From contig CAVVCQ010000007.1 in the NCBI GenBank assembly GCA_963746805.1, forward strand, positions 70,510 to 134,509: a stretch of DNA of 64,000 nt, read 5' to 3'. The stretch comes from an uncultured Actinomycetes bacterium (lineage in GTDB: Bacteria > Actinomycetota > Thermoleophilia > Gaiellales > Gaiellaceae). The notes under the pieces were generated by a model. It made no database searches and was not told the origin of the DNA. It was given only the letters and a program-made list of their open reading frames with translations. Made by a program: the position numbers and the translations under genes. Of the stretch, positions 1 through 64,000 are shown piece after piece (the first letter of the stretch is position 1; each line of letters begins with the position of its first letter).

Positions 1-1
1 C

Positions 2-223
2 TTCAAGGCCGGCGACGAGCCGGTCGGCGTCCACCCGCTGCTGCGGCTGCGGCCGCCCCGGGCGCTCGCGGCGCTCGAGCCGCGACACGTCCTCGTCGGC
101 CACGGCCGCGGCGCACACGGGCCGGAGCTGGCGGAATCCGTGCGCGACGAGCTCCGTCACGCCCGCCGCCGTCTCCCGCGCGCGTGGGCGAACGCGGCAC
201 GCAGCGCGGTCCGCCGCCGCTGA
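2..223 (+). CDS. 3' end of a gene that starts upstream of the window (product unknown; tail resembles hydrolase/MBL-fold C-termini)
   Basis: Frame 2 is open from the window edge to TGA 221-223. Third positions are G/C-rich (FKAGDEPVGVHPLLRL...EPRHVLVGHGRGAHGPELAESVRDEL). No start codon lies in the window. Confidence 0.4.
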   Translation, partial: FKAGDEPVGVHPLLRLRPPRALAALEPRHVLVGHGRGAHGPELAESVRDELRHARRRLPRAWANAARSAVRRR

Positions 224-244
224 GGCCGGGTTAGGCTCGCGTGC

Positions 245-1639
245 GTGCCGCCCCGCGTCGTCGCGTATGCGAACCGCCTCCCCGTGACCGGGCGCCGGGG
301 CGCGCTGAGGCCCGCCGCCGGCGGACTCGTGACCGCGCTCCGACCCGCGCTCGAGCGGCGTCGCGGCGCCTGGGTCGGCTGGGACGGGGGCATCGCGCGC
401 CTCCCGCGCCGCGTCGAGGGCCTCGACGTCGACCTGCTGCCGGTCCCGTTGTCGCGCAGCGAGATCGCGGACTACTACCACGGGTTCTCGAATCGGACCC
501 TGTGGCCGCTGCTCCACGGGTGGGTCGAGCCTCCCCTGTTCGACCGTTCCTGGTGGCGCGCCTACTGCGAGGTCAACGAGCGCTTCGCCTCGGTGGAGAC
601 GCCGCGCGGCGCGATCCACTGGGTGCACGACTACCACCTGATGCTGCTCCCGGCCCTGCTGCGCGCGCGCCACGGCGGCGCGCCGATCGGCTTCTTCCTC
701 CACACGCCGTTCGCGTCGTCGGAGCTCTGGCGCAGGCTCCCGTGGCGTGCGCAGCTCATCGAGGGGCTGCTCGGCGCCGACGTCGTGTCCTTTCACACGA
801 CCGAGTACCGCGACCACTTCCTCCGTTCGTGCTGGCGGTCGCGCGACGACGTCGTCGTGGAGGGGACGACGGTCACCGCGCCCGACGGGCGCCGCGTTCG
901 GGCCGAGGTGCACCCGATCTCGATCGACGCCCGGGACTACGCGGAGCGAACGTCGCGCGACGGCGTCGAGCGCTACCTGCGGCAGTTGCGCGAGCAGTTC
1001 GCGGGACGACGGGTGCTGCTCGGCGTGGACCGACTCGACTACACGAAAGGGATCCTCGAGCGGCTCCAGGCGGTCGAGCTCCTGCTGGAGCAGCGGAAGG
1101 ACCTCCGCCGCACGCTCACGCTCGTCCAGATCGCCGTGCCGAGCCGGGGCGAGGTGCGGGAATACGCGTCGCTGCGACGCCAGGTGGAGCAGGCCGTGGG
1201 ACGCGTCAACGGACGGTTCAGCGAGCCCGGCCACGACGTCCCCGTCCACTACCTCTACCGCAGCGTCCCGCCCGACCGGCTGCTCGCCTACTACCGCCTC
1301 GCGGACGTGTGCCTCGTGACGCCGCTGCGCGACGGGATGAACCTCGTCGCGAAGGAGTACGTCACCGTGCAGGGTGCCGCCGGGAGCGCCGGGGCACTCG
1401 TCCTCTCCGAGTTCACCGGTGCGGCCGAGGAGCTGGGCGAAGCGATCACCTGCAACCCCTGGGACGTGGACGGTCTGGCGGCCGCGATCGGCCATGCGCT
1501 CGACCTGCAGGAGGACGAGCGTCGCGGGCGAATCGCGGATATGGCAAGCTCTGTCCATGAGCACGACGTCTTCTGGTGGGTGAGCCAGGAGCTCGGCGCG
1601 CTCGAATCACCTGAATCGGGAATAGCACCAAGGCGATAA
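245..1639 (+). CDS. otsA: alpha,alpha-trehalose-phosphate synthase (GT20)
   Basis: 464-aa ORF with GTG start. Carries GT20 signatures VVAYANRLPV, GGLVTAL, WVGWDG, YYHGFSNRTLWPLLH, GVDRLDYTKGI and LVTPLRDGMNLVAKEY. Confidence 0.9.
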   Translation: MPPRVVAYANRLPVTGRRGALRPAAGGLVTALRPALERRRGAWVGWDGGIARLPRRVEGLDVDLLPVPLSRSEIADYYHGFSNRTLWPLLHGWVEPPLFDRSWWRAYCEVNERFASVETPRGAIHWVHDYHLMLLPALLRARHGGAPIGFFLHTPFASSELWRRLPWRAQLIEGLLGADVVSFHTTEYRDHFLRSCWRSRDDVVVEGTTVTAPDGRRVRAEVHPISIDARDYAERTSRDGVERYLRQLREQFAGRRVLLGVDRLDYTKGILERLQAVELLLEQRKDLRRTLTLVQIAVPSRGEVREYASLRRQVEQAVGRVNGRFSEPGHDVPVHYLYRSVPPDRLLAYYRLADVCLVTPLRDGMNLVAKEYVTVQGAAGSAGALVLSEFTGAAEELGEAITCNPWDVDGLAAAIGHALDLQEDERRGRIADMASSVHEHDVFWWVSQELGALESPESGIAPRR

Positions 1640-1752
1640 CCGTTCTATCGTACGAGAAGCACAGCGCACAGCGGCCGTGACGCAACCCCCAGACCGGCCG
1701 AACCAGCACAGGGCGCGTGCCGAAAACGTAAAGAAGAAGTGAGGGACACAAA

Positions 1753-2811
1753 CTGACTCCAGCTGCAATCACGATCACGATCGACCGCCTGCTCGAGCGC
1801 GCGGAGGAGCAGGGCACGGTCCTGCGCGCCGAGCTCGACGAGGTCTGCCTCAACGAGGGGTTCACCGAGACCGAGGTCGAGGCCATCGTCCACGACCTGG
1901 TGGAGAAGGGCATCGAGATCGTCGTTGACGAGGAGGCCGACGACGCGCCGGCGGAGACGCCCGCGGCCGCGGCGGCCCATGTCTCGTTCACGACCGACTC
2001 GCTCCAGCTCTTCCTCAACGACGCGGGCCGCTACCCGCTCCTCACGGCCGCCGAGGAGGTCGAGCTCGCGAAGCGCGTCGAGCGCGGCGACATGGAGGCC
2101 AAGAACCGGATGATCAACTCGAACCTGCGCCTCGTGGTCTCGATCGCGAAGCGCTACCAGGGCAACGGGCTGCCGCTCGGCGACCTGATCCAGGAGGGGA
2201 TCATCGGCCTCATCCGCGCCGTGGAGAAGTTCGACTGGCGGAAGGGCTTCAAGTTCTCGACCTACGCGACCTGGTGGATCCGCCAGGCCGTGCAGCGCGG
2301 GATCGGCAACAAGGCCCGCGAGATCCGCATCCCGGTGCACATCCTCGAGCGCGAGACGAAGATCTCCCGCGCGGAGCGCGACCTGACGGGCGAGCTCGGC
2401 CGCTACCCGACCGACGAGGAGGTCGCGGACAAGGCCAAGCTGCCGCTCCACCAGGTGAAGGAGATCCGGGAGGCGCCGCGGATCGTCACGAGCCTCGACA
2501 AGAAGATCGGTGACGACGGCGACGGTGCCGAGCTCGGCGAGCTGTTCGCGATGCAGGCGCCCGGCCCCGACGAGGACGCCGACGCCTCGATGCGGGCGCA
2601 GGCGGTGCGCCGGGTGCTCTCGGAGCTCCCGGACCGCGAGCGGGCCGTCATCGAGCTCCGCTACGGGCTCAACAACGACGGCACGCCGACCTCGCTCGAG
2701 GAGATCGGCCGCCGCCTCGGCATCACGCGCGAGCGCGTCCGGCAGATCGAGCGCGACGCGCTGATGAAGCTCCAGGCCAGCGACCTCGCCGACCTGGCCA
2801 ACTCGGCCTAG
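1753..2811 (+). CDS. RNA polymerase sigma-70 factor, group 1/2 (RpoD/SigA-like)
   Basis: ORF track 1900..2811 carries regions 1.2-4.2 ([55 protein letters not shown]). The frame stays open back to TAA 1729-1731 and encodes a region-1.1-like helix ([25 protein letters not shown]). The only plausible start there is CTG 1753, 6 nt after GAGGGA, so the 5' end is uncertain. Confidence 0.85.
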
Positions 2812-2820
2812 CCGGCACGC

Positions 2821-2850
2821 CGACGAGGGGCCCTGCGGGGCCCTTCGTCG
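2821..2850. terminator. bidirectional terminator-like hairpin between convergent genes
   Basis: CGACGAGGGGCCC-tgcg-GGGCCCTTCGTCG forms a 13-bp stem with one G.U pair. It sits between the sigma stop (2811) and the stop of the minus-strand membrane gene (2853), and is followed by TATTA. Confidence 0.6.
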
Positions 2851-2852
2851 TA

Positions 2853-4556
2853 TTACCGGGACGCGGCCTCGAGCGCGATCCGGTCGCCGCGCAGGTCCGC
2901 GACGTGCGTGACCGGGCGGTGGCGGTATGCCGCCGCATCGCGCTTCCGGCCCTGCTCGGTGAGGAGGTAGGTCGGGGTCTCCACCGAGAGGCGCACGTCC
3001 CGCAGGCGGTAGATCGCCCATGCCTCCTCCCAGGCGTCGTCGGTCGTGAACGAGACCGTGGCCCCGGCCGGGACGTCGCCGGTGAGTTCGAGCGTCCGCC
3101 GGGCGTCCACCGGCGCGATCGTCGCGACGAGAGCCGACGCCAGGAGCAGGACGCCTCCGACGGCTGCCGCGGCGACGCCTGTGCGGGTACGGCGCCCGGC
3201 AAAGGGGGTCAGCGCGAGCAGCACCAGGAACGGGGCGCCGTAGGCGAGCAGCTTGTACGACAGGTACGGGGCGAACGCGGGGAGGAGCAGAACGACCCAG
3301 CCGCCGAGGACGAGCGCCGAGCCGGCCAGGACGAAATCGGCGCGGCCGAGCCGGCGCGCGGCGCGCACCCCGCCGACGAGCAGCATGACGGCGAGGAGCG
3401 AGGCCGCGACGAGCCACGTGACGCGGATCGCCGCCGGCCAGTCCTCCTCGATCGCCCAGACGCGCGGGACGAGGCCGAGCGCCTCGCCCGGCTGCCCGGC
3501 CGGGAAGTGCTCCTTGAACGCCGTGGAGAAGCCGCCCGCGTCGACGAACTCCGGGAGGCCGCTGCCGAGCGCGACGAGCGAGGGGAGCGCGAGGAGCGCC
3601 GCCGCCCCTGCGAACACACCTGTCCGCCGGGCGACGTCCCCGCGGTCGTGCCCGGTCACGAGCGTCGTGGCCACGACGAGCGCGAGCAGCGCGGCGAGGT
3701 ACGGCGCGAACCCGAGTCGGTAGGTCGCGAGCGCGCCGGCGACGAGCAGCGCGGCGAGGACGAGGAGGAGCCTCGACGCCGCCGGCTCGAGCCCCAGCCG
3801 CAGGAGCGCGGCGGCCGCGAACGCGAGCGCGCTCCCGGCGAGCTGCTGCTGCCAGGAGAAGTGGCTCGCGAAGAGGAGCGAGGCGTTCAGGGCGATCACG
3901 CCGCCGGCGAGGAGCGCGAGCCGCGGCGTCCAGCCGAGCAGCGCCCTTGCGGCCGCGTACGTCGCGAGCGGCAGGAACGCGTAGACGAGGGCCGCGAGGA
4001 CGCCGTACGTCTCGGCCGGGTCGGCGTCGGCGACCCATGCCAGCTGCCCGAGCGCGAACGGGAGCGCGACCGCCCACTGCTGGTCGCGGGAGCGCTCGTA
4101 CGTGAGCCGGTCGGGGTGCTCGGTGATCGGTTCCGGGGCGGGGCCGTCGAGGTACGCGCGGCCCTGCGAGACCCAGTGGTAGGCGTCCGTGCTGCCGTAG
4201 AGGCTCGTCGCCTCCCAGCTCCCGCGCACCGCTGCAGGGAGCGCCGCGAGGAGGAGCGCGCCGACCGCCAGCGCGGCCGGAACCGCGGCCGCCCGCAGCG
4301 TCGGAAGGCGGCGCCGCACGGCGACGGTGACCGCGAGCCCGAGCGCCAGGACGATCGGCGCGAGAACGCCCGTCGTGGCGCCGTACGGGAGGAGCGTGCT
4401 CGCCGCGGCGAGGAGCGCGAACCCGGCGAGCGGCGCGAGCGCCGCCTGCGCGTCCCCGGGGAGGCCGGGCGCGAGCGCGGCCGCCACGCCGATCCCGGCG
4501 ACGCCGGCGACCGCGAGCCCGAGCAGCGGGAGCGCGACCGTCGCGAGCTCACGCAC
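2853..4556 (-). CDS. polytopic integral membrane protein (GT-C-like glycosyl/arabinosyl-transferase-type topology; function unknown)
   Basis: 567-aa ORF with GTG start. Has about a dozen hydrophobic Ala/Leu/Gly-rich segments followed by a soluble C-terminal domain. Overlaps the upstream PAP2 gene by 8 nt. Confidence 0.7.
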   Translation of the reverse strand: MRELATVALPLLGLAVAGVAGIGVAAALAPGLPGDAQAALAPLAGFALLAAASTLLPYGATTGVLAPIVLALGLAVTVAVRRRLPTLRAAAVPAALAVGALLLAALPAAVRGSWEATSLYGSTDAYHWVSQGRAYLDGPAPEPITEHPDRLTYERSRDQQWAVALPFALGQLAWVADADPAETYGVLAALVYAFLPLATYAAARALLGWTPRLALLAGGVIALNASLLFASHFSWQQQLAGSALAFAAAALLRLGLEPAASRLLLVLAALLVAGALATYRLGFAPYLAALLALVVATTLVTGHDRGDVARRTGVFAGAAALLALPSLVALGSGLPEFVDAGGFSTAFKEHFPAGQPGEALGLVPRVWAIEEDWPAAIRVTWLVAASLLAVMLLVGGVRAARRLGRADFVLAGSALVLGGWVVLLLPAFAPYLSYKLLAYGAPFLVLLALTPFAGRRTRTGVAAAAVGGVLLLASALVATIAPVDARRTLELTGDVPAGATVSFTTDDAWEEAWAIYRLRDVRLSVETPTYLLTEQGRKRDAAAYRHRPVTHVADLRGDRIALEAASR

Positions 4557-5478
4557 GCGCGCGCTCGCGCCGCCGGAAGAACCACGTGACGGCGGCGAAG
4601 GCGATGCCGGCGTAGAGCCAGCCCGCGAGCACGTCGCTGACGTAGTGCTCGCCGGTGTAGACGAGCGCGAAGCCCATGGCGACCGGGTATGCCATCAGCG
4701 CGACGCGCCACCAGGGCCGCGTCACGAGCGGCCAGAAATAGAGCGCGATCAGGAGTGCGTAGGCGGCGTGCAGCGAGGGCATCGCCGCGACGTCGTTCGC
4801 GTAGCGGGAGCCCGACTCCCAGACCGAGCCGAAGAAGTCGACGGGCGCATCCACCGAGACGTACCGCACCACGCGGTCGACGTGGCCGAGGTGCCCCTCG
4901 TCGCTGGCCATCCACGGCGGCACGGCCGGGAACGCGGCGTAGGTCGCGAAGCCCATCGCCGCCAGGAGCGCGACCATCGCCGCGTACGGCCGGAACAGCT
5001 CCCGCCTGCGCAGCCACAGGCAGGCCGCCACCGTGAGCGTCGCGACGAAGTGCGTGAGGTAGACGACCCAGTTGAGGTAGTCGAACCAGCCGACCGTCCC
5101 GTCCCACAGGTGCTGCTGCAGCCAGACCGTGGGGACGGTGCCGAAGAACACCCACTCGTCGAAGCGCAGCTGCGGCCACACGTTGGCCGCCTGGAACTCG
5201 TCCGCGTACCCGCGCAGGAGGTCGTAGACGAAGAGGACGGCCGCGAGCGGGAGCCAGTCCACGAGCAGTTCGCGCAGCCGGCCGCGCGGCCCGGTCGCGG
5301 TGAAGGCGACGAGCCCGAGCGTGAGCCACAGGAAGAGGGCGTCACGGGATGTCGGGACGCCGCGCACCACGCAGGCGACGGCCAGAGCCACGAAGAAGGC
5401 CGCGAGTGCGAGGACCCGCAGGGCCTGCCGCGCGGCCGGCCTCCGGGCCGTGGCCTCGGACACGGTCGCGGAGTCCAT
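4549..5478 (-). CDS. PAP2-superfamily membrane phosphatase/phosphotransferase
   Basis: 309-aa ORF with multiple TM helices. Carries PAP2 C-terminal motifs PSLHAAYALL and YTGEHYVSDVLAGW. Confidence 0.8.
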   Translation of the reverse strand: MDSATVSEATARRPAARQALRVLALAAFFVALAVACVVRGVPTSRDALFLWLTLGLVAFTATGPRGRLRELLVDWLPLAAVLFVYDLLRGYADEFQAANVWPQLRFDEWVFFGTVPTVWLQQHLWDGTVGWFDYLNWVVYLTHFVATLTVAACLWLRRRELFRPYAAMVALLAAMGFATYAAFPAVPPWMASDEGHLGHVDRVVRYVSVDAPVDFFGSVWESGSRYANDVAAMPSLHAAYALLIALYFWPLVTRPWWRVALMAYPVAMGFALVYTGEHYVSDVLAGWLYAGIAFAAVTWFFRRRERARA

Positions 5479-5518
5479 GGCCGAACACTGTAGAGCGGCC
5501 CGCGGCGGTTCCGGGCGG

Positions 5519-5932
5519 TCAGGCGTTCAACGCGCTCTGCGCCTTCGCGAACTGATCCTCGCGCACGTACACGACGTACCCGAACGCGCCGTGCCCGTCG
5601 CTCACGCCGGTCGAGGCGTAGACGTCGACGCCCGCATCGACCAGGCGCTCGTGCACGCTCGCGAGCGCCCCGGGCTCGTCGTTGCCCTGGACGAGGAGCG
5701 CGTGGTGTGGCCCGTCGAGCGCCAGCCCGGCGGCGCGCGCCTCGGCGGCGAGCTTCCGGGAGTCCTGCGGGAAGAGGGCGAACTGCGCCAGCGTGGGCCC
5801 GCTGGGCACAGCCGTGAACGCGAGCAGGTCGACGCCGCGCTCGGCGAGCGCGGACAGGACGCGGTAGGCGGCGCCGAGCTCGTCGCGGACGGTGGCGTAG
5901 AAGTACTCGACCGGTCGGATCGTGAACGCCAT
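5519..5932 (-). CDS. small tandem ACT-like domain protein (hypothetical)
   Basis: 137-aa ORF with good GC3. Contains two beta-alpha-beta-beta-alpha-beta-like halves (YFYATVRDELGAAYRVLSALAERGVDL and LLVQGNDEPGALASVHERLVDAGVDV). Confidence 0.55.
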   Translation of the reverse strand: MAFTIRPVEYFYATVRDELGAAYRVLSALAERGVDLLAFTAVPSGPTLAQFALFPQDSRKLAAEARAAGLALDGPHHALLVQGNDEPGALASVHERLVDAGVDVYASTGVSDGHGAFGYVVYVREDQFAKAQSALNA

Positions 5933-6059
5933 GCGCTGCCTCCGCGCGGAGCCTACGGGAAGGCGGAGGCCTCCACACGCGCTGTTGCCCCGGGTCCTTC
6001 ACTTTCGCGCGCCCGAGCGCAAGAATGGCACCTGCCCGCTCAGTGGGGGGATCGCCGCC

Positions 6060-6434
6060 TTGCAGGTCCAGCACGAACGCCGCCCGCGCAGCACTGTCGG
6101 CTTCGCAGCCCGCGACATCACAGCCGACGTGAACGTCGCGGTCCGCGACACGGGGATCCGGGCCGGGATCGCGTACGTGTCGTCCTCCGACCCCCGCTGC
6201 TGCGTCCGGGTGAACGAGCTCGCGCCGGAGCTGCTGCAGGACTTCGCGGCACTGCTGCGGCGGCTGCTCCCGGACGAGGGGTCGCCGGTGTCGATGCTGC
6301 TGGGCCCGGCCGGCGAGGCGATCCCCGTGTCGGGTGGCCAGCTCCTCCTCGGCCGGTTGCAGCGGGTGCTCTTCCTCGAGCTGGACGACGCGTCCGACGG
6401 CGAGTGGCGCGTCGAGGTGGTCGGTGCGCCGTGA
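6060..6434 (+). CDS. divergent YjbQ/UPF0047-like protein (hypothetical)
   Basis: C-terminal two-thirds of ORF 5922..6434 resemble the YjbQ layout (DITADVNVAVRDTGIRAGIAYV..., ...GQLLLGRLQRVLFLELDD...RVEVVG), but the usual His residues are missing. Start is uncertain; TTG 6060 lies after a G-rich stretch. Confidence 0.4.
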   Translation: MQVQHERRPRSTVGFAARDITADVNVAVRDTGIRAGIAYVSSSDPRCCVRVNELAPELLQDFAALLRRLLPDEGSPVSMLLGPAGEAIPVSGGQLLLGRLQRVLFLELDDASDGEWRVEVVGAP

Positions 6435-6754
6435 ACGACGCCGCGTTCGTCACCGATGCGTACGTGCGCGAGCGGCTCGCGCAGGCGGTGCACGCGCTCG
6501 CGACCACCGACGGGCCGCTCCCGGAGCGCCTCTTCTCCGCCTCGCTCGCGACCTCGACGCTGCAGCCCCGGGACTTCGCCGACCCGGAGTGCCGGGCCGA
6601 CTTCGGCGCGATCCGGGAGATGCTCACCCGCCGGGAGGCCGACGCGAACGAGGGTTGCATCCGGGCGACGCTCGCGCGGATGAGCGACGCCGAGGCGCGC
6701 GCCGTCGCGGAGCGGATCTTCGAGCTCGACGCCCACTACCGACCGCCGTCATGA
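6431..6754 (+). CDS. hypothetical helical protein
   Basis: GTG 6431 overlaps the previous stop (GTGA). The 107-aa product has high GC3 (VNDAAFVTDAYVRERLAQAVHALATTDGPLPERLF...). It is the only coding-looking part of the long ORF 5300..6754. Confidence 0.55.
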   Translation: MNDAAFVTDAYVRERLAQAVHALATTDGPLPERLFSASLATSTLQPRDFADPECRADFGAIREMLTRREADANEGCIRATLARMSDAEARAVAERIFELDAHYRPPS

Positions 6755-6802
6755 GCTCACACCTCGACCAGGGAAGGGAGGTGGGTCGCCGTTAGCACCA
6801 GC

Positions 6803-7177
6803 GTGGAAGCCGACCTGTTCTTCGAGAACGACCTCGGGGTCGACCTGTCCGGCATCCCGTCGAGCTATTCGCTCGACGTCACGCATCTGCCGAAGATCGA
6901 GATCGCGCTCGACCCCATCGAGCTCGAGCCGATCACGGTCAACCCGCTCGACGTCTCCGTGCGCCTGAAGGAGATCCCGTCGATTCGCACGCACGTCCCG
7001 GCGCTGTTCACGCTCGGGCTCTCCGTGCTCGGCTACGAGCTCGTCTGCGCGCGCCTGTGCGGGGAGGCCCAGGTGATCACCGAGCCGTACGAGCCGAACC
7101 CGTGCGAGCACTGCGGGAAGCCGCACCGGACGCCGGTGCCGGTTCCCGCCGAGCCGTCGCCGGAGGTGCCCAAGTGA
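6803..7177 (+). CDS. hypothetical protein P1 (124 aa, unknown family)
   Basis: GTG start and high GC3. Sequence ...LPKIEIALDPIELEPITVNPLDVSVRLKEIPSIRTHVPALFTLGLSVLGYELVCARLCGEAQ...CEHCGKP. No signal peptide. First gene of the overlapping operon. Confidence 0.7.
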   Translation: MEADLFFENDLGVDLSGIPSSYSLDVTHLPKIEIALDPIELEPITVNPLDVSVRLKEIPSIRTHVPALFTLGLSVLGYELVCARLCGEAQVITEPYEPNPCEHCGKPHRTPVPVPAEPSPEVPK

Positions 7178-7935
7178 CGCCCGCCCCGCGCCGCGCCGCC
7201 AAGTCGCGCCGCGCCGTGGCCCAGGCCGCCGAGCCGGTCGTGTTCAAGGGCCCTCCCGACCGCCTCGCCTCCCTCCTTCCGGTCGCGGCGGAGGCCGGGG
7301 GAGCGGCGAGCGTGAGCCTCGAGGGCACGGAGGTCCGCGCCCTGCGCGTGCGCCGGGTCGCCCGCGACGGCCCGGCCGCCGGACGCGCGACGCTGCGTCT
7401 GTCGGCGTCGACGCCGCCCGGGACGTACACGGGCACGGCCGAGCTCGAGGGCGAGACGGTCCCGATCCTGGCCGAGGTCGAGCCCCGGCCGAGCCTCCGC
7501 TCCGAGCCGCGGCGCCTCGTCGTCGAGGCCGAGCCGGGGGCGACCGTCACCGTGGACGTGGCGCTCGTCAACGCCGGCAACGTCCCGTGTGACGTCTCCG
7601 GGACGACGACCTTCTGCCTCTTCGACGGGGGCGGCGTCGAGCACGCCGTCTGGGCGGCCCTCGCCTCCGATCCGCCGGAGGGGAAGCAGCGGATCGACGT
7701 CCTGCTCGACGACCTCGCGGAGTCCCACGGCGGGCTGGTCACGACGAAGGTCGAGCGCGGCGCGACGATTCCGCCCGGCGAGACGCGGACGGTGCAGCTG
7801 TCCCTCCGCTTCTCCGACCGGCTTCGTCCGGGCAAGCGCTACGCGGGCGCGTGGCGGGTCGAAGGGCTGCGCGTCCCGATCCGGATCACGACGCCGGAGA
7901 CGACCCCGAAACGAAAGGCGAAGGTGGCGAGATGA
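7174..7935 (+). CDS. hypothetical protein P2 (253 aa, beta-sandwich-like)
   Basis: GTG 7174 overlaps the P1 stop (GTGA) and is in frame with ORF 7057..7935. Has strand-like repeats (ATLRLSASTPPGTYTGTAELEG; ATVTVDVALVNAGNVPCDVSG; ETRTVQLSLRFSD). Confidence 0.7.
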   Translation: MTPAPRRAAKSRRAVAQAAEPVVFKGPPDRLASLLPVAAEAGGAASVSLEGTEVRALRVRRVARDGPAAGRATLRLSASTPPGTYTGTAELEGETVPILAEVEPRPSLRSEPRRLVVEAEPGATVTVDVALVNAGNVPCDVSGTTTFCLFDGGGVEHAVWAALASDPPEGKQRIDVLLDDLAESHGGLVTTKVERGATIPPGETRTVQLSLRFSDRLRPGKRYAGAWRVEGLRVPIRITTPETTPKRKAKVAR

Positions 7936-8492
7936 GCTCGAAGGACGGATCCGCGACGCTCGCCGACGCGCTGAAGGCGATCGGCGACGCCGTGGCGCCC
8001 GGCGCGAAGCTCGGGCTCGGCCTGCTCGAGTCGATCAGGCTCCCGACCCGCACGGGCTGCAGCTGCGAGATCCCGCCGCCGTGCTGGGTGCCGCAGCCGC
8101 TCGGCGACGTCGAGACCGAGGCCTGCCCCGGCAACAACGCCGTCGTCCGCATCACGATCACGAACTGCGGGACGACGGGCCGGACGATCAAGGTCACCGC
8201 GACGAACGCGGCGGTGAAGGTCGCGCCCGCGTCGCTGACGCTGGGGCCGCTGGAGGAAGGCCTCGTCACGCTCACGCTCCCCGTGCCGGCGGGGGCGACG
8301 AAGGGCCAGACCCAGAAGAGCCTCGTCCGGATCCACGGATGCCGCGACTACTACTTCCGCTGGACGGTCGTGGCCGCCGACGCCGGCGTCAGCTGCGCCG
8401 CCGGCGAGGTCGAGCTGGAGGACTGCCCCGACCTGATCCACCACTGGTACGACCACTTCTACTGCGAGCGGCCGTGCCCGAACCGAGACTGA
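7932..8492 (+). CDS. hypothetical Cys-rich protein P3 (186 aa)
   Basis: ATG 7932 overlaps the P2 stop (ATGA) and is in frame with ORF 7851..8492. Contains 10 Cys (GCSCEIPPPCW, EACPGNN, ITNCGTT, HGCRDYY, EDCPDLIHHWYDHFYCERPCP) and an Ig-like core (AVVRITITNCGTTGRTIKVTATN). Confidence 0.7.
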   Translation: MSSKDGSATLADALKAIGDAVAPGAKLGLGLLESIRLPTRTGCSCEIPPPCWVPQPLGDVETEACPGNNAVVRITITNCGTTGRTIKVTATNAAVKVAPASLTLGPLEEGLVTLTLPVPAGATKGQTQKSLVRIHGCRDYYFRWTVVAADAGVSCAAGEVELEDCPDLIHHWYDHFYCERPCPNRD

Positions 8493-8995
8493 GCGACAGC
8501 GTCCGCGACGCCGCGGAGGCGAGCCTGCGCTACTACGGCCGCATGGGTGGGCTCGCCTTGGAGCTGGCCGAGACCCTCGTCCCCTCGCTCTCGGGCCTGC
8601 GGCCGGCGGTCGTCCGCTCGTCCGCGCCGCCCGCCGAGCCCGCGTCCGCGGAGTCGCCGCGGGGACAGACGATCGTGATCGAGGCTGCCGCGGGGCGCAA
8701 CGGCCTGGGCGTGTTCATGGTCGAGAACACCACCGGCAGGAAGGTCTCGGGGCCGCTCGGCGTGTCGTCCTTCGCGGACGAGTCCGGGCGCGAGGTGCAG
8801 CCGACGGTCCGGTTCTCGCCGGACGTCGTCTCGCTCGAGCCCGGCGACCAGGTGCTCGTCCAGGTCGTGGCCGGGGTCGACGGCACGTTCGAACCGGGCG
8901 TCCGCTACGGGGCCGAGATCAGCATCCCGGAGCTCGCCGCGGCCGGGATCCCGCTCGTCGTGCAGCGGCGCGCGGCCCGTCCCCGGAAGGCATGA
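8474..8995 (+). CDS. hypothetical protein P4 (about 173 aa)
   Basis: Coding part of ORF 7589..8995. Candidate starts are GTG 8474 (19-nt overlap with P3) or CTG 8489 (CTGA overlap). Helical N-terminus (SDSVRDAAEASLRYYGRMGGLALELAETLV) followed by a beta-rich C-terminus (QTIVIEAAAGRNGLGVFMVENTTG...). Confidence 0.65.
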   Translation: MPEPRLSDSVRDAAEASLRYYGRMGGLALELAETLVPSLSGLRPAVVRSSAPPAEPASAESPRGQTIVIEAAAGRNGLGVFMVENTTGRKVSGPLGVSSFADESGREVQPTVRFSPDVVSLEPGDQVLVQVVAGVDGTFEPGVRYGAEISIPELAAAGIPLVVQRRAARPRKA

Positions 8996-9942
8996 CCTCC
9001 CCGGCGCCCGCGCAGGACCCGGAGCGCTCCGCCTGGGAGCTGCCGGACCTCCTCGGCGTCACGGCCGACCTCGACCGCCTGCGTGACGTCATCGCCACCT
9101 GGATCGAGGACTGCGACGCCGAGGTCCGGGAGATGGTGCGGCGCCAGCTGTCGGCGCGGGCGAAGTACTTCCGCCCGGTGACCGTCTTCGCGTGCCACTA
9201 CGCGAGGACGACGAGGCCCGTCCCGGGGCGCGTGCTCCGGTCGGCCGCCGCGGTCGAGCTGCTCCACAACGTCTCGCTGATCGTCGACGACATCCTCGAC
9301 CGCTCGCGCTACCGCCGCGGCGAGCTGTCGCTGCACTGCCGCTACGGGTTCCTGCCGGCGCTCATGACCGCGGGTTACGTCGGCTTCGCCGGCTCGAAGC
9401 TCGTCGCGTCCGACGCCTACAGCGTGCGGCTCCTGGCCGAGCTCATGCAGCGGCTCGGCGCCGCCGAGTGCCTCCAGTGGCGCCTGCGCCGCCAGCCGCT
9501 GGGCGTCGAGGACTGGCGCGCGATCGCTGGCGCCGACACGGGGAGCATGTTCGAGATCTGCGCCCGCCTCGGGACCCGCGACGACGCCCTTCGCACGTAC
9601 GGGCTCCTTCTCGGCACGCTCTACCACGGCTGCGACGACGTCGCCGACGTCCGCGGCACCACTGCCCTCGGCGGCGGCAGCGAAAAGGACATCGTCGACG
9701 GGATCCTCACGCTCCCCGCGGCGGTCGCGATGCGGCGGCCGGCCGCGGCGCTCCTCTTCCGCAACGCGGGCCCGGCGACGTTCGCGCGGATCGCCGAGGA
9801 GCTTCGCAGCGCCCTGCCCGAGGCCGAGGCGTACCTCGACCGGCTCGCGGCCGAGGCCGAGGACGAGGCCGCGCGCAATGCCGCCCACCCGGATCGCCTC
9901 GTCGACCTCCTCCGCCACACCCGTGCGCTCTCGGCCGTCTGA
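8992..9942 (+). CDS. polyprenyl (trans-isoprenyl) diphosphate synthase family, divergent
   Basis: 316 aa. ATG overlaps the P4 stop (ATGA). First Asp-rich motif is LLHNVSLIVDDILDRSRYRRG; the second is LYHGCDDVADVRG followed by DIVDGILTLP. Confidence 0.8.
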   Translation: MTSPAPAQDPERSAWELPDLLGVTADLDRLRDVIATWIEDCDAEVREMVRRQLSARAKYFRPVTVFACHYARTTRPVPGRVLRSAAAVELLHNVSLIVDDILDRSRYRRGELSLHCRYGFLPALMTAGYVGFAGSKLVASDAYSVRLLAELMQRLGAAECLQWRLRRQPLGVEDWRAIAGADTGSMFEICARLGTRDDALRTYGLLLGTLYHGCDDVADVRGTTALGGGSEKDIVDGILTLPAAVAMRRPAAALLFRNAGPATFARIAEELRSALPEAEAYLDRLAAEAEDEAARNAAHPDRLVDLLRHTRALSAV

Positions 9943-11389
9943 GTCGGACGTGATCGTCGTGGGCGGCGGGCCCGGCGGCAGCACGCTCGCGTGGGACCTC
10001 GCCAGGCAGGGCGTCGAGGTGACGGTGCTCGAGCGCACGCGGTTCCCGCGCGAGAAGGTGTGCGGCGACTACGTCGAGCCGCGCGGCCTCCGGATCCTCG
10101 AGCGCATGGGCGCGCTCGAGCGGCTCGAGACGGGCGGGCCGTTGCGGATTACGCATTCGGCCACCCACGTCGACGGTGAGTGCCGCTACCGCGGGGAGAT
10201 CCCGTTCTACGGCCCGGACGGCGACCTCCCGCCGCACGGCTACATCATCGCGCGGGACGAGCTCGACGACGCGATGCTGCGGACGGCCGCCGAGGCCGGG
10301 GCGACCGTGCACGAGGAGACGCAGGCGACGGTCGTCGATGTGGACGCGGACGGCGTGGCCGTCGAGGCGAAGCGGAACGGCAAGGTCGTCCGCTACCGGA
10401 GCCGGCTCGTCGTCGGCGCCGACGGGGTCAACTCGGTGGTCGCACGGTGCGCCGGGCTGGCGGCCGACGATCCGCGCTACGTCGCGGTCGCCCAGCGCGC
10501 GTACGCGAACGTCGCCGACGACGTCGGCGAGGCGGCGTTCTTCTTCGACCACGACCTCTTCCCCGGGTACGGCTGGGTGTTCCCGCTCGCCGGTGGCCGT
10601 GTGAACCTCGGCGTCGGGATCCTCTCCGAGACGAGGCGGAAGCTCGGGCTCCAGGTCCCGGACCTCTTCGCCTCCTTCGTCGCGGGCCTCGGCGAGGCGA
10701 GCACGCGCTGGCGGGCGCTCGAGCTCTGCGCGCCCCCGATCGGTGGGATCGTCCGGACCTACGGCGCCGCGGGCCCGAACCACTTCGACGGCGGCGTCCT
10801 CGTCGGCGACGCCGGCAGCTTCGTCGACCCGATGACCGGCGAGGGGATCACGCCCGCGATGGAGTCGGCGCTGCTCGCCTCGCCCGTCCTGTGCCGCGCG
10901 CTCGACGTCGGCCGCTTCGACGCGACGCAGCTCCAGCCCTACGAGACCGCGTTCCGCACGCACTTCGACCCGGCCATGGTCTTCCTCGACCTCTGCGCGG
11001 CGACGCTGCGCAACCGGCACCTGGCCGGCCCCTGGCTGAAGGCGCTCGCCCGGGGCTGCGAGCTCGCGTCGTCCTCTCCGGAGTTCGCCCGGACCGGCGG
11101 CGCCTACTTCGGCGGCCTCGACGTGCGCCCGTTCGGGATCCTCGGGCAGATGTGGCTCCGCGTCGTCGAGGATCTCGCGCTGGCGTGGCCCCGGTCGCTC
11201 ACCGGCGCCGCGCGCGGGACGACGCTGACCGACCTCGTGGGGTGGCAGGCCGCGCTGCTGCAGTCGCTGCTTGCCGAGCCGCTCTGGCACACGCGCTGGG
11301 CGGCGGACGTCCAGCGCAAGTGGCTGCGGGTGCTGGCCCCGGGGGCACGCGGGGAGGATCCGCGCTACTCGGGCGTCGCTAGCTCTTGA
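9878..11389 (+). CDS. geranylgeranyl reductase family FAD-dependent oxidoreductase
   Basis: 503-aa ORF with DVIVVGGGPGGSTLAWDLARQG, REKVCGDYV and GDAGSFVDPMTGEGI. Start is either ATG 9878 (65-nt overlap) or GTG 9950. Confidence 0.85.
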   Translation: MPPTRIASSTSSATPVRSRPSESDVIVVGGGPGGSTLAWDLARQGVEVTVLERTRFPREKVCGDYVEPRGLRILERMGALERLETGGPLRITHSATHVDGECRYRGEIPFYGPDGDLPPHGYIIARDELDDAMLRTAAEAGATVHEETQATVVDVDADGVAVEAKRNGKVVRYRSRLVVGADGVNSVVARCAGLAADDPRYVAVAQRAYANVADDVGEAAFFFDHDLFPGYGWVFPLAGGRVNLGVGILSETRRKLGLQVPDLFASFVAGLGEASTRWRALELCAPPIGGIVRTYGAAGPNHFDGGVLVGDAGSFVDPMTGEGITPAMESALLASPVLCRALDVGRFDATQLQPYETAFRTHFDPAMVFLDLCAATLRNRHLAGPWLKALARGCELASSSPEFARTGGAYFGGLDVRPFGILGQMWLRVVEDLALAWPRSLTGAARGTTLTDLVGWQAALLQSLLAEPLWHTRWAADVQRKWLRVLAPGARGEDPRYSGVASS

Positions 11390-11774
11390 CCCGGGCCGCA
11401 CGGGTGCGGCGCGGCGTGCGCTTGCCGATCGTCTCGAGTTGGCTGTTGAAGTGCTGCACCGACAGCGTCGGCAGCTCGGTCAGGTCGCGGAGGTACTGGC
11501 GGGTGAGGTCGCTGATGCGGCTCACGAGCTCGCTCGGGTCGCCGTCCGACGCCTCGAGCGTCGCAAGCTCGTCGCCGACGGCCTTCGAGTAGACGTTCGC
11601 CCGCTCGGCCCAGCCGGCCCAGAACGTCGTCACCGCGCTCACCGCGGCGAGCTGCGTCCGGGCCGCCTCGATGAGGACGTCGCGCACCGCGTCGCTCTTC
11701 GGCGCCTCGGGCTGCTCGGTCGCGCGCGTTGCCCGTTTCGCCGCAGGCTTCTTCCGTTGAGGCTGTGGCGGCAC
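11379..11774 (-). CDS. hypothetical helical (phasin-like) protein
   Basis: GTG 11774 sits 4 nt after GGAGG and is in frame with ORF 11379..12521. 131 aa (...KSDAVRDVLIEAARTQLAAVSAVTTFWAGWAERANVYSKAVGDELATLE...). Convergent with the reductase gene and overlaps it by 11 nt. Confidence 0.6.
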   Translation of the reverse strand: MPPQPQRKKPAAKRATRATEQPEAPKSDAVRDVLIEAARTQLAAVSAVTTFWAGWAERANVYSKAVGDELATLEASDGDPSELVSRISDLTRQYLRDLTELPTLSVQHFNSQLETIGKRTPRRTRAARVKS

Positions 11775-11809
11775 AGACCTCCGATCTCGAACGGAGCCTC
11801 GGAGGGATC

Positions 11810-12706
11810 CTATCGCGCGCGCTCGAGAAGCCAGTCGTGTACCTCGGGGATCCGGTGCTCCATCAGCGTTAGGTGACCGTCCTCCGCGGTGAGGCGGGCG
11901 TCCGCGCCGGGGACGTGCTCCGCCAGCCACCGGCCGTGCGAGGGCGGCACGAACCGGTCCTCCTCGCCCTGCCAGACGAGCACCGGGACGGCGATCGCGT
12001 CGAGGGCGAAGCCCCATGGCTCGACGAATGCGAGGTCGTCCTCGACCCACCCCTCGACGCCGGTCGCGAGTCCGGCCCGCACCGACTCGACGAGGTGGTC
12101 GGCGAGCTCGGCGGTCGCGACGTTCGCGTCGACCGTCGAGAGCAGCGTCGCCCACTGCTCTCGCAGGTCCTGACCGGACGCGGTGGCGAAGGCGGCGCGG
12201 TGCGTCTCGAGCAGCGGCTCGAGCGACTCCCGGCCGGCGAGCACCGCGGCGAACTCGTCCAGGTTGTCCTCGCCCATGCCCCCGAGCCAGTCGAGTCCCT
12301 CGGCGTCGTACGGCGCGACCCCGGCCAGGCTCGCCGCGGCCGTGACGCGGTCGCCGAGCAGGGCGGCGCAGGCGAGCGCGTGCGGCCCGCCGCCGGAGAT
12401 GCCCCAGACGGCGAACCGGTCGATGGCGAGCGCGTCGGCGACGGCCGTCGCGTCGGGCACGAAGTCGCCGACCGCGCGCCCGGGCTGCGGGGTCGAGGCG
12501 CCGTAGCCGGGCCGCGTCCACGAGACGAGCCTGATCCCACGCTCCTCCGCCTCGGCCGCGTGCGGGTCGTAGAGGATGCCGCCGGAGGGCGTGCCGTAGA
12601 TCGCGACGACGGCCGGCCCGTCCGGGTCTCCCGCCTCGAAGACGTCGAGCGAGTGGCCGTCCCGGGTGGTGACGGTGTGCGTGCGCACGGCCGGCGATTC
12701 TCTCAC
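11810..12706 (-). CDS. alpha/beta-fold hydrolase
   Basis: Coding part of ORF 11810..13237. Nucleophile elbow is FAVWGISGGGPHAL; the C-terminal region reads ...WQGEEDRFVP...EDGHLTLM. GTG 12706 overlaps the glpK stop (GTGA); the alternative start is GTG 12688. Confidence 0.8.
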   Translation of the reverse strand: MRESPAVRTHTVTTRDGHSLDVFEAGDPDGPAVVAIYGTPSGGILYDPHAAEAEERGIRLVSWTRPGYGASTPQPGRAVGDFVPDATAVADALAIDRFAVWGISGGGPHALACAALLGDRVTAAASLAGVAPYDAEGLDWLGGMGEDNLDEFAAVLAGRESLEPLLETHRAAFATASGQDLREQWATLLSTVDANVATAELADHLVESVRAGLATGVEGWVEDDLAFVEPWGFALDAIAVPVLVWQGEEDRFVPPSHGRWLAEHVPGADARLTAEDGHLTLMEHRIPEVHDWLLERAR

Positions 12707-14112
12707 CGGAGGAGTGCCCGCCGGACGGCGAGCCGCCAGCCCTCGCGCAGCGTCTCGGCCTCGTCCCGGCTCAGCGCCGGCTCGTAGACGGCGCCGGCGC
12801 CGAGGAGGCCGCGCACGTCCGCGGGCGACCAGGAACCGAGCGCGAGACCGGCGAGCGCCGCCGCACCGAGCGCCGTCGTCTCGCGCTCGGCCGCGACCTC
12901 GACGGGCAGCCCCAGAAGATCGGCCTGGAACTGCATCAGGAAGCCGTTCGCGCTCGCGCCGCCGTCGGCCCGCAGCGCCGTCAGCTCGAGCGGCAGCGCG
13001 TCGACGACGTCCGCGATCTGGAACGCGATCGCCTCGAGCGTGGCACGCACGACGTGGGCGCGAGTCGTGCCGCGCGTGATCCCGCTCAGCAGCCCGCGTG
13101 CGTCGGGCTCCCAGTGCGGCGAGCCGAGCCCCGTCAGCGCCGGGACGAGGACGACGCCGTCCGACGAGTCGATGCTCCGCGCGAGCGCCTCGGTCTCCGC
13201 CGCGGAACCGACGAGGCCGAGCCCGTCGCGGAGCCACTGCACGGCGGCCCCGCTCGTGAGCACCGCGCCCTCGAGCGCGTAGCCCGTCGGCGCCGCCGCC
13301 GTCGCGAGCAGACCGGATGGAGGCACCGGGGGCTCGGCGCCGGCGTGGGCGAGGACGAAGCTCCCGGTGCCGTAGGTCGCCTTCGCCTCACCGGCGGCGA
13401 AGCAGCCGTGCCCGGCGAGTGCGGCCTGCTGGTCGCCCGCGAGCGCGGCGAGCGGCACGGACGCGCCGAGGAGCTCCGCCTCACCGACGACCTCGGCCGA
13501 GCCCACGATGCGAGGCAGCACGTCGCGCGGGACGCCGAAGAGCGCGAGCAAGTCGTCGTCCCACGCATCGTCCGCGAGCCCGTAGAGGAGCGTCCGTGAC
13601 GCGTTCGTCCGGTCGGTCGCGTGCTCTCCGGCGAGCCGCCATGCGAGCCACGCGTCGACCGTGCCGAAGGCCAGCTCCCGGGGCGGCAGGTCGGTGCGCG
13701 CGAGCAGCCACTCGAGCTTCGTGGCCGAGAAGTACGGGTCCGGGACGAGACCGGTGCGCTCCCGCAGGAGCTCGGCCGGAAGCTCCCGGCAGCGCGCTGC
13801 GGTGCGCCGGTCCTGCCACACGATCGCGGGCGCGACGGGCCGTCCGCTCGCCCGCTCCCACAGGATCGTCGTCTCGCGCTGGTTTGCGATCCCGACCGCC
13901 GCGAGGGCGTCGGCGCCGACGCCCGCGTCCGCGAGCGCCGCCTCGGCCGTCGCGAGCACGCCTGCATGGATCTCCTCCGGGTCGTGCTCGACCCAGCCCG
14001 GGCGCGGGAAGCGCTGCGGCAGCTCCCGGTAGCCGCGGCCCCGTACCCGGAGCCGCTCGTCGACGACGAGACAGGTCGTGCCGGTCGTGCCCTGGTCGAT
14101 CGCGAGGATCAC
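12703..14112 (-). CDS. glpK: glycerol kinase (FGGY family)
   Basis: VILAIDQGTTGTTCLVV, GWVEHDPEEI, GIANQRETTILWE, KATYGTGSF, GLGSPHWEP. GTG 14112 overlaps the glpD stop (GTGA). Confidence 0.88.
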   Translation of the reverse strand: MILAIDQGTTGTTCLVVDERLRVRGRGYRELPQRFPRPGWVEHDPEEIHAGVLATAEAALADAGVGADALAAVGIANQRETTILWERASGRPVAPAIVWQDRRTAARCRELPAELLRERTGLVPDPYFSATKLEWLLARTDLPPRELAFGTVDAWLAWRLAGEHATDRTNASRTLLYGLADDAWDDDLLALFGVPRDVLPRIVGSAEVVGEAELLGASVPLAALAGDQQAALAGHGCFAAGEAKATYGTGSFVLAHAGAEPPVPPSGLLATAAAPTGYALEGAVLTSGAAVQWLRDGLGLVGSAAETEALARSIDSSDGVVLVPALTGLGSPHWEPDARGLLSGITRGTTRAHVVRATLEAIAFQIADVVDALPLELTALRADGGASANGFLMQFQADLLGLPVEVAAERETTALGAAALAGLALGSWSPADVRGLLGAGAVYEPALSRDEAETLREGWRLAVRRALLR

Positions 14113-15587
14113 GCGAGGAGCTCCTCGACGCGGGCGCGCACCGCCGGCGTGTCGAGCCCGCGGAGCGCGAGCGTCGTGCGCCGGCGGAGCACGTCCTCGA
14201 CGGTGAGCGCCCACTCGTGCTCGTGGGCGTAGCGCACCTGGGCGGCGAGCTCGGGCGCGCCGTCCACGACCGGCTCGAGCGGCCCGTGGCCGAGGACGTC
14301 GGCCGCGAGCGAGCCGTAGGTGCCAGCCAGGTGCGCCGCGGTCTGCTCGTCCAGGCCGTGTCGCCGGCGGAGCGCATCGGCCGCGACCTCGGGGTCGGCG
14401 GCGCCCGGCAGCTGGCGCGGCTCGCGGTCGATCCGGTGGAGCCCGAGGTCGGCCCGCAGCGCGTGCAGGACGGCGAGCGCGATGCGGCGGTACGTCGTGA
14501 GCTTCCCGCCGGTGACGGAGACGACGCCGAGCGGGCCGCGCGTGAGCATCGTCTCGCGGCGCACTCGCGCGGTCTCGCCTCCGGCGCCCGCCGGGAGGAC
14601 GCGGAGCCCGGCGAAGCGGGCGCGCACCGGGCCGAGGCCGTCGAGCGCCGACCCGGCCTCGGCGAGGATCTGCCGCTCGTCCTCGTCGGTCGTGCCGACG
14701 TCGGCATCCCCGTCCCACGGCGTGTCGGTCGTGCCGAGCAGCAGGAGCCCCTGCCACGGGACGGCGAACGAGACGCGCGTGCGGTCGAGCGGGATCGTCA
14801 CGGCCGCGCTCCAGCCCGGCGGCAGGTCGAGCACGAGGTGCGCGCCCTTGCTGAGCGTCACGGAGCGGCCCGCGGTGGGATCCTCGAGGCGGCGAATCGC
14901 GTCGATGCCCGCGCCCGTGGCGTTGACGATCGCGGCCGCCCGGACCAGCGCCGTCGCGCCGGTGAGGACGTCGCGCACCTGGCCGGCGCCGCGCTCGAGG
15001 CCGACGAGCTCGACGCGGCTCGCGACGACGGCGCCGCCGTCCGCAGCGGCCCGGAGATTGAGCAGGCAGAGCCGGGCGTCGTCCGTGCGCGCGTCCGGAT
15101 AGACGCCGGCCGCGCGCAGCCCGTCGGTCCGCAGCGACGGTACGAGCTCGGCCGCGGCGGCCGGCGCGACGAGGCGGCTCCGCTCCTTCGGGATCCCCGT
15201 CAGCCGCGCGTACGACCAGAGCGCGCCGCGGATCGGCATCCGCCCGTACGGCCCGCCGGCGTAGATCGGGAGGACGAACGGGATCCGGCGCACGAGGTGC
15301 GGCGCGACCCGGCGCGAGAGCGCCTCGACCTCCCCGAGCGCCTCCCGGACGAGCGAGAAGTGGCCGAGGCGAAGGTAGCGCAGCCCGCCGTGGACGAGCT
15401 TCGACGACGCGCTCGTCGTCCCCGATGCAAAGTCGCCGCGCTCGACGAGCGCGACGGCGAGCCCGTGGCGGGACGCGAGCTCGGCGACGCCGGCGCCGAG
15501 GATCCCGCCGCCGACCACGAGCAGGTCGAAGCGCTCGCGGCCGAGCCGTTCGAGCGTCGCCTCGCGCGTCGTGGCCGCGGCGCTCAG
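14109..15587 (-). CDS. glpD: FAD-dependent glycerol-3-phosphate dehydrogenase
   Basis: FDLLVVGGGILGAGVAELASRHG...GDFASGTTSASSKLVHGGLRYL. There is no ATG/GTG/TTG between the Rossmann motif and the upstream gene. CTG 15587 lies 7 nt after GGGAGG and overlaps the upstream stop (CTGA). The 5' end is uncertain. Confidence 0.82.
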   Translation of the reverse strand: MSAAATTREATLERLGRERFDLLVVGGGILGAGVAELASRHGLAVALVERGDFASGTTSASSKLVHGGLRYLRLGHFSLVREALGEVEALSRRVAPHLVRRIPFVLPIYAGGPYGRMPIRGALWSYARLTGIPKERSRLVAPAAAAELVPSLRTDGLRAAGVYPDARTDDARLCLLNLRAAADGGAVVASRVELVGLERGAGQVRDVLTGATALVRAAAIVNATGAGIDAIRRLEDPTAGRSVTLSKGAHLVLDLPPGWSAAVTIPLDRTRVSFAVPWQGLLLLGTTDTPWDGDADVGTTDEDERQILAEAGSALDGLGPVRARFAGLRVLPAGAGGETARVRRETMLTRGPLGVVSVTGGKLTTYRRIALAVLHALRADLGLHRIDREPRQLPGAADPEVAADALRRRHGLDEQTAAHLAGTYGSLAADVLGHGPLEPVVDGAPELAAQVRYAHEHEWALTVEDVLRRRTTLALRGLDTPAVRARVEELLA

Positions 15588-16750
15588 GGCCGCGCCTCCC
15601 GTACCTGCGCCCGCTCCTCGCGGTAATGGACGACGTCGTAGACGATGAGCACGCAGCAGACGGCGGTCACGAGCGCGAGCGAGGTCAGCGCCGCCACCTC
15701 CTGCGCCACCGGCACGAGCGCGAGCGCGGCCACCGTCGCGGTCGGCCTGCCGACGCCGAACCAGGCGGGGCGGTTCCCGCTCGCCCGGCGGATGAGCTGG
15801 ACGGTGCGGAGGCGCATCAGGACGTGCGTGAAGAAGTACAGCGCCACGCCGCCGCACAGGGCGACGGCCGGGACGGTCTCGAGCGGGTCGCCGACGTGCT
15901 CGACCGTCTTCTTCAACCCGAGCGCGAAGAGGACGATGCCCGCGATCATCGGCAGGTGGAGATAGCTGTAGTGGTCGCGCGCGAACCGCACGCGCGCGGC
16001 GCCGCTCGTCGACGTGAGCTCCCGCTGGCCCATGACCGCGTAGACGTCGAAGTACGCCCACCAGAGGGCGGCGAGCGAGACGACGGCCAGCGCGGCGGCG
16101 GTGACCACGCCGGTCGTGAGCGTCACGCCCATCGCGCCGATGCCGATCGACACGATCGACTCGCCGAGGGCGATGATCACGATCAGGCCGTGCCGCTCGG
16201 CGAAATGCGCGGGCGAGACGCGCCAGCCCACGCCGCGCCCGATGAGCGCCCCGCCGTAGTCGACGGCCAGGGCGGCGATCCAGAGCGCGACCCGCGCGTC
16301 GCCGTCGAGGAAGCCGGCCACGATCAGGATCGCGGGCGCCAACAGGCCGGCCGGGGCGATGCGCACGACGGCGCCGAGCAGCTCGGGGTCGCGCTTCCCC
16401 GCGAGTGCGTAGAGGAGCAGGAAGAGGAGCCGCACGACGAGATAGGCGACGGCGAACAGGACGGCGTCCTCGCCGAAGGCTCCAGGCACGGCGAGCGCGA
16501 TGACGAGCATCGCCGCCATCGCCGCGACCATCGCGACACGGACGGCGGCGGCCTCCGGCTCGAGCGTGTTCGTCAGCCACGCGTAGCCCGTCCAGGCCCA
16601 CCAGATCGCCGCCAGGACGAGCAGCCCGCGCCCGACGCCGGCCCACGTCGGATCGTCCGACATGAGGTTCGTGACCTGCGTGATGCCGAAGACGAAGACG
16701 AGGTCGAAGAACAGCTCGAGCGGGGTGACTCGCTGCTCACGATCCGGCAC
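15584..16750 (-). CDS. low-temperature-requirement A (LtrA)-family membrane protein
   Basis: 388 aa. N-terminal signature is RVTPLELFFDLVFVFGITQV. About 10 TM segments. Confidence 0.8.
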   Translation of the reverse strand: MPDREQRVTPLELFFDLVFVFGITQVTNLMSDDPTWAGVGRGLLVLAAIWWAWTGYAWLTNTLEPEAAAVRVAMVAAMAAMLVIALAVPGAFGEDAVLFAVAYLVVRLLFLLLYALAGKRDPELLGAVVRIAPAGLLAPAILIVAGFLDGDARVALWIAALAVDYGGALIGRGVGWRVSPAHFAERHGLIVIIALGESIVSIGIGAMGVTLTTGVVTAAALAVVSLAALWWAYFDVYAVMGQRELTSTSGAARVRFARDHYSYLHLPMIAGIVLFALGLKKTVEHVGDPLETVPAVALCGGVALYFFTHVLMRLRTVQLIRRASGNRPAWFGVGRPTATVAALALVPVAQEVAALTSLALVTAVCCVLIVYDVVHYREERAQVREARP

Positions 16751-16793
16751 GGGGCGGATCGTACGAGTCCCGGGGATCGGCGATCATGACCCG

Positions 16794-17723
16794 GTGGACT
16801 CCGTCCTCGGCGCCATCGGCGACACGCCGCTCGTCCGTCTCCACCGCTGTGCCCCCGCGAACGGCGCGGAGCTGTGGCTGAAGCTCGAGCTGCGGAACCC
16901 GTCGGGCTCGATGAAGGACCGCATGGCACTGGCGATGATCGAGGGCGCCGAGCGGGACGGGTTGCTCGCGCCCGGCGACACCGTCGTCGAGTACACGGGC
17001 GGCAGCACCGGGCCTGCGCTTGCGCTCGTCTGCCGGGCCAAGGGCTATCGCGCGCTGATCGTGATGGCCGACTGCTTCACCGAGGAGCGCTTCGCGCTGC
17101 TGCGCGCGCTCGGTGCCGAGGTGGACGTCGTGCAGTCGGTCGAGGGGCCGCCGAACGTGACGGCGCAGGACATCGAGAACATGGTTGCGCGCGCCGCCGA
17201 GCTCGCGGAGCGGCCGGGCCACTACGCGACCGACCAGTTCCGCAACCCCTATTCCGTTCCGCACCACCGCGACCACCTCGGCCGTGAGATCTGGGAGCAG
17301 ACGGACGGTCGCGTGACGGCGTTCTGTCACGGGCTCGGTACTGCGAGCTCACTGCTCGGCGTCTCGGACGCGCTCCGGCCGCACGGCGTCCACATCCAGG
17401 CACACGAGCCGGCGGGGTCGGCCGCGATCACCGGCGGCGAACGCGGGCCCTTCGTGATGCAGGGCTGGGCGGGGTTCGTGATGCCGCAGTGGGACGCGAC
17501 GCGCGTCGATCACGTCGAGCCGATCGGCGACGCGGAGGCGGTCGAGATGACGAGGCGGCTGGCGCAGGAGGAGGGCGTCTTCGCCGGGATCTCCACGGGG
17601 GCGAACGTCGTCGGCGCGAACCGGCTGGCCGAGCGCCTCGGATCGGACGCGGTGATCGTGACGCTCGCCGTCGACACCGGCTTCAAGTACCTGAGCGTCC
17701 GCCCGTACGCCGAGCTGCGCTAG
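16794..17723 (+). CDS. PLP-dependent cysteine synthase family protein (CysK/CysM/CBS-like)
   Basis: In-frame GTG 16794 gives VDSVLGAIGDTPLV..., LKLELRNPSGSMKDRMA (PLP lysine) and YTGGSTGPALA. The longer ORF 16662.. would overlap the divergent ltrA-like gene. Confidence 0.85.
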   Translation: MDSVLGAIGDTPLVRLHRCAPANGAELWLKLELRNPSGSMKDRMALAMIEGAERDGLLAPGDTVVEYTGGSTGPALALVCRAKGYRALIVMADCFTEERFALLRALGAEVDVVQSVEGPPNVTAQDIENMVARAAELAERPGHYATDQFRNPYSVPHHRDHLGREIWEQTDGRVTAFCHGLGTASSLLGVSDALRPHGVHIQAHEPAGSAAITGGERGPFVMQGWAGFVMPQWDATRVDHVEPIGDAEAVEMTRRLAQEEGVFAGISTGANVVGANRLAERLGSDAVIVTLAVDTGFKYLSVRPYAELR

Positions 17724-17728
17724 AGCCG

Positions 17729-18397
17729 TCAGCCGCGGAGCTGCGCGCGTGTGCCGATCGCGATGTGCGGCGACGCGTTTGGCCGGAGCCAGCGCAGCAC
17801 GGTGCGCAGGTGCGGGAGTGCGAGGCTGACGCAGCCCGCGGTGGGGCCGTCCTTCATCGCGTGGAGGAAGATCCCGGAGCCGCGGCCGGGGACGACCGGG
17901 CGCATGTTGAACTCGATCACGGCGAGATGCGCGTACGCGCGCGGATCGCTGTACATGTCCGGCGTGGTCGTGCGGAACGGCGGCGTCGAGCCACAGGGCG
18001 TGCGGAAAAACGTGTTGTAGGAACGCGAGCGCGGGTCCTCGACCCACCAGTCGCCGCAGCGGAGGCGCACGTAGTGGTAGCGCACGCCCGGGTTCGCCGA
18101 GACGCCGTACATCGTCCGGCCGATCGGAAACGTCCCGACCGGCGTCGTGCCGTCGCCCTCGCGCCGGTTCGCGCGCACGCCGTTGGCGCCGACGCGCGCC
18201 GGGTAGGGGCCGCCGGCGAGGCGCCAGCAGCCGTCGGCGCGGCGCCAGATGCGCACCGAGCCGCGCGTCGAGCGCGCCGTCGGCGCATGGACGGTGATCA
18301 GCTGCTGCGCCGCGGTGGGCGGCTGCGCGCGCACCTCGGTGGCGAGGTTCACGGGGCACCAGGCAGCGAGCGAGGCGACCAGGGCGGCGGCGAGCAC
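17729..18397 (-). CDS. secreted L,D-transpeptidase (YkuD) family protein
   Basis: N-terminal signal-like segment is LAAALVASLAAWC. Catalytic motif is GSGIFLHAMKDGPTAGCVSL. Confidence 0.8.
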   Translation of the reverse strand: MLAAALVASLAAWCPVNLATEVRAQPPTAAQQLITVHAPTARSTRGSVRIWRRADGCWRLAGGPYPARVGANGVRANRREGDGTTPVGTFPIGRTMYGVSANPGVRYHYVRLRCGDWWVEDPRSRSYNTFFRTPCGSTPPFRTTTPDMYSDPRAYAHLAVIEFNMRPVVPGRGSGIFLHAMKDGPTAGCVSLALPHLRTVLRWLRPNASPHIAIGTRAQLRG

Positions 18398-18591
18398 GCG
18401 CTGCAGGGTACTCGCGGTCGTCGCGCTGAGCCACCGAGAGATCCCCCAAATGGACTACACGGCGGCGTGGTGAGGCCCGTTACCGTGGCCGCTCCGCCCA
18501 GGGCGACGTGCAGCTCGGTGAGCGCCGTCGCACGACCGGACCCGCGCGCCTGCGTGGGAGCTCCGAGTCCCGACCACCGACGGAGTCCCGT

Positions 18592-19203
18592 ATGCCCCAG
18601 CAACTCGCAAACCGAGCTGTGCCGCGCGCCATGCTGGCTCTCGCCGTGCTCGTTCTCGTGCTGGCCGCGGGGGCGCTGACGCAGCCGGGTACGGCGGCAG
18701 GCGACCGTACGCGCGCAGTCGACAAGAGCGTGGGCACCCACTCGCCGGCGACGCGCGGCAGGACGACGCCGCACGCCCGCCTCGCCGGTCGCGTCCGCCC
18801 GCCGGCGCGGAAGCCGCACGTCCGGAAGCGCGCCAAGAAGCGGCAGCCGAGCCGCGGCCTGCGCGCCGTCCGGATCGCGAACCGGCTCACCGGGATTCCC
18901 TATGTGTGGGGCGGCGCCTCGCCGCGCAGCGGGTTCGACTGCTCGGGGCTCGTGCAGTACGTGTACGGGAAGCTCGGCATCTCGCTGCCGCACTACACGG
19001 TGTCGCAGTATCGGCACGGGCGCTCGGTGTCGCGCTCGAGCCTGCGGCCCGGCGACCTGGTCTTTTTCTACGGGCTCGGTCACGTCGGCATCTACGCCGG
19101 CCACGGCAAGTACATCCACGCGCCGCGCCGCGGTTCGACCGTGCGCTGGGCCTCGCTGGCGTCGAACCCGAGCTACTACGGCGCCCGTCGCCTCATCAGC
19201 TGA
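18592..19203 (+). CDS. secreted NlpC/P60 peptidoglycan endopeptidase, copy 1
   Basis: ATG 18592 sits 6 nt after CGGAG. Signal peptide is AMLALAVLVLVLAAGA. Catalytic region reads GIPYVWGGASPRSGFDCSGLVQYVY...GHVGIYAGHGKYIHAP. Confidence 0.88.
   Translation: MPQQLANRAVPRAMLALAVLVLVLAAGALTQPGTAAGDRTRAVDKSVGTHSPATRGRTTPHARLAGRVRPPARKPHVRKRAKKRQPSRGLRAVRIANRLTGIPYVWGGASPRSGFDCSGLVQYVYGKLGISLPHYTVSQYRHGRSVSRSSLRPGDLVFFYGLGHVGIYAGHGKYIHAPRRGSTVRWASLASNPSYYGARRLIS
18826..19167 (+). repeat. 342-nt segment near-identical to 21963..22304 (direct repeat, NlpC/P60 catalytic domain)
   Basis: Hand alignment shows the two segments are the same length with no gaps. I counted about 20 mismatches, mostly at third codon positions. 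Confidence 0.85.
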
Positions 19204-19219
19204 CGGCGCCGGCCCGCGT

Positions 19220-19525
19220 TCACTCGATCCTCGTGTCGACGTAGACCGTCCAGTCGGCAACGTCCTCGATCTCGAAGACGCCGTTGAGGACGAACGGGTC
19301 CCGCTGCATCACCTCGCGGACCGCATCGGCGTCCATGCCTTCCCAGAGGGACATCGAGCCGAGGCGGTTCGTCCACGGCCCGCCCATGACGAAGAGCCCG
19401 CGCTCGATCAGGTCGTCGATGAACGCGGCGTGCTCGTCCCAGCCCGGCTGGTCCTCCGGCAGGCCGCTCGTCCAGGTCGGGCCGGGGCCGACTCGCAGGA
19501 CGACACGTGGGATGCGGAGCGGCAT
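19220..19525 (-). CDS. YciI-like (DGPF/YCII-related) small protein
   Basis: ATG 19525 sits 6 nt after GGGAGGG. Sequence ...GWDEHAAFIDDLIERGLFVMGGPW...DPFVLNGVFEIE. Confidence 0.65.
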   Translation of the reverse strand: MPLRIPRVVLRVGPGPTWTSGLPEDQPGWDEHAAFIDDLIERGLFVMGGPWTNRLGSMSLWEGMDADAVREVMQRDPFVLNGVFEIEDVADWTVYVDTRIE

Positions 19526-19606
19526 CGCGTTCCCTCCCAACGGTAGCGTCGAGCCGCGGCCTGCGAACCGCGACGACGTCCCCGTGCGCCCGCCGGGTGA
19601 ATCGCC

Positions 19607-20143
19607 CTAGTAGCCGTACCCGCCGTCGTCGTCGCTCGACGAGCTCGAGTTCGCGTTCGAGGTCGACACCCCGGTCGGCGTGGCGACGTGCCAGACGAAG
19701 GCCTGGCCGTCGAAGCTGTCGGCGAAGCCGTTCCCCGTCACCGTGCCGGCGTCCGGATCCTCGGTGAAGCGGTAGAGCAGCCGGCCGTCGAACGTGACCT
19801 GGCGGCTGCCGTCCGGGCGGGTCACGACGCCGAGCTCGCCGTCGAGGCCGTCGCCCGAGGTGGGCGTGCCGCCGCTCACCGTGAGGGGCTCCCAGATGCT
19901 GGTGCAGGAGTCGGTGCAGAGCACCTTGCCGCCTGCTTCCTGGTCGGCCGCGTACAGGGCGGCGCCCTGGGAGTCGACGAGGACCCGGCCGACGCCGTCG
20001 ACCATCTCGGAGGAGACGGTCGCGCCGGCGGTCGACGTCGAGCCGCCCGCATCGGAGTCGCCGCCACCGCCGCAGGCGCCGACGAGGAGGATCACCGCAG
20101 CCGCGAGCACGAGGAGCGATGCGTATGTCTTCGTGGTCTTCAT
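19607..20143 (-). CDS. lipoprotein with COG4315-type secreted repeats
   Basis: MKTTKTYASLLVLAAAVILLVGAC lipobox, then two repeats of the type G..L(V/Y)...D...G...C...C...W.P (GRVLVDSQGAALYAADQE..KVLCTDSCTSIWEPL; GRLLYRFTEDPDAG). Confidence 0.75.
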   Translation of the reverse strand: MKTTKTYASLLVLAAAVILLVGACGGGGDSDAGGSTSTAGATVSSEMVDGVGRVLVDSQGAALYAADQEAGGKVLCTDSCTSIWEPLTVSGGTPTSGDGLDGELGVVTRPDGSRQVTFDGRLLYRFTEDPDAGTVTGNGFADSFDGQAFVWHVATPTGVSTSNANSSSSSDDDGGYGY

Positions 20144-20188
20144 GCCTGTCTCTACCGTCGATCCGCGCCGGAGGGATTGCATCGACGG

Positions 20189-20875
20189 TCAGGAGGACCG
20201 GGCGACGAGGACCGGGCGGCCGTCCGCGCCGAGAAGCTGCACGGCGGCCACGTCCTCGAGCGGGACGGGCAGTGCGCCGCCCCAGGCGCCGTCGGCGAGC
20301 TCGAAGGAGCGCAGCGGGATCCGGCGGCCGTCCCTGGCGATGAGCTCCGCCTGCTCGATCGCTCCGCGGTAGCTGGGGTCGACCGTGACGAGGACCCACG
20401 ACGGGTCGCCGCGGTAGCGGAACAGCACGCCCCCTGGGCGCCCGGCGGAGTCGGCGAGCCGGACGGCGCCGAAGTAGCTGCCGTTCGCCTCGTCGAGCGC
20501 GGCGCGGTACTCGTCGGCCAGGCGCCGGTCGTCCCCGAAGACGAACAGCACGCCTCCGACGGCGATCGCAGCGGCGGCGGTCGCCGCGGCGAGCGCGGGC
20601 AGCGAGCGGCGGAACAGGTCGCGCAGCGAGCGAGGGCTCGGGGCCGGCGGCTCGATCGCGCGCAGCACGCCGAGCTCGAACCCGGGCGGCGGCTCCCGTT
20701 CCGGTGCGAGCAGCAGGAGCTCGTCGGCGATCGCGGACTGGCGCTCCAGCTCGAGGCGGCACTCGGCGCACGCGCTCACGTGCTCGAGCACACGGGCGCG
20801 CTCGGCGCCGTCGGCGATCCCGAGCGCCACCTCGGCGAGCAGGTCGCGCGGCTCGTGGCGCTGCTCGTCAGCCAT
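20189..20875 (-). CDS. anti-sigma factor (zf-HC2 type, single TM)
   Basis: N-terminal motif is H..SCAECRLELE. Central TM segment is LPALAAATAAAAIAVGGVLFVF. Overlaps the ECF sigma gene by 8 nt. Confidence 0.75.
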   Translation of the reverse strand: MADEQRHEPRDLLAEVALGIADGAERARVLEHVSACAECRLELERQSAIADELLLLAPEREPPPGFELGVLRAIEPPAPSPRSLRDLFRRSLPALAAATAAAAIAVGGVLFVFGDDRRLADEYRAALDEANGSYFGAVRLADSAGRPGGVLFRYRGDPSWVLVTVDPSYRGAIEQAELIARDGRRIPLRSFELADGAWGGALPVPLEDVAAVQLLGADGRPVLVARSS

Positions 20876-21434
20876 CGCTCACCTCCAGGTGGGCGCGAAG
20901 GCGCCGGATCGCCGTGCGGATGCGCGTCTTGGCGGTGCCCACCGGGATCGCCTCGACCTCGGCGATCTCCGCCGCGGTCCGGCCGAAGTACGACGCGAGG
21001 AGGAGCGCACGCCGCTGCTCGTCCGGGAGCGTCGCGAGCACCCGGCGGAGCTCGTCGCGCTCGTCCACGCCCGCGTGCTCGTCACGCGAGTCGCCGAGCC
21101 GCAGCTTCGCCTCGAGGAGCTCGGCGTCGAGCGGCTCCGGCTGCTCGAGGCGTAGCTTGTCGACGGCCACGTTGCGGGCGATCGTGAGCAGCCACGTGAG
21201 CACGCTGCCGCGTCGCGCGTCGTAGCTGGCCCCGTACCGCCAGGCCCGCACGAATGCCTCCTGCGCGACGTCCTCTGCGGTGCCACGGTCGCGGACGATC
21301 GTCCACGCGAGGCCGTACACCCGCCGCTGAAAGCGGCGCACGAACTCCGCCGAGGCGTCGCGGTCGCCCGCCGCGAGCCCGGCGAGGAGCGCTTCGTCGG
21401 AGCTGCCCACACCTGCGTATACCGGCCCGGACAC
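20868..21434 (-). CDS. ECF-type RNA polymerase sigma factor
   Basis: Region 2 is VYGLAWTIVRDRGTAEDVAQEAFVRAW. Region 4 is LPDEQRRALLLASYFGRTAAEIAEVEAIPVGTAKTRIR. Start is GTG 21434 or GTG 21410. Confidence 0.82.
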   Translation of the reverse strand: MSGPVYAGVGSSDEALLAGLAAGDRDASAEFVRRFQRRVYGLAWTIVRDRGTAEDVAQEAFVRAWRYGASYDARRGSVLTWLLTIARNVAVDKLRLEQPEPLDAELLEAKLRLGDSRDEHAGVDERDELRRVLATLPDEQRRALLLASYFGRTAAEIAEVEAIPVGTAKTRIRTAIRRLRAHLEVSDG

Positions 21435-21457
21435 GCTCCGGGATTGCGCGGCGGGAG

Positions 21458-21658
21458 CTAGACGTGCAGCGCCGGCTCGGTCTCCGGCACGCAGCCCGGG
21501 CAGACGTAGTCCGGCTCGTCCTCGTGTGCCACCGACACCCAGCCGTCCGGCGCGTCGCATGCGTGCGTCCCGCGCTGCTCGACCGTCGCCCCGCACGTGC
21601 ACACGTAGACGCCGACGACATACGGGTACGTCTCCGTCGAGCCGATCCGCACGGTCAC
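21458..21658 (-). CDS. small Cys-rich (zinc-ribbon-like) protein
   Basis: 66 aa with GTG start and high GC3. Cys pattern CTC...C...CPGC. Ends 24 nt upstream of the ECF sigma start, on the same strand. Confidence 0.5.
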   Translation of the reverse strand: MTVRIGSTETYPYVVGVYVCTCGATVEQRGTHACDAPDGWVSVAHEDEPDYVCPGCVPETEPALHV

Positions 21659-21815
21659 GGTGTCAATGGTAGGGCAATCAGGCTCGGTCGGCGCCGGGTC
21701 AAGGTTCGCGGTTCCCCTGCCGATGGTGGTCCCCGAAGCGACACAGAGGCGGCCGGCCGGCCGGGGCGTTCCTTTTGTGCGCCCGGCGTGCGTCGTCGCC
21801 GGGAGGGACTCCAGG

Positions 21816-22343
21816 ATGACTCACCTCGCAAGCCGAGCCTCGCTGCGCGTCACGCTCGCACTCGCACTGCTCGTCCTCGTGCTGACCGCCGCGTTCGCGC
21901 GGCCCGCCGGCGCCGCGGCCCAACGCGACCCTGCCGTCGACAAGGGCGCGCACTCGACCAAGAAGCGCGCCAAGAAGCGGCAGCCGAGCCGCGGCCTGCG
22001 CGCCGTCCGGATCGCGAACCGGCTGACCGGGATTCCGTACGTCTGGGGCGGCGCCTCGCCGCGCAGCGGGTTCGACTGCTCGGGGCTCGTGCAGTACGTG
22101 TACGGGAAGCTCGGCATCTCGCTGCCGCACTACACGGTCTCGCAGTTCCGACACGGGCGCTCGGTGTCGCGGTCGAGCCTGCGGCCCGGCGACCTGGTCT
22201 TCTTCTACGGGCTCGGTCACGTCGGCATCTATGCCGGCCGTGGCAAGTACATCCATGCACCGGGGAGCGGCTCGGCCGTGCGCTGGGCCTCGCTGGCGTC
22301 GAACTCGAGCTACGACGGCGCGCGCCGCATCGTCTTCAACTGA
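21816..22343 (+). CDS. secreted NlpC/P60 peptidoglycan endopeptidase, copy 2
   Basis: ATG 21816 sits 7 nt after GGGAGGGA. Signal peptide is LRVTLALALLVLVLTAAFA. The catalytic domain is almost identical to copy 1. Confidence 0.88.
   Translation: MTHLASRASLRVTLALALLVLVLTAAFARPAGAAAQRDPAVDKGAHSTKKRAKKRQPSRGLRAVRIANRLTGIPYVWGGASPRSGFDCSGLVQYVYGKLGISLPHYTVSQFRHGRSVSRSSLRPGDLVFFYGLGHVGIYAGRGKYIHAPGSGSAVRWASLASNSSYDGARRIVFN
21963..22304 (+). repeat. 342-nt segment near-identical to 18826..19167
   Basis: See partner repeat. Both copies are on the plus strand and flank the YciI/ECF-sigma block. Confidence 0.85.
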
Positions 22344-22428
22344 CGCTTGCGCCTCGCGTCAAGGGCCCGTGCCGCCTTCGAGTGAGGACGAGACCGGGCC
22401 GCCCTTGCGGACGGCCCGCGACTCGCAG

Positions 22429-22617
22429 CTACCAGGTTCCGGGCCGTCCCGAAGGAGTTGGCTGCCGCTGATTGAGCCAGTCGTCGGGAACGTCTTCCCC
22501 TCTCAACGGCGCCTCGGGATCGGGCACGATCGACGGGATGTCGTCGCTCGGCCGGCGATCGTCTTCGCTCTTGCTCTCGTTCAGCTGGCGATCGTTCTCG
22601 CTCTTGCGCTCGCTCAT
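22429..22617 (-). CDS. acidic mini-protein, copy 2 (62 aa)
   Basis: MSERKSENDRQLNESKSEDDRRPSDDIPSIVPDPEAPLRGEDVPDDWLNQ... ATG 22617 lies inside the repeated junction CCAGATGA. Confidence 0.5.
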   Translation of the reverse strand: MSERKSENDRQLNESKSEDDRRPSDDIPSIVPDPEAPLRGEDVPDDWLNQRQPTPSGRPGTW

Positions 22618-22777
22618 CTGGCGATCACGGTTCCTTTTGTTGGCTGAGCCAGTCGTCGGGAACGTCCTCTCCTCTCAACGGCGCGTCCGGATCGGGCACG
22701 ATCGACGGGATGTCGCCGGTCGGCCGGCGATCGTCCTCGCTCTCGTCGTCGTTCATCTGGCGATCACGGTTCCTTTC
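22473..22777. repeat. tandem duplication (units 22473-22637 and 22645-22777)
   Basis: Both units run TGAGCCAGTCGTCGGGAACGTC...GATCGGGCACGATCGACGGGATGTCG...CATCTGGCGATCACGGTTCCTTT. Unit 1 has an extra internal segment of about 39 nt. Each unit carries one mini-protein plus a copy of the last codons and stop of the cupredoxin gene. Confidence 0.85.
22625..22756 (-). CDS. acidic mini-protein, copy 1 (43 aa; below the ORF-track length cut-off)
   Basis: Hand translation gives MNDDESEDDRRPTGDIPSIVPDPDAPLRGEDVPDDWLSQQKEP*. ATG 22756 overlaps the cupredoxin stop (ATGA). Confidence 0.5.
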   Translation of the reverse strand: MNDDESEDDRRPTGDIPSIVPDPDAPLRGEDVPDDWLSQQKEP

Positions 22778-23109
22778 ATGCCAAGTGCAGTGTGGCCGGG
22801 AACCGTGCAGATGTAGGGATAGCGCCGACCCTTCTTGAGCGTGACCGTGAGCGTCGCGCGCTGGCCCGTGCCCAGCAGTCTCGTCTTCTTGCCGGCGATC
22901 TTGAAGTCGTGTGAGGCTTGGCCGCGGTTGACAACGCGGAACGTGACCCTGCCCGCTGTCACGCGGGCCGGCACGATCTTGAACTTGAAGTCGGTGGCGG
23001 TGACGCCGTACGTCGCCGCGCGCGCCCCGGCGGCATGAGGAACGACGAAGGCGGCGGTCGAGGCGAGAACGCCGAGCGCAAGGAGTAGACGAACGCGGTG
23101 TCGCGCCAT
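22753..23109 (-). CDS. secreted cupredoxin (type-1 blue copper protein)
   Basis: ATG 23109 follows GGAGGGAG. Signal peptide is RLLLALGVLASTAAFVVPHAAGA. Copper ligand pattern is H (ASHDF) ... YICTVPGHTALGM (C-x4-H-x4-M). Confidence 0.82.
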   Translation of the reverse strand: MARHRVRLLLALGVLASTAAFVVPHAAGARAATYGVTATDFKFKIVPARVTAGRVTFRVVNRGQASHDFKIAGKKTRLLGTGQRATLTVTLKKGRRYPYICTVPGHTALGMKGTVIAR

Positions 23110-23206
23110 GGCGCTCCCTCCAGGTTGATTGAGCAAACTATTGCAAAGTACACCCAACGGGTCTACTGTCGACTGTTGCCCATACCCCAGTTTCGGAGGA
23201 GGAACG

Positions 23207-23881
23207 ATGGCAGGTTCAGGGGATGAGGAAGAGCGCGGTAGTCCGCTCTCGCGGGGTGCCCTGCTCAAACGCGCAGGAGTTCTCGGCGCGGCCGCAGCGC
23301 TTCCGGCAGCGGCCACCGCCGAGCACGCAGGCGCGGCCGAGGAAGTCGCCCAGCTGCAACAGCTGGTAACGCTGTCGCCGTCGCAGGCGACGACGATCGG
23401 CGCCTTCGTCGAGCGTTTGATCCCTTCGGACGCGTCCGGCCCGGGCGCTCGCGAGGCCAACGTCCTTCGCTACATCGATCGAGCGCTCGCAGGCGGGCTC
23501 TGGATGTTTCGGCCGTCGTACGTCGCCGCCACCCAGGCCCTCGACGCCTACGCACGGTCGAAGTACGGAGCCGACTTCGCCGCGCTTTCGACGGACCAGC
23601 AGGACGCTGTCCTGACCGACATGGACCTGAACCGCGCGACGGGATTCAACCCGAACGCGAAGGCGGTCTTCGAGATGATTCGCACGCACGCGGTGCAGGG
23701 CATGTTCGGTGACCCCGCTCATGGCGGGAACACCGGCTTCGCGGGCTGGAAGCTCGTTCGCTTCCCGGGCCCGCGTCTGTCCATCTCGGCACGCGATCAG
23801 CAGCTCAACGTCGTCCCGAAGTCGGACATGCGGTCGACGTACTCGATGCCACTGTTCAAGTCGACGTGGAAGAGGTGGTAG
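23207..23881 (+). CDS. gluconate 2-dehydrogenase subunit-3 (gamma)-family small subunit
   Basis: ATG 23207 follows GGAGGAGG. The export-signal-like N-terminus (LSRGALLKRAGVLGAAAALPAAA) is not a clean twin-arginine motif. Also has LSPSQATTIGAFVERLIPSD. Confidence 0.7.
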   Translation: MAGSGDEEERGSPLSRGALLKRAGVLGAAAALPAAATAEHAGAAEEVAQLQQLVTLSPSQATTIGAFVERLIPSDASGPGAREANVLRYIDRALAGGLWMFRPSYVAATQALDAYARSKYGADFAALSTDQQDAVLTDMDLNRATGFNPNAKAVFEMIRTHAVQGMFGDPAHGGNTGFAGWKLVRFPGPRLSISARDQQLNVVPKSDMRSTYSMPLFKSTWKRW

Positions 23882-23885
23882 CGCG

Positions 23886-25595
23886 ATGCCTGAGATGCTG
23901 AAGCCCACCGACGTCGTCGTCATCGGCCTCGGAGCTGCCGGCGGCACGGCGGTCTGGCCGCTCGCAAACGCCGGGCTGAAGGTCGTCGCGCTCGAGGCCG
24001 GTCCGCGCCTGACCGTGCAGGATCATGCGTTCGACGAGATTCACCACGGCACTCGCGTCACGTTCGGGAAGTGGAAGGCAAACGATTCGGTGCCGACGAG
24101 TCGAAGGAACTCGAGCGTCGCAGCGACAAGGCCGCTCGGAGCGGTCGGGCCGATGATGAACGCCGTCGGCGGCACTTCGATCCACTGGATGACCCAGAGC
24201 TGGCGCTTCCTCCCGTGGAACTTCAAGCTCGTCTCGGAGTCGGTCAAGCGCTACGGGCCGAACTCGATCCCGAAGAACTCCACCTCGATCGACTGGCCGT
24301 TCGACTACGCCGAGCTCGAGCCGTACTACGACAAGCACGAGTATTTCGTCGGGATTTCTGGACAGCACGGAAATCTCAACGGCACCATCGACCGGAGAGG
24401 GAACATCTTCGAAGGGCCGCGCAGGCGCCCGTACCCGAATCCGCCCATGCGCCGAAGCGGCTGGACGGACATGATGGACGACGCCGCACGCAAGTCCGGC
24501 TGGCATCCGTACCCGGGCCCTGCCGGGATCCGCACGCGGGCGTACCGCGGACTTCCGGCCTGTACCTATTGCGGATTCTGCTCCTCGACGGGCTGCTTCA
24601 CGAACGCGAAGGTGCAGACGGACGTCGACTACATCCCGCGGGCCGAGAAGACGAAGAACCTCACGGTCGTGCCGATGGCAGACGTCATCAGCATCGAGGT
24701 GGACTCGGAGGGGCGCGTGTCCGGAGCGCTCTACCGGAAGGGCCGACTCGAGTATTTCCAGCCGGCGAAGGTCGTGCTGCTTGCGGCGTACAACTATGAG
24801 AACGCGCGCATCCTGTTCCTCTCCACGTCGAAGGCCTTTCCCAACGGTCTTTCGAACAACCACGGGCAGGTCGGCAAGCACTGGATCGGCCATGGGACCG
24901 GTGCCGCGGGTGCGACGGGCTGGTTCCCGGGCAAGCGCCTGAACCGCTACAGCGGAACGCTGGGGCAGTTCACGGCGTTCGACGAGCTCGACGCCGACAA
25001 CTTCGACCACACCGGGCTCGGCTTCATCGGCGGCGGAATGTGCTCTGCGAGCATGGAAACCAAGCCGATCGCCACCGCCAACGCGATCCCGCCCAGCAAG
25101 CCACGCTGGGGCTCAGGCTGGAAAGCGTGGCTGAAGGAGAACGCCGACTCTGTGGCCGGCGTCGGCTCCCAGCTCGAAGTGCTCTCGTACGAGGGGAACT
25201 ACCTGGATCTCGACCCGACCGTGCGAGACCCGCAGGGGCGGCCGGTGATCAGGGTGACATTCGACTGGAGCGACAACGAGAGGCGGGAGGCCGCGTACGT
25301 CCAGGCCAAGATGGTCGAGTGGCTGAAGGCGGCGGACGCCGCCGAGGTCTGGACGACGCCGCCGGCACCCAATCCGATCAACACCCACGCCTACGGCGGA
25401 ACGAGGATGGGCGACGATCCCGACATCAACGTCGTCGACGGGTGGGGGATGTCCCACGAGGTCCCGAACCTGGGCATTCTCGGCGGGTCGACCTTTCCGA
25501 GCTCCGCCGGTCGGAACCCGACGCAGACCATCCAGGCAACGGCCTGGCGGACAGCCGAGTACGTCACCAAGAACTGGAGGTCCATCACCGGATAG
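23886..25595 (+). CDS. GMC-family FAD oxidoreductase (dehydrogenase large subunit)
   Basis: ATG 23886 is in frame with ORF 23709..25595. Has DVVVIGLGAAGGTAVWPLANAG, CTYCGFCSSTGC and HAYGGTRMG. Confidence 0.85.
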   Translation: MPEMLKPTDVVVIGLGAAGGTAVWPLANAGLKVVALEAGPRLTVQDHAFDEIHHGTRVTFGKWKANDSVPTSRRNSSVAATRPLGAVGPMMNAVGGTSIHWMTQSWRFLPWNFKLVSESVKRYGPNSIPKNSTSIDWPFDYAELEPYYDKHEYFVGISGQHGNLNGTIDRRGNIFEGPRRRPYPNPPMRRSGWTDMMDDAARKSGWHPYPGPAGIRTRAYRGLPACTYCGFCSSTGCFTNAKVQTDVDYIPRAEKTKNLTVVPMADVISIEVDSEGRVSGALYRKGRLEYFQPAKVVLLAAYNYENARILFLSTSKAFPNGLSNNHGQVGKHWIGHGTGAAGATGWFPGKRLNRYSGTLGQFTAFDELDADNFDHTGLGFIGGGMCSASMETKPIATANAIPPSKPRWGSGWKAWLKENADSVAGVGSQLEVLSYEGNYLDLDPTVRDPQGRPVIRVTFDWSDNERREAAYVQAKMVEWLKAADAAEVWTTPPAPNPINTHAYGGTRMGDDPDINVVDGWGMSHEVPNLGILGGSTFPSSAGRNPTQTIQATAWRTAEYVTKNWRSITG

Positions 25596-25605
25596 GAGTG
25601 CTGCG

Positions 25606-25639
25606 ACGTGGGGCGGCGCCTCGGCGCGCCGCCCCACGT
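25606..25639. terminator. perfect 14-bp GC-rich hairpin after the GMC gene
   Basis: ACGTGGGGCGGCGC-ctcggc-GCGCCGCCCCACGT. No U-tract follows. Confidence 0.5.
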
Positions 25640-25672
25640 ACGGTGAGAAGGCACGTGGCGGTCGACAGGGTC

Positions 25673-25888
25673 ATGCGCGACCCGGAGTGGGTCGAGATCC
25701 CCGAGCGGAGCGACGAGCACGGGCGCGCCCGCGGGGGCCTCTGTCTCGTCTGCGGCGAGTGGATCGAGGCCGACGCAAGCGACGTGTTCCGGATCCAGGT
25801 GTCGAATCCGCCCCGGGAAGCGGAGTACGCGTGCCACGAAGCGTGTTTCGAGCGCGTTCGGCACGCGAGCGTCCCCAGCCCTGCCTGA
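25673..25888 (+). CDS. small hypothetical protein (71 aa, 4 Cys)
   Basis: MRDPEWVEIPERSDEHGRARGGLCLVCGEWIEADASDVFRIQVSNPPREAEYACHEACFERV... It is the coding-looking tail of ORF 25040..25888. Alternative start is GTG 25643. Confidence 0.45.
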   Translation: MRDPEWVEIPERSDEHGRARGGLCLVCGEWIEADASDVFRIQVSNPPREAEYACHEACFERVRHASVPSPA

Positions 25889-25915
25889 ACGCGCTTGGAG
25901 TGACTTCACGACGCA

Positions 25916-25950
25916 ACCGTGTCACGGGATATCGCATCCCGTGACACGGT
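25916..25950. terminator. bidirectional terminator-like hairpin between convergent genes
   Basis: ACCGTGTCACGGGAT-atcgc-ATCCCGTGACACGGT forms a perfect 15-bp stem. It lies 16 nt beyond the nrdJ stop. Confidence 0.6.
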
Positions 25951-25966
25951 CACGACGCGTGACGCA

Positions 25967-28741
25967 TTAGGAGCAGCCGGTGTTCGTGCCGCAGTCGCGG
26001 CACGTGTAGCAGCTGCCGGTGCGCACCATGCGGCCGCCGCAGCGGGCGCACTCGACCGCGTCCTCGAACGCGTTGAAGAGCGCCGTCTGGCCTGCCGCCG
26101 GAGCCGGGGCCGCCTCGGATGCCGCAGCCGGCGCGCCCGCCGCGTACGCGGCCGACAGCCGCGCCTTCACCTCGGGCGAGAGGATCCCGACCTCCTCCTG
26201 CTGGTCGACGGTGAGGAACTTCTTGCCGAACCAGCGGAAGATGTAGTCGACGATGGACTTCGCCACACGGATGTCCGCATCGTTCGTCGTCCCGCTCGGC
26301 TCGAAGCGCATGTGCGAGAGCTTCGAGACGTAGACCTCCGGCGGCACGCCGTACTGGAGGCCCATCGAGACCGCGATCATCAGCGAGTTCATCAGGCCCT
26401 GGAGCGTCGTCCCGTCCTTCGCGATGTCGACGAAGATGTCGCCCGGGGTGCCGTCCTCGAACAGGCCGACGTGGATGTAGCCCTCGTACTCGCCGACGCG
26501 GAACTTGCGGCCGACCTCGGTGCGGTCCTCGGGGACGCGCCGCCGCTGCGGCTTCGCCTGCCCCACGACGAGCGCCTCGATCCCGGCGAGCGAGGCCGCG
26601 CCGGTCTTGTCCTTCTGGCCCGAGAGCGGCTGGGCGACCTTGCAGTTGTCGCGGTAGATCGCGATCGCCTTCACGCCGAGCTGCCACGACTCGACGAGCA
26701 GCTGCGCCACCTCGTCGACGCTCGTCTCCTCGGGGAGGTTGACCGTCTTCGAGATCGCCCCGGAGATGAACGGCTGGACGGCGCCCATCATCTTCACGTG
26801 GCCCATGTACTGGATCGCCCGCTCGCCGATCGCGCAGTCGAAGATCGGGTAGTGCTCCGTCTTCAGGTGCGGGGCGCCGACGACCGAGTTGCGCTCGTCG
26901 ATGAACGCCTCGACCTCCTGCTGCTCCGCCGGCGCGTAGCCGAGCTTCTCGAGCGCCATCGGCACGGTCTTGTTCACGATCGTGATCTCGCCGCCGCCGA
27001 CGAGCTTCTTCGACTTCACGAGCGAGAAGTCGGGCTCAACGCCGGTCGTGTCGCAGTCCATCATGAAGCTGATCGTCCCGGTCGGCGCGAGCACGGTCGC
27101 CTGTGCGTTGCGGTAGCCGTGCACCTCGCCGAGGTCGAGCGCCTCGTCCCAGGCGGTGCGGCACGCGGTGAGCAGGTCGGACGGGACCGACTCCGTGTGC
27201 TCGATGTTCCCGACCGCGGCCCGGTGCTTCGCGATCACGCCGATCATCGCCGCCGCGTTCGGCCGGTAGCCCGCGAACGGGCCCATCCGGCCGGCGATCT
27301 CGGCCGACTTCCGGTACGCGCGGCCCGTCATCAGCGCCGTGATCGCGGCCGCGTACGCGCGACCCTCGTTCGAGTCGTACGGGAGCCCGCGCGACAGCAG
27401 CAGCGCGCCGAGGTTCGCGTAGCCGAGCCCGAGCTGCCGGTAGGCGACCGCGTTGCGGCCGATCTCCGGCGTCGGGTACGACGAGTAGCCGACGAGGATC
27501 TCCTGCGCGAGGAACATCGTCTCGACCGCGTGTGTGAAGGCCTCGACGTCGAGCTCCCCGTCCTCGCGCCGGAACTTCATGAGGTTCAGCGAGGCGAGGT
27601 TGCAGGCCGAGTCGTCGATGGACATGTACTCCGAGCACGGGTTCGACGCGTTGATGCGGCCCGTGTTCGGGAGCGTGTGCCAGGCGTTGATGGTCGTGTC
27701 GTACTGGACGCCCGGGTCGGCGCACTCCCACGCGGCCGCGGCGATCTGCTTCATCAGCTCGCGCGCGTCGGCGGTCTCGACGACGGTGCCGTCGGTGCGG
27801 GCGACGAGGTTCCACTCCTTGCCCTCGATCACGGCCTCCATGAACGCGTCGGTGACGCGGACGGAGTTGTTCGCGTTCTGGTACTGGATCGAGGCCCAGT
27901 CGGGCGAGTCCAGCGACATGTCGTAGCCGGCCGCCTCGAGGACACGCGCCTTGCGCTCCTCCTTGGCCTTGCACCAGATGAACTCCTCGACGTCCGGGTG
28001 GTCGACGTCGAGCACGACCATCTTCGCGGCGCGCCGCGTCTTGCCGCCCGACTTGATCGTCCCCGCCGAGGCGTCGGCGCCGCGCATGAAGGAGACGGGC
28101 CCGGAGGCGTGGCCGCCCTTCGAGAGCTGCTCCTTCGAGGAGCGCAGGCGCGAGAGGTTGACGCCGGAGCCGGAGCCGCCGCGGAAGATGACGCCCTCGC
28201 GGCGGATCCAGTCGAGGATCGACTCCATCGAGTCGTCGATCGAGAGGATGAAGCAGGCCGAGCACTGCGGCTTCTCCTCGAACCCGACGTTGAACCAGAC
28301 CGGGCTGTTGAAGGAGGCCAGCTGGTGGACGAGGATGAAGCTCAGCTCGTCCTCGAAGGTCTGCGCCTCCTCGTCGCTCGCGAAGTAGCCGCCGTTGCGG
28401 CCCCAGGCGACGATCGTGTCGACGACGCGGCCGATCATCTGCTTCACGGAGCGCTCGCGGTCGGGCGAGCTGAGGCGGCCGCGGAAGTACTTCTGCGCGA
28501 CGATGTTCGTCGCGGTCTGCGACCAGAACTTCGGGAACTCGACGTCCTTCTGCTCGAACGCCGGGCCGTTCTTGCCGGGGATGGTCGCGTCGCGGATCTC
28601 CCACTCGACCTCGTCGAACGGCGCCCGTCCCGGGATCGTGAAGTACCGGCGCACGCCCAGGTGCGCGGCAGCGTCGATCACCTCGTTCGTGATCTCCGTG
28701 TCCTGTGCCTCGACTGCCGCTGCTTCCTTCGCGCTGGCCAT
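25967..28741 (-). CDS. nrdJ: adenosylcobalamin-dependent (class II) ribonucleoside-diphosphate reductase
   Basis: 924 aa. Carries FPKFWSQTATNIVAQKYFRG, NPCSEYMSIDDSACNLASLNL and GGGEITIVNKTV. C-terminal Cys cluster is CARCGGRMVRTGSCYTCRDCG. Confidence 0.92.
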   Translation of the reverse strand: MASAKEAAAVEAQDTEITNEVIDAAAHLGVRRYFTIPGRAPFDEVEWEIRDATIPGKNGPAFEQKDVEFPKFWSQTATNIVAQKYFRGRLSSPDRERSVKQMIGRVVDTIVAWGRNGGYFASDEEAQTFEDELSFILVHQLASFNSPVWFNVGFEEKPQCSACFILSIDDSMESILDWIRREGVIFRGGSGSGVNLSRLRSSKEQLSKGGHASGPVSFMRGADASAGTIKSGGKTRRAAKMVVLDVDHPDVEEFIWCKAKEERKARVLEAAGYDMSLDSPDWASIQYQNANNSVRVTDAFMEAVIEGKEWNLVARTDGTVVETADARELMKQIAAAAWECADPGVQYDTTINAWHTLPNTGRINASNPCSEYMSIDDSACNLASLNLMKFRREDGELDVEAFTHAVETMFLAQEILVGYSSYPTPEIGRNAVAYRQLGLGYANLGALLLSRGLPYDSNEGRAYAAAITALMTGRAYRKSAEIAGRMGPFAGYRPNAAAMIGVIAKHRAAVGNIEHTESVPSDLLTACRTAWDEALDLGEVHGYRNAQATVLAPTGTISFMMDCDTTGVEPDFSLVKSKKLVGGGEITIVNKTVPMALEKLGYAPAEQQEVEAFIDERNSVVGAPHLKTEHYPIFDCAIGERAIQYMGHVKMMGAVQPFISGAISKTVNLPEETSVDEVAQLLVESWQLGVKAIAIYRDNCKVAQPLSGQKDKTGAASLAGIEALVVGQAKPQRRRVPEDRTEVGRKFRVGEYEGYIHVGLFEDGTPGDIFVDIAKDGTTLQGLMNSLMIAVSMGLQYGVPPEVYVSKLSHMRFEPSGTTNDADIRVAKSIVDYIFRWFGKKFLTVDQQEEVGILSPEVKARLSAAYAAGAPAAASEAAPAPAAGQTALFNAFEDAVECARCGGRMVRTGSCYTCRDCGTNTGCS

Positions 28742-28873
28742 GTGCGCCCTCCCGATCGGTCCGTGCCGGCTAAAGAGTTGGGGGCGGGACCATAGATGGA
28801 GCGCCAGACAGCACCCGCGAGGCGGCTCGACTGCGCCCGTTTGCAGGGGAAATGATAGCTGCGCGAGGGCTCG

Positions 28874-29467
28874 CTACGCGACGGGCGGGCCGCCGTCGAA
28901 GCCCCTCCGCGCCTGGATCTTGCGGGCCACGAAGCTCGCGGCTGCAGCGCCCAGCAACAGCACTGCGAGGCCGCCCAGGACGAGCAGCGGGACGGGGATC
29001 TCGTCCGCCGACGAGGGGCGGAAGGTCTCGAGCAGGCCGCCGTCGTCGCCGCCGTCGCTGCCGGGCAGCGGCGGGGCCGCCTCACCATCGCCCTCCGTCG
29101 GATCGTCCGCCTTCGGCCCGGCCTCGTTCCCCGGGCCCGGCGGGATCGGGTCGTCCGCGTCCAGCGCGCTGCCCTTCCGGCGCGCAGCCGAGAGGAGCGC
29201 CCGCTCGAGGTCCTCGCGCGCGGTCGAGTACGCCTCGACGTCCTCCGGCAGGTTCTTGATCGCGGCGCGGTAGCAGCTGGCCGGGTAGGTGCGGTCGATC
29301 CTGCCGTCGTACCAGTCGTTGATCAGCCGCTTCCAGCACGGGGTCGCGGCGTCCGCCTGCGGTGCCGTGACGCTCGCGCCGAACGAGGCGGCGACGAGAA
29401 CGAGCAAGAGTGTCAGCAGGCGTCTCGGAGTCACAACGGAGCGGCGGGACGGAGCCATCGCGGCCAC
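28874..29467 (-). CDS. hypothetical exported protein with C-terminal membrane anchor
   Basis: N-terminal signal is RRLLTLLLVLVAASFGASV. Has an acidic Pro/Gly-rich linker. C-terminal TM is IPVPLLVLGGLAVLLLGAAAASFV, followed by basic residues. Confidence 0.6.
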   Translation of the reverse strand: MAAMAPSRRSVVTPRRLLTLLLVLVAASFGASVTAPQADAATPCWKRLINDWYDGRIDRTYPASCYRAAIKNLPEDVEAYSTAREDLERALLSAARRKGSALDADDPIPPGPGNEAGPKADDPTEGDGEAAPPLPGSDGGDDGGLLETFRPSSADEIPVPLLVLGGLAVLLLGAAAASFVARKIQARRGFDGGPPVA

Positions 29468-29572
29468 CTGCCCTGCGCCAGTGTTCCTGAACCGCGTGAT
29501 CCGTGCGTGATCGGCCTGTTAGGGCTTTGTAAGCCGGACGGTCGTCGCCGGTGACGTTGCTAGCGTCGCCCG

Positions 29573-31538
29573 ATGCGCGGCGGGCTGACGGACGGGGGAA
29601 CGGCCGTCGCGCGCGCCCCGCTCCCGTGGCTGCCGGTCGCGTTCGTCCCCGTCGCCCTCGTCGTGCTGGCCGGCGGCGGCTCCGATCCGGTCCGGCTGGC
29701 GTGGCTGACGCTCGTCGCGCTGGCGGCGCTCGCCGTGCTGGGGATCGCGGTCCTGCGCGGCTCGCTCGCGCCCGCGCGGCCCGGCCCCGACGCGCTCCTC
29801 CTCGTCGGCGCGCTCGCGGCGCTCGTGGCGTGGCAGGGGGTCAGCGTGCTGTGGTCGATCGAGGGTGACCGCACCTGGGAGGTCTTCAACCGCGGCCTCG
29901 CCTACCTCGCCTTCCTCACGCTCGGCTGGCTCGCGGCCGCCGCGGCCGACTCGATCCGCGCGCCGGCGGCGGCCCTGGCGGCGCTTCTCGGCACCGTCGT
30001 CGTCTGGGCCCTGCTCGGGGCGGTGATCCCCGCCCTTGGGCCGGACACCGACCGCAGCGCGCGGCTTCAGGAGCCGGTGCAGTACTGGAACGGGCTGGCG
30101 CTGCTGCTGGCCGTCTCGCTGCCGCTCTGGCTGTGGTTGGCGGCCCGGCGCGAACACGTCCCACGCGTGCGCGCGGGCGCGACGGCGATGCTCTTCCTCG
30201 CGCTGGTGGCGCTCGCGCTGACGACGTCGCGCGGCGGCGTGCTGGCGGCGCTGGCGGCGCTGGGCATCTGGCTCGCGGTCGCCCGGCCCAGGCTCGAGTC
30301 CGTCGGCGCGCTCGCACTCGCCGGCATCCCGGCCGTCGCGGTCGCGGTGTGGGCACTGCTCGGGTCGGTCATCGCCGATGCCGGGCCGCTGAACGGCGAG
30401 CGCCGCACCGACGGCGCGATCCTCGGCGTCCTCCTCGTCGTCGGCGCGGCCGGCGTGGTCGTGGCGGCCCTCCGTCTCGCGCGTCTCGCGCCGACCGACC
30501 CGGTCCGGCGCAGGATCGGGCGCGCGCTTCTCCTTGCCGGCGCCGTGGCTGCGGTCGTCGCCGTCGTCGCCGTCCTCGTCGCCGTCGACGTCGGCCAGGC
30601 GTGGGACGACTTCCGCAACCCGCCGGCGGTGCAGGTGACGACCGGCGCGGGCTCGCGTCACCGACGTGAGCTCCAACCACCGCTGGACGTGGTGGACGCA
30701 GGCGTGGGAGCTGTTCCGCGACGAGCCGTGGGCCGGCTGGGGCGCGGGGACGTTCGAGCTCGCGCGGCGGCCGATCCGCGAGGACAGCATCGCGCCGCTC
30801 GATCCGCACGACCTCCCGCTCGCCGCGCTCGCCGAGACGGGGGTCGTCGGCTTCGCGCTGCTGCTCGCGGTCGTCGCGGGCGGGGCCTGGGTCGCGGCTG
30901 CGGCGGTCTCCCGGCTACGGGACGACGAGCGGGCCGCTGCCATTGCGCTCGCGGCCGGAGCGGCCGCCTGGCTCGTCCATTCCCTCGTGGACATGCCCTG
31001 GCAGTACGCGGCCGTCACGGCGCCCGTGCTCTTCGGGCTCGGCGCGCTCGCCGCCGCCGGGCGGCCCGTGGTGCGCCGCCGCGCCGGCCGCCCGGGGCTC
31101 GCCACCGTCGCCGTCGCGGCCGGGCTCCTCGCGGTCGCCGTCTCGGTCGCGTCCCCGGCCGTGGCTCACCGGGAGAGCCAGGCCGCGTTCGATGCGCTGC
31201 TCGAAGGCGACACCGCCGGCGCCGTCGACGCCGCGAAGAACGCGCGCAGCCTCGACCCGCTCTCGGTCGAGCCGGTGATCGTCCAGGCGACCGCGGAGGA
31301 GATCCGGGGCAACCTCGACGAGGCAGAGCGCCTGTTCCGCCACGCCGTCGAGCTTCAGCCGCGCAACCCGCGGGGGTGGTACGAGCTGGGCCGCTTCGAG
31401 TTCGAGGCGCGTCGGCGGCTCGAGCCCGCCTTCGTCTACGCCGACCGCTCCTACGCGCTCGATCCACGCCCCCAGACGACGGGCGAGCTGCTCGACGCGA
31501 TCCGCTCGGCGATGGAGGCCCGGCTCGACGAGGACTAG
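29573..31538 (+). pseudogene. O-antigen-ligase (Wzy_C)-like polytopic membrane protein with C-terminal TPR region; reading frame broken near 30640-30665
   Basis: Frame 2 (29573...) gives about 10 TM helices up to ...NPPAVQVTTGAGS and then turns Arg-rich. Frame 0 is open from 30639 and continues ARVTDVSSNHRWTWWTQAWELFRDEPWAGWGAGTFE (typical Wzy_C), two more TM helices and TPR-like repeats to TAG 31538. The alternative reading is two separate CDSs, the second starting at GTG 30666. Confidence 0.7.
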
Positions 31539-32033
31539 GCGCGCGCCGAGGACGAGCGCCACGTGCGCGCCGAGCAGCTGCTTCGGCGTGATCCCGTCGA
31601 GCGGCGCGACGATCCGCACCTTGAGGTCGGCGGCGAGGCGGCGGGCCTCGGCCTCGCGGCCGGGGCGGTAGAGGACGAGCGTGCGGCGGTAGTCCGACCG
31701 CGGCGCGTTGCCGACGCTGCCGACGACGTAGCCGAAGGACTTCACGCGCGCGGCGGCGGTGCCGGCGGCGCCGGCGATCCCGTTCCCGTTCAGCACGACG
31801 ATTGCGGTCTCGGCGCGGGGGAGCGCCTTCGTGCTCGGCGCCGGGCGTTTCTGCGGCGCGACCGGCGTCAGCGTTCGCTCGACGGCGACCCGCTTCGCCC
31901 CGTGCGCGACCGGCTCCGCGATCGCGCCGACCGCGAGGACGAGGAGCGCCCCGAGCTCGACGACGGCAATCGCCGACGCGACGACCGCGGCCGTCTTCCA
32001 GGGACGGAGGGGGAGAGAATGCGCGTGGTCCAT
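31535..32033 (-). CDS. membrane-anchored LytR_C (LytR/CpsA/Psr C-terminal) domain protein; 3' end uncertain
   Basis: MDHAHSLPLRPWKTAAVVASAIAVVELGALLVLAV (TM), then TAIVVLNGNGIAGAAGTAAARVKSFGYVVGSVGNAP...TLVLYRPG...HVALVLGA. The computed ORF runs on to 30915, antisense to the TPR gene, with junk-like sequence. An out-of-frame TAG at 31535-31537 is the expected end. Confidence 0.6.
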
Positions 32034-32072
32034 GCGCGGAGCGACCTGTTCGCCGCAGCCGCGTCCGTTCCT

Positions 32073-32982
32073 CTAGCGCGCGGAGGCCCACTCCCAGGTG
32101 CGGCGCAGCCCGGACTCGAGCGACTCGGCGGCGCGCCAGCCGAGCTCGCGGGCGCTCGTCTCCGGGTCGAGCACGCTGCGCAGCAGGTCGCCCGGCCGCG
32201 CCGGCCCGTACTGCGGGTCGGCGCCGTTGCCGGCCGTCTCGCGGCACACGGCGTAGAGCCGGTTGACGGAGGTCTCGACGCCGGTCCCGACGTTGAAGAC
32301 CCCGCCGCCGTCGTGGCCCACCGCGGCGAGCGAGCGCCGCGACCACGTCGCCGACGTAGACGAAGTCGCGGGTCTGCTCGCCGTCGCCGAAGATCGTCAC
32401 GGGCTCGCCGTCGCGGAGCCGGTCCATGAAGATCGCGACGACGCCGCCCTCGAGCTTCGCGAGCTGGCGCGGGCCGTAGACGTTGGCGAAGCGGAGCGCG
32501 ACGTTCCGCGTCCCGTGCAGCCGGTTCCACGCCGCCAGGTACTCCTCGCCGGCCAGCTTGGACGTGCCGTACGGGGACAGTGGCGCGCGTGGATCGTCCT
32601 CGCGCGCCGGGCGCGTGCACTCGCCGTAGATCGCGCCGCCCGTGGAGCTGAAGACGAGCGGCGCCCCGGCCGCGCGGGCCGCCTCGAGCACGCGCAGCGT
32701 CCCGAGCACGTTCACCTGCGCGTCGAACTCGGGACGCTCGACGGAGGTGCCCACGTCGGCCTGCGCGGCGAGATGGAAGACCGCCTCGGGCCGCGCCTCG
32801 GCGAAGACGTCGTCGAGCGGCTCGCGAATGTCGCGCTCGTGGAAGGCGGCCGCGTCCGGGACGTTCGCGCGGCTGCCGGTGGCGAGGTTGTCGATCACGT
32901 GCACCTCGTCGCCGCGCGCGAGCAGCGCCTCGGCGAGATGCGAGCCGATGAACCCCGCGCCCCCTGTGACGACCGCTCGCAC
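32073..32982 (-). pseudogene. NAD-dependent epimerase/dehydratase (UDP-glucose 4-epimerase-like), frame broken near 32316-32335
   Basis: N-terminal part, from ORF 31015..32982: MRAVVTGGAGFIGSHL...SPYGTSKLAGE...DGEQTRDFVYVGDVV. The C-terminal part continues in another frame as ORF 32073..32321 (GHDGGGVFNVGTGVETSVN...PGDLLRSVLD). A single extra base in GGTGGGCC would explain the break. Confidence 0.8.
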
Positions 32983-33003
32983 CGGCCCTATCCTAGGCCC
33001 GCC

Positions 33004-33600
33004 GTGTTCGTCACCTTCGAGGGAATCGACGGGTCGGGGAAGTCGACCCAGGCCGAGCTGCTCGGCGAGGCGCTCCGTGCGGAGGGGCGCGACGTCGTCC
33101 TCACGCGCGAGCCCGGCGGGACGGCGCTCGGCGAGCGCGTGCGCGAGCTGGTGCTCGACGGGCCGGAGATCTCGCCGTGGGCCGAGGCCGCGCTCTTCGC
33201 GGCGGCCCGTGCGGAGCTCGTGGCGGAGGTCATCCGGCCGGGACTCGAGCGCGGCGCGGACGTCGTCTGCGACCGCTACGTCGACTCGTCACTCGCCTAC
33301 CAGGGCATCGCCCGCGGGCTCGGGCTCGACCGGGTGCTCGAGTTGAACCTCGCCGTCGTCGGCGGCCTGCTTCCCGACGCCACCTTCCTCCTGCTCGTCG
33401 ATCCCGCCGACGCGCTGCGGCGGAGCGGCGCCGACCCGGACCGGATCGAGCGCGAGGGGCTCGGCTTCCTCGGCCGGGTCGACCAGGCGTACCGCGAGCT
33501 GGCCGAGGCCTTCCCGCAGCGCATCTCCGCCGTCGACGGGTCGCGCCCCGCCGACGAGATCGCGACCCTCATCCGTGGACAGCTTCGAGCGGCTGCCTGA
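33004..33600 (+). CDS. tmk: thymidylate kinase
   Basis: GTG 33004 gives VFVTFEGIDGSGKSTQAELL...TREPGGT...CDRYVDSSLAYQG. Confidence 0.88.
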   Translation: MFVTFEGIDGSGKSTQAELLGEALRAEGRDVVLTREPGGTALGERVRELVLDGPEISPWAEAALFAAARAELVAEVIRPGLERGADVVCDRYVDSSLAYQGIARGLGLDRVLELNLAVVGGLLPDATFLLLVDPADALRRSGADPDRIEREGLGFLGRVDQAYRELAEAFPQRISAVDGSRPADEIATLIRGQLRAAA

Positions 33601-34645
33601 GCAGGAGGAGGCCAAGCGCCTCCTCCGCGCGGCGCTCGCGGAGCGGCCGGCGCACGCGTACCTGCTCCACGGGCCGCCGGGGGTCGGGAAGCGGGCGGCG
33701 GCGCTGGCGTTCGCCGGGGAGTTGCTCGGCGACGCGGCGCGGGTCGAGCGGCGCACGCATCCCGACCTGTACGTGCTGGAGCCGCTCGGCGACCAGATCC
33801 GGATCGACGAGATCCGCGAGCTGCGGCGCGACCTGCACATGCGGCCGTTCGAGGCCTCGCACCGGGTGTACCTCGTCCTCGGCGCCGACCGGATGAACGA
33901 GGACGCCGCCGACGCGCTGCTCAAGGACCTCGAGGAGCCGCCGCCGTACGTGGTCGTCCTCCTCGTCGCGGACGACCTCGGGCCGCTGCCGGAGACGATC
34001 CGCTCCCGCTGCCAGCCCGTCGCGTTCCACCGGCTGTCGGAGCGGGCGATCCGCGAGGCGCTCGCGGCCCGCGCGCCGGGGCTGCCCGAGGCGGAGCAGA
34101 CGGCGCTCGCCCGGGTGGCGGCGGGGCGGCTCGACCGGCTCGCGCGGCTGCTCGACGCGAAGGCGGCGGAGCGTCGCCAGGTGCTGCTCGAGGTGGCGCG
34201 GGACGTCTATCGCGACCCGGCGTTCGAGCCTGCCCGGGCGGCCGCGGCGCTGCTCGAGGGCGTCCGCGAGCACGCGGCCGAGGCCAAGGCCGCCGAGGAG
34301 GTCAAGCTCGACGGGCTCGACCTGCCCACGCGCGAGGCCGAGCAGCGGGCGCGCCGCGCCGCCTTCGGAGCGGAGCGCGAGGAGCTGCTCGCGACCCTCG
34401 AGGAGCTCGCGGCCTGGTACCGGGACCTGGTGGTCGCGGGCGCAGGCGCGCGCGAGGCGGTCGTCCACGTCGACCGGCTCGCGGAGATCGACGAGGACGG
34501 GACGCGGGAGCGGCTCCTCGGCGCCGAGCGGGCCGCGGAGCACGTGCGGGCGCTCTGGCGTCAGGTCGAGGAGTTCAACCTGAGCCCGCAGCTCGCCCTC
34601 GAGGCGCTGTTCGTCCGGCTGCGACGCGAGCTCGCGACCGGCTGA
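33575..34645 (+). CDS. holB: DNA polymerase III subunit delta'
   Basis: HAYLLHGPPGVGKRAAALAFAGELL, HPDLYVLEP, ALLKDLEEPPPYVVVLLV, RSRCQPVAF. Overlaps tmk by 26 nt. Confidence 0.85.
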   Translation: MDSFERLPEQEEAKRLLRAALAERPAHAYLLHGPPGVGKRAAALAFAGELLGDAARVERRTHPDLYVLEPLGDQIRIDEIRELRRDLHMRPFEASHRVYLVLGADRMNEDAADALLKDLEEPPPYVVVLLVADDLGPLPETIRSRCQPVAFHRLSERAIREALAARAPGLPEAEQTALARVAAGRLDRLARLLDAKAAERRQVLLEVARDVYRDPAFEPARAAAALLEGVREHAAEAKAAEEVKLDGLDLPTREAEQRARRAAFGAEREELLATLEELAAWYRDLVVAGAGAREAVVHVDRLAEIDEDGTRERLLGAERAAEHVRALWRQVEEFNLSPQLALEALFVRLRRELATG

Positions 34646-34653
34646 ATCCGGGG

Positions 34654-34715
34654 CTGACCCCTGTCATGTCGATCCGGCCGCGTCGGGTCTGACCCCTGTC
34701 ATGTCCGATCCGGCC
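34654..34715 (+). repeat. two direct copies of a 26/27-nt unit
   Basis: CTGACCCCTGTCATGTC(C)GATCCGGCC occurs at 34654-34679 and 34689-34715, immediately after the holB stop. Confidence 0.85.
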
Positions 34716-34780
34716 ACGGCCGGTGTCAGACACGAAGGGATAGGTCCCGGATCAAAACCCACCAGGTCTCGGAGCAATCG

Positions 34781-34834
34781 GACGGGCGGGATCGCCGCGT
34801 GCCCCGTCCAGGGGCACAGCGCATCCCGCCCGTC
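34781..34834. other. long two-tier stem-loop in a non-coding region
   Basis: GACGGGCGGGAT-cgccgc-GTGCCCC-gtcca-GGGGCAC-agcgc-ATCCCGCCCGTC. The outer stem is 12 bp perfect and the inner stem is 7 bp perfect. Confidence 0.7.
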
Positions 34835-35023
34835 ACGACACGCCCGTGCCGATGAGAACCGGGTTGCTGGCCGGAGCGCCCGCACCGAAGGTGCGCGCGC
34901 GCAGGCCACACGATCAGGCCCGGTCACTGCAACGAGAGACGGCCCCTCGGCCGGAGGGCGGTTCATCCGCCCGGGAGGCCACACCGAGGCCACTCGAAGC
35001 CCTCAGGCAGAAGGAGGGGGCCT

Positions 35024-35048
35024 GTGGGGGAACCATGGGTTCCCCCAC
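35024..35048. promoter_or_regulatory. perfect 25-nt palindrome upstream of the sigma-factor gene
   Basis: GTGGGGGAACC-ATG-GGTTCCCCCAC lies about 100 nt upstream of the proposed TTG start at 35149. It could be a hairpin or a dimer-binding site. Confidence 0.5.
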
Positions 35049-35148
35049 ACGAATTACACTCGTTCGAGGGATACGGATCCGTCGAATCTCGCCGAGGATC
35101 GGACGGGACGCACTCGTGCGTTTCGCCGCCAACGCAGGGAGGAGGGAC

Positions 35149-36467
35149 TTGGCCGCAGTCCCGGACGTCGGTCGCGCCACCCGAGTCGAATCGCAGGTCG
35201 CCCCGGAGGCGACGGCGACGCAGGACCTGTACGAGCGCTACTCCGGACAGCTGCTCGGCTACTGCTTCAACAAGCTCGGCAGCCGTGAGGAGGCCGAGGA
35301 CGCCGTCCAGCAGACGTTCCTGAACGCGTTCCGGGGCCTGAAGCGCGGGATCGTCCCGGAGGCCGAGTCGGCGTGGCTGTTCAAGATCGCCGAGAACGTC
35401 TGCCTCACCCGGCGGCGCTCCTCGTTCCGGCGCGGCCGGGTCGAGACGCCCGGCGACATCCAGGCGCTGCAGGAGTACGTCGCCGCGCCGCAGCAGATGG
35501 GCACCGACGAGCTGATCCAGTTGCAGAAGGCACTCGTCGGGATGCCCGCGACGCAGCGCAAGGCGATCCTCCTCCGTGAGTGGCAAGGGCTCTCCTACCG
35601 CGAGATCGCCGATGAGATGGGGCTCACCCAGCCGGCGGTCGAGACGCTGATCTTCCGCGCGCGGCGGTCGCTGGCCGAGGGGCTCGAGCGCCCGGAGGAG
35701 CGGACGACGCTGCTTGCGCGGCTCCGCCACGGCCTCGACCTGGCCTCGCTCGCCGGAGCCTTCAAGGCGCTGCTCGCCGGCAGCGCGGCCGCGAAGGCGG
35801 TCGCGACGACCGCGGCGGCCGTGACCGTCGCCGGCGCCGTCGTCGCCGCAGCGCCCGAACCGCGTGGGCACGAGGCCCCGCGGGCCTCGCTCCAGCCCGG
35901 GGCGAAGGCCGCCGCGACGAGCGAGCGACGCGCGCACGCGCCGCCGTCGTCCCGACCCGTGCCGAATCGGGCCGCGCCGACGCGACGCCTCGCGTCGCGG
36001 CCCCGGCCCGCACGAGCCGCCCGGCGGCGTCGTCCGACGCCACGGCCTCGCAGCCACAGCCTGCGGCGGGGACGGCGCACGAGGATGAGACGCCGTCCGC
36101 GCCCGCGACTCCGCCGGCCGCAGAACCGTCGGCAGCGGCACCGACGCACGCGTCCGCTTCTGCGCAGCAGCGCTCCGCGAGCGGCGACGCCCCGAGCGGC
36201 AAGGCTCGCGCCCTCGGGAAGGACATGGGCAAGGCGCCCGCCGACAAGCCGACTCCCGCCAGCGCGCCCAAGGCCGCGCCGGAGACGGCCAAGGCGAACG
36301 GCCCCGAGGCCAAGCCCGACGCCGCGGCGCCCGAACCCGGCCCGCCGGCGACCTCCGAGCTCCCGCCCTCCGCCCAGGCCGGCGGCGCGGAGCAGGCCGA
36401 GGCGAAGCTCGAGAAGCCGGAGAAGCTCGAGAACGAGTCGCAGGGGCTCGCGAAGGGCAAGGCCTAG
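35149..36467 (+). CDS. ECF-like sigma factor fused to a TM segment and an Ala/Pro-rich tail; apparent frame change near 35.90-36.00 kb
   Basis: TTG 35149 sits 6 nt after GGAGG. Sigma region 2 is LLGYCFNKLGSREEAEDAVQQTFLNAF and region 4 is LREWQGLSYREIADEMGLTQPAVETLIFRAR. There is no stop after region 4. A hydrophobic stretch follows (AAAKAVATTAAAVTVAGAVVAAA). Beyond about 35.95 kb frame 1 becomes poly-Arg, while frame 0 has no start codon of its own but has high GC3 and reads ...ATASQPQPAAGTAHEDETPSAPATPPAAEP...KLEKPEKLENESQGLAKGKA* (stop 36467). Confidence 0.65.
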
Positions 36468-36846
36468 CCGAGCCTGCGCCGCCCGCGCCGGTTCGTCCCG
36501 CTCAGGCGAGGGCGGCCCGAGACGCGCTCCGCCAGGTCCTCTCCGATCGTCACCGCGGCGTCGTCGACGGTGCCTCGATCTCGTCGCGTACAGACGCTGA
36601 GTGCGCCGTAGGAACTTCCTGAGCGCGCATGACCCTATGACGGATCGGCATGAACCGGCGCCCGTCGTGCTCGTCTCACTCCATACAACCGACCACCACG
36701 CAGCGTCTCCCCGCCGGGCAGGGCGCGGCGCCGTCGACCTTGGGCGGCCGCCGGCCCGCGGCGTTCCCCTCACAGCGAAGCCTCTCGTCTGCGGCGCAAC
36801 CGCGGCGTCGCGCCCTGCCCGAGGAGACCACGCGAAAGGAGTGACG

Positions 36847-38478
36847 ATGCGGAGAGCGATCCTCGTGACGCTCGCGGCGGGTGCGCTGACCGCGCTCCTC
36901 GCCGCACAGGCGACGGCCGCCCAGGCCCCGCGCAAGGGCGGCACGCTGAAAGCCATGTTCGCGACGGACGTCGACTTCATCGACCCGTCGCTCGCGTACT
37001 ACGCGCACTCGTGGGAGATCATGGGCGCGACCGGCGCCAACCTCCTCCGCTTCGTGGACGCCGAGGGCTCGGCCGGCTCCCGGATCGTCCCCGAGGTGGC
37101 GGCCGCGTTCCCGCGCGTGTCCGCGAACGGCCGCACCTACACGTTCACGCTCCGGCGCGGCTTCCGCTTCTCGAACGGCAAGGCGGTGACGGCGCAGAAC
37201 TTCGCGTACGCGATCGACCGCGCCCTCAACACGCAGCAGCAGTCGCCGGCCGGCCCGTTCATGGCCGACATCGTCGGCGCCCAGGCCGTGCTCGACGGGA
37301 AGGCCCGGCACGCGTCCGGCGTCGTCGTCACGAACGGCGGCTACGGGCTCCGGATCACGCTCTCGCGGGGGGCGCCGGACATCCTCACCCGCCTCGCGAT
37401 GCCGTTCTTCCAGGCGATCGACACCGCGGTGGGGATCCAGCCGCAGGGCGCGAAGGCGCCGCTGCACTCCGCGGGGCCGTACTACGTGTCCGCGTGGACG
37501 CCGAACACGCGCCTCATCCTGAAGCGCAATCCGTACTACAAGCGGAACAAGTTCGCGACGCGCGCGGCGAACATCGACTCGTTCGAGTTCGACGCCAACA
37601 TCGCGCTGCCGGCGCAGGTGCTCCGCATCCGCGCGGGCCAGTCCGACTACGGCGCCGAGGGCGTCGACCCGGCCGCGCACGCCGACCTCGCACGGCAGTT
37701 CGGCGTCAACCGTCGGCAGTACCAGGTCCGGCAGATCCCGGTCACGTACTTCATCTCGATGAACACGACCCGGGGCCTCTTCCGCGACCCGAACGTCCGC
37801 AAGGCCGTGAACCTCGCGATCGACCGCCAGGCGATCCTCGTCCAGCGCGGCTACCTGGCCGGCAAGCGCGCCGACCAGATCCTCCCGCCGGGGATCCCCG
37901 GCTTCCGCGACTTCCAGGCGTGGCCGCTCCGCTTCACCGAGGCCAACCTGAACCGCGCGAAGCAGCTGATGCGGGGCCGCACGACCGACGCGCTCATGCT
38001 CGCCGGCAACCGCGGCGCCAGCCTGACGATCCCGCAGATCGTCAAGTTCAACCTCGCGAAGATCGGGATCAACATGGACACGCGGCACCTGGCGACGGGG
38101 CCGCTGTCCGCCACCGCGGGCCGCCGCGGCGAGCCGTTCGAGTTCTACCTCGGCGGCTGGCAGGCGGACTATCCGGATCCCAACAACTTCCTGGACGTGC
38201 TCCTCAACGGGAACAACATCCACGAGGCGAACAACAACAACCGGGCGTACTTCAACGTCCCGGCGGTCAACCGCAGGCTCGAGGCTGCCTCGCAGCTCTC
38301 GGGCGCCAAGCGGTACGACGCGTACGCGAAGCTCGACCGCGACATCACGACGCAGCACGCGCCGTGGGCCTCGCTCTCGTACGCGAACAACCGCGACTTC
38401 CTCTCGGCCCGGGTCGGGTGCTACTCGTACCACCCGACGTACTCGTTCAACCTCGTGACTGCCTGTCTGACTCGGTAG
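36847..38478 (+). CDS. ABC transporter substrate-binding protein, family 5 (peptide/nickel type)
   Basis: ATG 36847 sits 5 nt after AAGGAG. Signal peptide is AILVTLAAGALTALLAAQATAAQA. Also has GGTLKAMFATDVDFIDPSLAYY...GGWQADYPDPNNFL. Confidence 0.85.
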   Translation: MRRAILVTLAAGALTALLAAQATAAQAPRKGGTLKAMFATDVDFIDPSLAYYAHSWEIMGATGANLLRFVDAEGSAGSRIVPEVAAAFPRVSANGRTYTFTLRRGFRFSNGKAVTAQNFAYAIDRALNTQQQSPAGPFMADIVGAQAVLDGKARHASGVVVTNGGYGLRITLSRGAPDILTRLAMPFFQAIDTAVGIQPQGAKAPLHSAGPYYVSAWTPNTRLILKRNPYYKRNKFATRAANIDSFEFDANIALPAQVLRIRAGQSDYGAEGVDPAAHADLARQFGVNRRQYQVRQIPVTYFISMNTTRGLFRDPNVRKAVNLAIDRQAILVQRGYLAGKRADQILPPGIPGFRDFQAWPLRFTEANLNRAKQLMRGRTTDALMLAGNRGASLTIPQIVKFNLAKIGINMDTRHLATGPLSATAGRRGEPFEFYLGGWQADYPDPNNFLDVLLNGNNIHEANNNNRAYFNVPAVNRRLEAASQLSGAKRYDAYAKLDRDITTQHAPWASLSYANNRDFLSARVGCYSYHPTYSFNLVTACLTR

Positions 38479-38491
38479 TTACGTGACGGGT

Positions 38492-38525
38492 GGGGGCGGC
38501 GGCCCGCGCGAGTGTCGCCGCCCCC
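38492..38525 (+). other. intercistronic stem-loop between the SBP and permease genes
   Basis: GGGGGCGGCG-(14 nt)-CGCCGCCCCC, a perfect 10-bp GC stem. Such hairpins between SBP and permease genes commonly act as partial terminators or mRNA stabilisers. Confidence 0.55.
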
Positions 38526-38591
38526 GCAAACCTTGCGACTGCCCCGTCGTCTAACCGGTAGAGTCCTGCGGCCCTCGCGGCGGAGAACCCC

Positions 38592-39566
38592 ATGTTCAGA
38601 TACCTGATCAGACGCCTTCTGTGGGCGGCCGTCCTCTTCATCGCCGTGACGCTCGTCACGTTCGTCATCTTCTTCATCACGCCGTCCGACCCGGCCAAGC
38701 TCGTCGCCGGCCGCGGCGCGACCGAGTCGGACATCGAGCGCGCCCGCAAGTTCATCGGCCTGGACGACCCGGTGCCGATCCAGTACCTGAACTACCTGAA
38801 GCGCCTCGTCATCGACCAGAGCCTCGGCTTCTCGTTCGCGACGCGGCAGGACGTCAACGACATCGTCTTCGCCGCGGCGCCGGTCACCGCATCTCTCGTC
38901 TTCGGCGGCGCGATCCTCTGGATGATCGTCTCGCTGCCCGTCGGCGTCTTCTCGGCGCTGAGACCCCGGTCCCTCTTCGACCGCGTCGCCATGACCTTCG
39001 TGCTCATCGGCGTCTCGGCGCATCCGGTGTGGATCGGCCTGATCTTCGCCTACTTCTTCGGCTATCGCTGGGGTGACGTCACGCACTTGCCCATCACGGG
39101 CTACGCGGAGTTCTTCAGTCCCGCGACCGCGGAAGGCGGTCCTCTCGAGTGGTTCCGCCACATGATCCTGCCGTGGTGCACGTTCGCCCTGCTGTTCTCG
39201 GCGCTGTACGTGCGCATGATCCGGGCGAACGTGATGGAGACCATGAACGAGGACTACGTGCGGACCGCGCGCGCGAAGGGCGCGCCGGAGTCGACCGTCC
39301 TCCGCTCGCACATCCTCCGCAACGCGATGCTGCCGGTCGTGACGATCCTCGGCATGGACATCGGGCTCGCGCTCGGCGGCGCGATCTTCACCGAGAGCGT
39401 CTACTCGCTGCCCGGGCTCGGCGCGATGGCCGTCCGCTCGATCGAGAACCTCGACCTGCCCGTGACGATGGGCATCGTCGTCTTCGCCACGATGGCGGTG
39501 ATCGTCTTCAACCTCGTGGTCGATCTGCTGTATGCGGTGATCGACCCGAGAATCCGCCTGGACTAG
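38592..39566 (+). CDS. ABC transporter permease (DppB/OppB type)
   Basis: MFRYLIRRLLWAAVLFIAVTLVTFVIFF..., a six-TM layout, and an EAA-like loop (YVRTARAKGAPESTVLRSHILRNA). Confidence 0.85.
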   Translation: MFRYLIRRLLWAAVLFIAVTLVTFVIFFITPSDPAKLVAGRGATESDIERARKFIGLDDPVPIQYLNYLKRLVIDQSLGFSFATRQDVNDIVFAAAPVTASLVFGGAILWMIVSLPVGVFSALRPRSLFDRVAMTFVLIGVSAHPVWIGLIFAYFFGYRWGDVTHLPITGYAEFFSPATAEGGPLEWFRHMILPWCTFALLFSALYVRMIRANVMETMNEDYVRTARAKGAPESTVLRSHILRNAMLPVVTILGMDIGLALGGAIFTESVYSLPGLGAMAVRSIENLDLPVTMGIVVFATMAVIVFNLVVDLLYAVIDPRIRLD

Positions 39567-39593
39567 CCCGGACTCCGGCTCAGAGCAGCCAGA

Positions 39594-39794
39594 TCAGGCG
39601 GCGGGGCGGGGTCCCTCGCGCTTGGGCGACGTGCCGCGCGGAGATCGGGCGCGGACGTGCGCGGCGAAGAGGCGGGTGCGAACCTCCGCCTCGTCTGCGT
39701 CGAAGCGGAGGAGGTATCCGCGCGCCTGGAGTCGCTGGACGATCAGCTCGTCGACACCCAGACGCGCGGCGATTGTGCGCGGATCGGTCGTCAT
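39594..39794 (-). CDS. small hypothetical protein (66 aa)
   Basis: MTTDPRTIAARLGVDELIVQRLQARGYLLRFDADEAEVRTRLF... Its ATG shares one base with the upstream stop (TGATG). Confidence 0.4.
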   Translation of the reverse strand: MTTDPRTIAARLGVDELIVQRLQARGYLLRFDADEAEVRTRLFAAHVRARSPRGTSPKREGPRPAA

Positions 39795-39976
39795 CAGTGG
39801 CGGTAGGCCGGTCGGTTGCGCACGCCGTGGCGTACGACGATCGCGACCCTCCACGCGATCTTGCGAATCCCGTCACGCTGGGGATCGCGTGGGAGTTGCC
39901 GCGCCCGCCGGTATTCCTCCGCCAGGTGCGCCGTCCGTTCGTGGGCGAGCGCGATGCGTGCGTGATGGTCGATCAT
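39794..39976 (-). CDS. small hypothetical protein (60 aa)
   Basis: ATG 39976 sits 5 nt after AGGAGG. Sequence MIDHHARIALAHERTAHLAEEYRRARQLPRDPQRDGIRKIAWRVAIVV... Confidence 0.45.
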   Translation of the reverse strand: MIDHHARIALAHERTAHLAEEYRRARQLPRDPQRDGIRKIAWRVAIVVRHGVRNRPAYRH

Positions 39977-40091
39977 CGGGACCTCCTCTCGGTGCCGAAA
40001 CCCTCCCGCCTCGCGGTCATGCGCCACTCATGGCGCGGTCATCTGGTCAGCCCGATCGCGCTGCACTCGTGATCGGTGTTACAACCGATGC

Positions 40092-43000
40092 GTGGAATTC
40101 CGTCTGCTCGGACCGCTCGAGGTACGGGACGACCGCGGAGTGAAGTTGACCTTGCCGCACGGGCAGCAGCGCGCCCTGCTCGCGGCGCTGCTCGTCCATG
40201 CGGGCGAGGTGGTGGCGACGGACCGGCTCATCGACGAGCTGTGGGGGGAGCGGCCGCCGCCCACGGCCGTCGGCTCGCTCCAGAACGCCGTCTCGCAGCT
40301 TCGCCGGCTGATCGGCTCCGAGCTCCTGCAGACGCGGCCGCCCGGTTACATGCTCGACGTTTCGTCCTCCGCGCTGGACGTCCGTCGCTTCGAGCAGCTT
40401 CTCGGTGACGCTGCGTCGAAGGAGCCGTCGGTCCGTGCGGCCGCCCTGCGCGAGGCGCTGGCGTTGTGGCGTGGTCCGGCGCTCGCGGACTGCGACGAGC
40501 CGTTCGCACGAAGCGAGGCCGAGCGCCTCGACGCACTGCGCCTGACCGCGAACGAGGAGCGGATCGAGGCCGAGCTCGAGCTGGGGCGGCACACGCTCTT
40601 CGTCGCCGAGCTGGAGGCCCTGTGCGCCGAGCACCCGCTGCACGAACGCTTGTGGCGTCAGCTCGCGCTCGCGCTGTACCGATCCGGGCGCCAGGCGGAC
40701 GCGCTCGCGGCGTGCCGGGAAGCGCGGAGCGCACTCGACGAGCTGGGACTCGAGCCGTCACGGGAGCTCCGTGAGCTTGAGCGGGACATGCTCCGGCAGA
40801 GCCCGCGGCTCGCAGTACAGGCGGCCGCCGTCGAGGAGGAGCAGGAGCCGGACGTGGGCGAGCGCCGCGTCGTCTCGGTCCTTGCCGCCGACCTCCCAGA
40901 CGACGACGATCCTGAGGCGCTGCGGGCGACGGTGCAGCGGGTGTTCGACGCGGCGGCCGCCGTGGTCGGCCGCCATGGCGGCACGATCGAGCGTTTTGGC
41001 TCTGAAGGGCTGACCGCCGTGTTCGGCGCTGAGGAGAGCCACGAGGACGACGCGATGCGCGCCGTCCGCGCCGCAGTTGAGCTGCATACCCAGACCGCGG
41101 TCCCAGTCGGAGTCGCGACCGGCGAGGCCGTCGTCGCGGACGAGCCCCACGTCACCGGCGCGGCGTTCGCGCGCGCCGCCGCCCTCGCGCGTTCGAACAC
41201 CGGCGTGGTCGTGGATCGACGCACGCACGATCTCGTCCGCGACGGGGTCACAGTCGACGGCGTCACCCCGGCGACCCGTGTCGTGGACGTACGGCCGGGA
41301 CGGCCCGACGCGCGCGCCGACGTCCCGCTTGTCGGCCGCGAATCCGAGCTCGCGCAGTTGCGCGCAGCCTTCGCCGCTGCGGCCTCCGAGCGTCGCTGCG
41401 TCTCGGTGGTCGTGGTTGGCGAGGCGGGGATCGGCAAGTCGCGCCTTGCCCGGGAGCTCGCGGGCTCTGTCGACGCGTCGGTACTCGTCGGACGCTGCAT
41501 CGCGTACGGCGAGGGGGCGACGTTCCTGCCGCTCGTCGAGGCGCTCGCAGGGGTGGATCCAGCGGCGTTGCTCGACGCGGACGAGAACGCGTCGCTGGTC
41601 GCGAAGCGCGTGGCCGAGCTCACCCGGGAAGGGCGAGGTCCGAGCTCGCTCGGGGAGTCCTACTGGGCGGTGCGCCGCGTCCTGGAGGCGCTCGCCGGCC
41701 GTGCTCCCGTCGTGTTGCTGCTCGACGACGTCCACTGGGCCGAGCCGGCGTTGCTCGATCTGGTCGAGTACCTGGACATGCGTGTGCGGGAGGCGCCGCT
41801 GCTCGTCCTGTGTCTTGCGCGGCCGGAGCTGCTGGAGCAGCGGCCGGGCTGGACGCGTCGCGCACTGCCGCTCGGGCCGCTTACCGACGACGACTCGCGC
41901 GCCGTCGTCGCGGGCACCGCGGGCGGGCTGGGCGAGGAGGGGCGTGAGCGAATCGTCGCCGTCGCCGAGGGCAACCCGCTCTACGCGCAACAGCTCGCGG
42001 CCTTCGCCGCGGAGTCGGGCAAGGCGCTCGAGCCCGGCGCCATGCCCGCGACTCTCGAGGCGGTGCTCGCGGGCCGCCTCGCCCGCCTCGATCCTGGCGA
42101 GCGCTTCACCCTTCAGTGCGCCGCGGTCGTCGGACGCGAGTTCTCCCGTGGCGCCGTCGCGGCGCTCGTGCCGCCGGACCGTGCGGTCGACGCGCATCTG
42201 CTCGCCCTTGCTCGGCGCGGCTTCATGCACCCCTCGGCCGAGCTGCTCTCGGGCGACGACGCGTATCGCTTCGACCACGTCCTCCTCCGAGACGCGGCCT
42301 ACGCGACGCTCACCAAGGCACACCGCGCCGACCTGCACGAACGTGTCGCGACGTGGCTCGACCGCGACGGCGCCGGCGACGACATCCTCGTCGGCTACCA
42401 CCTCGAGCGTGCCGCGTTGCTCCACCGCGATCTCGGGAATCCCGCCGAGGCTCTCGCGGCCGCCGCCGGGGATCGTTTGGGATCCGCGGGCACTTGGGCG
42501 TGGTTGGGCTCAGGCGACGGACCGGCCGCACTGAACCTTCTCGGACGTGCCGCAGGGGTCCTGCCGCCGGGCACGCGGCGAGCGGAGATCTACTTTGAAC
42601 GGGCGATCGTCCTGCACGCGGTGGGAGCTACGGGCGACGCGGGCAGAAAACACGAAGCGGCTGCACTCGACGATGCAGCCGCGGAAGCAGTGGCCTTCGG
42701 AGGCATTCGGATTGACGTACGAGTTCGTCTGGAGCAGGCGAACATGGCCATGGAGCAGGGACGCCTTTCCCCGGACGAGTTCCTTGGTTGGGCGCCCGTT
42801 GCAATCTCCGCGCTGGAGGCCGAAGGCGACCACCGTGGCCTTGGACGCGCCTGGACCACTGTCAGCTTTGCACACGGGCTCCGTGGCGAGATGGAAGCTT
42901 TGGGTCGGGCTGCGGCGCGGGCCACGCATCACTACGGGCTCTGCGGCTACTCGACGCACGATGCGCTCGGATTCGAGGCTGAGGCGTTGTTCTACGGGTC

Positions 43001-43712
43001 GATTCCCGTCGATGAGGCGACACGTGAAGCGCACCGGCTTCTCGACGAGACAGTCGATCGGCGATCAGAGGCTCGCGTCGGCACGCGCCTGGGAGCACTC
43101 CACGCAATGGCCGGCCGGTTCGACGAGGCTCGGCGCCTCGCCGCATACGGGCAGACCGTGTACGAGGAACTCGGGCTTGCTCGTCCGTTCGCGGTCGCGC
43201 TCGCACCGTTCTGCATGGAGATCGAGCGTCTTGCCGGCGATCTCGACGCGGCGGCGTCAGTCGGCCGGAGAAGCGTCGATGTGCTCCTCGGGTTCGGTGC
43301 CGGGGGAAACGCGGCGACGCAGGCGGCCGCGCTCGCCGTGGTAGAGCTCGCACGCGGAAACGCCAGCGACGCTGGGCGTCTTCTGACCATCGTGAAAGCG
43401 AACGTCGCCGAGTACGACGTGCTGCCCAACGCCTGTCGCCTTGGCATCGAGGCGCGATTGCTGGCTCGCCGCGGACGTCGTGCGGCCGCCGAGTCGGACG
43501 CGCGTGAGGCCGTTCGGCTCTTGGCCGGAACGGACGCCGTATGCGAACGCGCTCAGGCCTCGCTCGCGCTCGCCGAGGTGCTCGCCCTCGGCGGCCGTCA
43601 CGACGAGGCGCGTAAGGCCGCGGCCGAGGCCGAACGCCTTCTCGCGGCGAAAGGAAGCGTGGCCGGCATTGCTCGGCTTCGCGAGCAATTGGCCGCCGCC
43701 GTGCCCTCCTGA
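40092..43712 (+). CDS. multidomain regulator: SARP (winged-helix + BTAD) / class-III-cyclase-like domain / P-loop STAND ATPase / TPR
   Basis: 1206 aa.
- N-terminus: FRLLGPLEV...LPHGQQRALLAALL...LIDELWGE...YML plus BTAD (LREALALWRGPALAD...LHERLWRQLALALYRSGRQADAL).
- Cyclase-like: RRVVSVLAADL...HGGTIERFGSEGLTAVFG.
- Walker A: VVVVGEAGIGKSRL.
- Walker B-like: VLLLDDVHWAE.
- The C-terminus is helical-repeat. Confidence 0.8.
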   Translation: MEFRLLGPLEVRDDRGVKLTLPHGQQRALLAALLVHAGEVVATDRLIDELWGERPPPTAVGSLQNAVSQLRRLIGSELLQTRPPGYMLDVSSSALDVRRFEQLLGDAASKEPSVRAAALREALALWRGPALADCDEPFARSEAERLDALRLTANEERIEAELELGRHTLFVAELEALCAEHPLHERLWRQLALALYRSGRQADALAACREARSALDELGLEPSRELRELERDMLRQSPRLAVQAAAVEEEQEPDVGERRVVSVLAADLPDDDDPEALRATVQRVFDAAAAVVGRHGGTIERFGSEGLTAVFGAEESHEDDAMRAVRAAVELHTQTAVPVGVATGEAVVADEPHVTGAAFARAAALARSNTGVVVDRRTHDLVRDGVTVDGVTPATRVVDVRPGRPDARADVPLVGRESELAQLRAAFAAAASERRCVSVVVVGEAGIGKSRLARELAGSVDASVLVGRCIAYGEGATFLPLVEALAGVDPAALLDADENASLVAKRVAELTREGRGPSSLGESYWAVRRVLEALAGRAPVVLLLDDVHWAEPALLDLVEYLDMRVREAPLLVLCLARPELLEQRPGWTRRALPLGPLTDDDSRAVVAGTAGGLGEEGRERIVAVAEGNPLYAQQLAAFAAESGKALEPGAMPATLEAVLAGRLARLDPGERFTLQCAAVVGREFSRGAVAALVPPDRAVDAHLLALARRGFMHPSAELLSGDDAYRFDHVLLRDAAYATLTKAHRADLHERVATWLDRDGAGDDILVGYHLERAALLHRDLGNPAEALAAAAGDRLGSAGTWAWLGSGDGPAALNLLGRAAGVLPPGTRRAEIYFERAIVLHAVGATGDAGRKHEAAALDDAAAEAVAFGGIRIDVRVRLEQANMAMEQGRLSPDEFLGWAPVAISALEAEGDHRGLGRAWTTVSFAHGLRGEMEALGRAAARATHHYGLCGYSTHDALGFEAEALFYGSIPVDEATREAHRLLDETVDRRSEARVGTRLGALHAMAGRFDEARRLAAYGQTVYEELGLARPFAVALAPFCMEIERLAGDLDAAASVGRRSVDVLLGFGAGGNAATQAAALAVVELARGNASDAGRLLTIVKANVAEYDVLPNACRLGIEARLLARRGRRAAAESDAREAVRLLAGTDAVCERAQASLALAEVLALGGRHDEARKAAAEAERLLAAKGSVAGIARLREQLAAAVPS

Positions 43713-43923
43713 CGATTCACTCGGCGATCACCGCCAGCTCATCAAGGCCGCGCGACCTCGACGGTCAGCGGTCCCGGCCGGCCGCGGCGCGTGACGCGCA
43801 GCACGAGCGCGCGTCGTCCGCAAATTGCTGGATCCTCCTTTGGTGCCGCCGACACGCGCGGACGGCGCTCACGCGCCGGTCATCCGGCGGTCACGAGGGC
43901 GAGGAAGATCCTTCGGGCGGGTC

Positions 43924-44244
43924 CTATTCGCCTCCGCCGAGGTGGCGGGCCAGTGCCGCCAGCCGGTCGTCCCAGGCGTCTCCGACGCGCTCGATCCAGG
44001 CCGTGGCCTCGTCGAGCGGCGCCGGCGTGAGCCGGTAGCGTGTCTCGCGGCCCGCGCGTGACGGCGCGACGAGGCCCGCGTCCGCGAGCGCGGCGAGGTG
44101 CTTCGAGACCGCCTGCCGCGTGACCGGGAGCTCCGAGGCGAGCTCGGTCGGGGTCGCGCTCTCGCGTGTCGCCAGCGCCTCCACCAGGAAGCGGCGGTGC
44201 GGGTCGGCGAGGGCGGCGAAGACGCGGCCCGGGTCGCTCACCAC
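43924..44244 (-). CDS. ArsR/SmtB-family transcriptional regulator
   Basis: VFAALADPHRRFLVEALATRESATPTELASELPVTRQAVSKHLAALADAGLV. GTG 44244/44241 overlaps the stop of the upstream SRPBCC gene. Confidence 0.82.
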   Translation of the reverse strand: MVSDPGRVFAALADPHRRFLVEALATRESATPTELASELPVTRQAVSKHLAALADAGLVAPSRAGRETRYRLTPAPLDEATAWIERVGDAWDDRLAALARHLGGGE

Positions 44245-44606
44245 ACGGCGACGGCCGCGAGCGCCTGCACCTCGAGCCCGACGGCCCACTCGCCCGCGAG
44301 CGCCGACGCCGTCTCGACCACGCGGAGGCGCGTGCCCTGCTCCGCCTCCTCGAGCGCGATCGTCACGTGCGACTCGGCGCCGTCCCCGTCCGTCCAGGCG
44401 AAGCCGAGGCGCTCGCCCGGGACGATCTCGTCGACCGTCGCGTGACGGGTCTCGCCGTCGTCCCAGCGGAAGACGCCCCGGCCGCCGGGTCGCGCGTCGA
44501 GCTCGACGTCGTTGGCAAACCACTCGGAGAGCCGCTCGGGATCGGTGAGCGCCTCCCACACCTCCGCCGGCGCGGCCGGCAGGACGATCTCGCGCCTGAC
44601 CTCCAC
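44238..44606 (-). CDS. SRPBCC/AHSA1-domain protein
   Basis: GTG 44606 sits 4 nt after AGGAGG. Sequence [30 protein letters not shown]...GGRGVFRW. Confidence 0.78.
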
Positions 44607-44619
44607 GGCTCCTCCTTTC

Positions 44620-44660
44620 GCAACCGTTCGGTTGCGTATAATGCGCAACTGTCGAGTTGC
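44620..44660. promoter_or_regulatory. two GCAAC-N6-GTTGC palindromes bracketing a TATAAT box (candidate ArsR-type operator and divergent promoter)
   Basis: GCAACCGTTCGGTTGC (44620-44635), TATAAT (44637-44642) and GCAACTGTCGAGTTGC (44645-44660). They lie in the 73-nt gap between the SRPBCC/ArsR operon and clpP. Confidence 0.55.

Positions 44661-64000: not shown

Follow-up and report, generated by a model that had tools for sequence, protein, structure and literature searches.

Organisation of the gene cluster

The window, a stretch of 64,000 nucleotides from an uncultured bacterium of the family Gaiellaceae, carries six closely coupled coding sequences on the forward strand between positions 6803 and 11389, and a convergent seventh gene. 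These genes are designated g1 to g7.

6803-7177, forward strand: g1, 124 aa, acidic (pI 4.6), third-position GC 0.95
7174-7935, forward strand: g2, 253 aa, basic (pI 9.8), third-position GC 0.94, GTGA overlap with g1
7932-8492, forward strand: g3, 186 aa, third-position GC 0.97, ATGA overlap with g2
8474-8995, forward strand: g4, about 170 aa, third-position GC 0.95, start GTG 8474 (alternative CTG 8489)
8992-9942, forward strand: g5, 316 aa, divergent protein of the trans-isoprenyl diphosphate synthase family (PF00348, 101.5 bits)
9923-11389, forward strand: g6, geranylgeranyl-reductase-family FAD protein, 488 aa from GTG 9923 (other starts 9878 and 9950)
11379-11774, reverse strand: g7, 131 aa from GTG 11774 with GGAGG 4 nt upstream (alternative GTG 11687, 102 aa), third-position GC 0.97

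Each of the six forward-strand frames is a genuine coding sequence, with a third-position GC of 0.94-0.97 and a reading-frame switch that falls exactly at each junction, in agreement with the same-strand, overlap-coupled run of six genes in the original prediction. The overlaps at 7174 (GTGA, g1/g2), 7932 (ATGA, g2/g3) and 8992 (ATGA, g4/g5) were verified, as were both forms of the g3/g4 junction: a g4 start at GTG 8474 overlaps the end of g3 (stop codon 8490-8492) by 19 nt, and the alternative is a CTGA at 8489. For g5/g6, a 65-nt overlap or an 8-nt gap had been predicted; the overlap from ATG 9878 was found, but the gap from GTG 9950 is 7 nt. The true start of g6 is probably GTG 9923, since the resulting 488 aa equals the called length of the orthologue at locus L001. 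The predicted unit thus stood for g1 to g6 but missed the conserved g7, which overlaps g6 by 11 nt. Genes beyond g1 and g7 were conserved in the nearest relative only, and the unit is therefore bounded at these two genes. A scan of positions 5400-12200 returned no promoter-like or terminator-like site and was uninformative because the genome has a GC content of about 74%. Upstream on the same strand lie a YjbQ gene and a gene for a 107-aa protein (6060-6754), which may be co-transcribed with the cluster.

Features of g1 to g4

The first four proteins had been described as matching no recognisable family, and none of them gave an above-threshold match in Pfam, NCBIfam, PADLOC or PDB sequences. 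Signal peptides and transmembrane helices were likewise absent from all four, the lone borderline hydrophobic stretch being part of a hairpin in g1 (residues 65-83, KD19 = 1.67). No catalytic family was found in g1-g4 or g7, and g1-g4 are apparently non-enzymatic.

g1 is the most conserved of the four. Its N-terminus consists of short P-I-T-x-type repeats in variable number, residues 63-91 form a predicted hydrophobic beta-hairpin, a Cx3C...CxxC site contributes C82, C86, C101 and C104 to the invariant residues, and the Pro-rich tail terminates in EVPK. The 507 homologues (identity 50-100%) are without exception named 'hypothetical'. A search of 1.84 billion representatives gave about 200 clusters at 50% identity; when loci were compared across phyla, identity ranged from 43 to 95%. 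The AF2 monomer model reached a pLDDT of 45 with the hairpin alone predicted, which suggests that g1 folds poorly as a monomer outside this element. A fusion of a g1 core with a Phasin_2 domain (60 bits) was found once.

In g3, a variable linker connects an N-terminal helix (residues 10-34) to a PapD/MSP-like Ig sandwich (residues 50-180). The AF2 model had a pLDDT of 82 overall and >90 across residues 50-180, and Foldseek against PDB returned ASH, PapD and MSP domains (E 3e-5 to 5e-4, TM by target 0.44-0.57); at the profile level, weak matches to MSP and 2qsv were obtained. An alignment of 60 homologues revealed the invariant motifs CxCEIPPPCW and EDCPDLxHHWYDHFYCxRPC, and 8-9 Cys and 3 His are conserved.

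g2 probably comprises two beta-sandwich domains, with the motifs LP..TPPG.Y.G and N.GNV, and carries basic tails at both termini. All of its 167 homologues are annotated as hypothetical; a fusion of a g2-like protein with an HHH_3 DNA-binding domain occurs at locus L085. In g4, an N-terminal helix (..AEASLRYYGRMG..) is joined through a Pro/Ala/Ser linker to a beta-sandwich-like domain, and the protein ends in a basic tail, which is short in the window and long with histone-like AKKx repeats in homologues. Lys/Ala/Pro basic tails are present on several subunits of the module. An Ig-like character had been claimed for three of the four proteins; it holds for g3 by modelling and structure search, and is only suggested for g2 and g4 by sub-threshold matches, which in the Pfam search of g2 were to beta-sandwich families only, by HMM cross-hits and by an hhalign result of 24%.

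Features of g5, g6 and g7

The assignment of g5 to the trans-prenyl synthases was borne out by its PF00348 score and by the Asp-rich motifs DDILD and DDVAD, both invariant in 48 orthologues. No NCBIfam equivalog was reached: the top match was the family-2 encapsulin cargo polyprenyl transferase (73.5 bits, cut-off 450), and the NPPPS model gave 49.5 bits (cut-off 600). In three motifs, g5 departs from what we take to be the canonical synthase pattern (KT to DT, FQ to YH, GK..K to ..I), and its residues there are invariant in the same 48 orthologues. With orthologues 56-94% identical across phyla, g5 is a distinct, highly conserved synthase subfamily.

Membership of g6 in the geranylgeranyl reductase (GGR) family, likewise proposed earlier, is supported by TIGR02032 (187 bits, cut-off 158.8), by GGGPGG and GDAGSFVDPMTGEGI, and by the hallmarks GxGxxG, GYGWVFP and GDAGxFxDPxxGEGI; a C-terminal extension of about 100 aa is also conserved. 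The MenJ, BchP/ChlP and DGGGPL-reductase equivalogs were all far under their cut-offs, MenJ being the second-best NCBIfam match (137 bits, cut-off 700). The small helical protein encoded by g7 contains an FW..W motif that is invariant, and its C-terminus is a basic tail (..RTRAARVKS); it gave no consistent Pfam family and no similarity to phasin domains.

Distribution of the module and its partner enzymes

The genes g1-g2-g3-g4 recur as a fixed module of four in about 80 genomes of many phyla, including Thermoleophilia, Acidobacteriota, Gemmatimonadota, Chloroflexi, Dormibacterota, Fidelibacterota, and Alpha-, Beta- and 'Delta'-proteobacteria, among others. All four genes were detected in this order at 62 of 80 loci, and three or more at 73; g2 lies directly 3' of g1 in 77/80, and g4 is kept 3' of g3 in most. 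A polyprenyl synthase occurs within 8 kb of the module at 63 of the 80 loci, so that the predicted co-occurrence of the four proteins with prenyl genes was found. This co-occurrence, together with the lack of a confident match to any known unrelated family, favours the original reading of the locus. Orthologues of both g5 and g6 (type A) were present at 46 of the 80 loci in four or more gene arrangements, a proportion that is too high for the family as a whole, since the 80 loci retained were the closest matches to the window. g7 lies beside g5/g6 at 45 of the 46 type-A loci, in several arrangements, and at least four rearrangements have left the g5/g6/g7 block contiguous (29 loci with the window order, 11 with a divergent order in Gemmatimonadota). 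Similarity to the genes of the window co-varies across loci (Spearman 0.6-0.8).

Other enzymes can take the place of this pair. A type-B set, at 17 loci that include cultured Ruegeria, contains a canonical GGPPS-like synthase, a SAM methyltransferase, an SCP2-like protein and others, and has no reductase; additional g4-like paralogues occur at type-B loci, L085 and L087. PhaC (PhaC_N, 4.5e-55) lies directly 3' of g4 at four loci. PKS partners were found as KS and AT-DH genes and, separately, as a KS fragment 5' of g1; elsewhere a DAGK/YegS lipid kinase is located within the module, and a lineage of 32% GC combines the module with a canonical synthase and a reductase. A recurrent set with no evident lipid link comprises DUF362, an SDR/epimerase and uncharacterised proteins of 413 and 177 aa, joined in L083 alone by a PFL2-class glycyl-radical enzyme. 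At least two loci (L048, L061) have no obvious partner enzyme. The partners are mostly lipid or hydrophobic-polymer (polyester) enzymes. An association with a partly saturated polyprenyl chain had been proposed; the prenyl co-occurrence agrees with it, but PhaC, PKS, the lipid kinase, the reductase-less set and the DUF362/SDR set speak against its specificity. The window contains a single copy of the cluster, which is widespread but sparse, has spread horizontally and is made of two parts, a fixed module and exchangeable enzymes. A literature search found no published description of the module, and the claim of an undescribed system stands.

A candidate coat or scaffold

The constancy of the module beside varying, mostly lipid or polyester enzymes suggests that water-insoluble products are handled in an intracellular structure not yet described. 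We tentatively infer, at somewhat less than an even chance, that g1-g4 are the non-enzymatic coat or scaffold of a cytoplasmic lipid or isoprenoid body served by exchangeable enzyme sets. g1-g4 and g7 would assemble in the cytoplasm, recruit the adjacent enzymes and hold the insoluble product in a discrete body, with g1 as the repeating structural unit and the Ig-like subunits docking via the helix at the N-terminus and the flexible linker. The Lys/Arg/Ala/Pro tails may bind a polyanion, either the nucleoid or lipid head groups; in PHA granules, the histone-like Lys/Ala/Pro tails of PhaF and PhaM tether the granule to the nucleoid. In the source organism, a prenyl diphosphate would be supplied or handled by g5 and its double bonds saturated by g6, and what is stored or organised would be an isoprenoid with partial or full saturation. 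Synteny, the cohesion of g5/g6/g7, the co-variation in similarity, the lipid-type partners, the Phasin_2 and HHH_3 fusions, the tails, the helix-linker-sandwich order of g3, the poor folding of g1 alone despite its conservation, and the absence of catalytic families, signal peptides and transmembrane helices all count in favour. Against it, the recurrent DUF362/SDR set has no evident lipid link, and a general enzyme-organising structure therefore fits that set better than a lipid coat; L048 and L061 have no evident enzyme to organise; no relation to phasins was detectable for g7 or the N-terminal helices, whose hydrophobic moments are only moderate (0.35-0.53); and the absolutely invariant g3 motifs HHWYDHFYC and CxCEIPPPCW resemble a metal site or active site no less than an interface.

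Constant structural genes beside varying enzymes, including one of the glycyl-radical class found in BMCs, could also describe a closed nanocompartment, in which a shell of g1-g4 would enclose the enzymes for confinement and not for lipid storage. The N-terminal helix and variable linker of g3, g4 and the g4 paralogues would then be encapsulation peptides, and the strong conservation of g1, seemingly unfolded alone, and the patchy distribution across phyla would also fit. Yet no BMC or encapsulin family was matched, no capsid-like fold was found by Foldseek, and the helices are borne by the Ig-like module proteins, whereas g5, g6 and PhaC share no terminal peptide; bulky PHA and polyprenyl products would also be hard to fit into a small closed shell. 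We regard this as unlikely. A soluble complex whose Ig-like sandwiches hold hydrophobic chains, as in RhoGDI, PDE-delta or ML-domain proteins, and extract, solubilise or shuttle products without forming a body, would suit the mostly lipid-directed partners, the SCP2-like lipid carrier of the type-B clusters and the counting of g2-g4 as beta-sandwich proteins. The best Foldseek matches, however, were protein-interaction domains (PapD/ASH/MSP) and not RhoGDI, ML or PDE-delta, and the polymer made by PhaC remains enzyme-bound and requires no carrier. Such a complex would leave g1, the histone-like tails and the HHH_3 and phasin fusions unexplained, and it appears improbable.

The invariant Cys and His of g1 (Cx3CG...CxxCG, resembling a rubredoxin knuckle) and g3 could bind Fe or Fe-S, so that these proteins would supply electrons to, or mature, the GGR flavoprotein, a glycyl-radical activase or DUF362. 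Archaeal GGRs require a dedicated ferredoxin, and the CxxC is lost from g1 at the PhaC-linked loci L032, L040, L022 and L045, where PhaC uses no electrons. The module is nevertheless equally conserved beside non-redox enzymes (PhaC, the lipid kinase, the reductase-less polyprenyl synthase and methyltransferase), no ferredoxin or rubredoxin family was matched, and four proteins with tails and linkers far exceed the needs of an electron carrier; a redox accessory role is quite improbable. Protein lipidation is more doubtful still. ComQ is an enzyme of the prenyl synthase family that prenylates a peptide, and a ComQ-like g5, having both Asp-rich motifs with the three presumed canonical motifs replaced, might attach a prenyl group to an invariant Cys or Trp of g1 or g3 for later reduction by g6. 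The synthase is, however, canonical and GGPPS-like in the type-B and L087 clusters, the module also stands beside PhaC, PKS or kinase with no prenyl enzyme at all, and g1 is a conserved protein of folded length and not a leader-core precursor. Finally, it is scarcely credible that g5 and g6 perform ordinary synthesis and saturation of a quinone or membrane-lipid side chain (GrcC1/MenJ-like or archaeal-type) as chance neighbours of four unrelated hypothetical proteins. The rank of MenJ among the g6 matches and the actinobacterial genome fit, but all equivalog cut-offs, those of MenJ and NPPPS among them, are widely missed, neither men nor ubi genes lie beside the cluster, and the adjacency of g1-g4 survives many phyla and rearrangements.

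Comparison with known systems

The g3 model resembles PapD-like, MSP and ASH domains generically, at the level of the fold; unlike these families, g3 is cytoplasmic, bears a helix at its N-terminus and has invariant Cys/His/Trp motifs that are unique to it. Like the gas vesicle protein GvpA, g1 is small, very conserved and marked by a hydrophobic beta-hairpin (SVLGYELV in g1, SLVGIELL in GvpA); homology was rejected, as profile-profile comparison by hhalign gave a probability of 0.2% with GvpA sequences, and no gvp genes are present.

Adjacent genes of the g5 and g6 families are known from mycobacterial menaquinone synthesis (GrcC1/MenJ), from archaea (GGPPS and DGGGPL reductase) and as CrtE/BchP. 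g5 and g6 reach none of the corresponding equivalog models, lack quinone, glycerol-ether or chlorophyll genes nearby, and have g1-g4 and g7 as constant companions. BMC and encapsulin loci share with the module fixed structural genes, swappable enzymes, patchy spread by transfer and helix-plus-linker extensions; the encapsulin-cargo transferase as top g5 match, far under its cut-off, and the single glycyl-radical-enzyme variant are further likenesses. The module locus differs in having no BMC-H, BMC-P or HK97-fold protein and in that its module proteins, not the enzymes, bear the helices.

The surface layer of the PHA granule (carbonosome), in which the phasins PhaP, PhaF and PhaM accompany PhaC, likewise sets small non-enzymatic proteins beside a polymer-forming enzyme. 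The position of the module directly 5' of PhaC at four loci, the g1 core with a Phasin_2 fusion and the Lys/Ala/Pro tails of g4 homologues, comparable to those of PhaF and PhaM, extend the likeness. In contrast, the module has no sequence relation to any phasin family; phasins are all-helical, whereas the module consists of Ig-like sandwiches and a Cys-rich hairpin protein, and its commonest partner is the isoprenoid enzyme pair and not PhaC.

Gene organization of the locus

The six plus-strand coding sequences of the original prediction proved to be real: in a region of approximately 74% GC, their third-position GC was 0.94-0.97, and the best frame switched exactly at the proposed junctions. 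The junctions were likewise borne out, namely GTGA at 7174, ATGA at 7932, ATGA at 8992, and, for g4, either GTG at 8474 (a 19-nt overlap with the g3 stop) or CTGA at 8489. Three start candidates were found for g6 (ATG 9878, GTG 9923, and GTG 9950), of which GTG 9923 was preferred since its 488 aa equals the length called for the orthologue on a related contig. A seventh gene, g7, is convergent with g6 and overlaps its end by 11 nt.

Features of the locus
2853-5478, minus strand: 567-aa polytopic membrane protein (no Pfam match), overlapping a PAP2-superfamily phosphatase (309 aa)
6060-6434, plus strand: YjbQ/UPF0047 gene, 124 aa (PF01894)
6431-6754, plus strand: g0, 107 aa, without family, upstream of g1
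6803-7177, plus strand: g1, family-less
7174-7935, plus strand: g2, family-less
7932-8492, plus strand: g3, family-less
8474-8995, plus strand: g4, family-less
8992-9942, plus strand: g5, polyprenyl synthase family
9923-11389, plus strand: g6, geranylgeranyl reductase (GGR)-family flavoprotein
11379-11774, minus strand: g7; start GTG with GGAGG 4 nt upstream; GC3 0.97
11810-15701, minus strand: alpha/beta-hydrolase, glycerol kinase (FGGY; GlpK), and glycerol-3-phosphate dehydrogenase (DAO + DAO_C; GlpD), consecutive

The YjbQ gene and g0 overlap by GTGA and are co-directional with g1, from which 48 nt separate them. In the window's lineage, the transcript may start at the YjbQ gene/g0 rather than at g1. 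Outside the closest relatives, L002 and L004, neither gene was found; g0 was rejected as an eighth conserved member on this ground and because the gene preceding g1 in L001 is not related to it. On the other side, g7 lies 36 nt downstream of the alpha/beta-hydrolase gene and may be co-transcribed with the hydrolase/GlpK/GlpD row in the window's genome. The PAP2 enzyme could remove phosphate from a prenyl diphosphate; the PAP2/membrane-protein pair was left out of the system because it is kept only in the nearest relative. The PAP2 phosphatase, ACT, alpha/beta-hydrolase, GlpK, and GlpD were each rejected as system members, their conservation being limited to the nearest relative. Given that conservation of the window's other neighbours does not extend beyond the closest relatives, the conserved unit comprises g1 to g7 (6803-11774). 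A promoter and terminator scan of the locus returned none, such a scan being uninformative at this GC content.

Distribution and synteny of the module

A scan with g1 over one genome per species yielded 112 relatives, and the best 80 loci were kept for neighbourhood counts. The loci were distributed over Thermoleophilia, other Actinomycetota, Acidobacteriota, Gemmatimonadota, Chloroflexi, Dormibacterota, Fidelibacterota, Binataceae, Eisenbacteria, Acetobacteraceae, Burkholderiales, Woeseiaceae, and cultured Ruegeria/Roseobacter isolates. The order g1-g2-g3-g4 was constant almost everywhere; all four genes were detected in 62/80 loci and at least three in 73/80, with the missing genes mostly at contig ends. 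g1-g4 constitute a fixed four-gene module without a recognisable catalytic domain. The g1 family is rare (about 200 clusters at 50% identity in 1.84 billion representatives). Mobile-element cargo was rejected, no relatives being present in plasmid or viral-contig collections, as was an anti-phage defence system, for which PADLOC gave 0 families for g0-g4 and g7.

Sequence and predicted structure of g1-g4 and g7

The original prediction had recognised no family for g1-g4, and indeed none was found above threshold in Pfam, NCBIfam, PADLOC, or PDB sequences. Sequence and profile searches found no PDB relatives for g1, g2, g4, or g7, and only weak matches (2qsv, MSP) for g3.

g1 (124 aa, pI 4.6) had 507 homologues at 50-100% identity, every one annotated as 'hypothetical'. 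Its invariant core, ..IPSIR.H.PA.F.LG.S.LG.EL....LCGEAQVITEPY.PNPCE.CG, contains four Cys and is followed by a Pro-rich tail. The N-terminal part consists of short units of the P-I-T-x-x / P-L-D-V-x-V-R type (equivalent to window 6890-6960), the copy number of which varies between close homologues (e.g. P0058, P0106, and P0114); this pattern suggests an extended array of repeats whose length can be tuned. The AF2 model of g1 (60 sequences) had a pLDDT of 45, with a hairpin at residues 63-91 as the sole predicted element, and this hairpin is also the sole borderline-hydrophobic stretch among the module proteins. Homology of the hairpin to GvpA/J/M was rejected (hhalign probability 0.2%, no Pfam match). 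In the loci linked to PhaC (L032, L040, L022, and L045), the C-terminal CxxC of g1 is lost (NPCETRSS, NPCECGY...), and in loci with redox enzymes it is retained; the loss may hint at what the Cys site does, or it may simply follow lineage.

The Ig-like pattern originally proposed for three of the four proteins held firmly for g3, while g2 and g4 have a beta-sandwich look on weak evidence. In g3 (186 aa), an N-terminal helix leads through a variable linker into an Ig sandwich, with AF2 pLDDT >90 at residues 50-180. Foldseek against PDB gave 60 matches at E<=1e-3, all Ig-like, and the domain resembles PapD/ASH/MSP domains. The motifs CxCEIPPPCW and EDCPDLxHHWYDHFYCxRPC are absolutely conserved. 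The Pfam matches of g2 (NPCBM_assoc, Invasin_D3, Fn3-like, and DUF4232) were all sub-threshold, and hhalign of g2 against g3 gave a probability of 24%. The HMMs of g2, g3, and g4 cross-match one another's homologues, and g4 follows the helix-linker-domain plan of g3.

Basic C-terminal tails are present on g2, g4, and g7. Long AKKx/AKKP/AKKT/GSKKG tail repeats were observed in g4 homologues (L003, L047, and L064) and in a g2 homologue (L063), for example KKPAAAKKPAAARKPAAKKPAARKRP; these expanded tails are histone-H1-like. L085 carries a g2-like protein with an HHH_3 DNA-binding domain in place of the repeat tail. g7 was rejected as a phasin, since its 17 homologues have no Pfam family in common and hhalign against the Phasin_2 domain of P0320, where it is fused to a g1 core, gave a probability of 0.1%.

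The g5/g6 enzyme pair

g5 matched PF00348 (Polyprenyl_synt) with 101.5 bits against a gathering threshold of 27, and none of 48 orthologues departs from its Asp-rich motifs DDILD (aa 99-103) and DDVAD (aa 215-219). No product-specific NCBIfam equivalog (FPP, GGPP, hexa- to nonaprenyl) was matched, 16/16 models scoring far below cut-off; the best NCBIfam model was the family-2 encapsulin cargo polyprenyl transferase (73.5 bits, cut-off 450). Ordinary trans-isoprenyl diphosphate synthases have KT, then FQ before the second Asp motif, and GK....K after it. g5 is strongly conserved in its orthologues, with DTG, YH, and ..D..D.ILTLP invariant at the presumed positions of the canonical KT, FQ, and GK....K. 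Together with the missed equivalogs, this pattern sets g5 apart as a distinct subfamily, and its reaction may be other than simple chain elongation.

g6 scored 187.1 bits with the GGR family model TIGR02032 (curated cut-off 158.8). Its FAD-binding motif VVGGGPGGS and GGR-type motif GDAGSFVDPMTGEGI are both conserved in the 48 orthologues, as is a C-terminal extension of about 100 aa. The more specific models gave scores below cut-off: MenJ 137.5 (cut-off 700), BchP-ChlP 95.4 (343), and archaeal DGGGPL reductase 97.5 (580) for g6, and the mycobacterial nonaprenyl synthase model NPPPS_Mycobact 49.5 (600) for g5. g5/g6 are similar to the menaquinone pair GrcC1/MenJ at the family level only.

Partner sets beside the module

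The proposed co-occurrence with prenyl genes was confirmed: g5/g6 orthologues accompany the module in 46/80 loci, a share biased towards the window's relatives by the restriction to the 80 best loci, and another synthase set does so in 17/80. The module is linked to the synthase/reductase/g7 set across phyla and rearrangements, and elsewhere to other enzyme sets.

Partner genes of the module by locus type
Type A (the window's own; the 46 loci): g5 orthologues, 56-94% identity; g6 orthologues, 49-94% identity; g7 in 45/46
Type B (the 17 loci, incl. Ruegeria isolates): canonical GGPPS/IdsA-like synthase, class-I SAM methyltransferase, extra g4-like paralogue, weak SCP2-like protein, two unknowns (192 and 336 aa)
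Type C (4/80 loci): PhaC immediately after g4, not so in the window
Type D (6 loci and metagenomic L083/84): DUF362 protein (about 700 aa), SDR/epimerase, 413-aa and 177-aa unknowns; joined in L083/84 by a glycyl-radical enzyme of the PFL2 class with its activase
L039 (single case): KS and AT-DH PKS genes
P0243 (single case): KS fragment upstream of g1
L086 (single case): DAGK/YegS lipid kinase between g3 and g4
L087 (single case, 32%-GC lineage): canonical synthase and GGR
L085 (single case): g2-like/HHH_3 fusion near thioesterase and ACPS genes
P0320 (L082, 447-1145; 1.9-kb metagenomic contig): fusion of the g1 core with a Phasin_2 domain (60 bits)

Type A occurs in the window's gene order in 29 loci, in a divergent Gemmatimonadota order in 11, and in three more arrangements. 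The Gemmatimonadota type A loci (L059-L081) have an extra conserved 132-aa family-less protein between g6 and g1 (14 loci), encoded on the minus strand about 350-650 bp upstream of g1. In cultured marine Rhodobacteraceae (the Ruegeria isolates L057, L062, and L075, and Roseobacter L068 and L076), type B is a ten-gene plus-strand operon in the order g1, g2, g3, g4-like, SAM methyltransferase, GGPPS-like synthase, g4 paralogue, 192-aa unknown, 336-aa unknown, and SCP2-like. The L083/L084 operon (1-10654, a lower-GC metagenomic contig) opens with g3-like and g4-like genes, continues with the PFL2/glycerol-dehydratase-class glycyl-radical enzyme, activase, DUF362, SDR/epimerase, and 177-aa unknown, and ends with a 217-aa g1-like protein bearing a C-terminal extension. 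The g1 core of the L082 fusion retains the hairpin and Cys site without the N-terminal repeats, and the ORF fragment upstream of the fusion is phasin-like too. Two loci had no obvious partner enzyme.

Possible role of the module

The g1 to g7 system appears to be undescribed, as was originally predicted. The proposed specificity for polyprenyl chains did not stand, given the PhaC, PKS, lipid kinase, and DUF362 loci, and the unit as first drawn omitted g7. How the module works is something we infer. It is probably structural in role, and g1 would behave as an assembly-dependent building block. Most partners yield water-insoluble products (isoprenoids, PHA, polyketide/lipid chains, and phospholipid precursors). 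Because of these products, the phasin fusion, the PhaF/PhaM-like tails, and the building-block behaviour of g1, we tentatively favour, at slightly less than an even chance, a module that coats or scaffolds a cytoplasmic lipid/isoprenoid body. A closed compartment around the enzymes is unlikely: the helix-linker architecture speaks for it, as does the variant with DUF362, SDR, and a glycyl-radical enzyme; g1-g4 gave no Pfam/NCBIfam match to a BMC-H/P or HK97-fold shell protein, and the Foldseek search with g3 returned no capsid fold. A soluble lipid-carrier complex seems a little less likely still, and a metal/redox accessory role is improbable. Protein prenylation is more improbable again, and coincidental adjacency to a quinone pathway is scarcely credible.

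The coat or scaffold reading can be extended to a fuller proposal, which as a whole we regard as less likely than not. The module would form a new class of intracellular inclusion in bacteria, a protein-coated or protein-scaffolded lipid, isoprenoid, or polyester body whose building blocks are Ig-fold subunits and a small hairpin protein rich in Cys. Enzyme sets (polyprenyl synthase and reductase, PhaC, PKS, or lipid kinase) would plug into it interchangeably, and it would have been transferred horizontally across more than 10 phyla. In the Thermoleophilia-like genome of the window, the role of the inclusion would be to store or organise a saturated isoprenoid.

If this is true, soil bacteria would possess a dedicated source of their own for saturated isoprenoid lipids. 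A module that organises water-insoluble products would explain isoprenoid handling in the carrier bacteria, account for saturated isoprenoid biomarkers by a bacterial source, and offer a portable scaffold for engineered terpenoid or polyester production. Five families (g1-g4 and g7) are without any annotation, and as a fixed unit they reach major soil phyla (Acidobacteriota, Gemmatimonadota, Thermoleophilia, and Dormibacterota) and cultured marine Ruegeria. The hypothesis is directly testable, given the small cluster of about 5 kb and the availability of carriers in culture, among them Ruegeria sp. 2012CJ15-1, 2205SS24-7, and 2304DJ69-11 with the type B cluster, and the Ruegeria/Roseobacter carriers make the system experimentally tractable.

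Comparison with known systems

To our knowledge, bacteria have few kinds of organelle and inclusion (BMCs, encapsulins, gas vesicles, PHA granules, magnetosomes, and ferrosomes), and each newly found one has so far opened a field. The openly accessible literature, searched also for the invariant motifs, yielded no description of the module. All sequence and fold tests for membership in the PHA-granule, BMC, and encapsulin systems failed, and neither g1-g4 nor g7 matched the phasin families. PhaF and PhaM are nucleoid-tethering PHA-granule proteins, and the tails of the module proteins resemble theirs. The g1 to g7 system, a member of none of these groups, is closest in its working to the PHA-granule surface proteins and the BMC/encapsulin loci.
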